A DNA stretch of 64,000 nt from Acidobacteriaceae bacterium (lineage in GTDB: Bacteria > Acidobacteriota > Terriglobia > Terriglobales > Acidobacteriaceae). The notes beneath the pieces were generated by a model that worked only from the letters and a program-made list of their open reading frames with translations, searched no databases and was not told where the DNA came from. Of this stretch, positions 1-64,000 are shown piece after piece; positions within the stretch are counted from its first letter, which is position 1, and each line of letters opens with the position of its first letter. The stretch covers positions 84,666 through 148,665 of the forward strand of contig PMHV01000006.1 of the NCBI GenBank assembly GCA_003156805.1, in the 5' to 3' direction. A program made the translations under genes and the position numbers.

Positions 1-1270
1 GCCGCTTCCTGGAACTCTCGGGGTGCCGATCTCGGGTGTTCGCCTGTGGGATACGCAGACTTCGTGGGCGACGACCAACACATCGAGCGGTAATTTCAAC
101 TGGATGAATCTGGATTTTCGTGTCAACCAGGCGCTGAACGCCAACCTGGATGTGCTGTATGAACTTGGCCGAACCCCCGCCTGGGCACAGTGCGCCAGCA
201 GTGACGCCACCTGCGGCTCCGGTAATACCACAATTACCTGCGCATATACCACGACTCCGGGCGACTCTACCCCCGGTGATTGCTTTCCGCCGAGCGACTT
301 GAACGTGGACGGCAGCGGCTCCGACCAGGCCTGGATCAACTGGGTGACGGCGGTCGCCACACGGTACAAAGGGCAGATCGCTTATTACGAAATCTGGAAC
401 GAGCCCAACATCAGCCAGATGTGGCAGGGAACCGACGCTCAACTGGTGCGCATGGCAGCCGATGCCCGCTGCATCATCATTGGCGATAAAGGATGCAATT
501 CGCAGAGCACCTACACGCAGACCGGAATCGATACTTCCGCGAAGATGATCACTCCCGCTTTCACCTATCCGGTGAATGATATTGGCGTTTACCTGACTAC
601 TGTTCTCAATGGAGGTAGCGGCACTGGCAGTTCCTTTGCCGATGTCGTTGCCTTTCACGGTTACCCAGGCGCCAACAATCCTCCGGAGAACGTGTTAGGA
701 ATTTACAACAGCTTGCTCGGCGTGATGAGCGGGTCCCAGCCAGTGTTCGATACGGAGGGAAGTTGGGGTGAGAATGCCGGCGGCGCTTCGCTTCTTACCG
801 ACCCCGACCAACAGGCAGCCTTCACCTCGCGCTATCTCATCGTTCAGGAGTCGGCTGGCATCGTCCGCCTTTACTGGTATGCCTGGGATCTTTACGCGAC
901 CGATGATGGGGACCTGTGGGCGCCGGCCGGCAATAGCCTGGCGGTCAATAATTCAGGATTGACGGAGGCTGGTGTCTCTTATCAGCAGACCGAGAGCTGG
1001 CTTTCGGGCGCAACTCCGATGGCGCAGTGCTCCGAAAACGGCACCGTCTGGACCTGTGGCTACACGCGCTCTGGGAGCTATCAGGCGCTGGCGGTCTGGG
1101 ACGAGTCTCAAACCTGCAGTAACGGCACCTGCGGCACTTCCACTTTCACCGTGCCTTCGTCGCAGTACACGCAGTATCAGGACGTGGCCGGCAACACTCA
1201 TGCGATCAACGGCGGCACGGTGCCGATTGGTGCCAAGCCCATCCTTCTGGAAACGGGCAACATTCCCTAG
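1..1270 (+). CDS. Secreted glycoside-hydrolase-like protein (clan GH-A TIM-barrel-like); 5' end probably truncated by the window edge
   Basis: The frame stays open upstream of the GTG at 23 to the window edge. It carries YYEIWNEPN (NEP acid/base-type motif) and FDTEGSWG (TE nucleophile-type motif). It aligns clearly with the C-terminal domain of ORF 1514..3967 (WDT..W, LDVLYELGRTPAWAQC, RLYWYAWD, YQALAVWD). Confidence 0.6.
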   Translation, partial: PLPGTLGVPISGVRLWDTQTSWATTNTSSGNFNWMNLDFRVNQALNANLDVLYELGRTPAWAQCASSDATCGSGNTTITCAYTTTPGDSTPGDCFPPSDLNVDGSGSDQAWINWVTAVATRYKGQIAYYEIWNEPNISQMWQGTDAQLVRMAADARCIIIGDKGCNSQSTYTQTGIDTSAKMITPAFTYPVNDIGVYLTTVLNGGSGTGSSFADVVAFHGYPGANNPPENVLGIYNSLLGVMSGSQPVFDTEGSWGENAGGASLLTDPDQQAAFTSRYLIVQESAGIVRLYWYAWDLYATDDGDLWAPAGNSLAVNNSGLTEAGVSYQQTESWLSGATPMAQCSENGTVWTCGYTRSGSYQALAVWDESQTCSNGTCGTSTFTVPSSQYTQYQDVAGNTHAINGGTVPIGAKPILLETGNIP

Positions 1271-1513
1271 CGGGCAGCCTCATAAGCGAACTGATCAGGC
1301 GAACTGAAGCACGCCGGATGGCGACTTGTTTTCCCGAAACGAAAACCATCCGACCGGCTTTTCCCTTCGGCCACCCGTTCGCGGCCTTCACAACCCATAG
1401 ACCGCTGTCCTTTCAGCGTTGCTCTCTTGCACTTTCGGCACCTAGCCTCACTGCTCCGCCCTGCCTAGAGTGAATACAGACCACCGAACAATTCGATTCC
1501 TTAAAGGATTGAC

Positions 1514-3967
1514 ATGTCCCCCATGACCTTTCCGCCGGTCTCGCTCCAACGCGCCCACTTCAACCTTCCAACCCTCTCATCTTCATCCAAGCCTTACATC
1601 GTCGAAGTCTTAACATTTCTGATCGTTCTGGTTTTCGCCGCAAGCGCCAGTTCGGCTGCCACGGTGCGGGTGTCGGTTTCCCCGGGCAAAGCCAGCGTTG
1701 AGTCGGCCGAGGCCGAGCAATTCAGCGCGACGGTGAGCGGCGGTGGCGATTCCGCAGTCAAGTGGTCGACCACGCAAGGCAAGGTCTCAAGCGGCGGCTT
1801 GTTCACGGCTCCCGCCGTAAAGACCGATATCACAGTTTCGGTGACGGCGACCAGCATCGCCGACCCAACCAAGTCAGCGACCGCGGAGGTAACCGTGACT
1901 CCTCCGGTCGCGGTTTCGATCACTCCCACCAGTGCGACCGTGAACTCACTGGATAATCAGTCCTTCAAGGCGACGGTCACCAATACCAACAAATTGGGAG
2001 TGACGTGGTCGGCATCGCTGGGCACGATTTCGAGTTCGGGCGTTTTTACGGCGCCCTCCGTGAAGACAGGCACCACAGTATCAGTGACGGCGACCAGTGT
2101 TGCCGACCCTACAAAATCAGCTTCGGCTGAAGTAACCGTGAATCCTCCCGTCAGCGTTGCCGTCACTCCCACGAGTGCGAGCGTAAGCTCATCTGCTACC
2201 CAGCAGCTCACGGCCACGGTGAGCAACACCGGAGATACCGGGGTTACGTGGAAGGTTTCGGCGGGACAGGTTTCCAGCGGCGGACTTTTTACCGCGCCCG
2301 ACGTGCATTCAACTACGACATCGGTGGTGACCGCGACCAGTCAGGCGGACCGCACGAAATCGTCAACCGCAACCATCACGGTTATGCCCCTGGCCACTCT
2401 GGCGATCACCACCAGCAGTCTGCCCGCGGCGGTAGCCGGGACGCAGTACAGTACAACATTAGCGGCCACGGGCGGAACGCCTCCCTATAGTTGGTCGGTT
2501 TCTTCGCAGTGGGGATCGCTTCCCAGCGGAATCGCTCTCAGCGACAACGGCGTACTTTCCGGTACGACGCAAGATACGGGCGCATTCACGGCTTACATCA
2601 ACGTCACCGATTCAGCCCGCTATCCTCAGAAGGGGACAGCGACACTTGTCTTGACGGTGAACCTGAATACTGCCGGAAACAGCGTGCCTGCAACGATGTT
2701 TAACATTCACATCAATCGCGCCAATACTCCGTGGCCCAGTTCGCCGGTTGCGGGCCAGAGATTTTGGGATACGGGGGTCACCTGGGGCTTGATCAACACA
2801 GGCTTAGGTGTCTATGACTGGACCCTTCTTGACCAGCGGCTTGCTGAAGCGCAAGCGAATAACGCAGATGTGCTTTATGACTTGAGCATGACTCCGGTGT
2901 GGGCGCAGTGCGGACCGGGCACGTCTTCGCCTTGCCACCAGACGCCGGGATGCGCTTACGACAATACTTCCTACGGCGGCGGCAACGGCCAGTGTTACTG
3001 GCCTGCCGACCTCAATAGCGACGGCACTGGAACTGACCAATACTGGAAAGATTGGGTCACCGCGGTTGCGACGCATAGCGTGAACAGCGCCAGTGGCCAC
3101 ATCAAGTATTACGAGATATGGAACGAGCCGAATGAAACGGGGTTCTGGCGCGGCACCACGGCTCAGTTGGTGCGCCTGGCTCAGGATGCCGCTTGTATCA
3201 TTAAGGGCACAGGCACGGGCTGCACCAATACGGCGATTGATCCAGATGCCCTGATGGTTACTCCAGCGCCCACACTGGGCGGAGACGCGATCAACACCTG
3301 GATGTTGGGCTACATGGCAGGTGGCGGCGCTCAGTATTCCGATGTGATCGGGTTCCATGGCTACAATATGACCGATGCTGAGAAAATCGTCACCCTGGCC
3401 AGTACGCTCAGGGACGGTGCGCTTACCACCTACAACCAACTGAGCAAGCCCATGTTTGACACCGAATTCAGTTGGGGAGAAGGCGTGTCTTTCCCCGACC
3501 CCAATGAGCAGGCCGGATTCGTTGGCCGGTCGATGCTCTTGCACTGGAGTTCCGGCGTGAGCCGCGTTTACTGGTACGCGTGGGATCTTTCCGGCATCAT
3601 GTGGACTCCAACCAGCACAGTCGGCTGTACGACGACGAATCCGGGAGGGGATGGCTTCATTTGCGAGACCGGCACGGCCTTCACGCAAGTCCAGAGCTGG
3701 ATGGTGGGCGCCACTCTGACCCAGGCCTGCACGGAGGCAGGCACGGTTTATACCTGCGAATTCACCAAGCCTGGAGGGTACCAGGCGCTGGCCGTTTGGG
3801 ACACGTCGCAAAGCTGCAGCAACGGTAAGTGCACGACCTCCACTTTTACGTTCCCGCCGGTGAAGCCGAATTACCTCCACTATCTCAATCTTGCGGGTAC
3901 CAGCACCAACATCAGCGGTCCGACCGTGCCGATCGGATATGAACCGATCCTGCTGGAGAATCAGTAA
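1514..3967 (+). CDS. Secreted multidomain protein: three Ig-like (Big_2-like) modules, a cadherin-like Ig module and a clan GH-A-like hydrolase domain
   Basis: 817-aa ORF with an N-terminal hydrophobic signal/anchor (LTFLIVLVFAASASSAA). It has three tandem ~80-aa Ig-like modules and a TGGTPPYSWSV...LPSGIALSDNGVLSGT module. The C-terminal domain carries YYEIWNEPN and FDTEFSWGE and is paralogous to ORF 1..1270. Confidence 0.65.
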   Translation: MSPMTFPPVSLQRAHFNLPTLSSSSKPYIVEVLTFLIVLVFAASASSAATVRVSVSPGKASVESAEAEQFSATVSGGGDSAVKWSTTQGKVSSGGLFTAPAVKTDITVSVTATSIADPTKSATAEVTVTPPVAVSITPTSATVNSLDNQSFKATVTNTNKLGVTWSASLGTISSSGVFTAPSVKTGTTVSVTATSVADPTKSASAEVTVNPPVSVAVTPTSASVSSSATQQLTATVSNTGDTGVTWKVSAGQVSSGGLFTAPDVHSTTTSVVTATSQADRTKSSTATITVMPLATLAITTSSLPAAVAGTQYSTTLAATGGTPPYSWSVSSQWGSLPSGIALSDNGVLSGTTQDTGAFTAYINVTDSARYPQKGTATLVLTVNLNTAGNSVPATMFNIHINRANTPWPSSPVAGQRFWDTGVTWGLINTGLGVYDWTLLDQRLAEAQANNADVLYDLSMTPVWAQCGPGTSSPCHQTPGCAYDNTSYGGGNGQCYWPADLNSDGTGTDQYWKDWVTAVATHSVNSASGHIKYYEIWNEPNETGFWRGTTAQLVRLAQDAACIIKGTGTGCTNTAIDPDALMVTPAPTLGGDAINTWMLGYMAGGGAQYSDVIGFHGYNMTDAEKIVTLASTLRDGALTTYNQLSKPMFDTEFSWGEGVSFPDPNEQAGFVGRSMLLHWSSGVSRVYWYAWDLSGIMWTPTSTVGCTTTNPGGDGFICETGTAFTQVQSWMVGATLTQACTEAGTVYTCEFTKPGGYQALAVWDTSQSCSNGKCTTSTFTFPPVKPNYLHYLNLAGTSTNISGPTVPIGYEPILLENQ
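1664..2386 (+). repeat. Three in-frame tandem ~240-bp coding repeats (Ig-like modules) inside CDS 1514..3967
   Basis: The peptide pattern V.V.P..A.V.......F.ATV......V.WS...G..SS.G.FTAP.V.T.T.VSVTATS.ADPTKSA.AEVTV.PP occurs three times in a row (aa ~51-130, 131-211, 212-291). Confidence 0.8.
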
Positions 3968-4007
3968 TCACCCTGTTGACTTTCCAAAACTCACGATCAC
4001 CGACCAC

Positions 4008-4037
4008 ACTCAGCGCGTCACCGCGCTGAGTTTTTTT
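4008..4037 (+). terminator. Rho-independent terminator after CDS 1514..3967
   Basis: Perfect 10-bp stem ACTCAGCGCG / CGCGCTGAGT with a 4-nt loop (TCAC), followed directly by TTTTTTT. Confidence 0.85.
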
Positions 4038-4122
4038 CGAGGTCGCAGGCAAGCGTTGCAAGAACAGGTTGCGCGTCCTGCTTCATCACTGTCAAACTGT
4101 CCGCTGATACAGGAGAAAAAGA

Positions 4123-5115
4123 GTGCGCGTGACGGCTAGAGTCGCTCGAATCCATTTTGCGTTCTTGTTGTTCGCCAGCAGTGTATGGGCGCAGTCATTT
4201 GTCGCCAAACCCCTGAACGATCTGGGGGCGGATAAGTACAAAGGCTTTCAAGGCGGGCTGTACGAAAAAGGCGGCAACAAGGTTCCGGCCGACCACAACG
4301 CCGCCGGTCTGGCTCTGGCAGCCGAAGTGAAACCGGTTCGCGGAAAATTCGTCCTGCTCTCCATTGGGATGAGCAATGCCGCGCAGGAGTTTTCCGCTTT
4401 CAAGCAGATGGCGGATGAAGACAATCGCGTGAACCATGCCTCCATGGTCGTGATCAACGGCGCGGAAGGCGCCATTACCGCCTGTGCCTGGACGAGCGCG
4501 AAAGACACGCCTCAGGAGCACGGCTGCAACATGCCTCGCTTCCTGCCGAATCAGTACGACCGCATCCGCGACGACCTGCTCAAACCTGCGGGCTTGGCCG
4601 AAGACCAGGTCGAAGTCATCTGGATGAAGAACGCCGATCCGCGTCCCAGCGTTGCGTTGCCGTCAAAAGACGCGGAGGCTTATAACTACGAGCGCTATAT
4701 CGGCGACATGGCGCGAGCGGCGCGGTCGCGCTACCCCAACCTGAAGCTGATGTTTATTGCCAGCCGTATTTACGCAGGATACGCGACAACGCCGCTGAAT
4801 CCGGAGCCCTATGCCTACGAATATGGGTTCTCCGTGAAGTGGGCGATCCAGGCACAGATCGACCAGATGCGGGGAGGAACAGCCGACGCGATCGCGGGCG
4901 ATCTCGATTACAAGAAAGGGCTCGCCCCGTGGATAGCGTGGGGCCCGTATCTTTGGGCCGTCGGAACGACGCCGCGCTCTGACGGACTGACTTGGGATCG
5001 CTCAGAGTTCATGCCGGACGGAACCCATCCCAATCCGCAGGGAAGAGAAAAAGTTGCGCAGCAGTTGATGAATTTCTTTCTTAATTCACCGTATGCGAAG
5101 TGGTTCAAGAAATAA
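4123..5115 (+). CDS. Secreted SGNH/GDSL-like hydrolase (putative carbohydrate esterase)
   Basis: Signal peptide (FAFLLFASSVWAQS). It has a block-I-like LLSIGMSN (G-x-S-N, candidate Ser nucleophile) and a C-terminal D-G-T-H-P (DxxH catalytic dyad pattern). It lies next to the hydrolase-like genes. Family assignment is from motifs only. Confidence 0.45.
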   Translation: MRVTARVARIHFAFLLFASSVWAQSFVAKPLNDLGADKYKGFQGGLYEKGGNKVPADHNAAGLALAAEVKPVRGKFVLLSIGMSNAAQEFSAFKQMADEDNRVNHASMVVINGAEGAITACAWTSAKDTPQEHGCNMPRFLPNQYDRIRDDLLKPAGLAEDQVEVIWMKNADPRPSVALPSKDAEAYNYERYIGDMARAARSRYPNLKLMFIASRIYAGYATTPLNPEPYAYEYGFSVKWAIQAQIDQMRGGTADAIAGDLDYKKGLAPWIAWGPYLWAVGTTPRSDGLTWDRSEFMPDGTHPNPQGREKVAQQLMNFFLNSPYAKWFKK

Positions 5116-5159
5116 CCTCGACATCGCTTTTTGATCTGCCCGGTTGTGTTCTCCGTGAC

Positions 5160-5987
5160 TCAACTCGAGTACGCCAATTCCTTTGCCCGCTGCGCAGCCT
5201 TGACCACGGCTTTGATCAGCGTGACTCGCAACTTGCCTTCCTCCAATTCCAGGATGCCATCGATGGTGCAACCAGCGGGCGTTGTGACCGCATCTTTAAG
5301 AAGCGCGGGGTGGTCGCCGGTTTCAAGCACCACCGTGGCTGCACCCAGTGTGGTTTGTGCGGCCAGTAGGGTGGCGACATCGCGCGGCAATCCTACCTTC
5401 ACGCCTGCCTCGGCCAGCGATTCCAGAATGATGTAGATGTAGGCCGGTCCGCTGCCAGAGAGGGCGGTGACTGCGTCCATGTGTTTTTCGTCAACCGCTA
5501 CGGTGCGCCCTCCCACCTTGAATAATGCGCTGGCCGCTTCAAGATGTTCGACCGATGCGTACTTGCCCCGGCAAAGAGCAGTGATGCCAACACCCAACAG
5601 GCAGGGAGTATTGGGCATGGCCCGTATCACCGGCACATTCAATCCGAGAGCTTGCTCGATGAGGCTGGTTGGCACCGATGCCGCCACGGAAATAAATAAC
5701 TGCTTGGTCGTGGCCACCGAGCGAACCTGCTCCATCACCTCTTTTACAATCTGCGGCTTGAGTCCGATTAGAATAATGTCGGCATTGCGCACCGCGGCTA
5801 CATTGTCCGTTCCCACGGCAACTCCCAGTTTTTGACTGAGATCCTTAGCTCTTTCTTCGTGTTGCACGGTGGCGGCGATTGACGAGGGAAGCAGCAGACC
5901 TTTTTCCAGCAGCGCCTTGAGCAAAATGCCTCCCATTTTGCCCGCGCCCAGCACCGCCACTCGCTTGCCCGACAGATCGAACCCCAT
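5160..5987 (-). CDS. proC: Pyrroline-5-carboxylate reductase
   Basis: N-terminal Rossmann motif RVAVLGAGKMGG and full-length resemblance to ProC (…IILIGLKPQ…, C-terminal dimerisation domain TTPAGCTIDGILELE). I chose the start at the second ATG (5987) because GGAGG lies 8 nt upstream. The ORF itself extends to 6002. Confidence 0.9.
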   Translation of the reverse strand: MGFDLSGKRVAVLGAGKMGGILLKALLEKGLLLPSSIAATVQHEERAKDLSQKLGVAVGTDNVAAVRNADIILIGLKPQIVKEVMEQVRSVATTKQLFISVAASVPTSLIEQALGLNVPVIRAMPNTPCLLGVGITALCRGKYASVEHLEAASALFKVGGRTVAVDEKHMDAVTALSGSGPAYIYIILESLAEAGVKVGLPRDVATLLAAQTTLGAATVVLETGDHPALLKDAVTTPAGCTIDGILELEEGKLRVTLIKAVVKAAQRAKELAYSS

Positions 5988-6014
5988 GCTCGTAGCCTCC
6001 ATTTGAGAATCGCT

Positions 6015-6995
6015 CTATTTGCGGAGCGCCCTTGCCGAACTACTCTGCATCCACTTCCATGCCGTCGAAACGATCTGGTCGAGAGACAGCTCCGCCTTCC
6101 AGTGCAGCAATTGCTCGGCCCGGCTCGGATCGGCAACCAGCGCCGGCGGATCGCCCGCCCGGCGGGGTGCAATGAACTTGGGAACCGGCTTGCCGGTTAC
6201 CTTCTCGACAGCGTCCAAAATCTCCTTGACCGATGTACCGCGTCCGGTGCCCAGGTTTATAGCGATCGAACTTCCACCCGCCTCGAGGTGCTGCAACGCC
6301 AGCACATGCGCTTCCGCCAGGTCGTTGACGTGAATGTAATCGCGTACGCAAGTGCCGTCCGGCGTGGGATAGTCGGTGCCGAAAACTTCCAGTTGTGGCC
6401 TCATCCCCACGACGGCTTCAAACGCAGCCGGAATAAGGTGAGTTTCCGGCTCGTGCATCTCACCGATTTCGCCGGATTCGTCGGCTCCGGCCGCATTGAA
6501 GTAACGCAGACTGGCAAAACGCAGGCCGTATGCCTGATCGTACGCTTCCAAAGCGCGTTCGAAAACGAGCTTGGTGACGCCGTAAGGATTCACCGGCAGC
6601 CGCGGATTATCTTCCGTAATAGGAACCTTCACCGGAACCCCATACACGGCGCAGGTTGAAGAGAAAATGAATTTCTGCACTCCGCAATCGATGCACGCGT
6701 TCAACAGCGCAAGGCCGGCTTCGACGTTGTTGCGGAAGTATTTTCTAGGGTTTTCTACTGACTCGCCAACGTACGCATGGGCGGCAAAATGCATGACGGC
6801 ATCCACGCGCCGCAATGAAGAGGTGAGCATCCGCGTATCGGCGATGTCGCCTTGGATTAATTCAAATCCCGCGGCCAGCCCGGCATAGCCCGTGCTCAAG
6901 TTGTCATAAATCACCACTTCATGCCCGTGGCGCCGTAACCCACGAGCGGCATGGCTTCCAATGTATCCTGCACCACCAACTACCAGAACCCTCAA
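6015..6995 (-). CDS. galE: UDP-glucose 4-epimerase
   Basis: MRVLVVGGAGYIGSH (GxxGxxG), the YDNLSTG motif, the S..Y...K short-chain dehydrogenase pattern (SSTCAVYG, NPYGVTK) and a length of 326 aa. Confidence 0.9.
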   Translation of the reverse strand: MRVLVVGGAGYIGSHAARGLRRHGHEVVIYDNLSTGYAGLAAGFELIQGDIADTRMLTSSLRRVDAVMHFAAHAYVGESVENPRKYFRNNVEAGLALLNACIDCGVQKFIFSSTCAVYGVPVKVPITEDNPRLPVNPYGVTKLVFERALEAYDQAYGLRFASLRYFNAAGADESGEIGEMHEPETHLIPAAFEAVVGMRPQLEVFGTDYPTPDGTCVRDYIHVNDLAEAHVLALQHLEAGGSSIAINLGTGRGTSVKEILDAVEKVTGKPVPKFIAPRRAGDPPALVADPSRAEQLLHWKAELSLDQIVSTAWKWMQSSSARALRK

Positions 6996-7293
6996 CGTTT
7001 CTGCCTCCCTGTAAGTGCTCGCCCTGCGAAATGTCTGATCAACGGTAATGCGACGAATGCTCGACAGAGGAGTCTATCAAAACGACCGCGCAAAAGCGGA
7101 TGGGCACGACTCCATGCGCTTCACTTTCCCCGTGCGCGGGATTTCGTCGTGGCATCCTCATTTCCCCAGAGTGTATTCCTTAGGCACCGGCCCCCCAATC
7201 TTGTTTGCCAGCAAAGGCGATTTTGAAGGAAGATTGAAAACGAAGACTAAAAGCCAGGAACAGAAAATTCACCAGTTGAGGACCGATTTCCCG

Positions 7294-8154
7294 ATGCGCT
7301 TCATTGTACGAAATATGTTGTTAGGTTGTGCCGGAGCGGTTGTGATGCTCACTTCGGCATATTCCCAGGAGCCACCGCTCAGGTGTCCTTCTCCAAAGAA
7401 TGAGCCGGTGACAGGAAAATACGCCGGCTACACGGTGCGTCTGGCGCCGGTCTCAGAGCGCGGATATCGCTGCCAGGCGATGGTGAAGACTCCGGTGAGC
7501 AAGAGTCCCACGGGGAAGACGGTAGCCCGGGACTGGGCTCTTTCGATCGATCCGCTCTCGGGCACCGATGTAAACGGCGACGGAAAGCCGGAACTGATTG
7601 TGCAGGGCTTCTCCGGGGGCGCTCATTGTTGCTATGCATATCACATCATTCGTTTGAGCCCGGGACTGCCTCTTGTGCTCCTGATTGCCAATCAGGTCCC
7701 GATATCTTTCGCGAAGCGGAAGGAGGGAGGGATCGAGCTTCGCACTGGAGACGGCGTCTTCGACTATTTTCTGGTCTCTCAGGACAATGCCGTAATCCCT
7801 CAATTGTTTCTTCGCCTGGATGGTGATCGGCTGGTCGATGTAAGCGCAGATCACATTGCGGAATACGACAAGCAGATCGACGAAGCCCGCAGCCAACTCA
7901 CCCCGGCTGAACTGGACAAGCTGAAGCACTCGACTTACAGCCAGAACATGCTGCGGGACCAAATGCCGGCCGTGCGAAAGGCGATGACGGTGGTGTTGAA
8001 TTACCTCTACAGCGGCCGTGAAGAGCAAGCCTGGCAAGCGTTGGACGAGATGTGGCCTCCGGCAGACGCTACCAGGGTCAAGCAACTAATTCTGGAGCGC
8101 CGTTCCCGCGGATTGCTCTTCCAGGCCAAGCCGAAAGCCGCGGCTGCGAAGTAA
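7294..8154 (+). CDS. Hypothetical secreted protein
   Basis: I chose the internal start MRFIVRNMLLGCAGAVVMLTSAYSQ because it reads as a signal peptide. The ORF track begins at 7048. It contains an FG-GAP/VCBS-like DVNGDGKPELIV motif. No family was recognised. Confidence 0.5.
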   Translation: MRFIVRNMLLGCAGAVVMLTSAYSQEPPLRCPSPKNEPVTGKYAGYTVRLAPVSERGYRCQAMVKTPVSKSPTGKTVARDWALSIDPLSGTDVNGDGKPELIVQGFSGGAHCCYAYHIIRLSPGLPLVLLIANQVPISFAKRKEGGIELRTGDGVFDYFLVSQDNAVIPQLFLRLDGDRLVDVSADHIAEYDKQIDEARSQLTPAELDKLKHSTYSQNMLRDQMPAVRKAMTVVLNYLYSGREEQAWQALDEMWPPADATRVKQLILERRSRGLLFQAKPKAAAAK

Positions 8155-8262
8155 AGCAAGCTCGGTTAAAACAATCCGGCAAAACGGCAAAACGAATGAG
8201 GGCGGGTGGATATCGCCCTGTGGCGCTTTCCACCCGCCCTGAATCGCTCGCAACCTTAGCGT

Positions 8263-11142
8263 TTACGGGACCACGAGCGTGATGCTCGCCGGATGTGACA
8301 ATGGAATGAACGTTCCTCTCGCGGTTAGGGTGTAGGTTCCCGGAGCGGTCGAGCTGCCCACGGTGATCGTCACTGTCGCGCTACCCGCTGTCGTTCCGTT
8401 GAGGGTCACTGAGGTCGGGTTGACGGTGCAGGTTGTACCTTTTGGAGCCCCGGTGCAACTGAGGGCAATGGTTTGGTTGAAATCCGCAATGGGCGTGAGC
8501 TTTAGACTCACGGATCCGTTCGCACCCGGCGCGATCGTAATCTTCGTCGGCGTATCGGCAATGGTGAAATCCGGTCCCGATCCCGCCAAATTGATTGTCT
8601 GGGGACTGGTGGGCCCGTTGTCGGTAACCGTCAGGGTTGCGGTAGCTTGACCGTAAGCGGTGGGCGTGAAGGTGACGCTGACCTTGCAGACCGAATCCAC
8701 CCCCAGGTTCGTTGGCAAAGTGCCGCAGGTGTTGGTCTGGGCGAAGTTGCTCGGACTTGTTCCTCCGATACTGATGCCCGTTACATTCAGATCCACGCCG
8801 CCCGAACTGGTCAGAGTTGCGGTCTTCGCCGCGGTTGTCGTATTGAGCGGCGTATTTCCGAAATTCAGTGGCTGGGTTGGGAAGGTGGCAGCCGGAGTCA
8901 AGTGAACCAACCGGATGCGGTTGTTTCCACCGTCCGCGATGTACAGATTGCTCTGCCCGTCAACCAACAACCCGTAATTGGCGAGAGTCGCGTTGGTCGC
9001 CAGGCCGCCGTCGCCACCGAACCCGCCCACCAGCGCGTCCGCGGCTTGTCCCGCGACCGTTCCCCACGTGTAGGTGATGGAATCCACTCGCTGCACAACG
9101 TTGGCGTTGCCGCCGCCGATATAGACGTTATTCGAAGGATCGACCGCTACTTCGAGCGGGTCCCAATAGCTGCCCTGCAGAGCGGGTCCACCGTCTCCGC
9201 ACAGGCAGGTTTTTCCGTCGAGCGCGTACAAGCTGATGATGCCTTTCGCATTCACTTCGCGAATCCGGAAGTTCCACTGGTCTGCGATGTACACGTTCCC
9301 GAGGCCGTCCAATGCGATGCTGGAAGGGTGGTTCAACCCGGCTTTATTCGCGGGACCGCCATTACCGTTGTAGCCGGACTTGCCGACTCCAGCGAACGTG
9401 CTGATGAGCTGCGTAGAGCCGGCCACTTCGCGGATCTTGAAGGCATAGTAATCCGCAATGTAGATATCATCGCTGCCATCCACCGCCACCGTGAGGGGTG
9501 AAGTCAGGTTGGCGCTGGTCGCAGGGCCACCGTCGCCGCAAGCCGAAGTCGTCGGCGAGCAGGGATTGCCGTTGCCGGCAACGGTGGAGATGAAGCCGGT
9601 ACTCGCGGTCACTTCGCGCACCACCAGGTTTCCGTAATCGGCGATGAAGAGGTTTCCCGATCGATCTACCGCAACCGAAGTCGGTCCGTTCAGTGTAGCG
9701 CTCAATGCCGACGCGCCGTCGCCGCTATATCCTAAACTCCCCGTGCCCGCCACCGTGGTGACGGTTCCATTGGAGATTTTGCGGATCCGGTTATTGCCGG
9801 TGTCGGCGATGTAGAGGTTGCCTGTCGAATCTTCGGCGACGTTATAGGGCCCCGCGAGCGTCGCGCTGGTTGCCGCCGCGCCATCGCCGCCGCTTCCACC
9901 ACCCGCCAGGGTGGTAATCGTTCCAGCGGTCACAATGCGAACGCGCTGGTTGCCGCTGTCGGAGATCAGCACATTGTTGGCGCTGTCCACGGAAACGCCC
10001 ACCGGAAAATCCAGAATTGCGGCGGTTGCGCTGCCGGCATCGCCGCCGAAGCCCTGAGCTCCGGTGCCGGCGATCAGGTTCATAATGCCCGTGGTATCGA
10101 CCATGCGAATCTTATTGTCTTGCGTGTCGGCGATGTAGAGGTCGCCGCTGGAATCGAGGGCGACCAACTGCGGCCGGTGCAGATTGCCCAGCGTGGCCGG
10201 GTGACCATCGCCGCAGGAAGTCAAAGGATTGCGGCAGAATCCACCGTTGCCGGCAAACGGGTTGATAGTTCCCGCGGAAGAAACGATGCGCACGCGCTGG
10301 TCCGCAGTGTCGGAGACGTAAATGTTCCCCGCACCGTCTACCGCGACGCCCTCGGGGAAGTTCAGTTGCGCGGCAGTTGCCGCCGCGCCGTCACCGCAAG
10401 TGTTCGTAGGGTTGGCGCAAGTGGCTCCGCTGCCGGCTACGGTTGCAATGTCTCCAACTGGGATGCTTACTCCAGCGATGGTAATCGCGCTGGTCTGCAT
10501 GTTGACGACCCGGATCTTGTTATCGACGGCATCGGCGATGTAGACGTTTCCCACGCCGTCGACAGCTACCGCTTCCGGAAGATTCAACTGCGCCGAGGTG
10601 GCAGGGCCGCCGTCGCCGCAGGCGTTGGTGCCGATGTCACATTTTGTGCCGTTGCCGGCCACCGTCGTGATCATGCCGCTACCTGCGACGACTTCCCGTA
10701 CCCGCGAAGATCCGTAGTCCGCAATGAAAATATTGCCCTTGCCATCGATAGCAATGGCCGCCGGGCTCCCAAGCAACGACGCGCTCAGAGCGACGCCGTC
10801 GTTGAATCCGCCGTACCCCAGACCCGCATAATTGCTGAGCGTTCCGGCTGTGCTCAACTCGAACACAATGGCGGAATAAGGCGCGGCAATGTAGGTATTG
10901 AGCGCGGCATCTCTGACGGCGGAAGTTGGTCCAGGTATATCGGCACTGAGAGGCGCGCTTGGCGTCGCTCCTCCGCCCACCACCGTGCTGATGACGTTCT
11001 GGGCATGAGCAGCGGGCAATAGAGTCAGCCCGAGAGCAAGATTAGCGACCGCCACCAGGCACTTCGCGCGGATTGATTTCACAGACAACCTCCAAGAACT
11101 AGAATGCGGGAATAACACTTGCTGATTGCAAAATTCTTTCAA
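8263..11142 (-). CDS. Large secreted NHL-repeat beta-propeller protein with C-terminal Ig-like domains
   Basis: Signal peptide (…LTLLPAAHAQ). It has many repeats of the type G.GG.A..A.L..P.GVAVD..GN.YIAD..N.RIR.V (NHL-like). The C-terminal ~200 aa carry Ig-like patterns (C.V.VTFTP…ATLTVTD). Confidence 0.75.
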   Translation of the reverse strand: MKEFCNQQVLFPHSSSWRLSVKSIRAKCLVAVANLALGLTLLPAAHAQNVISTVVGGGATPSAPLSADIPGPTSAVRDAALNTYIAAPYSAIVFELSTAGTLSNYAGLGYGGFNDGVALSASLLGSPAAIAIDGKGNIFIADYGSSRVREVVAGSGMITTVAGNGTKCDIGTNACGDGGPATSAQLNLPEAVAVDGVGNVYIADAVDNKIRVVNMQTSAITIAGVSIPVGDIATVAGSGATCANPTNTCGDGAAATAAQLNFPEGVAVDGAGNIYVSDTADQRVRIVSSAGTINPFAGNGGFCRNPLTSCGDGHPATLGNLHRPQLVALDSSGDLYIADTQDNKIRMVDTTGIMNLIAGTGAQGFGGDAGSATAAILDFPVGVSVDSANNVLISDSGNQRVRIVTAGTITTLAGGGSGGDGAAATSATLAGPYNVAEDSTGNLYIADTGNNRIRKISNGTVTTVAGTGSLGYSGDGASALSATLNGPTSVAVDRSGNLFIADYGNLVVREVTASTGFISTVAGNGNPCSPTTSACGDGGPATSANLTSPLTVAVDGSDDIYIADYYAFKIREVAGSTQLISTFAGVGKSGYNGNGGPANKAGLNHPSSIALDGLGNVYIADQWNFRIREVNAKGIISLYALDGKTCLCGDGGPALQGSYWDPLEVAVDPSNNVYIGGGNANVVQRVDSITYTWGTVAGQAADALVGGFGGDGGLATNATLANYGLLVDGQSNLYIADGGNNRIRLVHLTPAATFPTQPLNFGNTPLNTTTAAKTATLTSSGGVDLNVTGISIGGTSPSNFAQTNTCGTLPTNLGVDSVCKVSVTFTPTAYGQATATLTVTDNGPTSPQTINLAGSGPDFTIADTPTKITIAPGANGSVSLKLTPIADFNQTIALSCTGAPKGTTCTVNPTSVTLNGTTAGSATVTITVGSSTAPGTYTLTARGTFIPLSHPASITLVVP

Positions 11143-11375
11143 CTGGCCGTTTTAGCGGCGGTGAGTGGGATTGCTGGATCAGGCTGAATCCCTGTCCCCA
11201 GATCGCCACCGAAGCCGCACGCCACAAAGAACGACGCCAACTGCAGTTGCAACTTAGGGAAGGAGTCCATCGCATTATGCAAAAGGCTTTTACTGCCGTC
11301 AAGATGAACGAAATTGCAACTGTATAGGCATTAGGGGCTTTCCTCTCCCGTCGATAGACCCATTTACGCCACTCT

Positions 11376-13922
11376 TCACAAAACAGTCTCGGTGAATACT
11401 GCCGCAGGCAATGTTCCCGTCGTAGCGTCGATCGTGACCTTGCCTGCCTGCCCAGGAGTCGTGTATTGCACGCTGGCTTGGCCGGTTCCGTTTGTGATCG
11501 CCGTAGTATTGGAGAACGTTCCCCCCGCGCCGTTGTCCGTGAATGTCACCGTCACATTGCCCACAGGGTTTCCGTATTGATCTTTCACGCTGACCCCCAG
11601 CGATTTCGGCAGCAGAGTGTTGGGATTTGCCGATTGATTGTTCCCTGACCCAACTATGATGGTCGCGGGATTTCCCGCCACCGCGTGTTCACTCACCGTC
11701 TTGATCACACTTCCATCTGCAGCAGTGATAGTGACGTAGCCCGCCTTGGTGGGCAGCGTGTACCCGACGGTTGCCCTGCCCAGAGAATCGGTGGTCACGG
11801 GGTTACTTGAAAAAATCCCGCCGGCCACGCTAGCGCTGAAGCTTACCTGAGCGCCGGTTACAGGATTGCCGTAAGCATCCGTTAGTTTGAAAACGATGCT
11901 GGCCGCGAGCGGAGTGCCAACCGTCCCGGTTTGCGTGCCTCCGGAAACCAGAGTCAAAGCCGAAGGGCTGCCAGCGACAACCGTTTCAGTGAAAGTGCCG
12001 GACGCATAGCCGGAACTGCTGGCAGTGACGGTGATTGCCGACGCTTTGAAGGTTTTGGGCAGGGTATAGTTCGTGCTCGCCTGACCCGCAGCGTTGGTAG
12101 TGGCGGTCGGCGGGTTGAAAGTTCCGCCCTTGCCCCCATCGCTGAAGGCAACCGGAACGCCCGCGAAGACTGCGCCCGAATACGGGCTGACGGCCTGGAT
12201 GGTCAAGGCAATCGGCAAGGTTGTTCCGGCGGCTCCCGTCTGTGTGTTTCCGGAAATCGGAGAAATCTGAGGAAGCAGTCCATAGATGGCCAGTTGCGTC
12301 TGTGTGCCAACAAAGACTTTTCCATCCGCAATCGTGGGAACCGCGAAATGGGCTGTCGTCCCCAGGGCATCGCGACTGCTCACCTGCTGGGTGTTGTAGA
12401 GTTCGGTCAGCTTGATCGCGTCAAAAGCGGAGAGCATGGCCGCAGAAGGCCCGGACTGGCGAACCAGCCAAGCCAATCCATTGGTGATTCCATTCGCGGA
12501 GATGCTCGGTGCCCCAATGGCGGAGAATGACTCGCTCTGGGCCACCGGTACAGTCGAAAGCACGCCCTCGTTGAGCGAGTATGATTTGATCGAGCTGTTT
12601 ACGGGAGCAAAATACACCAGGTTATTCCAATAGGCGGGTGTGCCATCGACTTCGTTGAGCACGTCCTGGAGCCATTGCGGAATATCGTTTGTGCTGGAGT
12701 TGAACTTTCCCATGTTGTCCCGGTTCACGAGATAGATGGTGCCGGTTTTGCCGGCGCCGATGGCGAGATCGGGATATTGGCCTCCCTGAGTCGGCAGTAT
12801 GACGACTCCGCCCGATCCCAGGTCAAGATCGTTTTCACCCATGTTGACTTCGTCGTACGGAGTAAAGTAGTCCGCCAGGCTCAATCCGCCTGAGCCCAGA
12901 GTGAGTTTCATAAAACTGTCGCCATAGTCGGAGCCGCCGGTGTTGGCATCGAAAATGCCGTTGGCGGTGATGAAGAAAACGTTGCCATCCTCGTCGGCGG
13001 CTAGTCCGGCTCCCCCCTGCCACACCGACCCTCCTCTGATTTGGTTGGGTGTGGTGTCGAAAACTCCGAGCTGAGTCAGAGTGGCGGCGCTGTAGGCGAA
13101 GACCCAGCCGGTTGTGTTGTCGCAGCCATTGGATCCAAAGCCGATATACACGTTTCCGTTGCTGAGCAACAGCCCGGGGCGCTGACAGGACAGCAAGGAA
13201 TTGAAATTCACCGTGCCCTTCGAGCCTTGCACCGAACCCGTGATCTGCACTGGGCCACCGAATTTTTCCAGGCCCGTGGTGATGTCCAGCGCATGCAGTC
13301 GATGAACGTAACTGGTAACTCCTGCGGTGGTCTCCTGCGTTTTCACATCCACATAAAGCGTGTTGGTGGTGGGGTCAATCACCGGCGTGCCTTGAATCCC
13401 CACTTCGGTATAACCAGTAACTGCTTTGCATCCCTGTACGCTGATGGGAACGGTCGTCACGCCATTCGCAGGATTGATGAAGCTCACCTGCCACAACGGA
13501 GCGGCACTGCCCGGATTGTCCGCGTCGAAGGCATACACACTATCGTGCTGATCGGCGACGAAAACCACATTGTGCAGATTCCCAGCGATCGTAACGTTGG
13601 GCATGTACAAGGGCTGCGCAACCACGTATCCGTCAACGCTGTAAGATCCCAGTTTCGCGAAAGCTGTGGAATTCACGTTGACGTTGTTGAGGAGCGTTTC
13701 GGCGGCGTTCTGGCCGTCTCGGCTAACGTCATTGCGGCTGGTCAGCACGCTGACTTGGCTTGGCAAAGGCATCACGGACAATCCGGCGCAGACACAGATC
13801 AGGAAGCTCAGTGCCGCGAAGCGGGCCCAGGCAGTTTTTCTGCCGCCGCGAGCAGCTTGATTCATTGGGGTTGGATCACAGGGGACGCTACGAATGCTCA
13901 TTAGATTGCTCTCCAAATTCAT
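11376..13922 (-). CDS. Secreted beta-propeller (PQQ-like) protein with C-terminal Big_1 (invasin/intimin-type) Ig domains
   Basis: 848-aa ORF with a hydrophobic signal region (FAALSFLICVCAGLSVMPLPSQ). It has a long N-terminal propeller-like region and 3-4 C-terminal repeats of the type G.PV.F…GG.F……T.A.GQASV.YT.P (Big_1-like). The exact start is uncertain (several in-frame Met). Confidence 0.6.
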   Translation of the reverse strand: MNLESNLMSIRSVPCDPTPMNQAARGGRKTAWARFAALSFLICVCAGLSVMPLPSQVSVLTSRNDVSRDGQNAAETLLNNVNVNSTAFAKLGSYSVDGYVVAQPLYMPNVTIAGNLHNVVFVADQHDSVYAFDADNPGSAAPLWQVSFINPANGVTTVPISVQGCKAVTGYTEVGIQGTPVIDPTTNTLYVDVKTQETTAGVTSYVHRLHALDITTGLEKFGGPVQITGSVQGSKGTVNFNSLLSCQRPGLLLSNGNVYIGFGSNGCDNTTGWVFAYSAATLTQLGVFDTTPNQIRGGSVWQGGAGLAADEDGNVFFITANGIFDANTGGSDYGDSFMKLTLGSGGLSLADYFTPYDEVNMGENDLDLGSGGVVILPTQGGQYPDLAIGAGKTGTIYLVNRDNMGKFNSSTNDIPQWLQDVLNEVDGTPAYWNNLVYFAPVNSSIKSYSLNEGVLSTVPVAQSESFSAIGAPSISANGITNGLAWLVRQSGPSAAMLSAFDAIKLTELYNTQQVSSRDALGTTAHFAVPTIADGKVFVGTQTQLAIYGLLPQISPISGNTQTGAAGTTLPIALTIQAVSPYSGAVFAGVPVAFSDGGKGGTFNPPTATTNAAGQASTNYTLPKTFKASAITVTASSSGYASGTFTETVVAGSPSALTLVSGGTQTGTVGTPLAASIVFKLTDAYGNPVTGAQVSFSASVAGGIFSSNPVTTDSLGRATVGYTLPTKAGYVTITAADGSVIKTVSEHAVAGNPATIIVGSGNNQSANPNTLLPKSLGVSVKDQYGNPVGNVTVTFTDNGAGGTFSNTTAITNGTGQASVQYTTPGQAGKVTIDATTGTLPAAVFTETVL

Positions 13923-14152
13923 TGCCTACCGGCGGCAGGGGCCGCACGAAAACGATTTGCGTTACGGTTGTATTTCTCCGTACAAATCCTGGATCGTCAG
14001 GGAAGAGACGCAATGTACTTTGACCCAGTCTACTCCGCCGTTTTGGTTTGAACATGGCACCCTTGTGCCACGTCTGCCGATCATTTCTTGCATCTGCCAC
14101 GGTTGGTCGAACGCCGTGCAGGCCGGCAAAAATGTAAGGACCGCGGACCGCT

Positions 14153-16576
14153 TCATTCCCCGGTCCCGGTCAGTTTCGCGCTTTGAGGGCTGGTCACGGC
14201 GCTATCGGTGATAGTTAAAGTCGCAACCCGCGTCCCCTTCGCGCTGGGGGTAAAAGTTACGTTGATGGTGCATGTCCCAGCCGCTGCGACGCTGGGCACG
14301 CAGTTATTCGTTTGGGAGAAGTCACCGCTGTCGGTTCCGACGATCCCCAGTGCGCTCACCGTGAGCGTGGTCTTCTGGTGGTTCGTCAGAGTAATGGTCT
14401 TCGTGCTGGGCGTGCCAAGCGCCACGGTGCCAAAACTCAGCGATGCCGGAGTGAGCACCACTGGCGCAGCCCCGGTTCCCTTCGCCGCGATGCTTTGCGG
14501 ACTGCCGACAGCACTGTCGCTGATGGTTACGGCGCCGGTGACGAGTCCCACCGTAGTAGGCGAGAACGTAACCGTAATCTGACATTTCGCACCCGCCGCA
14601 AGGGAAGTGCCGCAAGTATTGGTCTGGCTGAAAGGAGCCGTGGCGGCGACGCCGATATTGGTCAGCGGGACGATCTGATTGTTGGTTAATGTGACCGGGG
14701 GCGCGGTGCTGCTTCCTCCCAGCGCTACAGTGCCGAATGCAAGGCTGGTTGGCGAAAGGATCACCGGAACCACGCCCGTTCCAGTCAGGCTGATGGTCTG
14801 CGGGCTGTTGCCCGCACTGTCCGTCACGTTCAGCGTTGCCGTGCGTGCGCCTGCGGCCAGGGGCGAGAAAGTGACATTGATCGTGCAGATTTCACCCGCC
14901 GCCAGGGTGGGCGGGCAGTTGTTGACTTCGCCGAAATCGCCGCTGTCGGCCCCACTGAAGCTGACGCCGCTGATGCTGAGCGCGACGCTCTGGCCATTGC
15001 TCAGCGTCACCACCTGCGGCGAGCTCGTAGTGCCTACCACCTCGGTTCCAAAGGACAAGCCCGATGAGGGCAGAAGCGTCGCCGTCCCACAGGCCGGCAG
15101 CTGGAAGTTCGAGATGCGCGTGTGCCAATCCAGAGGCTGGCCTACGACTTGATTGGTCAGGAAGTACTCGTTGACATACCAAAAGGTGCAGCCGTTGACG
15201 GGATCGACCGTCATGCTCGTGTAGTCGCCCCAGGAGCCGGAGTCTTCCTCGTCCGCGCTCCCGTTGTACAGCGTGATCTCCGTGGGAGCCGGAGTGCTTC
15301 GCAGGTTCCACCACGAAGCGCGAATGCCGGGATGAGTCGACGCGCTCGATATGCTGTAGCCTACCGACGCTTCTCCACTGTTGTCTTGAGCGATGCTCGG
15401 CATGAAGCGGAACAGAGTGTTGTCGGGGTCGATGGTTCCATATTGATAAAGCTCCGGCGCACCGGCCCCGCGCAGTTCATACCAGCGAACTCCGGTCTGC
15501 TTGCTGGTTCCCGTACCCACCTGCACGGTGTGGCTGATGAGGAAAGATTCGTATGCGCCGAAATCGCGGTACGCGAAGCGGGGCATGAAACGGTCGCCCA
15601 CCGAGTCGATATGCACGCTGGTGGTTGCAGTCGAAGGCTCGGGGACGCACACGGTCTGCGGCGGAGAGGCGGCGTCGTAGCAGCCCGGGGTGTAAGACGC
15701 GACCGACGCTGTCGATTGAGTGAACGTTGTGTTAGCCGTATTCGACCAGTCCACGTGGAAATCCCATAAATTAAAGGAGGTGGAGGTCGTGGTTACGCCG
15801 TCATTTACGGGATTCTCGATGCTGACGAGGAATTCATCCCGTCCGGCAGGAGGCGCTGTCGTACCTTCGACGTCGGCCGGGATCAGGCTGTGAGCCAGGT
15901 ACATGCTTCCCGTAAGCGGATCGGGCTCGCGAAAGCATTGCGGCGGGTTGGGTGTTCCCCCGATGAGGATATTGGTGCGATCCAGAGCGCAAGCCAGGAT
16001 GCCGACTTCCCGATAGCTGTTGTTGACATCTTCCAGATCCATCGAAACGTAATACGCATCGCTCCAAGTGCCCAGTTTTGGCCAGTCCGGAAAATACACA
16101 TTGCCCGCGCTGTTTGTGCCGAGCAGAGTATTCAAAGGAAACGCGTAGGCGTACCAACTCAGCGAGGGCGACGTTAGATCATCGGTGTTGGACACCGCCA
16201 GGCAGTAGTAATAATCATTCTGCGTCGAATTGTGCGCGCCGATCACCCAGCGCGAAGCCAGCCGGTCGAAGAGAATCACACCATCTCCGCTAATATTCGA
16301 ACAGACCGAAAGCCCCGCATTTTTCCATGGTGTCACGCCGGATTGCGGAGTGCTCCAGACGGGAGCGAAAGTGACTTTGTCAAATCCTTGATAGGCGACG
16401 TCGACCCACTCCATGTACTGCTTGGTGCCCACCGCTCCGTTCGGATCGAAGTCGATCGGTGGCTTGGCGATTTGCGATGCGTCTATGCCCTCAAACGTGG
16501 TTACGGTTTGAGCCCGCAGAACGGATGAAGCCGAGGCGAACAAAACAAACAAGGCCAGGACTCTGAGCCTGATCAT
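14153..16576 (-). CDS. Secreted protein with an unrecognised ~480-aa N-terminal domain and four C-terminal ASH/choice-of-anchor-D-like Ig domains
   Basis: Signal peptide MIRLRVLALFVLFASASSVLRAQ. The C-terminus repeats the pattern LSFGTVALG…TLTN……FSQTNNC…L.AG..C.I.VTF.P…G…A.LTITDSA..SPQ…LTGTG four times. Confidence 0.65.
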   Translation of the reverse strand: MIRLRVLALFVLFASASSVLRAQTVTTFEGIDASQIAKPPIDFDPNGAVGTKQYMEWVDVAYQGFDKVTFAPVWSTPQSGVTPWKNAGLSVCSNISGDGVILFDRLASRWVIGAHNSTQNDYYYCLAVSNTDDLTSPSLSWYAYAFPLNTLLGTNSAGNVYFPDWPKLGTWSDAYYVSMDLEDVNNSYREVGILACALDRTNILIGGTPNPPQCFREPDPLTGSMYLAHSLIPADVEGTTAPPAGRDEFLVSIENPVNDGVTTTSTSFNLWDFHVDWSNTANTTFTQSTASVASYTPGCYDAASPPQTVCVPEPSTATTSVHIDSVGDRFMPRFAYRDFGAYESFLISHTVQVGTGTSKQTGVRWYELRGAGAPELYQYGTIDPDNTLFRFMPSIAQDNSGEASVGYSISSASTHPGIRASWWNLRSTPAPTEITLYNGSADEEDSGSWGDYTSMTVDPVNGCTFWYVNEYFLTNQVVGQPLDWHTRISNFQLPACGTATLLPSSGLSFGTEVVGTTSSPQVVTLSNGQSVALSISGVSFSGADSGDFGEVNNCPPTLAAGEICTINVTFSPLAAGARTATLNVTDSAGNSPQTISLTGTGVVPVILSPTSLAFGTVALGGSSTAPPVTLTNNQIVPLTNIGVAATAPFSQTNTCGTSLAAGAKCQITVTFSPTTVGLVTGAVTISDSAVGSPQSIAAKGTGAAPVVLTPASLSFGTVALGTPSTKTITLTNHQKTTLTVSALGIVGTDSGDFSQTNNCVPSVAAAGTCTINVTFTPSAKGTRVATLTITDSAVTSPQSAKLTGTGE

Positions 16577-16884
16577 AATTTGAAATCCTCAAGACGCCCT
16601 TTGGCGTCCGCAAGTCTTTGAGGAGGAGGGGTCTTGCTTTTGGATCCGTTGCTGCGTCGATCCAGTTGCAGCGCTAGATGTCAGTAGCAAATTTCTTGCA
16701 ATGTTCCGCCATCATAGCAGCATTGGCTCTGGCTTCCACGCGAAAAATGCGATTGTCTATGACACGATCGTGCTATGTGAAATTTCTTGCAAGGCCGAGG
16801 AGAAATGTTGCAAGAAATTGTAACTTTTGCATCCTAAACCCTGAAATTTCAGGCACGGAGCCGTCCCGATTTGAGAGTAACGCC

Positions 16885-18153
16885 CTACACGGTTACTTCC
16901 TGCGCGGGAATTCCCGCGGATTCCGGTCGAACCAGATTGCCGGGAGCGATCAGATCGAGTAAAGGCACTGCCATGAAAGTGGTCACGAGGGCCATCACGA
17001 CCATCATCGAGAACAGCGCCGGAGAGATGATTTTGATATCAAGTCCGATGTCGAGAATGACAAGTCCCATCAGCCCGCGCGTATTCATGAGCGTGCCGAG
17101 TCCGGCGGCTTCGCGCCACGGCATGCCTGTAGCGCGCGCTGCGGCCATGGAGCCGCCCAGCTTGCCAGCGGCCGCCACCGCAATGATCAGACCGCAGTAG
17201 AACCACATCGCCGGTCCTTTCATTAAACGAACGTTGGTGCGCAGGCCGGTAAAAGCGAAGAACAGCGGCAACAGCAAAGTGATGGTGATCGTTTCAAAGC
17301 GATCGAGAACGTAGCGTACGAACTTCGGTTCTTTGGGCATGATGGCGCCCATCAGGAAAGAGCCGAACAGCAAGTGAATTCCCAACCGCTCAGTGCACAG
17401 GGCGGAAGCCAGCGCCAACAACAGGAGGAAGGCCATCCGATTCTCACTGATCTCGCCGTACTTGCGAAAGGTACGCTCCAAGCCGCGCAACAGGAAGCGG
17501 ACGCCGTAGATCATGATCACCGCGAACAGGAGAATGCCGCCCAGAGTCACCCAAATGGAGGTGGTCCCATGAGCGGCGCGGATGAGCACGACAATGTAGG
17601 CCAGAATGCACCATCCGGTAACGTCGTCGACGGCGGCGCAAGCGATGGCCACGGTCCCGAGGCTACTCTTCATCATGTCGCGCTCGATGAGAATGCGGGC
17701 CAGCACGGGGAATGCGGTCACACTCATGGCTGCGCCCATAAACAGTGCGAAGTTGGTGAACGAAACGCTATCGTCGGAAAGCCTTGGGTACAAGTAAAGA
17801 GCGAGAAGAGAAGCCAATACAAAGGGCGCCGTGATACTGACGTGGCTGACCAGGACGGCTGAGTGGCTTTGGTGCTTGAGTTCCTTGGGATCAATCCCCA
17901 GGCCCACCAGGAACATGAAGATCACTACGCCTACCTGGCTCAACGCATTGAGAAATCCCAGGCTCGAGGGCGGGAATAGATAGGCGGAGAACTGAGGAGC
18001 AACCCAACCCAGTAGCGAGGGCCCGAGCAAGATGCCGGCGAACATCTCCCCCACCACGCGCGGCTGGTGAAACCTGCGAAACAGACTGCCCATGAGGCGG
18101 CACACGGCGAGAATGACCGTGATCTGGAGAACCAGCGTGAAGAGGTTCGGCAC
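16885..18153 (-). CDS. Cation:proton antiporter (CPA2 / Kef-NapA type)
   Basis: 422 aa with about 12 predicted TM segments. The N-terminus …ILAVCRLMGSLFRRFHQPRVVGEMFAGILLGPSLLGW is typical of Na+/H+ exchanger family proteins. Confidence 0.8.
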   Translation of the reverse strand: MPNLFTLVLQITVILAVCRLMGSLFRRFHQPRVVGEMFAGILLGPSLLGWVAPQFSAYLFPPSSLGFLNALSQVGVVIFMFLVGLGIDPKELKHQSHSAVLVSHVSITAPFVLASLLALYLYPRLSDDSVSFTNFALFMGAAMSVTAFPVLARILIERDMMKSSLGTVAIACAAVDDVTGWCILAYIVVLIRAAHGTTSIWVTLGGILLFAVIMIYGVRFLLRGLERTFRKYGEISENRMAFLLLLALASALCTERLGIHLLFGSFLMGAIMPKEPKFVRYVLDRFETITITLLLPLFFAFTGLRTNVRLMKGPAMWFYCGLIIAVAAAGKLGGSMAAARATGMPWREAAGLGTLMNTRGLMGLVILDIGLDIKIISPALFSMMVVMALVTTFMAVPLLDLIAPGNLVRPESAGIPAQEVTV

Positions 18154-18650
18154 TAGCGGCCTCCCTTGGACGTGGCCGGAGCCTGGCGCTTAGCCTCGAA
18201 TTCCACGGAAGTGCAAGTTGGACAATTCGTTGCCGAGAGCGCGCCCAGCAGCGACTCCGGATCTGCTTGTCGGTCGACGGTGGCCAGCAAAGAAAACTGG
18301 CCGGCGCAGCCGGTCTGGGAAGACGATTCGGGCGGCGAAGTGAGAGACGCTCGGAGTGTGATCCCGTCCAGCGTGCCGGAGGCTGTGACGGTTGGGGCGC
18401 CGGGAAAACTGAGTACGAAACTCCTGCCGGACTGTGAAATCGAGATTGCCTTATCGGGGATCGCCGCGAGAACCTTGCCGCAGGGCAGGGAATCGAGTTG
18501 CGCGGAATCGACCCGCAGACTCCAAACGCCGTCGATCGAAACCGGCGCTGTCAATTTGCGCCCGCCCCTGAGAATTCCCGCCAATCCTACCAGGGGTAGG
18601 ATCACCAGAAAGACGTAGACGAGAACGAAATTTCTGTTGGTCCCGGACAT
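18153..18650 (-). CDS. Hypothetical membrane-anchored protein, coupled to the antiporter gene
   Basis: 165-aa ORF with an N-terminal TM segment (FVLVYVFLVILPLVGLAGIL). Its stop overlaps the antiporter start by 1 nt. No family was recognised. Confidence 0.45.
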   Translation of the reverse strand: MSGTNRNFVLVYVFLVILPLVGLAGILRGGRKLTAPVSIDGVWSLRVDSAQLDSLPCGKVLAAIPDKAISISQSGRSFVLSFPGAPTVTASGTLDGITLRASLTSPPESSSQTGCAGQFSLLATVDRQADPESLLGALSATNCPTCTSVEFEAKRQAPATSKGGR

Positions 18651-18729
18651 TCGCGCTGGGTGTGCCTCCCGAGCGGAGCGTTTTCACCATGGGCGATCAA
18701 GCAGCCAGCATGGTGGTCAATAATAATAC

Positions 18730-18765
18730 AGGGAATCCCCGCTTCGTCTAGTTGGGGGATTCCCT
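18730..18765 (-). terminator. Hairpin terminator downstream of the halogenase-like gene pair
   Basis: 11-bp perfect stem AGGGAATCCCC / GGGGATTCCCT with a 14-nt loop. On the minus strand it is followed by a T-rich tract (GTATTATTATTG), 47 nt after the stop at 18812. Confidence 0.55.
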
Positions 18766-18811
18766 ATTTTAAGTACTTCGTAACACGTCATGCAGCGGAC
18801 CGTTGTCTAAG

Positions 18812-20167
18812 TTAAAACGACGGACTGAAGGCATTCGAGGTCAGATCGCCCAACAGCTTGTGCCAGGGATGTTTTTCATTCTGTTCGACCTCGGTGACCA
18901 TCTTCTTCATCTTCTCCAGCACTGGCGGCTGAGCGTCGTCATAGACGTCGCCTTGCAGCAACTTGAGAACATCCAGCCGGTAGCGCTTATCGTTGATGAA
19001 GTAAGTGAAGAGCACGTTCAAGCGGTAATAGACAGTGATGAATTCGTACCAGTTCTTCGTGCCCAGCCGCAGCGTGTTTTCGAAATTGGAGAAGCTTTCG
19101 CGCGCGAAATCGTTCTTCTCGAGCGCAGCCAGAACGTCCTTGTGGCCGAAGCGCGAGCTGTTGAGCGCGATGCTGACACCGGTAGAAAAAATCGGGTCGA
19201 CGAAGCGTCCGGCATCGCCCACCATCATCCAGCGGTCGCCGCAGAGCTGCTTCATGGCGTAGCTGTAGTCGCCTTCATCTTTGAAGGGACGGATGCGATT
19301 CGATTTGCGCAGGGTTTCCTCGATCATCGGCCGCGAGGCGACGGATTGCCAGAAGAATTTTTCGCGGTCAGCTTTCGACTTCGCGAAGTTTTTCTTCTGC
19401 GTGACCACGCCCAGGCTGGTGACCGTGTCGGAGATCGGAATCTGCCAGATCCAGGTATTGGAAATCGGCAGGAAATGAATGTAGATGTAGTCAAGATTGG
19501 TGTCGCGCTTGGCGAAGACCGTGCGGTCGTAGCCGTCGAACCACGAATGGATCGCGTACTGGTCGAACACCGTATCCTGCACCTTGATCTTGAGTTGATT
19601 GCCCAGGAAAGTGTTGCGGCCACTGGCGTCGATCACCATTTTGCAACTGACGCCCATCTCTTTGTTGTTGCGTCCCATGTTGAAGCGGACAACCGGCTCT
19701 TTGGGGCCGAAGTCAACCGACGTTACTTTCACGCCGTCGTATACCGCCGCTCCCAGCTTGTTGGCGTGCTGCAGAAGCATCAGGTCGAACTTGCCGCGGT
19801 CCACGTGATACGTGTAGGTCTTGTCGATGCCCGGCTGTATCCGCTCGTCGAAACGAATATCGACGTTGCAGTCGGCAGAAAGGCCTTCGAGATCGTGCAC
19901 GTATGGAGTCTTCTTATCGTCCGTGGTCCAGACCGCCCCAAACTTGTGGGGAAACTTCGCCGCTTCCATTTGCGGAAGAAAATCGAGATCCTTGAAAACC
20001 CGTGTGGACGAGGGAACCAGCGATTCACCCACATGCGGGCGCGGAAACAGCTCGCGCTCGAACACGACACAGCTAACGCCCGCTTTGGCCAGGTAGCAGC
20101 CCATGGACGCTCCCGCAGGTCCTCCGCCAATAATGGCAACGTCAAAATCCGGCTTTGTAATAACCAA
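18812..20167 (-). CDS. Flavin-dependent halogenase-like FAD monooxygenase (paralogue 1)
   Basis: It carries DVAIIGGGPAGAS (GxGxxG FAD motif), HVGESL, KFPHKFGAVW (Lys-x-Gly-Ala context like the catalytic Lys region of flavin halogenases), NTWIWQIP (WxWxIP signature) and FVDPIFSTGV (Fx.Px.Sx.G). It has a TTG start 6 nt after AGGAGG. Confidence 0.7.
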   Translation of the reverse strand: MVITKPDFDVAIIGGGPAGASMGCYLAKAGVSCVVFERELFPRPHVGESLVPSSTRVFKDLDFLPQMEAAKFPHKFGAVWTTDDKKTPYVHDLEGLSADCNVDIRFDERIQPGIDKTYTYHVDRGKFDLMLLQHANKLGAAVYDGVKVTSVDFGPKEPVVRFNMGRNNKEMGVSCKMVIDASGRNTFLGNQLKIKVQDTVFDQYAIHSWFDGYDRTVFAKRDTNLDYIYIHFLPISNTWIWQIPISDTVTSLGVVTQKKNFAKSKADREKFFWQSVASRPMIEETLRKSNRIRPFKDEGDYSYAMKQLCGDRWMMVGDAGRFVDPIFSTGVSIALNSSRFGHKDVLAALEKNDFARESFSNFENTLRLGTKNWYEFITVYYRLNVLFTYFINDKRYRLDVLKLLQGDVYDDAQPPVLEKMKKMVTEVEQNEKHPWHKLLGDLTSNAFSPSF

Positions 20168-20231
20168 CGCTTCCTCCTACCAAAAGTCGCTTCCCTATAA
20201 TTCATTCCATGCTGGAGCGGAATCGTGCAGT

Positions 20232-21608
20232 CTATGCGCTGACTTCGCGAAAGAGGTCTACGGTCATATCGCCCAGCAGTTTGTGCCAGGGATGTTTTTC
20301 GTTATTCTCGACCTCGGACACCATGGATTTCATCTTTTGGAGCACCGGCGGCGCGGCATCGTCGTAGACATCGCCTTGCAGCAGCTTCAAAACATCCAGA
20401 CGGTAACGAGGATCGCCGACAAAATAAGTAAAGAGCACGTTCAGCCGGTAATAGACCGAAATAAACTCATACCAGTTCTTCGTGCCCAGGCGAATCTTGT
20501 TCTCGAATTCCGAGAAGCTCTGCCGCGAGTAATCGCCCTTTTCCAGCGCTGCCAGCACGTTCTTGTGCGCGAAGCGCGAGCTATTCAGCGCGATGCTCAC
20601 TCCGGTGGAGAAAATTGGATCTACGAATCGGCCCGCATCGCCGATCATCAGCCAGCGGTCGCCGCAGACCTGTTTCATGGCGTAGCTGTAATCGCCCTCG
20701 TCTTTGAAGGCATGCATCTGATCGGCCCTTCTCAAGGCATCGCTCAAGGCTGGCCGGCTTCCCACGGCACCCCAGAAGAAAGCTTCGCGGTCTTGACGCG
20801 ACTTGGCGAAGTTCTTTTTCTGCGTGACCACGCCGATACTGGTCACGCTTCCGGTGATGGGAATCTGCCAGATCCATGTGTTGGAGATGGGCAGGAAGTG
20901 AATGAAGATAAAGTCGCGATGCTCGTCTTTCTTGGCGAAGACCTTGCGATCGTAGTTATTGAACCAGGTGTGGATCGCGTACTGATCGAACACCGGGTCT
21001 TTCACCTTGAGCTTAAGTTGGTTGCCCAGGAAGGTGTTGCGTCCGCTGGCGTCGATGACGATGCGGGCGCTCACTCCCATATCCTTGACGTTCCGTCCCA
21101 TATTGAAGTGGACCACGGGGTTTTCCGCTTCGAAGTCCACGGCGTTCACCTTCACGCCCTCGTAGACGGCTGAACCTAACTTATTAGCGTGTTGCAAAAG
21201 CATGAGATCGAACTTGCTGCGGTCCACGTGGTAGGTGTATTCGCGGTCCACTCCGTCCTGCTGACGCTCATTGAAGCGAATATCGACGTGCGATTCGGGT
21301 GCAAGCACATCCACATCCTTGAATCCACCCTGGAAGTTCATGTCATATGCGCCGCGGTCTTCCGCAGTCCAGGCAGCTCCGAACTTGTGGGGAAACTTCG
21401 CCTCTTCCATCTGGTCGAGGAAGTCGAGATCGCGAAAAACTCGCATCGCGGAAGGCACCAACGATTCGCCCACGTGCGGGCGCGGGAACAGCTCGCGCTC
21501 AAAGATCACACAGCTTACGCCTGCTTTGGCAAGGTAAGAACCCATCGATCCACCCGCAGGGCCTCCGCCAATGATGGCGACATCAAAATCCGGTTTTGTA
21601 ACTGCCAA
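20232..21608 (-). CDS. Flavin-dependent halogenase-like FAD monooxygenase (paralogue 2)
   Basis: It has the same motif set (GGGPAGGS, HVGESL, KFPHKFGAAW, NTWIWQIP, FVDPIFSTGV). It is collinear with 18812..20167 along the whole length, with most positions identical by eye. TTG start with an upstream GGAG. Confidence 0.7.
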   Translation of the reverse strand: MAVTKPDFDVAIIGGGPAGGSMGSYLAKAGVSCVIFERELFPRPHVGESLVPSAMRVFRDLDFLDQMEEAKFPHKFGAAWTAEDRGAYDMNFQGGFKDVDVLAPESHVDIRFNERQQDGVDREYTYHVDRSKFDLMLLQHANKLGSAVYEGVKVNAVDFEAENPVVHFNMGRNVKDMGVSARIVIDASGRNTFLGNQLKLKVKDPVFDQYAIHTWFNNYDRKVFAKKDEHRDFIFIHFLPISNTWIWQIPITGSVTSIGVVTQKKNFAKSRQDREAFFWGAVGSRPALSDALRRADQMHAFKDEGDYSYAMKQVCGDRWLMIGDAGRFVDPIFSTGVSIALNSSRFAHKNVLAALEKGDYSRQSFSEFENKIRLGTKNWYEFISVYYRLNVLFTYFVGDPRYRLDVLKLLQGDVYDDAAPPVLQKMKSMVSEVENNEKHPWHKLLGDMTVDLFREVSA

Positions 21609-21985
21609 GGTGCTTGCTCCTCTCGTTGAATAGATAAGCCCTAAATGACGTGCCTCGACAAACTACAGATCGTTTGGGGGGTAGACCAGCGCTGCAGTGG
21701 TTAGCTTCTATATGAACCCGAAAGTCCGTGTGTGTCAAGAGACCTTTGGCTCTACGAGGCTCCGTTGGTGGCCTAAGGACTGAAGTAATCTGGAGTCGAT
21801 TACCAATGTAACCACTCACAGGAATATCCCGTTCGCGCCTTTCCGCACGTTTCCAATATGTCCGGCACTTTCATCATGCGCACCGGTTCGTTAGCGGCAA
21901 GCGGGACGCAATGCGGGGAGGATTGCCGAACGGGAACATATCGTAACACGATATACATAGCAATTCAAGGATTTTGGACCCTGTG

Positions 21986-23200
21986 TCACCGCCAGGCAAA
22001 ATGCTGCGCGGCCATGTCCACCACGGCCCGGGAGATCGCGAGCGAGGCCGTTGCTGCGGGCGAGGGTACGTTGAGAATATGAAGCATCCTGCCCGAGGGC
22101 ACAAAATGGAAGTCATCCACCAGCGTGCCGTCGCGCTTCACCGCCTGGGCTCGAACACCCGAGCCTCCGGGAACCAAGTCGTTCTCGCGCACGTCCGGAA
22201 CCAGACGCTGCAAGGCACGCACAAAAGCGCTCTTGGAAAACGAACGGTGGAATTCGCCAACGCCGCTGCGCCAGTGCTTTGCCGCCATGCGCCAGAAACC
22301 GGGAAAGGCCAGCGACGCGCCCAGGTCGCGCAAGCTGAAATCGCTTCGCCGGTAGCCTTCGCGACGAAAAGCCAGAACGGCGTTGGGACCGGCATCAACG
22401 CTTTCACTGATGCGGCGCGTGAAATGGACGCCAAGAAAGGGAAAGTCCGGATCAGGCACGGGATAAATCAGCGCCCGCACCAGCGAAGAACTTTCTGGCG
22501 CAAGGTTGTAGTACTCGCCGCGAAAGGGAACGATGACGGTCTCGGACATTTCGCCGCCCATGCGGCTGATGCGGTCGCTGAACAGACCGGCGCAGTTGAT
22601 GAGATGAGCGGCGAAAAACGCTCCGCGATACGTCTCGATTGCAATTTCATCCGTGCCCCGGCGAAGGTTTGTCACGGCCGAAGAGGTCAGAATCGTTCCT
22701 CCCCCCGATTCGATCAACTCCGCATACTTCCCGCAAACCGTGGCGTAATCCGTAATTCCGGTTGAAGGAACCACCAGCGCACGCAATCCCCTAGCATGCG
22801 GTTCGATCTGGCGCAGTTCTTCGGGGCCAATCAAGCGCAGGCCGGAAAGTCCATTGGCTTCGCCGCGCCGCAGCAATTCTTCCAGCCGCGGAAGTTCGTC
22901 TTCCTGCGTGGCAACAATGACCTTGCCGCAAACCTTGTGAGGAATGCCATGCTCATGGCAAAACTCGACCATGGCCCGCGCGCCTTCGACGCACAGCTTC
23001 GCCTTCAACGAGCCGGGCTTGTAATAAACGCCGGAATGAATCACGCCACTGTTGTGTCCGCTTTGATGCCGGCCCACACCCGCTTCCTTCTCCAATACCA
23101 GCAGGCGCAGCCGCGGCAACCGCCGCGTGATCTCAAGGGCCACGGCGAGGCCGACAATACCACCACCCACGATGATGACGTTGTAACGGTTTTCGATCAT
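21986..23200 (-). CDS. lhgO: L-2-hydroxyglutarate oxidase/dehydrogenase (FAD-dependent)
   Basis: MIENRYNVIIVGGGIVGLAVA…LLVLEKE…HQSGHNSGVIHSGVYYKPGSLKA is the characteristic LhgO/YgaF N-terminus. I set the start at the internal Met (23200). The 56-aa upstream extension is low-quality sequence and would overlap the neighbouring gene. Confidence 0.85.
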   Translation of the reverse strand: MIENRYNVIIVGGGIVGLAVALEITRRLPRLRLLVLEKEAGVGRHQSGHNSGVIHSGVYYKPGSLKAKLCVEGARAMVEFCHEHGIPHKVCGKVIVATQEDELPRLEELLRRGEANGLSGLRLIGPEELRQIEPHARGLRALVVPSTGITDYATVCGKYAELIESGGGTILTSSAVTNLRRGTDEIAIETYRGAFFAAHLINCAGLFSDRISRMGGEMSETVIVPFRGEYYNLAPESSSLVRALIYPVPDPDFPFLGVHFTRRISESVDAGPNAVLAFRREGYRRSDFSLRDLGASLAFPGFWRMAAKHWRSGVGEFHRSFSKSAFVRALQRLVPDVRENDLVPGGSGVRAQAVKRDGTLVDDFHFVPSGRMLHILNVPSPAATASLAISRAVVDMAAQHFAWR

Positions 23201-23336
23201 TGTATATACAGCACGTGTATACAGAACGTGTGCATGCAGAACGGAGACAGGCGCGACGGCAGACGGCCCGGTTGCGTAGGATTCGTTTTTCGCGAAGCGA
23301 GTCCGCTCTGCAAATGCTTGCCGCTCCGCCCGCAGC

Positions 23337-26300
23337 TTATTGTATGGTGAGCGTAACCGAGGAACCATCCTTTTGGCTGCTGCTGGGCGGCGTCCCGGTC
23401 ACGGTGATGGTGTAGGTGCCCGGAATTGTGCCTTGCTGTCCATTGCTGGCAAGGCTGCTACCGCCGTTGCTGCCGCTGCCGCACGAGGGCAAGAAGAACA
23501 CGAGTATAAGAGTGAACGCCAATCCCAGCAGCGTGGCTGGACTGCAGCGGCGTCTGCGTCCTGTGCCCCAAACTACGATTCCCGGCAGCACCAGCCAAGC
23601 TGCGTAGCGCCACGAACTGCTTTTCCCGCGCGGATGGTTCAGTTGCATGCTTATGGTCTGCGTTGCAACCGTCATGACCACGGAAGCTGCTGTGGAATCG
23701 GTGAGCGGCCCCGCCGGGTTTGGAGAAAAGGTGCATGACCCCGCGAAGAGAGGGGTGACGGTGCAGGTTAGCGTAACCGCGTTGCTGTATGCCGCGCCCA
23801 CCGGCATCACGCTGAAGTTATAAGGGAGGGCTGTCTGCCCGGCGGCAATGGTCTGCGTGGTTGGCGAGAAATTGCCGATGGAGTAATCCTGGCCAATCGT
23901 GAGCGGAATCGAGAGGCTGTGGCTGGGTGCTCCCGATGTGTCCTGCGTATTTACGACGACGGCGTATAAGCCGGGCACCGCGTTGGTGGGCACGTTGACC
24001 GATGCGACCAGAGACGCGCTCGTACCCGCAGTTACCTTCACCGGGTTCGGCGTGATTGAGCATTGCCCCGCGAGTGCGCCCGTGTTGCACGTGGCGTTGA
24101 TTGTGCCGTTGTAGAAGGTGGAGGGCGTGATGGCGAGATTCGCCGTGCCCTGCCCGTTCGGCGGCAAGCTCAGCGATTGTGAACCGGAAAGCGAAAGCTG
24201 GTAATCGGCGACGTTGAAGAGAATCGGCTGCGGCAGCTCTTGGGTTAGGGCGCCGGACGTCCCCTGTACCGAAAGTTGATCGCAGCCGGCGGTAAGACTG
24301 GTTGCATTCACCACGACATTGGCGGTTGCGGGGAACGAACTCACCATGCTAGGACTCACGCTGCAACTGCCGCTTCCCATGGCCACCGGGCACGTCAGAC
24401 TGGCCGTTGTGAGCGAGCAAGTCAGACTGACCGCGGCGTTAAAGCCATCCTGCGATGCAATGCCGATGGCGCTTCCCGTGCCGGTGCTGCCCGCGTTCAC
24501 GACGGGGAAGGAAGTTGGCGGGCTGAGGATGAAATCGGGGTTGAGCGTGACGATCGCACTAAAAAACGCTTTCGCCGGAACGGGCGCACCGCTCGTGGTT
24601 GCTTGCAGCGTTACCGTGTAAGTTCCGATGGGCGTCGCGAGCGGGACGTAAACGGTTGCGGTCACGGGGACCGGCGAGGTCGATGTAGGATTCACCGTGA
24701 CCTGCGGCGTCGGGGATGCTCCATCAACGCTGAAGTTGCAATTTGCGCCGGCGATGGGCGGGCTGAAGCTGCAGGAAACTGTGACACTCTGGTCGAACGA
24801 GCCTTGCGCGTTGGCCTCAAAAGTCACGGCGGAAGAAGTTGTGCCGCGAGGAATGGTCACGGTGACCGGCGCAGGAGTGGTCAGCCCGAAGTTGACCACG
24901 TACAGCGTGAGGCTGACTTGTTCCGTGGTGTTGTTCGGGTCGGAGCCAACGCCTTGCAGAGTGAAGTAATAATCGCCGAGCACGCTGCCGGTCGAAAGCG
25001 TGAACGGCGTTCCGTTGGCAGAGGGAGTGGGACTCACCGGGTTGGGAGTGCACGGACTGGGAGGATTGCTTGCACCCGGTATGCACGTCAGCTCAACCGA
25101 ATTGTTGTAGCCGTCCACTGAGGTAAGCGTGCCGTTGAAGGTAACGGGCTGCCCAACGAATACGGTCTGGGTCGGGTTCGAAACCGCCATCTCAAAGCCG
25201 GGCACAAGATTAGCCTGCCAAACACCGCGTCCATACGTGGAAGCGCGCAGCAATTTCTGGCCGTTGTAGCTAAACAACGCGAGGGCCGTGACGGCCACAT
25301 TGGGCAGAACCCCAGTTTCTCCTGCGACCGGGCCAACCTCGCCCCAGGCCGCGCTGCCCGCAGCCGTACTGCTCTGGAATACTCCGACATCGGTGCCCAC
25401 GTACACGATATGCGCGACCGGGTCCACTACAACCGCGTTCACGGGCGAATCGGGAAGCGGCGCGGTGCCTCCAAAGTCCGACCAGTCCGTCCAACTGGCT
25501 CCGGCATTTGTGGTTTGCCAAACATGCCCTGGGCCGCCGCTGGCTCCCATTCCGCTGGCCCCCATCCCGGTGAATCCCATTACTGTGACGTAAGCTGTGT
25601 TGCCGGTTGAGTCCGAGGTGTCGATGGCCACGCTGGAAATCGGAAACTGGTTGGGATTTATGGTTCCATTCGGCCCGTTGTTGGTCGTGTTGACGAAAGT
25701 CGAGGCACTGCCGGTGACCGGCGTAGCGTCGGTGCTAACCCAGACATTGCCGCCGCTGGGCGAAGTTCCGGGCCCATCGAGCGGACCAAGCCCGTCCGTG
25801 GCCGCGTAGACCACTTCCGAACCGCTTGCGTTGGTTGCTCCGCCGGCGGCGAGCGCGCGCACCAGATTGATCTCGCTGCCCGTGCAAGCGCCAGTTCCGA
25901 GCGTATCGAAATTCATGCTAAGCACGTTGTAAGTGCCGCCCAGCCGCGGCCCCTGCCACACGCGGCAGGTCCCGACCAGCAGCGTGGTAGTGGATTGCGG
26001 GTCGAGAATATAGGGAAAATAAAATGCTCCGTCGTCGCCGCCGAGGTCGCCGCTGCCCACTACCTGGGTGAAGGTGCTGTCGTTGCAATTGATTCCTGAC
26101 GAGCATTGCTGAATATCAAGACCGTCGGGCGGAACGTCTGGATTCGAGGCAAACCAACTGGAAGTGGCGTTAGGATCGATGGCGTTGTAACTACCGTCTC
26201 CGCCCAGAACATTTCCCCAACTCGAGCTGGTGGTTGCAGTTGTGGTTGCGGGTGAGCCGTTACCCTGCACACCGCCGAGCAACGTATTCGCGTCGGTGGG

Positions 26301-28016
26301 ATGCTGCGAGAAGCTGACGAACTGCGTCATCGAGCCCAGGTTCTGATTCAGATCGTCGAATTGATTTGTGCCGGAGCACGATCCAGTCGCGAGACCGGTA
26401 AATTCGTTCAGCGCGCGGTAGATGCCGCCATCATTCGCGAAAAACATCAGACCTGCGCCCACATCCGAGCCAGACGTCGGAATCGTGTAAGCCAGTGCGT
26501 GCTGATCCGGATGTACGTGAGCCAGCGCGGAGAGCGGGTCGCATCCATAAGCGTGCGTTAGATTCAGGAAGGGAACATTGGAGCACGTCAGGTTGGCCGT
26601 GGTGATCGAGCACTTGTAGAGATTGCTCGCGCCGGCATAAAGATCTGTTGCAGAAGCGTTGGGAACCGCCAGAAGTTCCAAGTTGTAGAATCCCTGATCC
26701 ACGCCGCAACCGCTAACATCGCCGCAATTGGTGACGCCGCTTTCGCTGATCTGCGTCCATGAAGCTCCGCCGTTCATGCTTTGCCATATCCCCTGGTCTG
26801 TGGGAGCGCCGGTGGAGGGATCGGCGGAAACATACCACGCGTACATCTCGTTGCGTCCCGGGACTACCGTGATTTCGCCGCGATAAATCGGGCAGGCTTC
26901 GCTGTTGGAGGTCGAGAGCGGCGGGCACGCCGTGGCGCTCAGCACCGCGCCGCCGGGCTGGCTGGCCAGCCGCGTCCAGTTCACGCCGTCCGGGGAAGAA
27001 TAGAAGCCGTGATAACGCACGGCCGCGAAGAACAGGCCAGTCCCCGAGTTGGCGGCCGCGTTGTAAACCACGGCGGTCGCAGAAGTCGCATCGGTTGCGC
27101 CGCCGGGGTCGACGAGCGCGTCGTAGTTCCAGGTTTGTCCGGCATCGATAGAAGTGTAGAGGCCGCGCGTGGTATTCGCCGTCACGGCGCCGTCGGTCAC
27201 TCCTTCCGACGAGGTGGCCATCGCGGCGACGACTACATTGGTCTGATTCGCGCTGAAGGCCATGCGAGTTCCGCCGAGGCCGGCGAACGAGAGCGCGCCG
27301 CTGTTCGCAGTCAACGTCAGATTCCATGTGCTTCCGCTATCGATCGAACGCAAAATGCCCAGGCCGAAATACGAATCCGCGGAGTTGTCGGCTTCGCCCG
27401 TGGCCACGAGAATTACGCTCTGCGCGGGATTCGTATTCCCCGGCTGGATCGCAATGGCGCCAACCGAGAGCGTGGCTTGGCTGTCGGTGAGCGGAGTCCA
27501 GGTCACGTTGTTGGCGACGCCGTTGACGGCGTTGGTGGATTTCCACACTCCGCCTTGCGCTCCGCCGATGTAGACCGTGTTGCCGCTGGGGTCTGCGGGG
27601 TCGATGGCGACCGCGGTCGCGCGTCCGGAAACCTGGCCGTAATCCTGAAAGCCGGTGCCTGTGGCGTCGGAAGCCAGCGGCACCGGGCCGAGCGGAGTCC
27701 ATGTAGCCGAGGACGCCGGCGTCTGGGTGTTGGCCTGTGCCGCCGCCGCTTTGTCGCGCATCGTTCGCGCGGCGCGCATCTGCATTTTGGCCAGATAAGC
27801 CCGTCGTCGAAGTTCCGCGGATGATTTTCCTGGAATTGTGCGGCCATGCAGAAACCACTTAGACCGCTGTTGCACGTGGTCGGCATCCGCATCGGCGACA
27901 GGAATTTCAGGAGCAACCGGTTTTGCGCCTTGTGCACACGCGACAGAAGCTGCCCCCCAGCAACTCAGCGCGAAACAACACACGCGTACGAAAACACAGA
28001 AGCGGCGGCTGGACAT
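23337..28016 (-). CDS. Giant secreted BNR/Asp-box beta-propeller protein with many Ig-like domains and hydrophobic C-terminal segments
   Basis: I chose the start at MSSRRFCVFVRVCCFALSCWGAASVACAQ (signal peptide). Asp-box motifs are SIDSGSTW, SIDAGQTW, SPDGVNW, SMNGGASW and TTNAGASW. The C-terminal half is made of Ig-like modules. Two hydrophobic segments lie near the C-terminus. Confidence 0.7.
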   Translation of the reverse strand: MSSRRFCVFVRVCCFALSCWGAASVACAQGAKPVAPEIPVADADADHVQQRSKWFLHGRTIPGKSSAELRRRAYLAKMQMRAARTMRDKAAAAQANTQTPASSATWTPLGPVPLASDATGTGFQDYGQVSGRATAVAIDPADPSGNTVYIGGAQGGVWKSTNAVNGVANNVTWTPLTDSQATLSVGAIAIQPGNTNPAQSVILVATGEADNSADSYFGLGILRSIDSGSTWNLTLTANSGALSFAGLGGTRMAFSANQTNVVVAAMATSSEGVTDGAVTANTTRGLYTSIDAGQTWNYDALVDPGGATDATSATAVVYNAAANSGTGLFFAAVRYHGFYSSPDGVNWTRLASQPGGAVLSATACPPLSTSNSEACPIYRGEITVVPGRNEMYAWYVSADPSTGAPTDQGIWQSMNGGASWTQISESGVTNCGDVSGCGVDQGFYNLELLAVPNASATDLYAGASNLYKCSITTANLTCSNVPFLNLTHAYGCDPLSALAHVHPDQHALAYTIPTSGSDVGAGLMFFANDGGIYRALNEFTGLATGSCSGTNQFDDLNQNLGSMTQFVSFSQHPTDANTLLGGVQGNGSPATTTATTSSSWGNVLGGDGSYNAIDPNATSSWFASNPDVPPDGLDIQQCSSGINCNDSTFTQVVGSGDLGGDDGAFYFPYILDPQSTTTLLVGTCRVWQGPRLGGTYNVLSMNFDTLGTGACTGSEINLVRALAAGGATNASGSEVVYAATDGLGPLDGPGTSPSGGNVWVSTDATPVTGSASTFVNTTNNGPNGTINPNQFPISSVAIDTSDSTGNTAYVTVMGFTGMGASGMGASGGPGHVWQTTNAGASWTDWSDFGGTAPLPDSPVNAVVVDPVAHIVYVGTDVGVFQSSTAAGSAAWGEVGPVAGETGVLPNVAVTALALFSYNGQKLLRASTYGRGVWQANLVPGFEMAVSNPTQTVFVGQPVTFNGTLTSVDGYNNSVELTCIPGASNPPSPCTPNPVSPTPSANGTPFTLSTGSVLGDYYFTLQGVGSDPNNTTEQVSLTLYVVNFGLTTPAPVTVTIPRGTTSSAVTFEANAQGSFDQSVTVSCSFSPPIAGANCNFSVDGASPTPQVTVNPTSTSPVPVTATVYVPLATPIGTYTVTLQATTSGAPVPAKAFFSAIVTLNPDFILSPPTSFPVVNAGSTGTGSAIGIASQDGFNAAVSLTCSLTTASLTCPVAMGSGSCSVSPSMVSSFPATANVVVNATSLTAGCDQLSVQGTSGALTQELPQPILFNVADYQLSLSGSQSLSLPPNGQGTANLAITPSTFYNGTINATCNTGALAGQCSITPNPVKVTAGTSASLVASVNVPTNAVPGLYAVVVNTQDTSGAPSHSLSIPLTIGQDYSIGNFSPTTQTIAAGQTALPYNFSVMPVGAAYSNAVTLTCTVTPLFAGSCTFSPNPAGPLTDSTAASVVMTVATQTISMQLNHPRGKSSSWRYAAWLVLPGIVVWGTGRRRRCSPATLLGLAFTLILVFFLPSCGSGSNGGSSLASNGQQGTIPGTYTITVTGTPPSSSQKDGSSVTLTIQ

Positions 28017-28211
28017 GTGAACCTGGCTGTGAGCCAGTATCGAAAGTGGCGGAATCAACGTCAACGCAAAAGCGACAGAATGGCCTATGCATTTACCACT
28101 TCGGGAAAAACCGCGGGACCCGTCGGCTCGGCGTCGGCGCGAGTCTAGGCTTGTTACAATCTCTTTTCGGCTCGCGAAGGCAGCAGGGCCGATCTGCACA
28201 GGTGCGTCAGC

Positions 28212-29027
28212 ATGAAACTTTCTCGCTCATCGGTTCAATCATTCTTACGATTCGTCTCGGTCTTGCTCGGTCTGATCTTGCTCACTCCGGCGTTGGGACT
28301 CACCGGCGCTAAAGATGATGCCAAGCAGATTACCGTCGCGGCCGCGGCCGACCTTAGTGCCGCTCTGGAGGAAGTTGCCGCCGGCTACGAAAAGAGCACA
28401 GGCACAAGGGTGGTTCTTTCCTTCGGAGCTTCGGGCACGCTGACCCAGCAGATTCAGAACGGCGCTCCTTTCGATATTTTCTTCTCGGCAGATATGGACT
28501 ATCCGCGGCAACTCATCGCGGCAGGCTACGCCGATGCGCCCACTCTGTACCGTTACGCGGTAGGCCGCCTCGTGCTGTGGGCGCCGGCCGACTCGCCGCT
28601 CGATTTCGACCGCGTAGGCATGAACGCGTTGCTCGATCCATCGGTGAAGAAAATTTCGATCGGGAACCCGCAACACGCGCCTTATGGACGAGCCGCAGTC
28701 GCCGCGCTGAAACACTACGGCCTGTATGAGAAGGTCACCGATCGTCTGGTGCTCGGCGAAAACGTTGCGCAGGCAGCGCAGTTTGTGGAGTCGGGCAATG
28801 CCCAGGTTGGCCTGGTCGCGCTAGCCCATGTGCTGGCTCCTGCGATGCAAGGCAAAGGAAAATACTGGCAAGTTCCGGTCGACGCCTATCCCCCGCTCGA
28901 ACAGGGCGTGGTGGTAGTCTCGCGCTCGGCGCACAAGCAAGACGCGGCGGCTTTCGTCGAATACATCAAGACAGCGGAAGCCGCGAAGGTTCTGCGGCGG
29001 TATGGTTTCGCGTTGCCGCCACAGTAA
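28212..29027 (+). CDS. modA: Molybdate ABC transporter substrate-binding protein
   Basis: Signal peptide, then ITVAAAADLS.AL…V.LSFGASGTLTQQI.NGAPFDIFFSAD, which is typical of ModA. It sits upstream of modB and modC. Confidence 0.85.
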   Translation: MKLSRSSVQSFLRFVSVLLGLILLTPALGLTGAKDDAKQITVAAAADLSAALEEVAAGYEKSTGTRVVLSFGASGTLTQQIQNGAPFDIFFSADMDYPRQLIAAGYADAPTLYRYAVGRLVLWAPADSPLDFDRVGMNALLDPSVKKISIGNPQHAPYGRAAVAALKHYGLYEKVTDRLVLGENVAQAAQFVESGNAQVGLVALAHVLAPAMQGKGKYWQVPVDAYPPLEQGVVVVSRSAHKQDAAAFVEYIKTAEAAKVLRRYGFALPPQ

Positions 29028-29082
29028 TTAAGAACTTCAAAACAAGGCGGCGGTAGCAAGATATCCATCTACGGAGTTATCC

Positions 29083-29778
29083 GTGCCCATAGATCTGCAG
29101 GCAGTCGATTGGCAGGCATTCGGTCTCACCCTGCAACTGGCGATGCTGGTGTCGGCGATCCTGTTCTTGCTGGGCCTGCCTCTCGCCTACTGGATCGCCT
29201 TTTCGCGCCGCCGCTGGAGATTTCTGATCGAGGCAGTGGTCGCGCTTCCCATCGTGCTGCCTCCCACGGTTCTCGGATTCTACGTGCTCGTCGCGCTCGG
29301 TTCGCGCAGCCCTCTGGGGCGCTGGTGGCAATCTCTTACCGGCCACACTCTGGCCTTCACCTTCAGCGGCCTAGTGATCGGCTCCGTCCTCTACAGCCTG
29401 CCCTTCGCCGTGCAACCGTTCGCCGCATCCTTCTCCGCGGTCGATCGCAAGCTGCTCGCAGCCTCGGCCACGTTGGGCGCTTCGCCGCTGCGCTCGTTCT
29501 TTCGTGTGGTGGTTCCGTTGTCGGCGCCCGGCCTGATCACCGGTGTGGCCTTGACCTTTGCCCACACCATGGGAGAGTTCGGCGTAGTGCTGATGGTGGG
29601 TGGCAACATTCCCGGCGTGACGCGCACTGTTTCCATCGACATCTACGATCAGGTTCAGGCGTCAAACTACGCCGCCGCCAACCAGACCGCGTTGCTGCTG
29701 CTGGTGTTATGCTTCGCGGTGCTCGCCGTAGTTTACGGATTGAACCGGCAAGCATGGACGATTGGTCCGGCCAAATAG
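29083..29778 (+). CDS. modB: Molybdate ABC transporter permease
   Basis: 231 aa with 5-6 TM segments. It has the EAA-like loop ASATLGASPLRSFFRVVVPLSAPG and TMGEFGVVLMVGGNIPG, which is typical of ModB/CysTW permeases. GTG start. Confidence 0.85.
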   Translation: MPIDLQAVDWQAFGLTLQLAMLVSAILFLLGLPLAYWIAFSRRRWRFLIEAVVALPIVLPPTVLGFYVLVALGSRSPLGRWWQSLTGHTLAFTFSGLVIGSVLYSLPFAVQPFAASFSAVDRKLLAASATLGASPLRSFFRVVVPLSAPGLITGVALTFAHTMGEFGVVLMVGGNIPGVTRTVSIDIYDQVQASNYAAANQTALLLLVLCFAVLAVVYGLNRQAWTIGPAK

Positions 29779-29789
29779 GCGAAGCTCAA

Positions 29790-31025
29790 ATGCCCAGCCC
29801 TGCGAATCAGCAAGAGGACCAGCAAGCACGCGAACGAGAAACCCCGCCAGAAACAAGGCCTGTGCTCACAGCGCGGATTGCCAAGACCCTGCTTTCTGCC
29901 GAGCGCGAATTCTCTCTCGACTTGGAGTTTGCTGCGACGCCGGGATTTACGATTCTCTTCGGCGCTTCCGGAGCGGGAAAGACCACTCTGCTCGATTGCG
30001 TTGCCGGCTTGGTCACGCCAGATGCCGGGCGGATTGCAATCGGCGAGAAAATCTTTTTTGACGTCGCCGGACGCATCGACGTTCCTGTCTCTCGGCGTGG
30101 CGTTGGATACGTTTTTCAGGATCTCGCGTTATTTCCGCATCTCACTGCCCAACAAAACGTTCAGTATGGTCTTGCATACCTTCCCCGCACTCAGCGTGAG
30201 GAGCGAGCTCTGGCGATTCTCCACGCATTCCATATCGAACAGCTGCGCCGGCAGCGTCCGGCGCAAATTTCAGGTGGAGAGCGCCAGCGCGTGGCCCTGG
30301 CGCGAGCCTTGGTAACCGATCCCGTCGTCCTCTTGCTCGACGAGCCACTCGCCGCGCTCGATACTCCCACCAAATCGAAGATTCTCGACGATTTGCGGCG
30401 CTGGAACCATGAGCATCAAATTCCGATTCTCTACGTCACGCATAGCCGCGAAGAAGTGTTCGCCCTGGGTGAAAGAGTTCTCGTGCTCGATCAGGGCAGA
30501 ATCATCGCCCAAGGTGCGCCGCATGAAGTACTGGGAGCTCCGCGCCGGGAAACCGTGGCTCAGCTAGCCGGCTTCGAAAACATTTTCGATGCCACCGTGG
30601 AATCGGTTCACGAAGACCGCGGGACGATGCTCTGCAGAATCATGCCTTGTAGAATCACGACCTGCGGAATCACGACCGCCGCAGTCGCGACCTCAAGCCC
30701 GCCGGGCAGCGAAGCCGTCGGAACTGTTTCGCTGGAAACTCCTCTCGTGCGCGCTGAGATCGGTTCGCCGCTTCGCATCGGAATCCGCGCCGGCGACATC
30801 CTGCTGGCTGTCGCGCCGCCGATTGGGTTGAGTGCACGCAACTTGATTCTGGGGCAGATCGTCTCACTGGAGCGTCGTGACGTGATCATTTCCGCCAAGG
30901 TAGACTGTGGAGTCGAAATGGAAGTTCACTTGACGCTCGCCTCCCGCGACGCACTGCAACTTGCGCCCGGTCGCGACGTATGGCTGGTGATCAAAACCCA
31001 TTCCTGCAGCTTGATGCCGCGCTGA
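29790..31025 (+). CDS. modC: Molybdate ABC transporter ATP-binding protein with a C-terminal TOBE/Mop domain
   Basis: Walker A GASGAGKTT, signature ISGGERQRVALARAL and Walker B VLLLDEPLAALD. The C-terminal TOBE-like region is RIGIRAGDILLA…ARNLILGQIV. The ORF-track entry 29109..31025 is the same frame. Upstream of ~29754/29790 it overlaps modB out of frame and is not modC. Confidence 0.85.
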   Translation: MPSPANQQEDQQARERETPPETRPVLTARIAKTLLSAEREFSLDLEFAATPGFTILFGASGAGKTTLLDCVAGLVTPDAGRIAIGEKIFFDVAGRIDVPVSRRGVGYVFQDLALFPHLTAQQNVQYGLAYLPRTQREERALAILHAFHIEQLRRQRPAQISGGERQRVALARALVTDPVVLLLDEPLAALDTPTKSKILDDLRRWNHEHQIPILYVTHSREEVFALGERVLVLDQGRIIAQGAPHEVLGAPRRETVAQLAGFENIFDATVESVHEDRGTMLCRIMPCRITTCGITTAAVATSSPPGSEAVGTVSLETPLVRAEIGSPLRIGIRAGDILLAVAPPIGLSARNLILGQIVSLERRDVIISAKVDCGVEMEVHLTLASRDALQLAPGRDVWLVIKTHSCSLMPR

Positions 31026-31038
31026 AAGACCCAAAAAC

Positions 31039-31144
31039 GACCTCGGACCTCAGACCTCAGCAAAACTGGTCCGAGGTCAAAAGGCTAAGGTCTGAGGTCC
31101 AAGGTCTGAGGTCCGAGGTCCGAAGTCCGAGGTCTGAGGTTCTG
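31039..31144. repeat. Heptanucleotide tandem repeat array: 3 units of GACCTCR, an 8-nt spacer, then ~11 units of the inverse GGTCYGA
   Basis: It reads gacctcg gacctca gacctca | gcaaaact | ggtccga ggtcaaa aggctaa ggtctga ggtccaa ggtctga ggtccga ggtccga agtccga ggtctga ggttctg. The two blocks are reverse complements of each other, so a long imperfect hairpin is possible. It lies between the convergent genes modC and the GT39-like gene. Confidence 0.85.
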
Positions 31145-32806
31145 CTCCGCCTCTTCCACTCGCTCCATCTCGATCACGGCAATCCACTGTCCCTTGCGCT
31201 CTTCGGAAAACAGCACGCGTCCACCCAGAATTTGCGCGACCGCTGCTGGTGGAAGATCGCGGTGAAAGCCGAAGAACCGCATTTTCACTTCTGTCCAGGT
31301 ACGCCAGCGATCCCATGGTGCGGGCCCGGGTTCATATTTCGTCGAGAAAACCAGCGCGACTTCGTAATTCGAGCGAAAGTCGGCGGCCGAGAGCACTTCG
31401 TCGAGTGAAAAGTTTTCAGTCCGCACCACGCGCATGGGTCGCGTGATATAGCCCAGCCATGGTCGTGTCAGTTCGTCCGACGCGGGCCACGCCGTCAGCA
31501 CGCGCGCCATGGGGTAGCGAGCTTCCAGGAATCGTTCGCCGTCTTCGTGCAGCACAATGTAATCGCGATAGGCAAGATTATCTTCAGGCGCAAATCCGTA
31601 AGAAGGATTCCAGAACCACCCCGCCACAAAGCTTGCCGCCACCAGCATCACGGCCACAGGCCACAGAGTCAGCCTCCGCCAAAGAGTCGAGACCGCAAGA
31701 ATGATGACAAGTGGAACCGCGGTGAGCATATACCGGGCCAGCACAGCACCGCCAATCAAAGACATCGCTACGACATACCCCGCCACGACCACGGCAAAAA
31801 CCATCTGTACCGGAATCGCGATCCGCGGACGTTCGCCGTCCGCATCGCGCCGTGGCGGCAGCAGCCACATCGCGCATAGCATGGCTAGCGTCAGCACCCA
31901 CAGGTGCAGATACCCAAATACCTGCCACAGCCGCAGCGTGAGCGCCAGCAGGAATCGGTCCGGGTTCATCGTAGCGGCAACGTTGTAGCGGAAATATTCG
32001 GGGTTGCCGAAGATGTAACCCGTTCGCGCGTAGTGGTATGCGTACCACAGCGTAAGCACAACAACCGGCATAAGCAGCGAAGCCATTCGCCGCGCCAAAC
32101 CACCGCCAGATTCGAAACCAGGTTCCTCCGCAGCATGGGGACGCCACAACTGTCGCAACCGTCCTGCGCGAGCGAATCGACCAGCAAACTCCCATCCCGC
32201 CAGCGCTACGGGTGCCAGAATTGCCGTTTCTTTGGATAAGACGGCCAGTGTCAACCACACAGCCGTCCCAACCGTTTGACCTTCCAAGTACGCAGCCAGT
32301 CCCCAGAATGTGAATCCCGCCGCGGCCAGATCCACCTGCGCGAGAGAGCTCTGCGCGAAGAATACCGGATACACCGCCGTGCAAAGCGTAGCCGCGATCG
32401 CGACTTGGGTGTTGGACACGCGCTCCGCTAATCGAAACACGCCTGCCAGCGAAAATGCCGCGACCACCAGCATGGCCGTCCGCGCCACCGGAGAAGCGAA
32501 CCCAACCACCTTCCACCACAGCGCCAGCCAGGCCAGCACCAGCGGCGGGTGCGCGTTCGACACCGTGGAGTGTGGAATCAAACTTCCCGTAAGCAGAATA
32601 TCGCGCGCTGCCGGGACGTAGTATCCCGCCTCGTCCCAGAAGTAAGGCAACTGCAGAAGAGGAAGATGCAGGAGGAAAATGAAAACAAAAACGAGCGCAA
32701 ACACTAGGGCCGGGTGGGGGCCGCTCGGCGTCAGGCGCCGGGCTTCCGGCTTCTGCAACCCGAGGCCCGGCGGCCACACCCGGGGAGCCGTCTTGTTGAA
32801 GCTCAC
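31085..32806 (-). CDS. Membrane glycosyltransferase, GT39 / ArnT-PMT-like
   Basis: 573 aa with more than 10 TM segments. The N-terminal loop LLQLPYFWDEAGYYVPAARDIL (DE motif in the first periplasmic loop) is typical of ArnT/PMT_2 family proteins. The last ~19 codons lie inside the heptamer array, so the true C-terminus is uncertain. Confidence 0.65.
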   Translation of the reverse strand: MSFNKTAPRVWPPGLGLQKPEARRLTPSGPHPALVFALVFVFIFLLHLPLLQLPYFWDEAGYYVPAARDILLTGSLIPHSTVSNAHPPLVLAWLALWWKVVGFASPVARTAMLVVAAFSLAGVFRLAERVSNTQVAIAATLCTAVYPVFFAQSSLAQVDLAAAGFTFWGLAAYLEGQTVGTAVWLTLAVLSKETAILAPVALAGWEFAGRFARAGRLRQLWRPHAAEEPGFESGGGLARRMASLLMPVVVLTLWYAYHYARTGYIFGNPEYFRYNVAATMNPDRFLLALTLRLWQVFGYLHLWVLTLAMLCAMWLLPPRRDADGERPRIAIPVQMVFAVVVAGYVVAMSLIGGAVLARYMLTAVPLVIILAVSTLWRRLTLWPVAVMLVAASFVAGWFWNPSYGFAPEDNLAYRDYIVLHEDGERFLEARYPMARVLTAWPASDELTRPWLGYITRPMRVVRTENFSLDEVLSAADFRSNYEVALVFSTKYEPGPAPWDRWRTWTEVKMRFFGFHRDLPPAAVAQILGGRVLFSEERKGQWIAVIEMERVEEAEQNLRPRTSDLGPQTLDLRP

Positions 32807-32807
32807 C

Positions 32808-33104
32808 CTAATGCACCGGCCCGCCCGGCGTCATACGCGGATCGAGCTTGATATCGCCAAACGCACTCTCGTAGCTGGCCACGTTCTGCTGCAGCAGTCC
32901 CACCAGCGCTTTGGCCTGCTGCGGGCTCAAATAGATGCCCTGAAAGTTCCGAATCTCCACATGGGTTTCGCTCTGCGGCTGCAGGGTTCCGAAAACCATG
33001 AAGAAATCCCAGACGTTCACTCGCATCTGCACGCTGTTGGCATATTGTTCGCGGTAGTCGGGGGCGTTCACCAGCTTGATATTGGGTTGCGGTGGAAGAC
33101 TCAT
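32808..33104 (-). CDS. DUF3467-like small protein
   Basis: …IKLVNAPDYREQYANSVQMRVNVWDFFMVFGTL…IYLSPQQAKALVGLLQQNV matches my memory of the DUF3467 pattern. I chose the internal Met as start (the ORF track extends to 33341). Its stop lies 1 nt before the GT39-like start. Confidence 0.5.
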   Translation of the reverse strand: MSLPPQPNIKLVNAPDYREQYANSVQMRVNVWDFFMVFGTLQPQSETHVEIRNFQGIYLSPQQAKALVGLLQQNVASYESAFGDIKLDPRMTPGGPVH

Positions 33105-33403
33105 AGGCTGGAAGTGTAATGACTTTTGGGGCTGAAAGGAAAGATCGGGTTGCGGAAATCGCTCGCAAGCCATGGTTCGACCCAGGATGTCTGCGCGATG
33201 CCGCGCTTCCGTTGACAAAAAGTGTCGATCCGATGGCTGGTTTCTGACTGATTCCGCTCTTAGAATCCGCCCCAGAAGGCCATGACCAGCCGCTACTATG
33301 CTGAAAATAAAACTCTTGTAGGATAGCTCTACAAATGCCAAGTGGCGTTCAAAATGCGGGAATTGGAACGATTCCTAAATGAACTCGAACCGCTGAGTGT
33401 CCT

Positions 33404-33955
33404 ATGAACCAGAAGATTGAAAACGCCGCCGTGGAGGAGATTATTCTGCCGGAGAATCTTCTCCCACTGGGCGCTGTGCTCGGCCAGGGAGTCACGCCGC
33501 TCGATGTCAGCATGGTCCTGGCGAAGGTGTTTCGCGTACAGTACACCGAAGTTGCCCTGCTGCGGCTGGATGGCGGACTGCTGCGCTTCATTTTTCCCGA
33601 GCATCTGCGTACCACCGGGGCGATTCCCATTTCCAGCAAGGCGGTAGCCGCGCACACGGCCTTGAGTAAGAAAGCTGAGATTTTCAACAACTTTGCCCGC
33701 GTCAAGCACGCCAGCATCTTCGAGACAATCAAGCCCATCGGCGCGGATACGGACGTTCCAGTTCCGCCCCCGCCGATCCAGAAACTGATGTCAGTGCCCA
33801 TCCTGGATCGCGACTCCAACGTGCTGGGTGTGATTCAAATCTCGCGCAAGGGTCTGGATCCCCGCTTTACCCAGGATTTCAGCCGCGAAGATCTGCACGA
33901 TCTCGAACTCGCCGCAGGAGTGCTGGCCGCCTCGCCCGTTTTACAAGCCAACTAA
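33404..33955 (+). CDS. Stand-alone GAF-domain protein
   Basis: 183 aa. The pattern …VALLRLDGGLLRFIFPEHL…IPISS.AVAAHTALSKKAEIFNNF…LMSVPILDRDSNVLGVIQISRKG… resembles a GAF fold. No output domain is present. Confidence 0.55.
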   Translation: MNQKIENAAVEEIILPENLLPLGAVLGQGVTPLDVSMVLAKVFRVQYTEVALLRLDGGLLRFIFPEHLRTTGAIPISSKAVAAHTALSKKAEIFNNFARVKHASIFETIKPIGADTDVPVPPPPIQKLMSVPILDRDSNVLGVIQISRKGLDPRFTQDFSREDLHDLELAAGVLAASPVLQAN

Positions 33956-34027
33956 TCGGCTCTTGCCCTGCTGGCAACCTTCCGTGAGTCCTCTGGATTT
34001 ACCGCCGCTTTCGCCTGGAGTCTTTCT

Positions 34028-37000
34028 CTAAACCTGAAGCACATCCCCTTCGCGGGCAACCATCTCGTACAACACGGGATTGACGAAGAATCCGATGAAA
34101 AGGCGGGAGATGAGGCCGGCGACGATGACGATGGCGAACGGTCTTTGCGTATCCGATCCAATGCCGGTGGAGAGAGCGGCCGGCAACAATCCCAGGCACG
34201 CCACGAGAGCTGTCATCATGATCGGACGGAGCCGCAGGAGCGAAGCTTCCCGTGTGGCCGTGCGGATGCCCATCCCTTCCAGGCGCAGCTTATTGATGTA
34301 GGAAACGAGAATGACCGCAGTCTCCACGGAAACCCCGAGCAACGCCAGAAGACCCAGGACCGAGGAAACGCTGAACGGAGTGTGAGTGAGTTTCAGCGCA
34401 ACCAGCGCACCCACAGGTTCGGTCATGATTACACCCAGGGCAATGGTGAAAGGAAATTTGAAATTTCCGTAGAGGGCAAACAGGATCATGAAAATCAGCA
34501 CGACGGCCAGCGGACCAATGAAATACATCTGCGACCTGGCCTCGAGAAACTGGCTGTATTCGCCGCCCCAGGCCATGGTGTAACCCTGCGGCAGGCTCAC
34601 TACCCTCTTCACCGCAGCTTGGCCGTCGTGTACCGCCCGCTCTAAATCACGCCCCTCGATGCTGTACTGCACGCCGATGTAACGAGAATTGTTCTCGCGA
34701 TAAATAAACGACGCACCGTTTCCCTGGGTGATATTGGCGAGTTGGCTTAGCGGAATCTGCTGCCCGTCCGGCGTACCCACCAACAGATTTCCAATCTCAT
34801 GCGCGCTGCTCCGGAATTGGGGTTGCATGCGGACAACCAGATCGAACAACTTCTCCCCTTGAATGACTTGGGTGACCGCCTGCCCGCCCACTGCGGCCGA
34901 AATCACAGCTTCTACATCCGCAACGTTGATGCCATACCGTGCAATCTTGTCGCGGTCAACATCGACTAAGAGGCTGGGCTGGCCGAGTTCGCGGACCACC
35001 GTAAGATCGGTGAACCCGGGCACTCCGGAGAGTGTGTTCTTGATCTGAATCGCTTTGTCCTGCAGTACATTCAGGTCATCGCCATATACTTTGACCGCCA
35101 AAGAGCTCTTGAGACCGGTCAGTGCTTCGTCTACGGCATCTTCGGCGGGCTGCGTGTAGTTGAAAATGATCCCGGGGAAGGCAGTGAGTTTCTTATTGAT
35201 CGATTCGATGAGTTGTTTTTTCTCGCTGAGGTCGCCGGTCCATGCCTTGTCTTTGTATGGCTTGAGGCCGACGTAGAACTCGCAGTTAAAAAAGCCTGTA
35301 GGATCGGTGCCGTCGTCGGGCCGTCCTAACTCCGAACCCACCACCGTAACCTGCGGATACGACGCCAGAATGTCGCGTATCTGAGGAGCGATGCTGCTGG
35401 CCTCTTCAAAGGAGATCGTGTAGGGCATGGTAGCCCTTACCCAAAGCGCGCCTTCATCGAGGTGAGGCATAAACTCGCCGCCGATGAAAGGTACCAGCAG
35501 CAAGGCCGCTCCGAAAATCAGGGTCGCGATTACAATGGTGGTCTTGGGCCGGTCGAGCGCCCAATCGAGCTGGCCGGCGTATTTCCCCTTCATCCATTCG
35601 AAGGCGCGATTCCTTTTCTCGCGCACGCCGTTCTTGAACCAGTAGGAAGCGAGCACGGGGATCAGCGTGAGCGTCAGGATGAGCGCGCCGACCAGAGCAA
35701 ACGACATGGTCTCAGCCATGGGGTGGAACAGTTTTCCCGAAGGGCCGTTCAACGCGTAAATCGGCAGATAGCCGGCGAGGATAACGGCGACCGAATAGAA
35801 GATCGGCCGATCCACATCTTTGGCCGCCGCAAGAATGACTTCGTTCAGGTTGTAGCGCTGTCCCTCTCGCAGCGCCAGCTCGCGGTAAATGTTTTCAATC
35901 ATCACCACGGTGCCGTCGATGACGATTCCGAAATCAATGGCGCCGATGGAAAGCAAATTCGCAGCCACGTCGTGCGCGTGGAGCACGATGAAGGCAAACA
36001 AAAGCGAGAGCGGAATGGTGAGCGCAACAATCACGGCCGCGCGGAAGCTCACCAGGAAGAAAATCAGCACGATCAAAACCAGCACCATGCCGCGAAGCAG
36101 GTTGGCTTCCACCGTGTCCGTAGTAAGATCTACCAATTCACTGCGGTCGTAATAAGGATGAATCTTGACGTCGGGCGGCAGGATCTGGCGGTTCAGTTCC
36201 TCCGTCTTGGCTTCAACTCCTTTGAGGACGTTCTGTGTCTGCTCTCCACGCAGCATGAGAATGACGCCCTCGACTGCATCGTCATTTTTCTGGAAACCGA
36301 ATTCGCCCAGGCGCGGCGCGTGCCCGATGGTTACATCTCCTATATCTCTCACTCGAATGGGCACGCCCTTGTTGGCCCCGACCACGATGTTTCCAATGTC
36401 ATCCGTGTTCTTGACCAGCCCGATTCCGCGAACGTAGTAGAACTGTCCCCCCTGAGAATAAAAGCCGCCTCCAGCATTCGAGTTATTGGCCGCTAGCGCA
36501 GTCGTGACTTGCGGAATGGTGAGGTGATACCCGTAGATGCGCGCCGGGTCGAGCAGTACCTGATATTGCATCACGGTTCCGCCGAAACCGGAGTCGTCAG
36601 CCACGCCGTGAACAGAACGGTAAGCGCGTTCAATCACCCAGTCTTCAAACGTTTTCAGTTCCTGAGGGCTGCGGTCGGGACTCTCCAGCACATAGCGATA
36701 CACCAGGCCACTGGGGCTGAACAGGGGCGCGAGGCTCGGAGTTACTCCTGTCGGCAGCGTGGCTTGCGCGAGCCGCTCAAAAACAATCTGCCGCGCGAAA
36801 TAGTCGTCGGTGCTGTCTTCAAAAGTCAGGATGAGATCGGACAGTCCATAGAGCGAAATGGACCGCATCACCACCATGTGCGGAACGCCGTTCATCTCGA
36901 GTTCAAGAGGAAGCGTGACCAACCGTTCGACTTCTTCCGCGGCGTGGTCCGGCCACTGGGTGATGACTTCAACCTGCGGAGGCGAAAGGTCGGGATACGC

Positions 37001-37111
37001 ATCCACCGGCATCCGCTGAAAAGACAGGATTCCCCCGACCGTGATGAAGGCGGTCAGCATCAGTACCAGGAATCTTTGCCGCAGCGCCGCTTGGACTATT
37101 CGGTGAATCAT
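34028..37111 (-). CDS. czcA: Heavy-metal efflux RND transporter, CusA/CzcA family
   Basis: 1027 aa with a 12-TM RND architecture and two large periplasmic loops. N-terminus MIHRIVQAALRQRFLVLMLT…PVDAYPDLSPPQVEVIT, and the overall sequence is typical of HME-RND pumps. Confidence 0.9.
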   Translation of the reverse strand: MIHRIVQAALRQRFLVLMLTAFITVGGILSFQRMPVDAYPDLSPPQVEVITQWPDHAAEEVERLVTLPLELEMNGVPHMVVMRSISLYGLSDLILTFEDSTDDYFARQIVFERLAQATLPTGVTPSLAPLFSPSGLVYRYVLESPDRSPQELKTFEDWVIERAYRSVHGVADDSGFGGTVMQYQVLLDPARIYGYHLTIPQVTTALAANNSNAGGGFYSQGGQFYYVRGIGLVKNTDDIGNIVVGANKGVPIRVRDIGDVTIGHAPRLGEFGFQKNDDAVEGVILMLRGEQTQNVLKGVEAKTEELNRQILPPDVKIHPYYDRSELVDLTTDTVEANLLRGMVLVLIVLIFFLVSFRAAVIVALTIPLSLLFAFIVLHAHDVAANLLSIGAIDFGIVIDGTVVMIENIYRELALREGQRYNLNEVILAAAKDVDRPIFYSVAVILAGYLPIYALNGPSGKLFHPMAETMSFALVGALILTLTLIPVLASYWFKNGVREKRNRAFEWMKGKYAGQLDWALDRPKTTIVIATLIFGAALLLVPFIGGEFMPHLDEGALWVRATMPYTISFEEASSIAPQIRDILASYPQVTVVGSELGRPDDGTDPTGFFNCEFYVGLKPYKDKAWTGDLSEKKQLIESINKKLTAFPGIIFNYTQPAEDAVDEALTGLKSSLAVKVYGDDLNVLQDKAIQIKNTLSGVPGFTDLTVVRELGQPSLLVDVDRDKIARYGINVADVEAVISAAVGGQAVTQVIQGEKLFDLVVRMQPQFRSSAHEIGNLLVGTPDGQQIPLSQLANITQGNGASFIYRENNSRYIGVQYSIEGRDLERAVHDGQAAVKRVVSLPQGYTMAWGGEYSQFLEARSQMYFIGPLAVVLIFMILFALYGNFKFPFTIALGVIMTEPVGALVALKLTHTPFSVSSVLGLLALLGVSVETAVILVSYINKLRLEGMGIRTATREASLLRLRPIMMTALVACLGLLPAALSTGIGSDTQRPFAIVIVAGLISRLFIGFFVNPVLYEMVAREGDVLQV

Positions 37112-37190
37112 TCCGGTGTGGTGGACACTATCCTGTCAGATTTCTTGGAACACTGGCCTTGGAACATTGGATGAATTTTGCGCCGTCCGT

Positions 37191-38360
37191 CTAGCGCTGC
37201 AGCGAGTTCGCAAACTGCAAAAACAAGCTGCCATTTCCGATGACCCGGTCGCCAGCCTTCAGCCCGCTTGTAATCTCCGTCTGTCCATTAAAGCCTTCGC
37301 CGAGGGTGACTGAGCGTCTGCCAAACTGGTTGGCAGATGCCGCGGCATAAACGAAGGGCTGGTTCTCGGTATCGCGCAACACCGCCGCATCCGGAAGCGC
37401 AATGGCATTGCGGATCGTACCGGCGTTTACGGTCGCAACCACATACATATCTTTCTTCAATTTTTCGCCGGGATTGGGCGTTTCGATGCGCGCCTGCAGC
37501 GTACGCGTGCCCGGATCGAGCGAGGCGGCCACGTAAGAGATGCGGCCGTGGAAGACTTCAGGGTAAGTATCCGTCTGAATCGAGACCGTATCTCCTGCGT
37601 GCACGTAAGGCAAATCCTTCTGATAGACATTGACCAGAACCCAAACCGTGCTGATGTCGGAGATCATGAAACATTGAGTGCTGCCCGGCTGAATGAGTTG
37701 TCCCGCCGACACATCCTGCTCCACGATCAAGCCGCCGATCGGCGCCTTCACCGGAACTTCAAACGACGGCGGGGCTTTTACCAGGGCGTCGGGATCGGTA
37801 ATTCCCATGACTTTCAAAGCGGCTTCCGCCGATACCAGGTCACCGCCGGCCTGCACCTCGGCCGACTCCGCCTGCTCCACATTCTGCTCGGCAATCGCAT
37901 GATGTTGATAGAGGTCCTGGGCGCGGGTGTAGGCTTTTTGTGCCAGGGCGTAGGCATCCTTGGCCTTCAAATAATTCGTGCGCAGCTGCGAGTAATCCGG
38001 ACTCGCCACGTACAGCATGGGCTGGCCCTGAGTTACTTTCTGCCCGGGAGCCACCACGATCCGGCTGACCGGACCGCTCACCTGGGTGATGACCGGCGTC
38101 GTACGAAAACTGTTGTAAGCCACGGCGCCGGTCAGGCGTAGCGTTCGAGTCAGCGTCGTGGGTTGAACTGTCAGCACCTGCACATGCGACATCTGATCTT
38201 GCGGAATGGTAAACAGTTCCGCATTCGTTGAGTTTGTTGCTCCATTTGAATTGGCCGCGTTCGATCCTGAGCCCCCGCAACCGGCCAGCGCCGGCAAAAT
38301 CGCCAATGCCGCGGCCCAAGCAGTCAACTGCGGCCAAAGTTTCCTACGGGCGTTCTTCAT
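37191..38360 (-). CDS. czcB: Efflux RND periplasmic adaptor (membrane fusion protein)
   Basis: Lipoprotein-like signal (ALAILPALAGCGG), a coiled-coil hairpin region and beta-barrel/HlyD_D23-like segments (…GDTVSIQTDTYPE.F.GRISYV). It sits between the OMP and RND genes. Confidence 0.8.
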   Translation of the reverse strand: MKNARRKLWPQLTAWAAALAILPALAGCGGSGSNAANSNGATNSTNAELFTIPQDQMSHVQVLTVQPTTLTRTLRLTGAVAYNSFRTTPVITQVSGPVSRIVVAPGQKVTQGQPMLYVASPDYSQLRTNYLKAKDAYALAQKAYTRAQDLYQHHAIAEQNVEQAESAEVQAGGDLVSAEAALKVMGITDPDALVKAPPSFEVPVKAPIGGLIVEQDVSAGQLIQPGSTQCFMISDISTVWVLVNVYQKDLPYVHAGDTVSIQTDTYPEVFHGRISYVAASLDPGTRTLQARIETPNPGEKLKKDMYVVATVNAGTIRNAIALPDAAVLRDTENQPFVYAAASANQFGRRSVTLGEGFNGQTEITSGLKAGDRVIGNGSLFLQFANSLQR

Positions 38361-39628
38361 GGCAGGTTCCTCGTTCCCACCGCTTCCTTCAACTGTTCCA
38401 ATGCGGTCATATAAGAGCCCAGCGCCTGGCGATAGGCTAACTGAATGGAACGGTAACTGCGCTCGGCATCGAGAAAATCCAAGAGGCTTGCGGCACCGCG
38501 CTTATAAGCATACTCGCTGATGTCGCGCGAATCCTGCGCCTGCTTGAGGTACCCGGAAGTATAGAGTTGCACCACTTCGTCATTGCTCCTGACCGCCTCA
38601 TAAGCGTTGGCAACGTCGGAAAGAACCGTATCGCTGGCCGCTTGCTGCTGCTCCTGGGCCTGCGTCAGCGCGTAACCGGTGCGCGCGATCTCTCCTTGAT
38701 TGCGATTGAAAATCGGCAACTCAAAATTTGCGAAAATCGAAGCCGTGTTCTCACCCGAGACATGAGTGAAGTCATACGTGCCGTTCACGTCTACCTTGGC
38801 GTTCGCTTTGGCCAGCAGGATTTGGCTCTGCGCCGCGGTTATTCCCAGTTCCGCGGCATGGAAGTCCGGACGCTCGTGCAGCGCCTTCATCTGCAGGTCT
38901 TCCAGGTTCGCCTTGAGCGGCTGGTAGGCCAGATCGCCCATCACGTCATAATTGGCCGGCACCGCGTTATAGCCCAGGAACTCACGCAGGGCGACAAGCG
39001 CCTGCACTTTCGCCAGCCGTGCCGAGGACACGTCGGTCTGAAATTGCAGCAGCTGCAGCTTGATCTTAAGATAATCGCCTTCCCCAATGTAGCCTGCCTT
39101 GAATTGCGCATCACCAATATCGACGGTCTGCTGAAAGCTTTTTAGATCCTGAAGCGCGAACTGAAGAGTGGATTCCGCCAACAAAACGCCGACGAACTGC
39201 TGGCCTACGTTGAAGGCCAGAGTTCGTTCGGCATCGGCGACTTGAGCGCGAGTCACGGCGGTTTGATCGCGAGCGGCTTGCAGGCGCCGCTGCCGCTTGT
39301 GGCCGCGTTCGAAGAGGTAGCTGATTCCGATATCGAACTGCTGCGTCTCGTCCAGATTCTCCCCGGAAAAATCCTGCGGACTGAAAAACGGGACGAACTG
39401 CGTATCAACCCCAAAAGTCGGATTAGGGCGCAGATTGGCTGTGATCTCCTGGGCCTGATTTTGAAGAATCAGAGTTCGCGTGGCTTGGATGGAATGGTTG
39501 TGCGCCAGCGCCAGATCGATGGCCTGATCAAGACTGATCAGCGTCGTATTTTGCCCAACGCTTGCCGCCACAAGCAGCAGGAAAAACGTCGCAGCCGGGG
39601 CCAGCGTCCGAGAATACCTGGAGCGCAT
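38357..39628 (-). CDS. czcC: TolC-family outer membrane efflux protein
   Basis: Two OEP-type repeats (L.LD.AI.LAL.HN..IQA…; …AEL.I.AAQ.Q…) and a 4-nt overlap with the adaptor gene. I set the start at MRSRYSRTLAPAATFFLLLVAA (the ORF track extends to 39676). Confidence 0.8.
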   Translation of the reverse strand: MRSRYSRTLAPAATFFLLLVAASVGQNTTLISLDQAIDLALAHNHSIQATRTLILQNQAQEITANLRPNPTFGVDTQFVPFFSPQDFSGENLDETQQFDIGISYLFERGHKRQRRLQAARDQTAVTRAQVADAERTLAFNVGQQFVGVLLAESTLQFALQDLKSFQQTVDIGDAQFKAGYIGEGDYLKIKLQLLQFQTDVSSARLAKVQALVALREFLGYNAVPANYDVMGDLAYQPLKANLEDLQMKALHERPDFHAAELGITAAQSQILLAKANAKVDVNGTYDFTHVSGENTASIFANFELPIFNRNQGEIARTGYALTQAQEQQQAASDTVLSDVANAYEAVRSNDEVVQLYTSGYLKQAQDSRDISEYAYKRGAASLLDFLDAERSYRSIQLAYRQALGSYMTALEQLKEAVGTRNLP

Positions 39629-40221
39629 AAGGGTTGAGATCAAAGGGCACCGAGCGAAGCCAAACAAATCCCGCACGGATGCTCGAACCTAACCAGCGCT
39701 ACGCCAAGCTCTGTCGTCTGTATCATGCCAAGTTCGCGCCTCAGGGCTCAATGGATGTATTGTAATTGACGGCATTCATGATCGCGCCATACTTGTGATC
39801 CTCTCACAATCCCGGTCAACACGAAGGTCGCGCGTCGGTCCCCTCACAACAATGGCTAACCCACAATTAGTGACCGTTCGCACTGTATGAGACGGCCACC
39901 AACGGTTGATCGCTATTCCAAAGCGTGGGTAGTGGCATCCTCGAAAAAATCGTTGTCGGTCGGGAATGCATGAGCGTGTCTCAAGCGATCGCGAGGCCAA
40001 CCGATTCCAGGGGCGGTTCCTCCAAGTGCCCTGCGCAGAAACAAGGCGCGAAACTTGCCGGCGGGTTCGCGCTGCTCTGGACATCTAAAGCGTTCTTAGG
40101 GACTCCCATGGTCTGGCCTTCTACCCCGTTCTCTCGAAGAAGGTGCTCGCACAGAGGAGCGCTTTCAGCTGCGATTCTCTTTGCGGTTTTGCAATGCCGT
40201 TGATGAGGACAAAAGGGTTGT

Positions 40222-43200
40222 CTAGAATTGCACTCGAAGTGAAAATTCGACCTGACGCTGCGAGGCGTTCGGCGCCAGCGTGGTGATGACTGCTCCAGTT
40301 TCTTGGCCATTGGCGGAGCAGTCTACACAGCCGCTGGGAAGCCCCAGGTTCACCCGGTTAAAAGCATTCAAGAAATCGGTCCTGAATTGCACGAGATAAT
40401 TCTCGAAAATAGCTATGTCCTTGGTGATTGCCACGTCGGTATCATAGTAGGAGGGGCCGCGCAACGAGTTGTTCCCAGCCGTTCCAAAGGTTCCGATTGC
40501 CGGTCTTTGCCAGGGACCGATCGGCGCGCTCGGGCCAGTGCTTCCCTTAGGGCGACTGAGCGGCAACCCGCCGGTGGTAGTGAAGTAATCGTTACGGTTG
40601 CCCGTGATCTGGACATCCCCCACAAGGTTCGGGCGACAAGGCCCTGTATCCCGATCCACGTTACACTCGCCCTGAATGTAGGTCGGGGAGAAAGGCACTC
40701 CGCTGGCCCAGGTTGTGCTCGTGTTGATCGACCATCCGCCAACCAAGTAGTTGGCAGCAGTACTGGCGTTGCCAAGCAGAGCTTTGCCTTTTCCAACAGG
40801 AAGGTTAAGAACATTGTAGAAAATGAAAGTGTGTTTGCGATCGTAAGTATTCAAACCATAGTCCAAGCCGGGATTCTGATTGTAGTAGCTCGCGTCATAA
40901 CCCAAACCCTTGGCCCACGTGTAGTTAGCTTGGAATTCGTAGCCTTTGGTGAGGCGTTTGACGAGTTTGGCCTGCATCGAGTTGTAGTTTGAGGAGGCAT
41001 CGTCGCCGTAATAGTTGATTGCCTGGCTCCAGCCGAAGGAGTAAAAAGGATAGCGCTCCAAACAGGCAGTGCTCTTAGGGTTCCCCGTCTCGTAGCAGGC
41101 CAGATAGCCCGCAATGGTCGGCTGGTTCAAGTTGTAGTAACCGTTGCCGGCATTCGTTATGGGCAAGTGAGTGCCTTTATTTCCTACGTACCCGATTTCA
41201 ACGTACATGTTGGAAGTGAGTTCGCGTTGTATGGTGAGGTTCCACTGATCCAGCGTGGGAACCTGCAGCTTCGGAGGCACAGCATAAACGGTCACAGCGA
41301 CCAAGTCACTACTCGGTATCTGCCCGTTCGACGGCACGCTGGGATACAGGATAGGAGGGGGCTGCGGGACACATTGATTTGGGTTTACTGTGCATTGAGC
41401 CTGGTCACCCAACTGAAACACATAGAGCTGTTTATCAGGGGTCGGGTTCGTCGGCTGTGTATTGTTTTGGGCGAGGGCGACGGGCGGGTTTTCCGTGGCG
41501 CTGGCACTGAATACCTGCGGAGACGCCGAGTCGAAGTTGCGGCCGTAGGCTGCTCTCAAAATGGTCCGGAAGTTCAACTGATAGGCCATCCCCACACGGG
41601 GGGCAAGATTGGTCAGCGCGTTGCGGATGTTGCCCTGAAGGTTACAGCAGGGATAGCCGGCGATGTTGATCGTCCCCGTATTGAGGTCTAGATAGCCTCC
41701 CTTATTCTGCCCATTGACCGATTGCGGAAAGTAGATCTCCCAGCGCAGTCCATAGTTCAGGGTAAGTCTTGGCGTCATGCGCCATGTATCCTGCCCGTAG
41801 AAGAATACCCGCTTCTGAAGTTCCTCCGCGTCTGAGATGCTGCCGACAGTGCGCGAGAAAGAGGTCACATAGCCAAGGAGAAATGTTGCCAAGCCCAAAC
41901 CGCCTGTACCTGAGGGATCGTTCAACTGGTCGGTAACCTTGCCGGAAGATGCAAGCAATCCTGCCCGATGGGGTGAACTGTTCACCATTAGATCCTGCGC
42001 GTAGCGGAAATCTGCGCCCCACTTTAACAAGTGGTTGCCGTGGGTCTTGGCCCAGTTGTTGACCCACTGAAATTGTTGGAGCGTTTCGGTGAGCGGGCAA
42101 TCGCATCCATTTAGGGTTTCACCGTCCCCAAAGGTGATGTTGCTGCTCACCGCCTGGAACGAGGGCTGGGTGATTTGGATGCCGGGCATGCCCGAGGTCA
42201 GGCTGTCGCCCAGATTCAAGCCTGGGATGCCGGCGCTGGTGGCAGGGGTGGTGTCGTAGTCATTCTGCAATACCTGCAGGTTTGTCCGGAAGAAACCAAA
42301 ACGAAAATCCGTGACCAAGCTGGAACTGAGAGAGTAATCCAAGCCCGTGGAAAGACTCTGGTTCTGCGACCGGCTTTGGCCGGCAAATCCATCGGGCCCA
42401 AACCCGCCACCTCCCGCCACAAACCCGAATGCGCTGGGACCGTTGATGCGGTAGTCGGCAAAACTGTAGCGGCCCAGCAGGTGAAGTGTTTCGCTCAGGT
42501 TGTCATCGACTCGCACCGTGTAGTCGTCGTCATTGTATCCCTCGCTTCCCGCAACGCTATAGTTGGAAACCACCCCGGGCAAGTTGGGCGGCGGCAGTAA
42601 GGAAAGCAGATTCACGGCTTGCGGAGAAAGGGAGCTTTGCGGAACGCAGTAGCCCGCTAGTCCTCCGGCACAGCCTGGGATCGCGCGAAACGGCATGCCG
42701 GTCTGTGGGTCATAGATAAGATTGGTGGGCAGGTACTCGCTCAGATCACACCCGCTGGTAGTGGTGAAGCAGGTGTCGCGAACCTGCTGGGTCGGAACGT
42801 TTAGGAATTGTGTGGAACTGAAGGAACGGCGCGTCCCCTGATAATCCCCGAAAACGAAGAGCTTGTTCTTGACGATCGGGCCTCCGAGAGAACCGCCAAA
42901 CAGATCAATGCGAAAAGGGGAAATCCCTGCCAGGTTCGGGTTCTGCAGGTTCGGGTTGCTCGCTTCTCCCCAGCTCGTACGCCTGAAGTCGAGTAAGCTG
43001 CCGTGCCACACATTGCCGCCCGACCGGGTCTCAGCCGCGACGACGCCGGAGAGCGCCTGGCCCGTCTCGGCGTCATAGCTTTGGGTTGTGATCTTGATTT
43101 CTGCCAAGGACTCAAGCGCTGGGTTGATTACATAAATCTGGGTAACCGCCCGGTTGTCAGTCCCGTCCAGCAGCAGAGCGGTGCCACTGGGAGGTTTTCC

Positions 43201-43752
43201 GTCCAGCGATACCAGCAGGCTCTGCCCAGGATTCCGGCTGAAGTTTGTGCCGAGCATTTGTATTTGTGCGCTGGGCGCCAGCAAGGTGAAATCGGAAGCG
43301 TTCTGAGTGAAATTCGGCAGAGACTGAATCGCAGTCTGGTCCAGCGTGATAGAAACGTCGGCTCGGGTCTTCAACGTGCTGCCGCCCGCGGTTCCGGCAA
43401 TCGCCAATTGGCCGCGCCTCGGCAGAACCGGATTGACCAGGGCTTCGTCGTCGGCCACCACCGAGATATCGAGGGTGGTTGTCTTTCTGCCGCCGGCTTC
43501 AGCTGTAAGGTCATAGCTTTCGGGAAGCAGATTCGGAAATTCGTACTCACCGTGCTGATTGCTTTTCGCTCTAAGCTGTGTCCCCTTCTCCACTGAGGTT
43601 ACGGTAACGGTGGCCCCGGCTACCGGCTCACCGGATCCTTCTTGAACGGTTCCGTGAATTCCGCCGTACGTGTTCTGCGCCGAAGCCGTCTGCGACAGCA
43701 CCAGCGCAAGACACAGGCGGAATAGCAGGACAGCAACAAGAGATTTCCTCAT
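40222..43752 (-). CDS. TonB-dependent receptor with an N-terminal carboxypeptidase-regulatory-like domain
   Basis: Signal peptide (…LVLSQTASAQ), then a CarboxypepD_reg-like segment GTVQEGSGEPVAGATVTV…YEFPNLLPESYDL. A ~1000-aa beta-barrel follows and ends in an aromatic residue (…SLRVQF). Confidence 0.8.
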   Translation of the reverse strand: MRKSLVAVLLFRLCLALVLSQTASAQNTYGGIHGTVQEGSGEPVAGATVTVTSVEKGTQLRAKSNQHGEYEFPNLLPESYDLTAEAGGRKTTTLDISVVADDEALVNPVLPRRGQLAIAGTAGGSTLKTRADVSITLDQTAIQSLPNFTQNASDFTLLAPSAQIQMLGTNFSRNPGQSLLVSLDGKPPSGTALLLDGTDNRAVTQIYVINPALESLAEIKITTQSYDAETGQALSGVVAAETRSGGNVWHGSLLDFRRTSWGEASNPNLQNPNLAGISPFRIDLFGGSLGGPIVKNKLFVFGDYQGTRRSFSSTQFLNVPTQQVRDTCFTTTSGCDLSEYLPTNLIYDPQTGMPFRAIPGCAGGLAGYCVPQSSLSPQAVNLLSLLPPPNLPGVVSNYSVAGSEGYNDDDYTVRVDDNLSETLHLLGRYSFADYRINGPSAFGFVAGGGGFGPDGFAGQSRSQNQSLSTGLDYSLSSSLVTDFRFGFFRTNLQVLQNDYDTTPATSAGIPGLNLGDSLTSGMPGIQITQPSFQAVSSNITFGDGETLNGCDCPLTETLQQFQWVNNWAKTHGNHLLKWGADFRYAQDLMVNSSPHRAGLLASSGKVTDQLNDPSGTGGLGLATFLLGYVTSFSRTVGSISDAEELQKRVFFYGQDTWRMTPRLTLNYGLRWEIYFPQSVNGQNKGGYLDLNTGTINIAGYPCCNLQGNIRNALTNLAPRVGMAYQLNFRTILRAAYGRNFDSASPQVFSASATENPPVALAQNNTQPTNPTPDKQLYVFQLGDQAQCTVNPNQCVPQPPPILYPSVPSNGQIPSSDLVAVTVYAVPPKLQVPTLDQWNLTIQRELTSNMYVEIGYVGNKGTHLPITNAGNGYYNLNQPTIAGYLACYETGNPKSTACLERYPFYSFGWSQAINYYGDDASSNYNSMQAKLVKRLTKGYEFQANYTWAKGLGYDASYYNQNPGLDYGLNTYDRKHTFIFYNVLNLPVGKGKALLGNASTAANYLVGGWSINTSTTWASGVPFSPTYIQGECNVDRDTGPCRPNLVGDVQITGNRNDYFTTTGGLPLSRPKGSTGPSAPIGPWQRPAIGTFGTAGNNSLRGPSYYDTDVAITKDIAIFENYLVQFRTDFLNAFNRVNLGLPSGCVDCSANGQETGAVITTLAPNASQRQVEFSLRVQF

Positions 43753-43948
43753 GGAGACACCCTAGCCCACATTGCAGAAACCCGGTTTGCTTCAGTCTTG
43801 AAGCTGGAAACCGCGAACGCCCCACTGGGAACGAGCCGACAAGTTAGCCGTGAACTTGCACTTTGTCAAGGGGAAGGTCAATGCCCCGGCATCAAGGAGT
43901 CAAAGTTCGGCGGGCATGGAGTTCGGGTTCCGGCCAAATGCCGAGTAG

Positions 43949-46405
43949 TTAGTGCGGCCCTGACTCGACGATCCAACGGTCCCCTTGCCTGCCCATTTTG
44001 AACACTACCGAATCCTGCACCAGTCCACCCCCTTCATCGGGACGAACCACATTTTGGGTGCGTTTGCAGGTGACTACGGCCACACTGCCGGTGATGTTCA
44101 ACTCTCCGATCGACAGCTTCATGCTGATCGATTTGGCCGCCTTGAACAAATCGCGTGTCCGTTGTTGGGCGCGGGCGGGAAATGTTGGCCATAGCAAAAG
44201 AAGTTGATCGATGTCTTTTTGATTGTAAGCTTGCTCATACTTGCGGACCATATCCCGAATCTGCTTGTCGTCGATCAGAGCGGCAACTTCGGCGCGGGCT
44301 TGTTGGCTGTACCTCCCCTGCGGATACTTGGAAAGATACTTTTGCAAATCCTCAATGTTCTTGCTGTCTCGATCACTGACCCACTCCTCCTCTTCTCCCC
44401 TGAGAATGTTCATGCGGGCACGGGCTTCCGCACAGACCGCGCCACGGCAGCGACCCAGGAAATCATCGAGAGCGATCAAGATTCCCGAATCGTTGCGGTT
44501 CTTGAGACTGTCCCATTCCAATTGCTCGGCTCGGTCGCGCGCGCGCGCCGAGAATCGCCCGCCAGGGTTCTCACGGATGAAAGCTTGCAGGGCTGGCAGG
44601 TCATTACTGTTCGCCAGTAGCTGCCAGCGCTGGTATTCGGTATCCACCTTCAGTTGGGCGGTATAAACAATTTGTTCCCCGAGAACCGACAGGAATTTCG
44701 AGTCGTCAGGCACAAAGCCATCTTTGGCAACACGGAGGGCGTGCTCGCCAGGCGAGACCGTGAGCGAGAAGGCGCCTGTCTCCGAGGTGGCTCCCACGTC
44801 TCTGCCATCCAAGCTGACGGTTGCGCCGGGCGGCGCGCCCTGAACCGACATAGAGCCCACCGCAATTGCTTTCGACTGCTCTTGCAGCTTGAAGATCAGC
44901 GGCGTTTCCGATTGAGCCTTGATCTCGATGGGCAGTGAAACCGTCTGAAAGCCTGGTTTCTCCGCGCGGACTTTATAGGTGCCGGCGGGGATGCCATCGA
45001 TACGCAAAACTCCTTCCTGCGCAGTTCTTCCATACTCCTGATCGTTGACAAAGATGGTTACGTTCTTCTCGCTAACATTCACCAACAACGACCCAGTGTT
45101 CATCAGCGCTCCGGACGCGACGCTGAACGACGCCCAAAACGGCGGGGGTGCTGGAGTCCGGAAGACTGCGGTGGGCCCTTCCGGGAGGGTTATTCGGTAT
45201 TGCCTGAGGTAGAGATATGCGCCGGCGGCAAACACGGGAATGGCGGCGAGAGCGGCAACCTTTGCGCCTCGCTTGTACGCAGCTTTTTGACGGCGCAATT
45301 CAGCGCCGGGTAGATTCGACGTCACCCAATCCCGGTCGAATACGCGTTCGTAGATTCGATTGCGCACCCTCAGAAAAGCCTTCTCGGACCGCGTGATCCC
45401 AGCGAGCCGCAAGACCGGCACCAAGGGGTTGGTTTCGTCGTCCCGGACTTTCCCGCCACGCCGCACCTTGTCGTACAGGCTGAGCAAGCTTGGAGTGTCG
45501 ACCTCGCTGCGCAGCATGCGTTCGCGCACGAACAGCAGATTGTCGTCATGTTCGCGCGCGCGCAAAGAGAGAAAGAGGTCGTTACATATGCGATCGACTG
45601 CCGAAGCAGTTTGGGCGCTGGCGGCTTCGGCTACGGCGCGGCACAGGCGCTGCGTCAGGTAAGGGTGGCCTCCGGTCCAGTACAGAATCCTGCGTAAGAG
45701 TTGGTGGCCACTCTGAGTTTTCCCTCCCATGCCGAGCGCAAGCGGGCCCGCTTCTGCTTCCGTGAAGTCGGTCAATTCAATACGGTGCCCGATGTTGAAG
45801 GGAGTAGTACGAGTATCGCGGATCAGATCGGAGGGAGTCGCCACACCGAGCAGGCAGAAAGCAAGTCGGTCCAGTGCCGGATCCTGGGCGCGGCGATTGT
45901 ACAGCTCTCGAATGCCGGCAAAAAATTCGTCGGTGGAGAAGGAGAGACTGCGGACCGCATCGATTTCATCAATGAACACAACAATCTGGCCCGGGCAGCG
46001 CTCCAAAAGAACAGAACGCACGGCGACCATCCAACGCTGCAGCGGGCCCAGGGACTGGTTCTTGTCCCATTCGTCTTCCAGTTCATTCTCGAGGTCGAGC
46101 TGCTCCCCGATGCGGTCGAGCAGTCCCGTGTACCACTGTTCGACGCTAAGGTTTTGGCCCAAAGCCGTCAGGTCGAGAACGGCAACGGAGGCTTGGTCCT
46201 TGCGCAGCCGAGCGGCCGTGCGGACCATTAGGGACGACTTGCCCATCTGCCGGGCAGTGAGTACGTAGCAAAACTCACCTCCTGTCAACGAGGTGTAAAG
46301 ACGGGAATCGGCTTCGCGAGCAACGTAGCATTGGGCGTCCCGATGCAGGGTGCCGCCGATTACGTAAAAAGATGCCGAGTTCGAGACGCCCAAGGTGTTG
46401 ATCAC
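43949..46405 (-). CDS. AAA_35-like P-loop ATPase, single TM helix, two PEGA domains, helical repeats and an NTF2/SnoaL-like domain
   Basis: The GTG start overlaps the upstream stop (GTGA). Walker A is [11 protein letters not shown] and Walker B is [11 protein letters not shown]. The winged-helix-like part has [15 protein letters not shown] and GGHPYLTQR. The TM segment is [20 protein letters not shown]. Two PEGA-like modules are present ([11 protein letters not shown]…[13 protein letters not shown] and [11 protein letters not shown]…[12 protein letters not shown]). The C-terminus is [24 protein letters not shown]…RWIVE (NTF2-like). Confidence 0.65.
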
Positions 46406-48906
46406 AGCAGATGTTGCGCCAAATACAGCTCATAGAGTTTGCAGCGAGGCTTCATATCTCGCGCCGACTCTCCAGAGACCAGGCCTGAACTCCGCAAGCG
46501 GTAAAAGACTTCCAAAGGGGCGCTGTGCCGGCCGGACAACATCTCGCGCACGAAATTGCAAAGCGCGGCATCTTCAGCGAGCGAAACCAGCAATCGCCTT
46601 AGATGATCTCCGAAGGGGCCTTCGTCGCGGGCCGCTTGGCTCTCAAAGTCGGGAAAACCCAAATTCCGGGAGGCCAACTCGTGCAAACCGCGGCGCGTCA
46701 GGTAGGGTTGCCCTCCAACTAGGTCGTAGAATTGAACGAGCTCTGACTTATCGCGCAAGGGAGTGCCGTATCGTTTGTTAAGTTCCTCCAATTGCAAGGG
46801 AGTGAAATCGTTCAAAACCAATCGTGTACCAACATTGAACGGACTCTGGTTCATGTCGGTGATGAACATGTGGGCCTCGGTCGCATACGCAATCGCCAGG
46901 GTGAGTTTCTGCCACGGGCCACTGGGATCGAGGGAGCGCTCGTTGTGCCACGAACGGAACAGCCCGAACACCTCACTGCCGAAGTTGCAACTGAACAGCC
47001 GGTCAACTTCGTCCATACCCCAGACCAGGGATTGGGATACCTTGCCCAGAACCTCGCGTTTCAGAAAACGCTCGAAGTTCATGCTCGGCCCGCGCCGCGG
47101 GTTCCAGACGTCCGCCGGGACGACGTCGATGTCGAGTTGTTCCGCAATCCACTCCGACAAAGCAAGGAACAGCTTCTCCACTGATTCCAGGTGGCAGGCG
47201 TTGAGTTTCTGAAAGTCGGTAAGTATGACCTTATATCCGGCCTTGCGTGCTTCCTGCAGGCCGCGCGCCATCAGGGAACTCTTGCCCATCTGACGAGCGC
47301 CCTTGATCAAAACAATGCTGTCTTTCCGCGCCAACGCCTCGTAGAATTCTTCGTCCGTCGGACGCACGACATAGAAGCGCGAGTCCGTGGGAACCGCCCC
47401 ACCAACCGTTTCGAGCCAGATTCGGCGAGGGTTTGTTTTCGGAGGGTTCTGCAACGATTCCGTAATCTCGGTGATGAGGGACGGGCTGTCCTGCGGTCCC
47501 TTCCATTGCGCGTACTGGATCCCATCCAGGATCGCGGCGAGCGGGCTGGGCAGAGTGCCCTCAAAATTGATCCGGATGGGCAGAATGCGCGGTCTTCCGT
47601 TCTTCTGCGCTGACTCGTGTGCGATCTGCACCTCGTAGGCCAGCATTTCGCTGTTTACCGCCGTGGCGGAAAGCAGCACAACCACCGCGTAGGCATTGCT
47701 GACCCTGCGTTCGATCTCCCGCGCCCACTCCATGCCAACTTGCAAATGGCAGTCGACAAAAACCGGATAGCCGCTCCTCCGCAGTTGTTCTTCAAGCAGC
47801 CTTAGGATCTGCTCGTCCGGCTGGGAATTGCGTTTATACAAGAGCGCAACTTCGCCCAACTTGGCCGCTTCGCTCTCAATTGCGCGTACTGGGGCGGTTG
47901 CCGCTCGGGGGAGCGCAAGCGCCCGCTGCAGATGTATTCGCATCTCCAGCGCCGACTGGTAGCGCAAGCTGCGTTCCTTGCTGAGCGCCTTGCCGATGAT
48001 TCTCTCCAGTTCAGGCGGCAGCTTCGGATTCAAGCTGGCGGGTGAAACCGGTTCACGATTGAGGATCGCTTCAAAAATCACGGCCGAGGTGTCACCGCGA
48101 AAAGGCTGGATTCCAGTAGCCATCTCGTATAGCACGATACCGAGGGAGAACAGATCGGTGCGATTGTCGAGTTCCAGACCGCGCGCCTGTTCCGGTGACA
48201 TATAGGAAACAGTCCCAACCCACTCCCCGGGAGCGGTCAGGTCCGAACTGGTGGGCTGGGTCGTTGAAGCGGTGAGGGCTTCCCCAATTTCCGTTGAATG
48301 GCGCTGGACGGAAGTAAACTTCGCCAGTCCAAAGTCCAGGACCTTCACCTGGCCGCGCGCCGTGACGAAGATGTTGGCAGGTTTAATGTCGCGGTGGATG
48401 ATACCTTGCGAATGGGCGCAATCGAGGGCGTCGGCGATCTGGATCCCTTGCTGCAAGATCTCGTCATCGCTCAGCTGCTTGCGCACAATTCGGTGTTTCA
48501 GCGTCTCCCCTTCCAGCAACTCCATCACAATGAAGTAGCGGCCCTCGAAGTCGCCAACATCGTGCACCGTGCAAATATTGGGGTGGTTCAGTAACGACGA
48601 GGCGCGCGCTTCTTGCTGAAAGCGCTCCAAGGAAGACGGGGTGGAAGGCCGGTCTTCGGTGAGAAACTTCAGGGCGACTCGGCGGCCGAGCCGCTGATCC
48701 TGTGCTTCGTAGACAACGCCCATGCCCCCACCGCCCAGTTTTTTCAAGATGCGGTAGTGCGAGACCGCCCGATTGATCATCGGATCGGGCAAGTTCGGTC
48801 CCACTGCGGTTTCGCCCTCCGGAGCGTCCTTCACCTTTCCCGGGGTCTGGGGATTGCCGAATCCCTGGCCGTACAGTATTTGCGATGTTTTTTCGGTCGG
48901 AACCAT
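46402..48906 (-). CDS. Fusion protein: Hanks-type Ser/Thr kinase, TIR-like domain and AAA_35-like P-loop ATPase
   Basis: The kinase motifs are [10 protein letters not shown] (G-loop), VALKFL (Lys80), HRDIKPANI (Asp173), DFGLAK and SYMSPEQ. The TIR-like region is aa ~352-470 (LLYKRN…[16 protein letters not shown]…[25 protein letters not shown]). The ATPase motifs are [13 protein letters not shown] (Walker A), LVWGMDEVD (Walker B), [15 protein letters not shown] and GGQPYLTRR. The start could instead be Met43 (48780). Confidence 0.7.
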
Positions 48907-49206
48907 AGAACGTTTCTAGAAAAGTATTTCGAAAAGCCTGATATCAGCGCCGTTTCAGCGGGCGTCAACGTACGGCACTTCGTTCGGCTCCAGTGCGGGT
49001 CGGAGCATCACGAAGAGTCTGGGGATGCACCCAAGCAAGCGGGGAAATGTTAAGCTGTTTCGCCCCACTTTTCAAGCTGTGGCTGCGGGCGCCAGCCGAT
49101 CTGCTTCGTCCAAATACTAGACAGGCTGCACTCCCCGCGCTTCCCGCGGCGAGAGAATAGGCACAGTGAAAGCTAGGTGGGTACAAAATTAGGCACAATG
49201 GGGAAA

Positions 49207-49269
49207 GGGCCGATTCAAGATCGGCCCTAAACTGTTAGTGCAAAAGGGAGGGCTCGAAGACTCGAACCC
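49207..49269 (-). terminator. Two consecutive terminator-like hairpins on the minus strand
   Basis: Minus-strand reading gives GGGTTCGAGTCTTCGAGCCC (GGG/CCC plus TCGA/TCGA stem) followed by TCCCTTTTG. It then gives GGGCCGAT-CTTGA-ATCGGCCC (8-bp perfect stem) followed by TTTCCCC. They close the non-coding stretch downstream of tRNA-Leu. Confidence 0.5.
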
Positions 49270-49610
49270 CGGGTTTTACCTGCCAGATTCGTGGGTCTGT
49301 GACGCTCGTTCGTGCTAAAGCCTTCTCGCACTCGCTCTTACCGCAGCTTCCGGCGCGACCGAGCGCCGACACGTCGATGGGACTGTAGAGGATTGCAGAT
49401 GCGCCAACTAACGTTGAATCAACACGACGGCCAGCCAACCTGAATCCCACCCAACGCAATCAATATCAGTCTCAGCCATCGGGTGACTCGCTCAAGGTCC
49501 TCGATGGACTCTAGCAGCAGAAGACTCATCTGTTCCACAGTCCTGCTGCGGCTCCCATGTTCTTACTAAACTTCGGCCGCTGCTCTTTGGTTCATACAAC
49601 AACCCTTTCA

Positions 49611-49695
49611 TGGTGCCGGGAACAGGACTCGAACCTGCACGCCTTTCGGCGCTAGCTCCTAAGGCTAGTGTGTCTGCCAGTTCCACCACCCCGGC
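49611..49695 (-). tRNA. tRNA-Leu (anticodon UAG), CCA encoded
   Basis: The reverse complement folds as a class II tRNA. The acceptor stem is GCCGGGG/UCCCGGC. The anticodon arm is CUAGC-CUUAGGA-GCUAG (anticodon UAG). It has a long variable arm CGCCGAAAGGCG and a T-arm GCAGG-UUCGAGU-CCUGU, and it ends in ACCA. Confidence 0.9.
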
Positions 49696-50018
49696 ACACC
49701 AATATTCTACACACAGGGGCAAACAGAGATGGCGGATTCATACATGAGCCGGTGACGCCTGAACTGGTGACGCTGAGCTGGGTGAGGCCTGAAAAAGAAG
49801 AACTCGGACCCGGCTCTACGGTCGCAAGCAGCATCTCTATCGCGTGATTTTGCCGCGTCCTGAGAGACGGAAAGTGGTTGAAGTGCACTCCCCTTCCCTG
49901 CGGGAACGGGAAGCTCGGTCGGGATGACAATTCGCAGTGGGGTCCGGTGGCCGTGGGAACGTCTAGGCGAATTGCAGGCGCTTGAGCTTGATGCGGTCGG
50001 CACGGACTTGAGCTCGGA

Positions 50019-50723
50019 ATGACAAGAGTAGAATCTTTAGGAGTGATGATCAGGTTTGCCGCCGGGATGTTGCTGGTCGCCATCACTCCTCCGGCTCCCG
50101 AGCAGGCGGGCCCAGCCGTTGATGTCCACGCAGTCGCTGCCGCCGTGGATGAGCATTATGATCGCTTGCACACCCTGCAGGCGGAGTTCACCGAGACCTA
50201 TCAGGGCTCCGGCATGGAGCGGACGGAATCGGGAACGCTTTGGCTGAAGAAAGCGGGGCTGAAAAAACCGGGCAAGATGCGTTGGGAGTATCGTTCTCCC
50301 AAAGAGAAGTTGTTTGTGAGCGACGGGAAAGACGCGTGGTTTTACGTCGTCAGCGACCGGCAGGCGCGCAAAACCACGATGCGGGACTTGGATGATATTC
50401 GCTCTCCTCTGGCGTTTCTTCTGGGTAAGACTAAGCTGGAGAAGGAGTTACAGGGTTTATCGGTAGCTGTGGATGTGCCTCCGCTGACGCCGGAGGATGT
50501 GCTGCTGCGGGGCATCCCGCGGGCGCTGGCGGACCGGGTTAGCGAAGTTCTGCTAGAGATTACTCCGCAGCATGAAATTGTGCGGATGGTCATTGAGGAA
50601 GTGGACGGGGCGGTGACCGATTATCGCTTTACCGCGCAGAAGGAAGATGTGCCGATTTCTGACGAACGGTTCCGGTTCCATCCGCCGGCGGGGACGGAAA
50701 CGGTGGATGAGCCGGCGCCGTAG
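50019..50723 (+). CDS. LolA-like outer-membrane lipoprotein carrier family protein
   Basis: …VDEHYDRLHTLQAEFTETY……ESGTLWLKK.G.MRWEY..P.EKLFVSDGKDAWFYV resembles the LolA/LolA-like pattern. It has an N-terminal hydrophobic signal region. The exact start is uncertain. Confidence 0.6.
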   Translation: MTRVESLGVMIRFAAGMLLVAITPPAPEQAGPAVDVHAVAAAVDEHYDRLHTLQAEFTETYQGSGMERTESGTLWLKKAGLKKPGKMRWEYRSPKEKLFVSDGKDAWFYVVSDRQARKTTMRDLDDIRSPLAFLLGKTKLEKELQGLSVAVDVPPLTPEDVLLRGIPRALADRVSEVLLEITPQHEIVRMVIEEVDGAVTDYRFTAQKEDVPISDERFRFHPPAGTETVDEPAP

Positions 50724-50956
50724 GCGACGCTGGCAATGTTAGAGGGGAGTGACTGTATCACACTGTCGGACATACACTTGTGATAGGAGATCGGAGGCGG
50801 CTTCCTCTGCCGAGCCGGGTTATTACCTGCGATACTGGTAGGGACGCAAGTTGGTCCCCGAACCCAAGCCGCAACCCAGTTGGCAGTGTTAGACTGAGCC
50901 GGTAGAGGTGTCTGCCGGTAACAGAAACGCCAGAACGATAACGTTCACACAACCCC

Positions 50957-52156
50957 ATGGCAGAATTCGTCATAAAAGTCGCGGACGAACGCGGGCACAT
51001 GCTCCAACAGGTGGAGAACGGCTACTCCGTGGCCGAGGTGCGTGACCGCTTCACCTCGCAGGGTTATCTGGTTTATTGGGTGAAACCCCAGGGATTGCTC
51101 TCCGGGAGCTTCTCGCGGAGCCGCGGAGGGAAGCTGAAGCAGAGCACCTTCTTGGTGTTCAACCAGCAATTTCTCACGCTGATTCGGGCCGGCCTGCCCA
51201 TTCTGAATTCGCTGGATTTGTTGATCAAGCGGCAGCGAGACAACTATCTGCGGCAACTGCTGGAAAATGTTCGCGACCGGGTGAAGGGCGGAGAATTGCT
51301 CTCCGATGCCTTTGCCGCGCAGCGGGGAGTTCCCAAGATCTACACCACCACGCTGATGGCGGGAGAAAAAAGCGGAAACATCGACGAAGTGCTCACCCGC
51401 TACGTCAACTTCCAGCGCATGACGATGTCGTTCCGCAAGAAGTTGTTTGTTTCGCTGATTTATCCCACGCTGCTGGTGACCGTAGTGACGATCATGGTGA
51501 TGTTTCTTTTCACCTATGTCGTGCCCAAATTCGCCGATCTGTTCGAAAGTCTGGATGCGAAGTTGCCGGCGATTACGGTGTTTATGCTGGAGGTGGGGAA
51601 AGACTCGCAAAAGTACGCGCCGGTGGGGCTGATTGGCATGGCTCTCGCGATTTTCCTGTTCTGGCAATGGAAGAAAACTGACCGTGGCGCCGACCTGATA
51701 GACCGCGTGATTCTGAGCCTTCCCCTGCTCGGCGATATCCGCCTGAAACATCAGGTGGCAACTTTTTCCCGCATGTTGGCCACCTTGTTGCAAGGTGGCC
51801 TGCCCCTGGTTCCATCCATGGAGACCGCAGGCGGCTCCATGAGCAGCCGGCGCATCTTAAAAGGAATATTGCGGGCCAGCACGCGCGTCCGCGAGGGCCA
51901 GGGACTGGCCGGCAGCCTGGAGGAACAGAAAATTTTTCCCGACCTCGCCGTAGAGATGATCGAGGTCGGCGAGTCCACCGGGGCCCTGCCGGCCATGCTC
52001 AATTCCGTGGCTGAGTTTTACGAGGAAGATGTGCAGACCGCCCTGGGCGCGTCGATGGCGCTGATCGAGCCGCTGATTCTGATTGTGATGGCGATTTTCG
52101 TGGGAGGAGTGTTGATTTCGCTGTATTTGCCGATCTTCACTCTTGGGGTGCACTGA
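50957..52156 (+). CDS. pilC: Type IV pilus platform protein (GspF/PilC family)
   Basis: 399 aa with two GspF-type repeats (…FNQQFLTLIRAGLPIL.SL… and …FSRMLATLLQGGLPLV.S…) and three TM segments. It sits immediately upstream of pilB. Confidence 0.85.
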   Translation: MAEFVIKVADERGHMLQQVENGYSVAEVRDRFTSQGYLVYWVKPQGLLSGSFSRSRGGKLKQSTFLVFNQQFLTLIRAGLPILNSLDLLIKRQRDNYLRQLLENVRDRVKGGELLSDAFAAQRGVPKIYTTTLMAGEKSGNIDEVLTRYVNFQRMTMSFRKKLFVSLIYPTLLVTVVTIMVMFLFTYVVPKFADLFESLDAKLPAITVFMLEVGKDSQKYAPVGLIGMALAIFLFWQWKKTDRGADLIDRVILSLPLLGDIRLKHQVATFSRMLATLLQGGLPLVPSMETAGGSMSSRRILKGILRASTRVREGQGLAGSLEEQKIFPDLAVEMIEVGESTGALPAMLNSVAEFYEEDVQTALGASMALIEPLILIVMAIFVGGVLISLYLPIFTLGVH

Positions 52157-52192
52157 GCCAATAGTACGGAACCGAATGCGGGGATGTGAGAA

Positions 52193-53863
52193 ATGGTAAT
52201 GGCGGAAAAGAAATCACTTTTCGTGAATGGCGCCAACGGCGGGCAGGTGATCACCAGCGGCAATCCCATCACCGATCTGGAGCGGGCGCAGGACGTGGCC
52301 CGGCGCTATCGCTGCGAGTTCGTGGACCTCACCGACTTTCAGCTGCATCACGATCTCTTCAAGAAAATCTCGCCCGATCTGATGTTCCGCTACAACTTTG
52401 TGCCCCTGGAAGAAACCGACGACGGGCGCCTGGCCATTGCCATTGCCGATCCCAGCCAATTGATGCTGATCGACGAAATCAGCCTCCTGCTGCAGAAGCG
52501 AATCGTGACCAAGGTCGCGACCCTGAAGCAGATCAGCGACATCCTCAAGAAGACGGAGCAGTCGCAGCGCGTATTGGAGGAAGCCAGCGAAGGCTTCACC
52601 ATCATTCGCGAAGACGAGAACACCGGCGTCGAAGAAACTCTGACCATCGACAAGCTGACCACGGCGGGCGACACCAGCCCCATCATTCGGCTGGTGGATA
52701 CGACCATCTTCACGGCGCTGCAGCGGCGCGCCTCCGATATTCACGTGGAAACCCGGGACGATTCGGTGGCCATCCGGTTCCGCATCGATGGCGTACTCAC
52801 CCAGGCCATGTCGCCGATCGGCAAGGAGCACCACTCCACCGTGATTTCGCGCATCAAGGTGATGAGCGAACTGGACATCTCCGAACGGCGCGTGCCCCAG
52901 GACGGCCGCTTCCGCGTCAAGTACAACGGGCGGGCCATCGACTTCCGCGTTTCCATCATGCCTTCGATTCACGGCGAGGACGCCGTGCTGCGCGTGCTCG
53001 ACAAAGAATCGATGAGCGAGAAGTTCCGCACTCTGACCCTGGACGTGGTCGGGTTCGAGGAAGACGACTTGCGCCGCTTGCGCCGCTACATCAAAGAACC
53101 CTACGGCATGGTGCTGGTCACGGGGCCTACGGGCAGCGGCAAGACCACTACGCTGTATGCCGCGGTGAACGAGATCAAGACGGATGAAGACAAGATCATC
53201 ACCATCGAAGATCCGGTCGAATACCAGCTGCGCGGCATTACCCAGATTCCGGTCAACGAGAAAAAAGGACTGACCTTCGCCCGCGGCTTGCGCTCCATTT
53301 TACGCCACGATCCCGACAAAATTATGGTCGGGGAAATCCGCGACGCCGAAACCGCCCAGATCGCGATTCAATCGGCTCTCACCGGCCACCTGGTGTTCAC
53401 CACGGTCCACGCCAATAACGTGGTCGATGTGATTGGCCGCTTTCTGAATATGGGCGTGGAGCCTTACAACTTCGTTTCGGCGTTGAACTGCATTCTGGCC
53501 CAGCGGCTGGTGCGCTTGATTTGCGAGTCCTGCCGGACGCCGGTGGTTTATCCCCCGGAAGTGCTGGAGGCGAGCGGACTGGACCCGGTGCAGTGGTCGA
53601 AGGTGGCCTTGTATGAGGGGCCGGGATGCATCGAGTGCGCGGGCACGGGATTCCGCGGCCGCAGCGCGATTCACGAATTGCTGGATTTGAGCGACCGCAT
53701 CCGCGAGATGATTCTGGCCAAGAAGCCGACTTCGGAAATCCGCCGCGCCGCCCGCGACGAAGGCATGCGCTTTCTACGCGAGTCGGCTCTGGATAAGGTG
53801 CGGCTCGGCCTGACCACGCTGAAAGAGATTAACAAGGTCACATTTATCGAGGCCATGCGTTAA
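52193..53863 (+). CDS. pilB: Type IV pilus assembly ATPase (GspE/PilB family)
   Basis: N-terminal T2SSE_N-like domain (RYRCEFVDLTDF…RYNFVPLEE), Walker A GPTGSGKTTT, IMVGEIRD, the His box LTGHLVFTTVH and a tetracysteine motif CESC…CIEC. Confidence 0.9.
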   Translation: MVMAEKKSLFVNGANGGQVITSGNPITDLERAQDVARRYRCEFVDLTDFQLHHDLFKKISPDLMFRYNFVPLEETDDGRLAIAIADPSQLMLIDEISLLLQKRIVTKVATLKQISDILKKTEQSQRVLEEASEGFTIIREDENTGVEETLTIDKLTTAGDTSPIIRLVDTTIFTALQRRASDIHVETRDDSVAIRFRIDGVLTQAMSPIGKEHHSTVISRIKVMSELDISERRVPQDGRFRVKYNGRAIDFRVSIMPSIHGEDAVLRVLDKESMSEKFRTLTLDVVGFEEDDLRRLRRYIKEPYGMVLVTGPTGSGKTTTLYAAVNEIKTDEDKIITIEDPVEYQLRGITQIPVNEKKGLTFARGLRSILRHDPDKIMVGEIRDAETAQIAIQSALTGHLVFTTVHANNVVDVIGRFLNMGVEPYNFVSALNCILAQRLVRLICESCRTPVVYPPEVLEASGLDPVQWSKVALYEGPGCIECAGTGFRGRSAIHELLDLSDRIREMILAKKPTSEIRRAARDEGMRFLRESALDKVRLGLTTLKEINKVTFIEAMR

Positions 53864-54040
53864 CTGATCGGCCCAAGCCGAAACAGAGATCAAGATCAGG
53901 GCTAACGCCGGGCCGGGCGCTGGCTGAAGGATTTCTAATGGCCACTACCGGACGTGCCCTTCGAGATATTGCCTTGGACGGGGGCGTCGCGTTGAATGGT
54001 AGGGATGTGCACGATCGAACCATCTGAATAGTTAGGGATT

Positions 54041-54946
54041 TTGACTCCGGCCATGAACTCCAGTTCCAAGACGCCCAAACCGAAGCTGGCCTGCGAGGTC
54101 GCAGCGGACCGCGTGCTGGCGGGCCGGCTTGCCGAGGGCGGCGTCCGTCTGGAGGGCTGCGCCGCGCAGGAATTGGCGCCGGGCACTGTGGTTCCGGACC
54201 TTGTGGAGGGCAACCTGCGGCAGAAAGAGGCGGTGCGCGCGGCGATTGAAACGGTGCTGGAAGGCGTCGGCGCGCGCTCTCACGACGTGATTGCGATTGT
54301 CCCGGATGCGGCCGTGCGGGTCGTGCTCATCGAATTCGATACGCTGCCTTCCGATGCCGAGGAAGCAGCCGGCGTGGTCCGGTTCCGAATGAAGAAGTCC
54401 CTGCCCTTTGACGTGGAAAAGGCCAGAGTTTCCTATCACGCGCAGAAGTATGAGGGTGGGGTTCGGGTAGTGGCGGCCGTCGCCCTGGCCACGGTAGTGG
54501 AGGAATACGAAACTGCATTCCGTGAGGCGGGATTCAGCCCGGGTGTTGTCCTGCCCTCCATGCTGGCGGCGCTGGGTGCGGCCGATGGAGAGCGTCCTAC
54601 CCTGGTGGTGAAAGTAGATGCGCGCACCACCAGCATTGCCATCCTGAATCAGGGCCACCTTCAGTTGTTTCGCACCCTGGAGAACACGCGCGGAGTTATG
54701 ATCACCGGAGAGCAGTTGGCCGAGGAAGTCTACCCTTCGGTGGTGTTCTTCCAGGACACATACCATCTGAGCATTGAAAAAATCTACGTCGCGGGCCTGT
54801 CCGATTCGGGCAGCGCGACCCCGGCGCTGCGCGCCCAGACTGGGGCCGAAGTGCAGGAACTGGTGTCCTCTTCGCAGTTGGGCGAGGACAGCGGTTCGGC
54901 GCCGCGCTGGAGGATGGCCGGAGTTGTAGGAGCCCTGATCTCTTAA
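54041..54946 (+). CDS. pilM: Type IV pilus assembly protein PilM (actin-like ATPase fold)
   Basis: …IVPDAAVRVVLIEFDTLPSDAEEAAGVVRFRMKKSLPFDVEKARVSYH… is the typical PilM signature. It sits upstream of pilN and pilO. Confidence 0.8.
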   Translation: MTPAMNSSSKTPKPKLACEVAADRVLAGRLAEGGVRLEGCAAQELAPGTVVPDLVEGNLRQKEAVRAAIETVLEGVGARSHDVIAIVPDAAVRVVLIEFDTLPSDAEEAAGVVRFRMKKSLPFDVEKARVSYHAQKYEGGVRVVAAVALATVVEEYETAFREAGFSPGVVLPSMLAALGAADGERPTLVVKVDARTTSIAILNQGHLQLFRTLENTRGVMITGEQLAEEVYPSVVFFQDTYHLSIEKIYVAGLSDSGSATPALRAQTGAEVQELVSSSQLGEDSGSAPRWRMAGVVGALIS

Positions 54947-54964
54947 GCTTTTTGCGGATACGCC

Positions 54965-55594
54965 ATGCGCCTCGACATCAATCTCGCCAGCCAGCCTTAC
55001 GAAGATGCGCGGCAATTCTGGATGCGCTGGGGCGGCGCCCTGGTGGCGGCCGCCATTCTGACTCTGGCGCTGCTGGCGATCACCGTCTCCGGTTGGTTTA
55101 CCGCGCGCCGCGACCGGGCGCAGATTGCGGACCTTCGCGCCCAGATCGCGCAGCGCGACCAGACCCGGCAACAGGCCGAAGATTTTCTCAATCGTCCGGA
55201 GAATCGCAGTACCCGCGACCAGTCCCAGTTTCTCAACGAACTGATCGAGCGTAAATCGTTTTCCTGGACGCACGTGCTGGAGGATCTGGAAAAGGTGATG
55301 CCGGCGCGCGCGCACCTGGTTTCGATCCACCCCGAACTGGATGACGATAATCAGTTGGAACTGAAAATGGTGGTGGCCGGGGATTCGCGCGACCGCGCCC
55401 TTGAGCTGGCCCGCCGCATGGAAGAGTCCCGGCGCTTCAGCCAGACTTACATTGCGGGTGAGACTGCCGAGACCTCGACCAGCGGAGATACAGTGCACTT
55501 CGACATCGATGCCCTCTACGTCCCGGAAACCGCGCCGTCCCTGGCGCCGGTGCCAAAGACAAAGACCGAAATTTCCAAGCGGAGCCTGCGCTGA
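54965..55594 (+). CDS. pilN: Type IV pilus assembly protein PilN
   Basis: N-terminal MRLDINLASQPY (the PilM-binding INLL-type motif), a single TM segment (ALVAAAILTLALLAITV) and a coiled-coil periplasmic part. Confidence 0.75.
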   Translation: MRLDINLASQPYEDARQFWMRWGGALVAAAILTLALLAITVSGWFTARRDRAQIADLRAQIAQRDQTRQQAEDFLNRPENRSTRDQSQFLNELIERKSFSWTHVLEDLEKVMPARAHLVSIHPELDDDNQLELKMVVAGDSRDRALELARRMEESRRFSQTYIAGETAETSTSGDTVHFDIDALYVPETAPSLAPVPKTKTEISKRSLR

Positions 55595-56136
55595 TGCCCG
55601 ATCTGCGGCGAACTCGAAAGAAGATCAAGACCGCCTTGTGGGTTCTGCTGGGCATCGACGCGCTCGCGGTGTTTGTATTGACGTCGCCGCTGGTCGGTTC
55701 GACCAGCTCGCGGCGCCAGCAGCTCAATCAACTCTGGAGCGACTTGCGTCTGAAGACCCGCCAGGTCGAGCCCCTGAAGGATCTTCCCAGGAAAGTGGTT
55801 CTGGCCAACCAGCAGATTAACGAGTTCTACAAGAAGCGTCTGGCCGCGCAGGATTCGCAAATCCCCACCGAGTTCGGCAAGCTGGCGGTGGAGAACAGCG
55901 TGGTCATCGTTAACGTCAAATACAAAGTGCAGCCTGCGGAAGTGGGCCGCTTGCAGCCCGTGGAAATGGAAGCGGCTCTTTCCGGCAACTACGTTTCTCT
56001 GGCGAAATTTATCAATGCTTTGGAGCGCGACGACACCCTGTTCATCATCGACAGCGTAGCGCTGGGCGGCGAGCAGATCGGGCCCATCAGGCTGGAGATG
56101 AAACTGGAAGCGTACCTGAAAGCGGGCGCGCAGTGA
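55594..56136 (+). CDS. pilO: Type IV pilus assembly protein PilO
   Basis: 180 aa with an N-terminal TM segment and a coiled coil. The C-terminal ferredoxin-like part is …YVSLAKFINALERDDTLFIIDSVAL. Its start overlaps the pilN stop by 1 nt. Confidence 0.7.
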   Translation: MPDLRRTRKKIKTALWVLLGIDALAVFVLTSPLVGSTSSRRQQLNQLWSDLRLKTRQVEPLKDLPRKVVLANQQINEFYKKRLAAQDSQIPTEFGKLAVENSVVIVNVKYKVQPAEVGRLQPVEMEAALSGNYVSLAKFINALERDDTLFIIDSVALGGEQIGPIRLEMKLEAYLKAGAQ

Positions 56137-56744
56137 GAGTGGGAGCGGAGAGCAAGAACAAAGTGATCGCCGCCGCGGCCCTGGGGGTGGTGGCGGTGCT
56201 GGCGCTGGTGCTGGTCTACGAGTTGATGCCCTCTTCGCCCACCTCGGCCGCCGCTCCCGCGACCCCCGGAACGCAGCCGGCGCAAACTGGTCCAACCCGG
56301 CCGTCACGGCGCGGTGGAGCCTCAGCGAAAAAAGGGCGGCTGCCGCAGAGCCTTGATCCCACTTTGAATCTCACCCAACTCGCTGCCGCGGAGCAGGTCA
56401 AGTACGAGGGGTCAGGCCGCAACATCTTTATTTCGCAGGCGGAAATAACGATTCCGCAACCCAATGGGCCTGGGCACACAGACACGGCGGCAGCTCCCAC
56501 GTATGTTCCACCCCAGCCGGCCGCGCCGCCGCCCATCCCGCTCAAGTTTTTCGGCTTTGCCAGCCAGCCCGGAGAACCCAAAAAGGTTTTCCTCTCCAAG
56601 GGGGACGACGTTTTCATTGCCGGCGAAGGCGAGATTGTGGACCGGCGCTACAAGGTTTTACACATTCTGCCGACCTCGGTCGAAGTGCAGGACGTGGTGA
56701 GCAGCGGTCCGCCCCAGAGCCTGCCGTTGCTGACCCAGAGCTAG
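56133..56744 (+). CDS. PilP-like protein (TM anchor, Pro-rich linker, C-terminal beta domain)
   Basis: GTGA overlap with pilO and a TM segment (VIAAAALGVVAVLALVLV). A P/A-rich linker follows. The C-terminus LKFFGFASQPGEPKKVFLSKGDDVFIAGEGEIVDRRYKVLHILPTSVEVQD resembles the PilP/GspC HR-type beta domain. Confidence 0.5.
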   Translation: MRVGAESKNKVIAAAALGVVAVLALVLVYELMPSSPTSAAAPATPGTQPAQTGPTRPSRRGGASAKKGRLPQSLDPTLNLTQLAAAEQVKYEGSGRNIFISQAEITIPQPNGPGHTDTAAAPTYVPPQPAAPPPIPLKFFGFASQPGEPKKVFLSKGDDVFIAGEGEIVDRRYKVLHILPTSVEVQDVVSSGPPQSLPLLTQS

Positions 56745-56782
56745 ACCAGATGGAGTAATTTGGTAATCGGGCAATTGCAATT

Positions 56783-57907
56783 TTGATGGCCGGCCGCTCG
56801 ATGAACCAACCGTTTAATTCTTCCATGGAATCTTTTTCATGCTCGCGGCCAACTGTCTTCCGGCCCCGCCGGAACCAGGAAGGCTATATTCTGCTTACCC
56901 TTCTGCTGCTGGTGACGCTGCTGATCGTGGGCATGGCCGTGATTGTGCCCACCATTTCCTTTGAAATCCGGCGCGACCGGGAGCAGGAACTCATCCATCG
57001 CGGAGTGCAGTATTCGCGCGCCATCCGCGCCTACTATAAAAAGTTCGGACGCTATCCCACCAAGATTGATGATCTGGAGAGCGCCAACAATTTGCGGTTC
57101 TTGCGCAAGCGCTACAAAGATCCGGTCACCGGCCAGGACTTCAAGCTGCTGCATTTCGGGGAAGTGAAGCTTTCCTTCAGCGGTGGAATCGGCGGCGGAA
57201 CCATTCCCGGCGCCAGTCCGGTTAACTCGCAGGGTGGACTGAATGGCGGAACAAATGGTTCGGGGCCGAACGGCTCTGCCTTCGGAGGCTCCGGCTTCGG
57301 CTCTTCGGGCTCTGCCGGTTCGGCTTTTGGCGGCGGCTCCGGGTTCGGGGGCTCGAGCATGAACGGTCCGGGCGGAGCTTCCCAGTCTTCCAGCTTCGGC
57401 TCAAACTCGGGGCAGAATCCCACCGGCGGATTCGGCGCGAACTCCAATTCGCAAACCCCTTCCGGTCAGCAACCCACGAATCAGACCACGGATTCCTCTC
57501 AGTCCGGTGCGCAGAATCCGCAAACGCCGGGGACCACCCCAGGTGCAACCGGAGCTGCGGGCGACCAGCTTTCCGGACAGGTTTTCGGCGGCGGCCCCAT
57601 TGTGGGCGTAGTCAGCACCAGCCCCAAAGCCACCATCCGCGAGTTCAATCACAAAAAGAAATACAACGAATGGCAGTTCATCTACGATCCCGCCACCGAC
57701 CGCGGCGGCCTGCTCAGCACGCCGAATCAGCCTCCGCTGCAGGGCGCGGGAATGATGAACGGACAGGGCACGCAGCAGCCCGGAGGCCCCAACACCAGCC
57801 CGTTCGGAACTTCGCCTGGCAACAGCCCGAATCCCCCGGGAAATGGTGGATTCGGCAACCCCACCCCACCGCCTCCACCCACGTCGCCTCAGCAGCAACA
57901 GCAATAG
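56783..57907 (+). CDS. GspG-like pseudopilin domain fused to a ~230-aa G/S/N/Q/P-rich low-complexity tail
   Basis: It has a hydrophobic prepilin-like N-terminus …RRNQEGYILLTLLLLVTLLIV with no Glu at +5. The GspG-like core is …AIRAYYKKFGRYPTKIDDLE…YKDPVTGQDFKLL. A long tract (GGSGFGSSGSAGSAFGGGSGFGG…QNPQTPGTTPG…PPPPTSPQQQQQ) follows. The start codon is uncertain. Confidence 0.55.
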   Translation: MMAGRSMNQPFNSSMESFSCSRPTVFRPRRNQEGYILLTLLLLVTLLIVGMAVIVPTISFEIRRDREQELIHRGVQYSRAIRAYYKKFGRYPTKIDDLESANNLRFLRKRYKDPVTGQDFKLLHFGEVKLSFSGGIGGGTIPGASPVNSQGGLNGGTNGSGPNGSAFGGSGFGSSGSAGSAFGGGSGFGGSSMNGPGGASQSSSFGSNSGQNPTGGFGANSNSQTPSGQQPTNQTTDSSQSGAQNPQTPGTTPGATGAAGDQLSGQVFGGGPIVGVVSTSPKATIREFNHKKKYNEWQFIYDPATDRGGLLSTPNQPPLQGAGMMNGQGTQQPGGPNTSPFGTSPGNSPNPPGNGGFGNPTPPPPPTSPQQQQQ

Positions 57908-57950
57908 CAACTCGTCGTACGGGGAGCTTGCGGCAACCGGAAAACAGAAA

Positions 57951-57980
57951 GGCCTCATCGCGCGATGAGGCCTTTTTGTT
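57951..57980. terminator. Bidirectional rho-independent terminator between the pilus block and erpA
   Basis: The palindrome GGCCTCATCGCGCGATGAGGCC is flanked by AAAACAGAAA upstream and TTTTTGTT downstream. It lies between convergent genes. Confidence 0.8.
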
Positions 57981-58014
57981 CTCTAAGAGTTTCGTGAACA
58001 ACGCGCGGATGCCG

Positions 58015-58395
58015 CTAAACGCTAAACGACGATCCGCAGCCGCAGGTGCTCTTCACGTTCGGATTCTCGAACTTGAAGCCCGCTCCCTCCAGGCTTTCGA
58101 CATAATCGACGTTGCAGCCGTTCAGGTACATGACTGACGTGCTGTCGACAAAGACTTTTAGCCCGTCCATATCGAAGGTTTTGTCCATCATTCCGGCCGC
58201 GTTTTCAAACTGCATGGAATAGGAGAACCCGGAGCACCCACCCCCCACCACACCGATCCGCAAACCAGCGGGGACGGGATTCTGTTGCCCCATGATTTCC
58301 TTCACTTTGGCAACCGCATTGGCAGTCAGGCTGACCGGCGCGGCCTTTTTCACTTCGGGAACGTTGATTACTTCCGGGACGGTTGTAGTAGCCAT
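58015..58395 (-). CDS. erpA: A-type iron-sulfur cluster carrier/insertion protein (HesB/IscA/ErpA family)
   Basis: …LRIGVVGGGCSGFSY…VDYVESLEGAGFKFENPNVKSTCGCGSSFSV has the three conserved Cys and the ErpA-like C-terminus. Confidence 0.85.
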   Translation of the reverse strand: MATTTVPEVINVPEVKKAAPVSLTANAVAKVKEIMGQQNPVPAGLRIGVVGGGCSGFSYSMQFENAAGMMDKTFDMDGLKVFVDSTSVMYLNGCNVDYVESLEGAGFKFENPNVKSTCGCGSSFSV

Positions 58396-58765
58396 TCGAA
58401 TCTCCTCCGGCCTTCAGGATAATGGAACCATAGTATATCAGATGCAACTACCGTGAGCGCCAGACCATTGCGTCGGATGCGGCCCCTGAATCTGTCAAGA
58501 AAACATACAGGCTGGCGGGACATGGGTTGGAGAGATCTGGGTTGGAGAGATCTGGGCTGGCACGACCGCCTGCGGGGGGGCCGAGGAAATGAGGAGAAAC
58601 GATTTCGATAGATGCGTGCAAATTATTCAATCGACTCTTGCCCGGCGGTCTATAATGGTGGCGTCGGGCTCTCCCCTGTTTCGCCCGGGTGCTGGAATCT
58701 GCAATTCTGCCTCCGGAAGTGGGGGAAGCGTCCGCAGTAGAGACTTTCAACCTGCCGAGGTGGCT

Positions 58766-59035
58766 ATGACGCTGACCGTAGTGGCGATTGTCTGGGGCAT
58801 TTTCACCGTTGGATTGATCATCCTCCTTATCTATCGCAGCACTCTCACCATGCAGGAGGAAGAACAGCTGTTTCTGGACGACGCCAATTCTCACATGCAA
58901 CAGGAACAGACGGAGCTGCTGACGAAAGTCAACCGGCTCAGAATCCCGGTCTGGGTATTTGGCGGCGGGTCGGGTGTGTTCCTGCTCGTGCTTCTCTTCC
59001 TGTGGATCTCGCAACGGCTGGCCGAAACTCAGTAG
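58766..59035 (+). CDS. Small two-TM membrane protein (hypothetical)
   Basis: ATG at 58766 with GAGG 6-9 nt upstream. The product MTLTVVAIVWGIFTVGLIILLIY…(charged helix)…VWVFGGGSGVFLLVLLFLWI is 89 aa. I prefer it over the antisense 248-aa ORF, which is low-complexity. Confidence 0.4.
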   Translation: MTLTVVAIVWGIFTVGLIILLIYRSTLTMQEEEQLFLDDANSHMQQEQTELLTKVNRLRIPVWVFGGGSGVFLLVLLFLWISQRLAETQ

Positions 59036-59693
59036 CCCGGCTCGTCCATGCGCAACGCTGGTTTGAAAGAGACGACGGGGTTGTGCCCGCACTTCGCGGC
59101 GCAGCGAGTTCGGCTTCTTCTGCCGTTTCGTGCGCCCCAATCCGTTCGCGTTCCCTGCGAAAAAGCTGGGCACGGCGAGGCCAGCTTTCACCACGGACCA
59201 AGACTTCTCACGCTACGCCGCAGGGCTGCCCCTTAAGCTCTACCAGGTAAGCTGAACGGTTCGTTAACTGACAACCGACAACTGCTCCTCTGTGACATCT
59301 GACCTTGTGGGCGACCACAAATCGGTCCATCATTGTCGAGGCGAAGGTGTATATCTAGCCGGGCAAGGAACGGGCGTAAGTCCTTTGTTATCTGGATTTT
59401 GACCTCTAAGTTCTTTGCTGTTTAGATTTTGCCCGCTCTTTTTGTGAACCCCGCGCCCAGCAAGCCATTCAAAGGTGGGGGGTGGGGGGGTATACCCCAT
59501 TTTCCCAGATAAGAACTGCGGGACGATCAAGGAATCCGTCATTCGGGTCGAAGCTCATAAAGAATATTTGCAGTAGAAATCCACAGGCACTTCTAATGGC
59601 ACAGCTTGTGTGCAGCGGACACTCTTGTCCGCTTCTGCCAGTAACCATTGATTATGATTTGTGGTTCATCACGAAACACGCAGCAGTGAACAT

Positions 59694-60446
59694 TCAGCGC
59701 GACGCATACACCGAATACTGATTCGTCCCGCAAATCTTCTCGAGCGCAGCGCTCTCGCCCAGCACTTGCTCCAGCAGCGGATTGTGGTACAGCGCATACA
59801 CCGCCCGCGGATGAGCGCGCAGACTTTGTTCCAGCCTGCCGATCGCTCGCCGCAAACCCGCCTCCGGAAATGGATTGAACAAATAGAGCACGGTCGCCTC
59901 GGCAGGAAAAGCAAAGTCAGTCGCGTCCGCGCAGATGGACTCCAGCGCAAAACACTTCTGCGATTCGCTTCTGTACTTGGCCAGATTCTCCTGCGCAATC
60001 TTGTGCAGCGCAGGCAGAAGTTCCACCCCCACGATGCGGCGAAATGAATGGTCAGACGCCATCAGCAGCGCTCGTCCTTTGCCCGAACCGAGATCCAGAA
60101 AGAGATAGTCGCGAAAGTCGATTCCCGCCTGTCGCTGCAACATGGTCAGCATCTCCTGAAACAGCTCCGGCTCAGTCGGCTGATGTGGCGAGTGAAACAC
60201 CGCCAGCAGGCGATCGCGCCAGCTCACGGCCGCGCTGGTCGTGTTCACGCGATAGTCCCAATCGTAGGCAGCATCTCCGTAACGCTGGCGCTTGCGCTGC
60301 GGAGTGGAATCGCGGACAAACTCCCACAGTCCGCCAATCGTCTGGCGGACCGCGGCAAGCTTGCCTTCGCGCGCGGCGATGTCGCTCCACCACAGCCGCG
60401 CCGAGCGCAGCAGGTTGATTCTTGGCACGGCGGAAAGTTCTGGCAT
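59694..60446 (-). CDS. Class I SAM-dependent methyltransferase
   Basis: Motif I is FLDLGSGKGRALLMAS, followed by the acidic post-I motif IVGVELL. It is 250 aa. The substrate is unknown. Confidence 0.65.
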   Translation of the reverse strand: MPELSAVPRINLLRSARLWWSDIAAREGKLAAVRQTIGGLWEFVRDSTPQRKRQRYGDAAYDWDYRVNTTSAAVSWRDRLLAVFHSPHQPTEPELFQEMLTMLQRQAGIDFRDYLFLDLGSGKGRALLMASDHSFRRIVGVELLPALHKIAQENLAKYRSESQKCFALESICADATDFAFPAEATVLYLFNPFPEAGLRRAIGRLEQSLRAHPRAVYALYHNPLLEQVLGESAALEKICGTNQYSVYASR

Positions 60447-60571
60447 GACAGTCTAGGGTTCTGTGCCTCTGCTTTTCCCGGTCATCATAAAGGCAAAGCT
60501 CAGAACAGAGGCCGAGCTCGGAACAAACACAATAGAACAAAGGCAAGACTCGGAACACGACCAGGCTCAGA

Positions 60572-61492
60572 CTATTGGTCGTGGAATTTCGGCGGAGGTT
60601 TGTATCCCGGTGGAAGACCCTTGGTGGCGAAGGGAAAATCGTCGGGCACGCGCACTTCAACGCGGCCTTCGGGAGTCAACTTGTAAGCGTGGCCGTCAGG
60701 ATCGGCCGGAATTCCCGGCAAGCCTTCGGCAGCCGTCAGATCCGCCAGGCTCGCCGGCAGATGTCCGGTGCGTTCGCCAAAGCTGGTCAGCGCCTGCTGC
60801 AGCCGCGTGACGTCTTCGTCCACGCGCAGCGCGCGCAAGTGCTCGAGCGCATTGCTGCGAATCTGGCGGTCCTGCGTGGTCTGGTAAGTTGCGGTCCACA
60901 GCATGCGCGCGGTCTCAAACTCGCCGGCGTGCTGCGCCATCTGCGCCGCCAGTATTTTCAGGAAAGGATGAGCATCGGGAACTCGCGACCCACGCTCGAA
61001 CGCATCGGCGGCCTTCTTGTAGTCGTGAAGATCCATGTAATAGACGAATCCGAGATCGTAATAGAGCTTCCAGGCATTGGGATTGTTTTGAATGCCATAT
61101 TCCATCAACTGGATTGCGCGTTCCGGTTGTCCGGCTCCGTCGGGCGGCTTGGGAGCAAGAAAGCTGGCGCCGAACTGATAAGCGACCAGCAGATGAGGAT
61201 CGAGGTGAGTGGTGATTTCCAGCAAGGGAGCGAGCAGGTTATAACTTTGGGCGTAGTTGTAGTGCTTGCGGCCGAAGTACTGCACTGCCCGGGTCCAATA
61301 GATGTCGGCGAGAAGGCCGTCGTAGCCGAGGCTGGCGCGCTTCAAGATGGCGGGCGAGCTGACGTAGAGAACTTCGTCGAGCGTGGCTTGCGGGCGAATC
61401 CGGTCGATGCGGTACAGAACCGCGGTGCTGGCCGCGAGCGAGGTACATAGGACCATCGCGGCAATCACTGAAGTTCTGCGGCGCCGCTTCAT
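60572..61492 (-). CDS. Membrane-anchored TPR-like protein, coupled to the ABC-2 transporter genes
   Basis: N-terminal TM segment (SVIAAMVLCTSLAASTAVL) and helical repeats of TPR type (…AWKLYYDLGFVYYMDLHDYKKAADAFERG…). A 4-nt overlap links it to the upstream permease gene. Confidence 0.5.
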   Translation of the reverse strand: MKRRRRTSVIAAMVLCTSLAASTAVLYRIDRIRPQATLDEVLYVSSPAILKRASLGYDGLLADIYWTRAVQYFGRKHYNYAQSYNLLAPLLEITTHLDPHLLVAYQFGASFLAPKPPDGAGQPERAIQLMEYGIQNNPNAWKLYYDLGFVYYMDLHDYKKAADAFERGSRVPDAHPFLKILAAQMAQHAGEFETARMLWTATYQTTQDRQIRSNALEHLRALRVDEDVTRLQQALTSFGERTGHLPASLADLTAAEGLPGIPADPDGHAYKLTPEGRVEVRVPDDFPFATKGLPPGYKPPPKFHDQ

Positions 61493-62265
61493 TTCAAGTT
61501 CCGACGCTCAAACACCAAAACAGCCGCGCTGAGAACCATGGCTGCGTAGAAGAGCGCGTAGAGCGTGTTCTGCAGGATGAGTTGCGCGGCGACCGGCTGC
61601 TCATGCGCGATGGAGCCGATAACGTTCAAGGCAGAAAAATTCGGCACCAGGTAAGCGGCGCCCAACGCCAGCCAGCGCGTGACGCCATGGGCCATGCGGG
61701 CAAAACCGCGCAAGTCTTCGGCAAAGCTGCCGACCACGAAAAACGAGAAGGCAAATACGGCGGAAAGCAAAGGCGTAGAGAACGATGAGAACAGCAGCGA
61801 CAGGGAACAGACGATGAGAAACTCGAGGACGATGAAATAGAGGGCTACCAAAATCAGCGCGTCGGCGCGCACGAACTTGTGCGAAACATAAAGCAACGCG
61901 GCAAAAACTCCAACCGCCATGAAAAATGTGTTGACCACCAGCGTTCCGGCCAGGCCAAAGAACTTGCCGACGATAAATTCCCAGCGCCGCACGGGCCGCG
62001 AAAGCACAGTGTAAAGCGTGCGCTTCTCAATTTCCTTGGAGACCAGACCGATCCCGATGAAGATGGCGATGACGACGCCGAAAAGAGAAACCGCGGTCAG
62101 ACCCAGATTGATGACCACGAGTTTTTCGATGTCGATGGAAATCTGGCCCACGAGGATGGCCGCGCCCGAGAGCAGCAGTGCGAACGCGATCAGGTTGTAG
62201 AGGACGCGGTCGCGTACGGCTTCGCGAAAGGTGTTGGAGGCAATATACGCGATGCGTGTGTTCAT
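61489..62265 (-). CDS. ABC-2 type transporter permease
   Basis: 258 aa with six TM segments. The N-terminus [24 protein letters not shown] is typical of the ABC-2/NosY-like permease family. It overlaps both neighbouring genes by 4 nt. Confidence 0.7.
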   Translation of the reverse strand: MNTRIAYIASNTFREAVRDRVLYNLIAFALLLSGAAILVGQISIDIEKLVVINLGLTAVSLFGVVIAIFIGIGLVSKEIEKRTLYTVLSRPVRRWEFIVGKFFGLAGTLVVNTFFMAVGVFAALLYVSHKFVRADALILVALYFIVLEFLIVCSLSLLFSSFSTPLLSAVFAFSFFVVGSFAEDLRGFARMAHGVTRWLALGAAYLVPNFSALNVIGSIAHEQPVAAQLILQNTLYALFYAAMVLSAAVLVFERRNLK

Positions 62266-63203
62266 GCCGTTCGTCCCGCCGTGGTTTCGGCGCTGCGCAA
62301 TTTTTCGACGAAGTAATCCTCGAGCGACGTGCGCACCGGCGTGATGGCGATCAAACGCAGGCGCTCGCGGCGCAGAGCGTCAATGGCCGCATCCTGCTGA
62401 TTTTCCGCAACCACGGCGCGCACCGTGTCTCCTGTGAGATGGCATTCCACGCCCAGCAATTTCAGCGAGGCGGGAACTTGCGTACCTTGCCAGATCAGTT
62501 CCACCTTGCCCTGGACGCTCGAGGTCAAGTCCGCAACGGCTCCCACGCCGCGGAGGCGGCCTTTGTGAATGATGGCGACGCGGTCACAGAGCGCCTCGGC
62601 GTCGGAGAGGATGTGCGTGGAAAAAAAGACAGTCTTGCCGGCGAGTTTGAGTTGCTCCATCAGATCGCGGACTTCGCGACGGCCCATAGGATCGAGGCCG
62701 GACATCGGCTCGTCAAAGAAAACCAGGCTGGGATCGTGCAGGATCGCCTGCGCGATGCCGACGCGCTGCAACATGCCTTTGGAAAACTTTCGCAGTTGCA
62801 CGCCGCGTACCTCGAGCAGGCCGACTTGCCGCAGGACCTCTTCCACCCGCCGTTTTCGGTTTTTCGCGGGAACTCCCGAAAGCTGGCCGTAGTATTCGAG
62901 CAGCTCGTGCGCAGTGAGGTAGTCGTAAAAGTACGGCTGCTCGGGAAGGAAACCAATCTGGGCCTTGATTTCGGGATCAGTCCACTCGCGTCCCAGGATG
63001 CGTGCGCACCCGGCGGTGGGGAAAATCAGTCCCATCAGTAATTTCAGAGTTGTGGTTTTGCCAGCTCCGTTGGGACCGAGAAAGCCGAAGATTTCTCCCT
63101 GCTCCACGGTCAAGCGCAAAGAATGCAGCGCACACTTCGGCTGTTTGCGCCAGAAGCCAACCATGTAGGTCTTTTCCAGACCCTGAATGTCGATTGCAGC
63201 CAT
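62262..63203 (-). CDS. ABC transporter ATP-binding protein (ABC-2 subfamily)
   Basis: Walker [11 protein letters not shown], the Q-loop, the signature [15 protein letters not shown], Walker [13 protein letters not shown] and the H-loop STHIL. Confidence 0.85.
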
Positions 63204-63413
63204 GGTGCGTCGAATGGTGCGTTGAACTGAGAGGACCGATGTCCCCGAGGAAGATTATAAGCAAGACCTCGCATCTGAAGACTAACCGGGCGGTTACGTC
63301 CGTTACTTCGCGATGGGCCCCACAGGCGTGAGACAGGTTGTCGGCGGCATTGCATCGAGGTGCGCGGACGTTCGTCTCGCAGCCGCCGTCTCACTTTGAC
63401 ACGAACGCGGGTT

Positions 63414-63935
63414 CTACTGAGCCACAGCAAAGGCTACGCAGGCGGCGGTGGTGTTCACCGGTGTGTCCCCCGAAGAGGCCTGCTGTTGGCGTAACACACC
63501 GTCATCGGTCGAGCAGAAATCGCGACGACCCGTCTGTCCGAAATAAATAGGAGAAGTACCGGCAACAAACGCGGTGTTGGTCGTGGCCCCTCCAGTGGTG
63601 ACTCCCGTGGCTAGAAATACGTACCCGCTCTTGCCCAGGCTGCCCGGCGTTGCCGTCGACAGCAGGCTGTCGAGCAAGCAGCCGGATGCGGACGAAGGCA
63701 CACACGGGCTAGCTCCGCCCATATCGCCGAGCTTTACCGCATATCCAACCGTCGGATAGGTGTTGTAATAAGTGATTTCTGCCGTCTTGATGGCTTGGAT
63801 CGAAGCCACCGCGGACGCCTCATTGGCGGACATACGTGACTGCAGCAAGTTGGGAATCGCGATGGCTGCGATAACGAGAATTATCGCGATCACGATCATC
63901 AGCTCGATCAGCGAGAATCCCTTCTGCAAGTGCAT
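63414..63935 (-). CDS. pilA: Type IVa pilin (prepilin with an N-terminal cleavage/methylation site)
   Basis: The leader MHLQKG is followed by FSLIELMIVIAIILVIAAIAIPNLL (G/F cleavage site, Glu at +5). The globular C-terminal domain has a Cys pair. It is 173 aa. Confidence 0.85.
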   Translation of the reverse strand: MHLQKGFSLIELMIVIAIILVIAAIAIPNLLQSRMSANEASAVASIQAIKTAEITYYNTYPTVGYAVKLGDMGGASPCVPSSASGCLLDSLLSTATPGSLGKSGYVFLATGVTTGGATTNTAFVAGTSPIYFGQTGRRDFCSTDDGVLRQQQASSGDTPVNTTAACVAFAVAQ

Positions 63936-64000
63936 AAGAGCCCCAAGCTCCTCCGAACGATGGACGCGCGTATGATTCGTGCGTCCTGTTCTGTAATTGG

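Follow-up and report, generated by a model that had tools for sequence, protein, structure and literature searches.

Two overlapping genes, here called A and B, lie on the minus strand of the 64,000-nucleotide stretch of Acidobacteriaceae DNA that was analysed (the window), with an outer-membrane receptor gene on one side and a tRNA gene on the other. The features of the locus are as follows.

40222..43752, minus strand: outer-membrane TonB-dependent-receptor-type gene, 1176 aa (Pfam: CarboxypepD_reg N-terminal domain and OMP_b-brl_4 barrel)
43949..46405, minus strand: Gene B, predicted membrane-anchored B-type AAA_35 with a PEGA-PEGA-TPR-like-NTF2-like region; 818 aa, GTG start
43961..44305, minus strand: NTF2/SnoaL-like alpha+beta cone, Gene B aa 701-815 (AlphaFold model, Foldseek)
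44306..44641, minus strand: three CpoB/YbgF- and BamD-like helical (TPR-like) repeats, Gene B aa 589-700 (profile versus PDB)
44660..45097, minus strand: two PEGA/CarboxypepD_reg-like beta-sandwich domains, Gene B aa 437-505 and 517-582 (Pfam, model, Foldseek)
45206..45262, minus strand: single predicted TM helix, Gene B about aa 382-400 (hydropathy and charge), with a conserved basic motif ahead of it
45311..46369, minus strand: B-type NTPase module, Gene B aa 13-365 (Walker A ARQMGKSS, Walker B, winged helix)
46402..48906, minus strand: Gene A, predicted cytoplasmic Ser/Thr kinase-TIR-A-type AAA_35 (STAND-like NOD); 834 aa, ATG start
46417..47400, minus strand: A-type AAA_35 NTPase module (NOD), Gene A aa 503-830 (P-loop, helical domain with GGQPYL motif, winged helix)
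47497..47826, minus strand: TIR domain (TIR_2), Gene A aa 361-470, with putative catalytic Glu E425
47956..48756, minus strand: Hanks-type protein kinase domain, Gene A aa 51-317 (Pfam Pkinase, E 2e-46)
48876..48886, minus strand: deletion scar in Gene A, a clean 498-bp in-frame loss of about 166 codons
49611-49695: tRNA-Leu

Both reading frames and their coordinates are exactly those proposed in an earlier, sequence-only reading of this DNA, as is the GTGA overlap: at the junction, which reads CTGCTGTGATCAAC, the GTG start of Gene B overlaps the TGA stop of Gene A by 4 bp. The motifs and residues that reading singled out also lie where it placed them (K80, D173, E425 and K542 in Gene A; K56 in Gene B), the tRNA gene it reported beside the pair is present, and its kinase, TIR-like and ATPase modules of Gene A are all found by Pfam as Pkinase, TIR_2 and AAA_35.

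The two products and the neighbouring receptor

Hydropathy over the whole Gene A protein reveals no hydrophobic segment (maximum KD19 1.5) and hence no TM helix, and its Pfam domain layout is without a sensor domain. The catalytic residues of the kinase are intact (K80, E99, D173, N178, D191-F-G and SPE), by which the enzyme is predicted to be catalytically competent; they are invariant in an alignment of four orthologues and are the majority residues in a 121-sequence alignment, where the other letters and gaps at these sites may come from homologues without a kinase domain. For the TIR domain, the TIR_2 match (E 9e-17) scores 62 bits against a cut-off of 28 bits, and E425, S413 and S419 do not vary among the 121 homologues aligned. 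E425 aligns on the W..YE motif of the bacterial NADase TIRs 7uxr and AbTIR and of SARM1, and Foldseek pairs the domain with the SARM1 TIR (TMt 0.75-0.78) and also with the SPARTA TIR; given this conserved catalytic Glu, an NAD-consuming output of Gene A is possible. The NTPase module matches AAA_35 over the full length of the Pfam model (E 1.4e-77, 261 bits), is modelled with a pLDDT of 88, and has Walker A GKSS, Walker B DE and G.P invariant in 121/121 homologues.

Judged from alignments, Gene A in the window descends from a form with a cyclase domain, which it has since lost, a point absent from the sequence-only reading. Protein alignment with orthologues of roughly 1000 aa identifies the lost part as an ancestral N-terminal class III cyclase-homology domain, which is kept in 8/12 Gene A orthologues. 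When the DNA is aligned with that of L007, the closest relative, the 5′ region and first codons are conserved, the 498-bp gap follows, and conserved sequence then resumes.

Pfam, hydropathy and profile-versus-PDB comparison agree on the layout that had been proposed for Gene B, namely an ATPase, one TM helix, two PEGA domains and helical repeats. AAA_35 matches aa 18-259 (E 2e-30, 106 bits), and the NTPase motifs are invariant across 109 orthologues; in Foldseek the module finds SSO1545 (2fna, 8e-8) at the top and PAB2304 (2qen), then ORC/Cdc6, Avs4, Avs5 and NOD2. The TM helix is only moderately hydrophobic (Kyte-Doolittle 1.64; up to 2.5 in orthologues), with six K/R on its N-terminal flank versus two on its C-terminal flank, falls inside a long helix (368-406) of the AlphaFold model of Gene B (pLDDT 83.7), and has an equivalent in 87/91 B-type proteins. 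By this predicted topology, the region C-terminal of the helix would be extracytoplasmic. Within that region, Pfam bounds the first PEGA/CarboxypepD_reg domain at about aa 449-508 and starts the second at aa 517, and the Foldseek matches are beta-sandwich structures. The helical repeats match CpoB/YbgF (6g5s, E 9e-7) and BamD (0.01-0.02) in profile comparison with the PDB, and PF13525 YfiO matches occur in Gene B orthologues. The NTF2/SnoaL-like domain, which had also been foreseen, has no Pfam match in Gene B itself (DUF4440 matches one orthologue, P0062) and is borne out instead by the AlphaFold model and by Foldseek, with 3cnx, 3b8l, 3hx8 and the CaMKII hub as matches (TM-score on target 0.57-0.68). 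With a median identity of 37% versus 70%, the sensor region has changed roughly twice as quickly as the NTPase region.

The TonB-type receptor gene had been placed correctly beside the pair, but it is not the mere flank it was taken for: a receptor orthologue adjoins A and B in 11/13 PEGA-type loci (window included), in four different arrangements, and where it stays the other flanking genes vary between loci. Full-length receptor orthologues have 39-77% identity, as against 23-26% for unrelated TBDRs. On this comparative sequence evidence, the receptor is a conserved partner gene of the pair. It is absent from two of the 13 loci, one of which has a different outer-membrane barrel in the same position, and in Pfam the receptor of the window has no STN domain, through which classical TonB-dependent transducers signal.

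A family of paired AAA_35 NTPases

NLR-like systems of this two-protein kind form a very large and so far uncharacterised family, of which A/B is a member and which comprises 9,891 clusters at 50% identity in at least 7 phyla. The layout is an output followed by an A-type NTPase, then a B-type NTPase, TM helix and variable sensor. Across the family, A-type proteins carry outputs and no sensor while B-type proteins carry a sensor and no output, and this complementary domain content upholds the division between a sensor (B) and outputs (A) suggested earlier for the pair. A-type outputs are wHTH/SARP/HTH, kinase, TIR or cyclase; the N-termini are wHTH in 14/17, with or without BTAD, and otherwise kinase, kinase-TIR, TIR or cyclase-TIR. 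The C-termini of B-type proteins are WD40 in 60/80, with PEGA, CHASE2 and, in at least one case (L017), FGE-sulfatase also found. An ECF sigma gene lies directly upstream of 9/13 kinase-only pairs versus 0/35 others; in the subgroup of the window neither an adjacent sigma factor nor a DNA-binding output occurs. Several paralogous pairs occur per genome, with sensors and outputs swapped. In the accessible literature we found no description of the output/sensor split, of the TM anchor, or of the kinase-TIR/PEGA/receptor variant.

The two ATPase modules, already proposed to be paralogous, have 27% identity to each other, and their genes proved to be co-conserved as neighbours. Gene A is directly upstream of Gene B in 13/13 PEGA-type loci, and family-wide an A-type gene is directly upstream of 46/63 B-type genes for which 2.5 kb or more of preceding sequence was available; among the rest are several that stand second or third in a tandem of B copies. 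Gene order, orientation and translational coupling persist from Acidobacteriota to Cyanobacteriota, where a pair composed of HTH-A and then B-TM-WD40 overlaps by 4 bp. The A and B modules co-diverge (mirror-tree r = 0.70 versus a permutation maximum of 0.25), 86/86 B-type modules, drawn from many phyla, and 59-60/60 A-type modules retain Walker A and B, and natural fusions occur (two tandem modules and then a TM helix; one B-type+A-type fusion).

Relation to known systems

As judged from structural models, AAA_35 is a STAND/NLR-type fold. The TIR-NB-ARC core of RPP1 is the best PDB match and best superposition for the Gene A TIR+NOD model in Foldseek (E 1.7e-10), followed by Avs3, ORC/Cdc6, CED-4 and MalT. 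The MNS-like STAND NTPases have in common with the pair the P-loop NTPase, the helical domain with a GxP-type motif (GG[QH]PYL) and the winged helix; SSO1545 and PAB2304, the best structural matches of Gene B, are presumably representatives of the MNS clade. AAA_35 itself, we presume, is possibly the 'Npun2340/2341 family' of STAND NTPases reportedly described by Leipe, Koonin and Aravind in 2004. Pfam lists AAA_35 members abundantly in Nostoc and other cyanobacteria, there too as adjacent pairs, as would be expected of a family whose name comes from two neighbouring genes of Nostoc punctiforme.

Sensor/helper pairs of the animal NAIP-NLRC4 and plant RRS1/RPS4 type are like A/B in having paralogous NODs, one with a sensor and the other with an executor, and activation of TIR domains by induced proximity is established in paired NLRs and TIR-NLRs. 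In contrast to these, the sensor partner B is a predicted integral membrane protein whose sensor would lie outside the cytoplasm, and the executor A also bears a kinase and, ancestrally, a cyclase. The relation of A/B to paired NLRs and RPP1 is at the level of fold, sequence similarity being undetectable, and an A:B hetero-oligomer is something we infer. Avs1-5 and bNACHT likewise have the STAND fold (Avs3, Avs4 and Avs5 are among the structural matches of A/B), and the TIR of Gene A, with its conserved catalytic Glu, is a possible NADase output like those of such antiviral systems; however, Avs, bNACHT and Thoeris are single tripartite polypeptides with cytoplasmic sensors, unlike the two-protein A/B, which also has no ThsA-like partner such as that of Thoeris.

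It is also worth considering systems that act at the cell surface. Gene B has the topology of receptor Ser/Thr kinases of the PknB type, with a large cytoplasmic N-terminal enzyme, one TM helix and an external sensor. The genetic linkage of an outer-membrane TonB-type receptor to an inner-membrane protein that crosses the membrane once and has a periplasmic domain, and to a signalling partner in the cytoplasm, is reminiscent of FecA-FecR-FecI, which the ECF sigma gene beside the kinase-only relatives also recalls, although the receptor here is without STN and the locus has no FecR-like anti-sigma factor or sigma gene. To our knowledge, no cell-surface signalling system transduces through STAND NTPase modules.

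Two described groups of STAND systems also have parts of this composition. nSTAND2 is a mobile two-gene operon whose products are both MNS-like STAND proteins predicted to form a hetero-multimer, one partner having eroded NTP-binding motifs, with GT4 or HEPN effectors, and the listed examples are gammaproteobacterial (Kaur, Iyer, Burroughs & Aravind 2021, PMC8195603). In contrast, both A and B keep Walker A and B, and hhalign of the B profile against a published nSTAND2 sequence gave a probability of 0.2%. The iSTAND ternary systems combine STAND-derived modules with TIR and TM-anchored PEGA-type envelope domains, but they depend on MoxR and vWA partners and contain an inactive STAND module (Kaur et al. 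2020, PMC7159879), whereas A/B has neither partner and its NTPase motifs are intact.

Probable signalling across the envelope and its alternatives

On balance, we lean towards the view that the two proteins together make up an NLR-like signalling device of STAND NTPases that spans the inner membrane, with B as receptor and A as transducer. B would contribute a variable periplasmic region, one TM helix and a cytoplasmic MNS-type STAND NTPase module, and A a sensorless paralogous NTPase module with a Ser/Thr kinase, a TIR and, ancestrally, a class III nucleotide cyclase. A periplasmic cue, probably tied to the co-inherited TonB-type receptor through its ligand or its periplasmic N-terminal domain, would shift the state of B; the NTPase module of B would then exchange nucleotide and nucleate a hetero-oligomer with that of A, as in NAIP-NLRC4, and the induced proximity would lead to trans-phosphorylation by the A kinase and to NAD+ cleavage or signal synthesis by the TIR, with a regulatory output rather than cell suicide as the outcome. 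In this scheme we infer that A and B hetero-oligomerise, what the cue is, which way the signal runs and what its targets are. The family as a whole most likely carries signals across the bacterial membrane; this is favoured over defence because regulators make up most of the outputs in the wider family, the sensors are predicted to be extracytoplasmic, and no defence-island context was found.

Envelope-triggered defence or abortive infection is an unlikely alternative. Here, B would sense phage attack or some other assault on the envelope, for example at the co-inherited TonB-type receptor, and nucleate A, whose TIR would deplete NAD+ or make an immune signal, so that the cell is arrested or killed. 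Phages and bacteriocins classically use TonB-dependent receptors, and the fusion of a TIR with a STAND NTPase is the classical layout of immune or abortive-infection proteins (RPP1, Avs); together with the strict TIR Glu, this fusion makes a toxic NAD-depleting output possible. The alignment of that Glu to NADase TIRs, the structural match to a plant immune receptor and then Avs3, the several pairs per genome with swapped parts and fast-evolving sensor domains, and the resemblance in PADLOC of the Gene A kinase region to the defence-system kinases PD-T4-6 and MAD6 all speak for it, as does the recurrence of WD40 and FGE-sulfatase sensors and TIR/kinase effectors in predicted conflict systems (PMC7159879). 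Against this, PADLOC recognises no system, its matches being confined to the kinase region of Gene A with none in Gene B, and NCBIfam finds nothing specific in either gene, as expected from the sequence-only reading, which knew of no named system of this kind. Among 99 flanking genes at 57 loci, PADLOC gives generic kinase and HEAT-repeat matches only, without a defence-island signal; neither phage-borne copies nor a GC or tRNA-island signature at the locus were found, and the locus and its outer-membrane receptor orthologue are inherited vertically. A large share of the outputs are DNA-binding regulators or ECF-sigma-coupled kinases, and the sensors are predicted to be extracytoplasmic, whereas the characterised Avs/bNACHT sensors are cytoplasmic and bind phage proteins. 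Nothing found marks the pair as a phage-defence system, and with no island context, no phage copies, vertical inheritance and mostly regulatory outputs, the conflict/defence or death-signalling framing first given to the locus is not supported.

We give rather little credence to a receptor-independent monitor of envelope integrity, in which B would bind peptidoglycan or the outer-membrane assembly or Tol-Pal-type machinery and alert the kinase and TIR to envelope stress, while the TonB-type receptor would be no more than a co-regulated target or a neutral neighbour. The repeats do resemble CpoB/YbgF and BamD, both envelope-biogenesis factors, PEGA is taken as peptidoglycan-associating by Kaur et al. 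2020 (PMC7159879), and both the two loci lacking the receptor and its missing STN domain are consistent with such a role. However, the receptor orthologue has stayed adjacent through at least four rearrangements while other flanks differ, and at one locus without it a different outer-membrane barrel takes its place. Finally, although both NTPase modules are complete with intact Walker motifs, it is barely credible that A and B are independent homo-oligomeric NTPases left adjacent by tandem duplication only, given that the pair keeps its order, orientation and coupled translation across phyla despite such low module identity, that outputs occur only on A and the sensor and TM helix only on B, and that the partners co-diverge and are in places fused.

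Genes A and B, their motifs and predicted folds

A (a cytoplasmic kinase-TIR-AAA_35 protein) and B (a membrane-anchored AAA_35-TM-PEGA-PEGA-helical repeats-NTF2-like protein) are encoded at exactly the coordinates described in the sequence-only reading. The GTGA overlap claimed there is likewise borne out, in that at the junction (...CTGCTGTGATCAAC...) the GTG of B shares 4 bp with the TGA of A. The module lies between ordinary genes, and there is no second A/B pair in the window.

Features of the window around the A/B module
34028-39676, minus strand: RND efflux operon (OEP, HlyD-type adaptor, AcrB), one flank of the module
40222-43752: TonB-dependent-receptor-type gene, 1176 aa
43949-46405, minus strand: gene B, 818 aa, GTG start
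46402-48906, minus strand: gene A, 834 aa, ATG start
49611-49695: tRNA-Leu
50019-53863, plus strand: LolA and type II/IV secretion F and E proteins, the other flank

Gene A is separated from the tRNA-Leu gene by ~700 bp that are apparently non-coding (48907-49610). In an Rfam search of this region for regulatory RNAs the tRNA was the only match, and promoter and terminator scans stayed at chance level, including the single promoter-like site (49075-49047, minus strand). Elsewhere in the window lies a 1620-aa ORF (23337-28199, minus strand).

All of the kinase, TIR, AAA_35 and PEGA assignments in the sequence-only reading have Pfam matches. In A these are Pkinase (aa 51-317, E 2e-46), TIR_2 (aa 361-470, E 9e-17; 62.1 bits against a 28-bit cut-off) and a full-length AAA_35 (PF14516; aa 503-830, E 1.4e-77, 261.2 bits, profile positions 4-330 of 331); in B they are AAA_35 (aa 18-259, E 2e-30, 106.1 bits, profile positions 4-244) and two PEGA/CarboxypepD_reg domains, with both AAA_35 matches above the gathering threshold of 27 bits. 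The Walker motifs are GARQMGKSS and GMDEVD in A and ARQMGKSS and FIDEID in B. Across 121 homologues of the A-type module, which carries the outputs, Walker A (G..GK[ST]S), Walker B (DE) and the G.P motif are invariant; for the B-type module, which carries the TM helix and sensor, 109 orthologues of B and 86 of 86 modules from many phyla retain both Walker motifs. Judged by these motifs, neither A nor B is a degenerate pseudo-NTPase. The helical-domain GxP-type motif reads GGQPYL in A and GGHPYL in B, and G732 and P734 of A are invariant in 121/121 homologues.

The output domains of A are similarly conserved. E425, S413 and S419 of the TIR are invariant in the 121 A-type homologues, and in an alignment with two bacterial NADase TIRs, AbTIR and 7uxr, E425 falls on their YE motif, which holds AbTIR's catalytic Glu. 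The TIR of A thus combines the profile match, fold and catalytic Glu of enzymatic (NADase) TIRs, and its NADase activity is putative. The kinase has the complete Hanks-type Ser/Thr set (G-loop, VAIK Lys, alphaC Glu, HRD, DFG, SPE); K80, E99, D173, N178, D191 (DFG) and S237-P-E are invariant among four aligned A orthologues, and the catalytic residues are the majority residues in the 121-sequence alignment.

Because a PDB sequence search with the AAA_35 modules found no solved structure with detectable sequence similarity, a comparison of folds was needed. The AlphaFold2 model of B, built from 109 orthologues (mean pLDDT 83.7), has an N-terminal P-loop/helical/winged-helix module (aa 30-365), a long helix (368-406) enclosing a hydrophobic segment (382-400), and then a disordered linker, two beta-sandwiches, helical repeats and a C-terminal alpha+beta cone. 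In Foldseek searches against the PDB, the top matches of the NTPase module are SSO1545 (2fna, E 8e-8), which we take to belong to the 'MNS' clade of STAND NTPases (a lead), and PAB2304 (2qen), followed by ORC/Cdc6, Avs4 (8dgf), Avs5 (9jap) and NOD2 (5irn). The cone resembles the NTF2-like proteins 3cnx, 3b8l and 3hx8 and the CaMKII hub (TM-score on target 0.57-0.68), so that the NTF2 domain proposed for B, which had no support from Pfam alone, is confirmed by structural matches. For the helical repeats the matches are two periplasmic envelope factors, CpoB/YbgF (E 9e-7) and BamD. For A, the model covers the TIR+AAA_35 part (pLDDT 88.1), and its closest PDB entry is RPP1 (7dfv, TIR-NB-ARC core, E 1.7e-10), a plant immune receptor, followed by Avs3 (8dgc), ORC/Cdc6, CED-4 (2a5y) and MalT (8bob); the TIR superposes on the SARM1 TIR (TM-score on target 0.75-0.78) and the SPARTA TIR. 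Both models contain a helical bundle and a beta-hairpin winged helix, that is, the NBD-HD-WHD arrangement of a 'NOD' (an NTPase, helical and winged-helix unit). These structural matches identify AAA_35, at the level of the models, as a STAND/NLR-type nucleotide-binding oligomerisation module with predicted oligomerisation, an assignment to the STAND clade that is not exclusive because ORC/Cdc6 AAA+ proteins score similarly.

Partners and the wider family

It is informative to examine the pair in the 13 PEGA-type loci, that is, the loci (window included) whose B has a PEGA sensor region. The related loci come from Terriglobales/Acidobacteriaceae. Full-length orthologues of B are numerous, 47-85% identical and unchanged in architecture. 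A kinase-TIR-AAA_35 gene lies directly upstream of B in every PEGA-type locus examined (12 distinct plus the window), usually with the 4-bp overlap; synteny across genomes, one of the checks suggested with the initial claim, holds in 13/13. The A-type and B-type modules are only ~27% identical, and partnered modules co-diverge, with a mirror-tree Pearson r of 0.70 against a maximum of 0.25 in 1000 partner permutations. Among orthologues, the cytoplasmic part of B is ~70% identical and the periplasmic part only ~37%. Natural fusions also occur (P0250, P0251, P0258, P0267, P0269, P0272, P0249 and P0270): some carry two or three tandem NTPase modules on a single chain, several of them with a TM helix next, and one, which has no TM helix, joins a B-type and an A-type module.

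Full-length orthologues of the TonB-type receptor adjoin A/B in 11 of the 13 PEGA-type loci. They are 39-77% identical, tracking the divergence of B, as against 23-26% for unrelated receptors, and their genes occupy four arrangements (downstream co-directional, downstream convergent, upstream co-directional and upstream divergent); the other flanking genes differ between loci. By this pattern, the TonB-dependent-receptor-type gene beside B is a conserved partner. The Pfam content of the receptor consists only of CarboxypepD_reg (N-terminal), OMP_b-brl_4 and TonB_dep_Rec, with no STN signalling domain by Pfam. In a PEGA-type locus that lacks the receptor (L088), another outer-membrane beta-barrel lies just downstream of B (9684-11204; Phenol_MetA_deg, a weak Pfam match).

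The N-terminal module of B is far more widespread than the PEGA-type loci. A scan of one genome per species located it at at least 589 loci, often in several copies per genome, with 58-69% identity across Acidobacteriota, Armatimonadota, Verrucomicrobiota, Planctomycetota, Actinomycetota and Chloroflexota, and phmmer, run exhaustively against 1.84 billion cluster representatives, gave 9,891 matches at E<=1e-3, of which 4,534 reach E<=1e-30. Domains were mapped in 80 loci and in six others. In the general layout an A-type AAA_35 gene, variable at its N-terminal end, precedes a B-type AAA_35 gene that varies at the C-terminal end. This order was found for 46 of the 63 B genes whose upstream sequence was long enough, and several of the exceptions are B genes that stand second or third in a tandem series. 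An OmpR-type winged helix, sometimes with BTAD (SARP-like), accounts for 14 of 17 previously unassigned A-type N-termini; A-type N-termini of other kinds are kinase, kinase-TIR, TIR, cyclase-TIR or cyclase-kinase-TIR. On the B side, WD40 propellers form the C-terminus in 60 of 80 proteins, and an FGE-sulfatase domain is found in at least one (L017:12173-14272). A strongly hydrophobic 19-residue segment directly follows the NTPase module in 87 of 91 B-type proteins, with a conserved basic motif (ELRRQRAAYRRG) just ahead of it. Because the NTPase must face the cytoplasm and there is a single TM helix, the variable B-type domains would lie outside the cytoplasm, a predicted topology that is less certain for the WD40 type than for the PEGA type because in the former the stretch C-terminal to the helix is basic as well (RQRNRA...).

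The A-then-B layout is also present on cyanobacterial megaplasmids: on pLBX of Leptolyngbya boryana, a B-TM-WD40 gene comes after an HTH-A gene and overlaps it by 4 bp. In Nostoc, one B-type protein has CHASE2, a domain well established as an extracytoplasmic sensor. WD40, FGE-sulfatase and CHASE2 domains beyond the TM helix (L017:12173-14272, other B-type C-termini and L092:4989-6677) would be extracytoplasmic. In a Pfam census of the 99 genes that most closely flank 57 loci, ECF sigma factors are the commonest neighbour. Immediately upstream of A, an ECF sigma gene (PF07638 type) is present in 9 of 13 kinase-only pairs, whose A-type gene has a kinase as its only output (the nine are L019, L024, L035, L036, L043, L047, L057, L066 and L077), and in 0 of 35 pairs of other types; the ECF-linked loci would be three-gene modules of sigma factor, kinase-NTPase and membrane-NTPase-sensor.

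Known systems, defence and a proposed membrane-spanning design

Bacterial STAND/NLR NTPases are known as single-chain cytoplasmic regulators (MalT, AfsR) or phage sensors (Avs, bNACHT). The best-supported reading of A and B is a split, membrane-spanning NLR-like signalling pair, for which we infer A:B hetero-oligomerisation, a cue and downstream targets. B would be the receptor and A the executor with kinase and TIR outputs, and the input to B is probably tied to the co-inherited outer-membrane receptor. More tentatively, the family may constitute a widespread class of bacterial transmembrane NLR-like receptors, in which a membrane-anchored STAND NTPase reads an extracytoplasmic cue (here it would be the state of a dedicated TonB-dependent outer-membrane receptor, in a three-tier relay from outer membrane to inner membrane to cytoplasm) and nucleates a paralogous cytoplasmic STAND partner with kinase, TIR, cyclase or DNA-binding outputs. 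If true, bacterial transmembrane signalling would have a third general mode, beside two-component and sigma/anti-sigma or receptor-kinase systems, and A/B would be the first prokaryotic sensor/helper NLR pair.

Within the known STAND/NLR signalling NTPases, A/B is of substantial interest for its split membrane-spanning design, for the receptor link and for the size of the family (thousands of gene pairs in soil and aquatic phyla). That the NLR logic is divided, with an externally sensing membrane receptor on one side and a cytoplasmic executor on the other, suggests an unrecognised route of transmembrane signalling. Since the outputs are interchangeable (transcription factors, sigma-linked kinases, TIR, cyclase), the hypothesis is open to direct testing. 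The receptor link offers a handle on how the very large outer-membrane receptor repertoires of Acidobacteria are coupled to cytoplasmic responses, and a TIR in an apparently regulatory setting bears on the question of whether bacterial TIRs serve immunity only.

A less likely reading is a defence or abortive-infection role, which rests on the conserved catalytic Glu of the TIR and the NLR/Avs-like fold; contextual support is absent, and such a role fits poorly with the regulatory outputs common in the family. PADLOC matched A only with generic kinase models (PD-T4-6, MAD6 and MkoA, in the kinase region) and B with none, NCBIfam gave nothing above cut-off for either protein, and PADLOC on the 99 nearest flanking genes of 57 loci returned only generic kinase and HEAT-repeat matches. 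A search for phage-borne copies found none. The statement in the sequence-only reading that no named system of this composition was known to it agrees with these searches, whereas its framing as a candidate conflict or defence system finds neither a system match nor a defence-island or mobile-element context.

The A/B pair also differs from each known system with which we compared it. The nSTAND2 two-gene operon and the iSTAND systems are the nearest published concepts, and neither fits A/B. In the nSTAND2 operon one STAND partner has eroded NTP-binding motifs and the effectors are GT4 or HEPN (PMC8195603); A and B are both Walker-intact, their effectors are kinase and TIR, and hhalign of the B profile against one published nSTAND2 sequence gave a probability of 0.2% (E 0.33), so that both the profile relationship and the state of the partner rule this candidate out. 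The iSTAND ternary systems need MoxR and vWA partners and have an inactive STAND module (PMC7159879), and are ruled out in turn: no MoxR or vWA gene occurs in the window or among the 99 flanking genes, and the Walker motifs of A/B are intact. Avs and bNACHT are single polypeptides of effector, NOD and cytoplasmic sensor, whereas A/B comprises two proteins with the sensor beyond a TM helix and is not recognised by the defence-system models (PADLOC, NCBIfam). The FecA/FecR/FecI type is similar in that a TonB-type outer-membrane receptor is linked to A/B (11/13 loci), but this receptor is without STN, B has no FecR domain and the window has no ECF sigma gene; ECF sigma genes accompany only the kinase-only relatives. 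As regards Thoeris, the ThsB_TIR score of A is only 16.7 bits, below the 21.2-bit cut-off, and there is no ThsA-like (SIR2/Macro-SLOG) neighbour in the window. Lastly, a mobile island, as the adjacent tRNA gene might suggest, is ruled out by the flat GC content of the window and the lack of conservation of the tRNA in related loci.

The accessible literature contains no mention of AAA_35/PF14516 in this context. The family may, we presume, be the same as the 'Npun2340/2341 family'. The latter (Leipe et al. 2004) is cited in PMC8195603; the main text of a STAND survey (PMC13581612, Nature 2026) does not mention AAA_35, and a DGR paper (PMC10907252) has no bearing on the family.

Domain turnover in A

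Orthologues of A are usually ~1000 aa long, with an N-terminal class III cyclase-homology domain that is present in 8 of 12. The A of the window is without this domain, which, by comparison with the closest relative (L007), a clean in-frame deletion of 498 bp has removed (scar 48876-48886); the 5' region and first codons are conserved around the deletion. Recent domain shuffling among paralogues of A is suggested because kinase-less cyclase-TIR-AAA_35 proteins (P0125-P0141) are 80-87% identical to the A of the window over TIR+NTPase, approximately as close as the true orthologues. By eye, the predicted metal-binding Asp residues and the Asn/Arg pair look conserved in the cyclase domain of A orthologues, and the usual substrate-specifying Lys appears to be replaced. 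At one related locus, a second, convergent cyclase-TIR-AAA_35 gene without a kinase lies just downstream of B (L009:13476-15605, minus strand).
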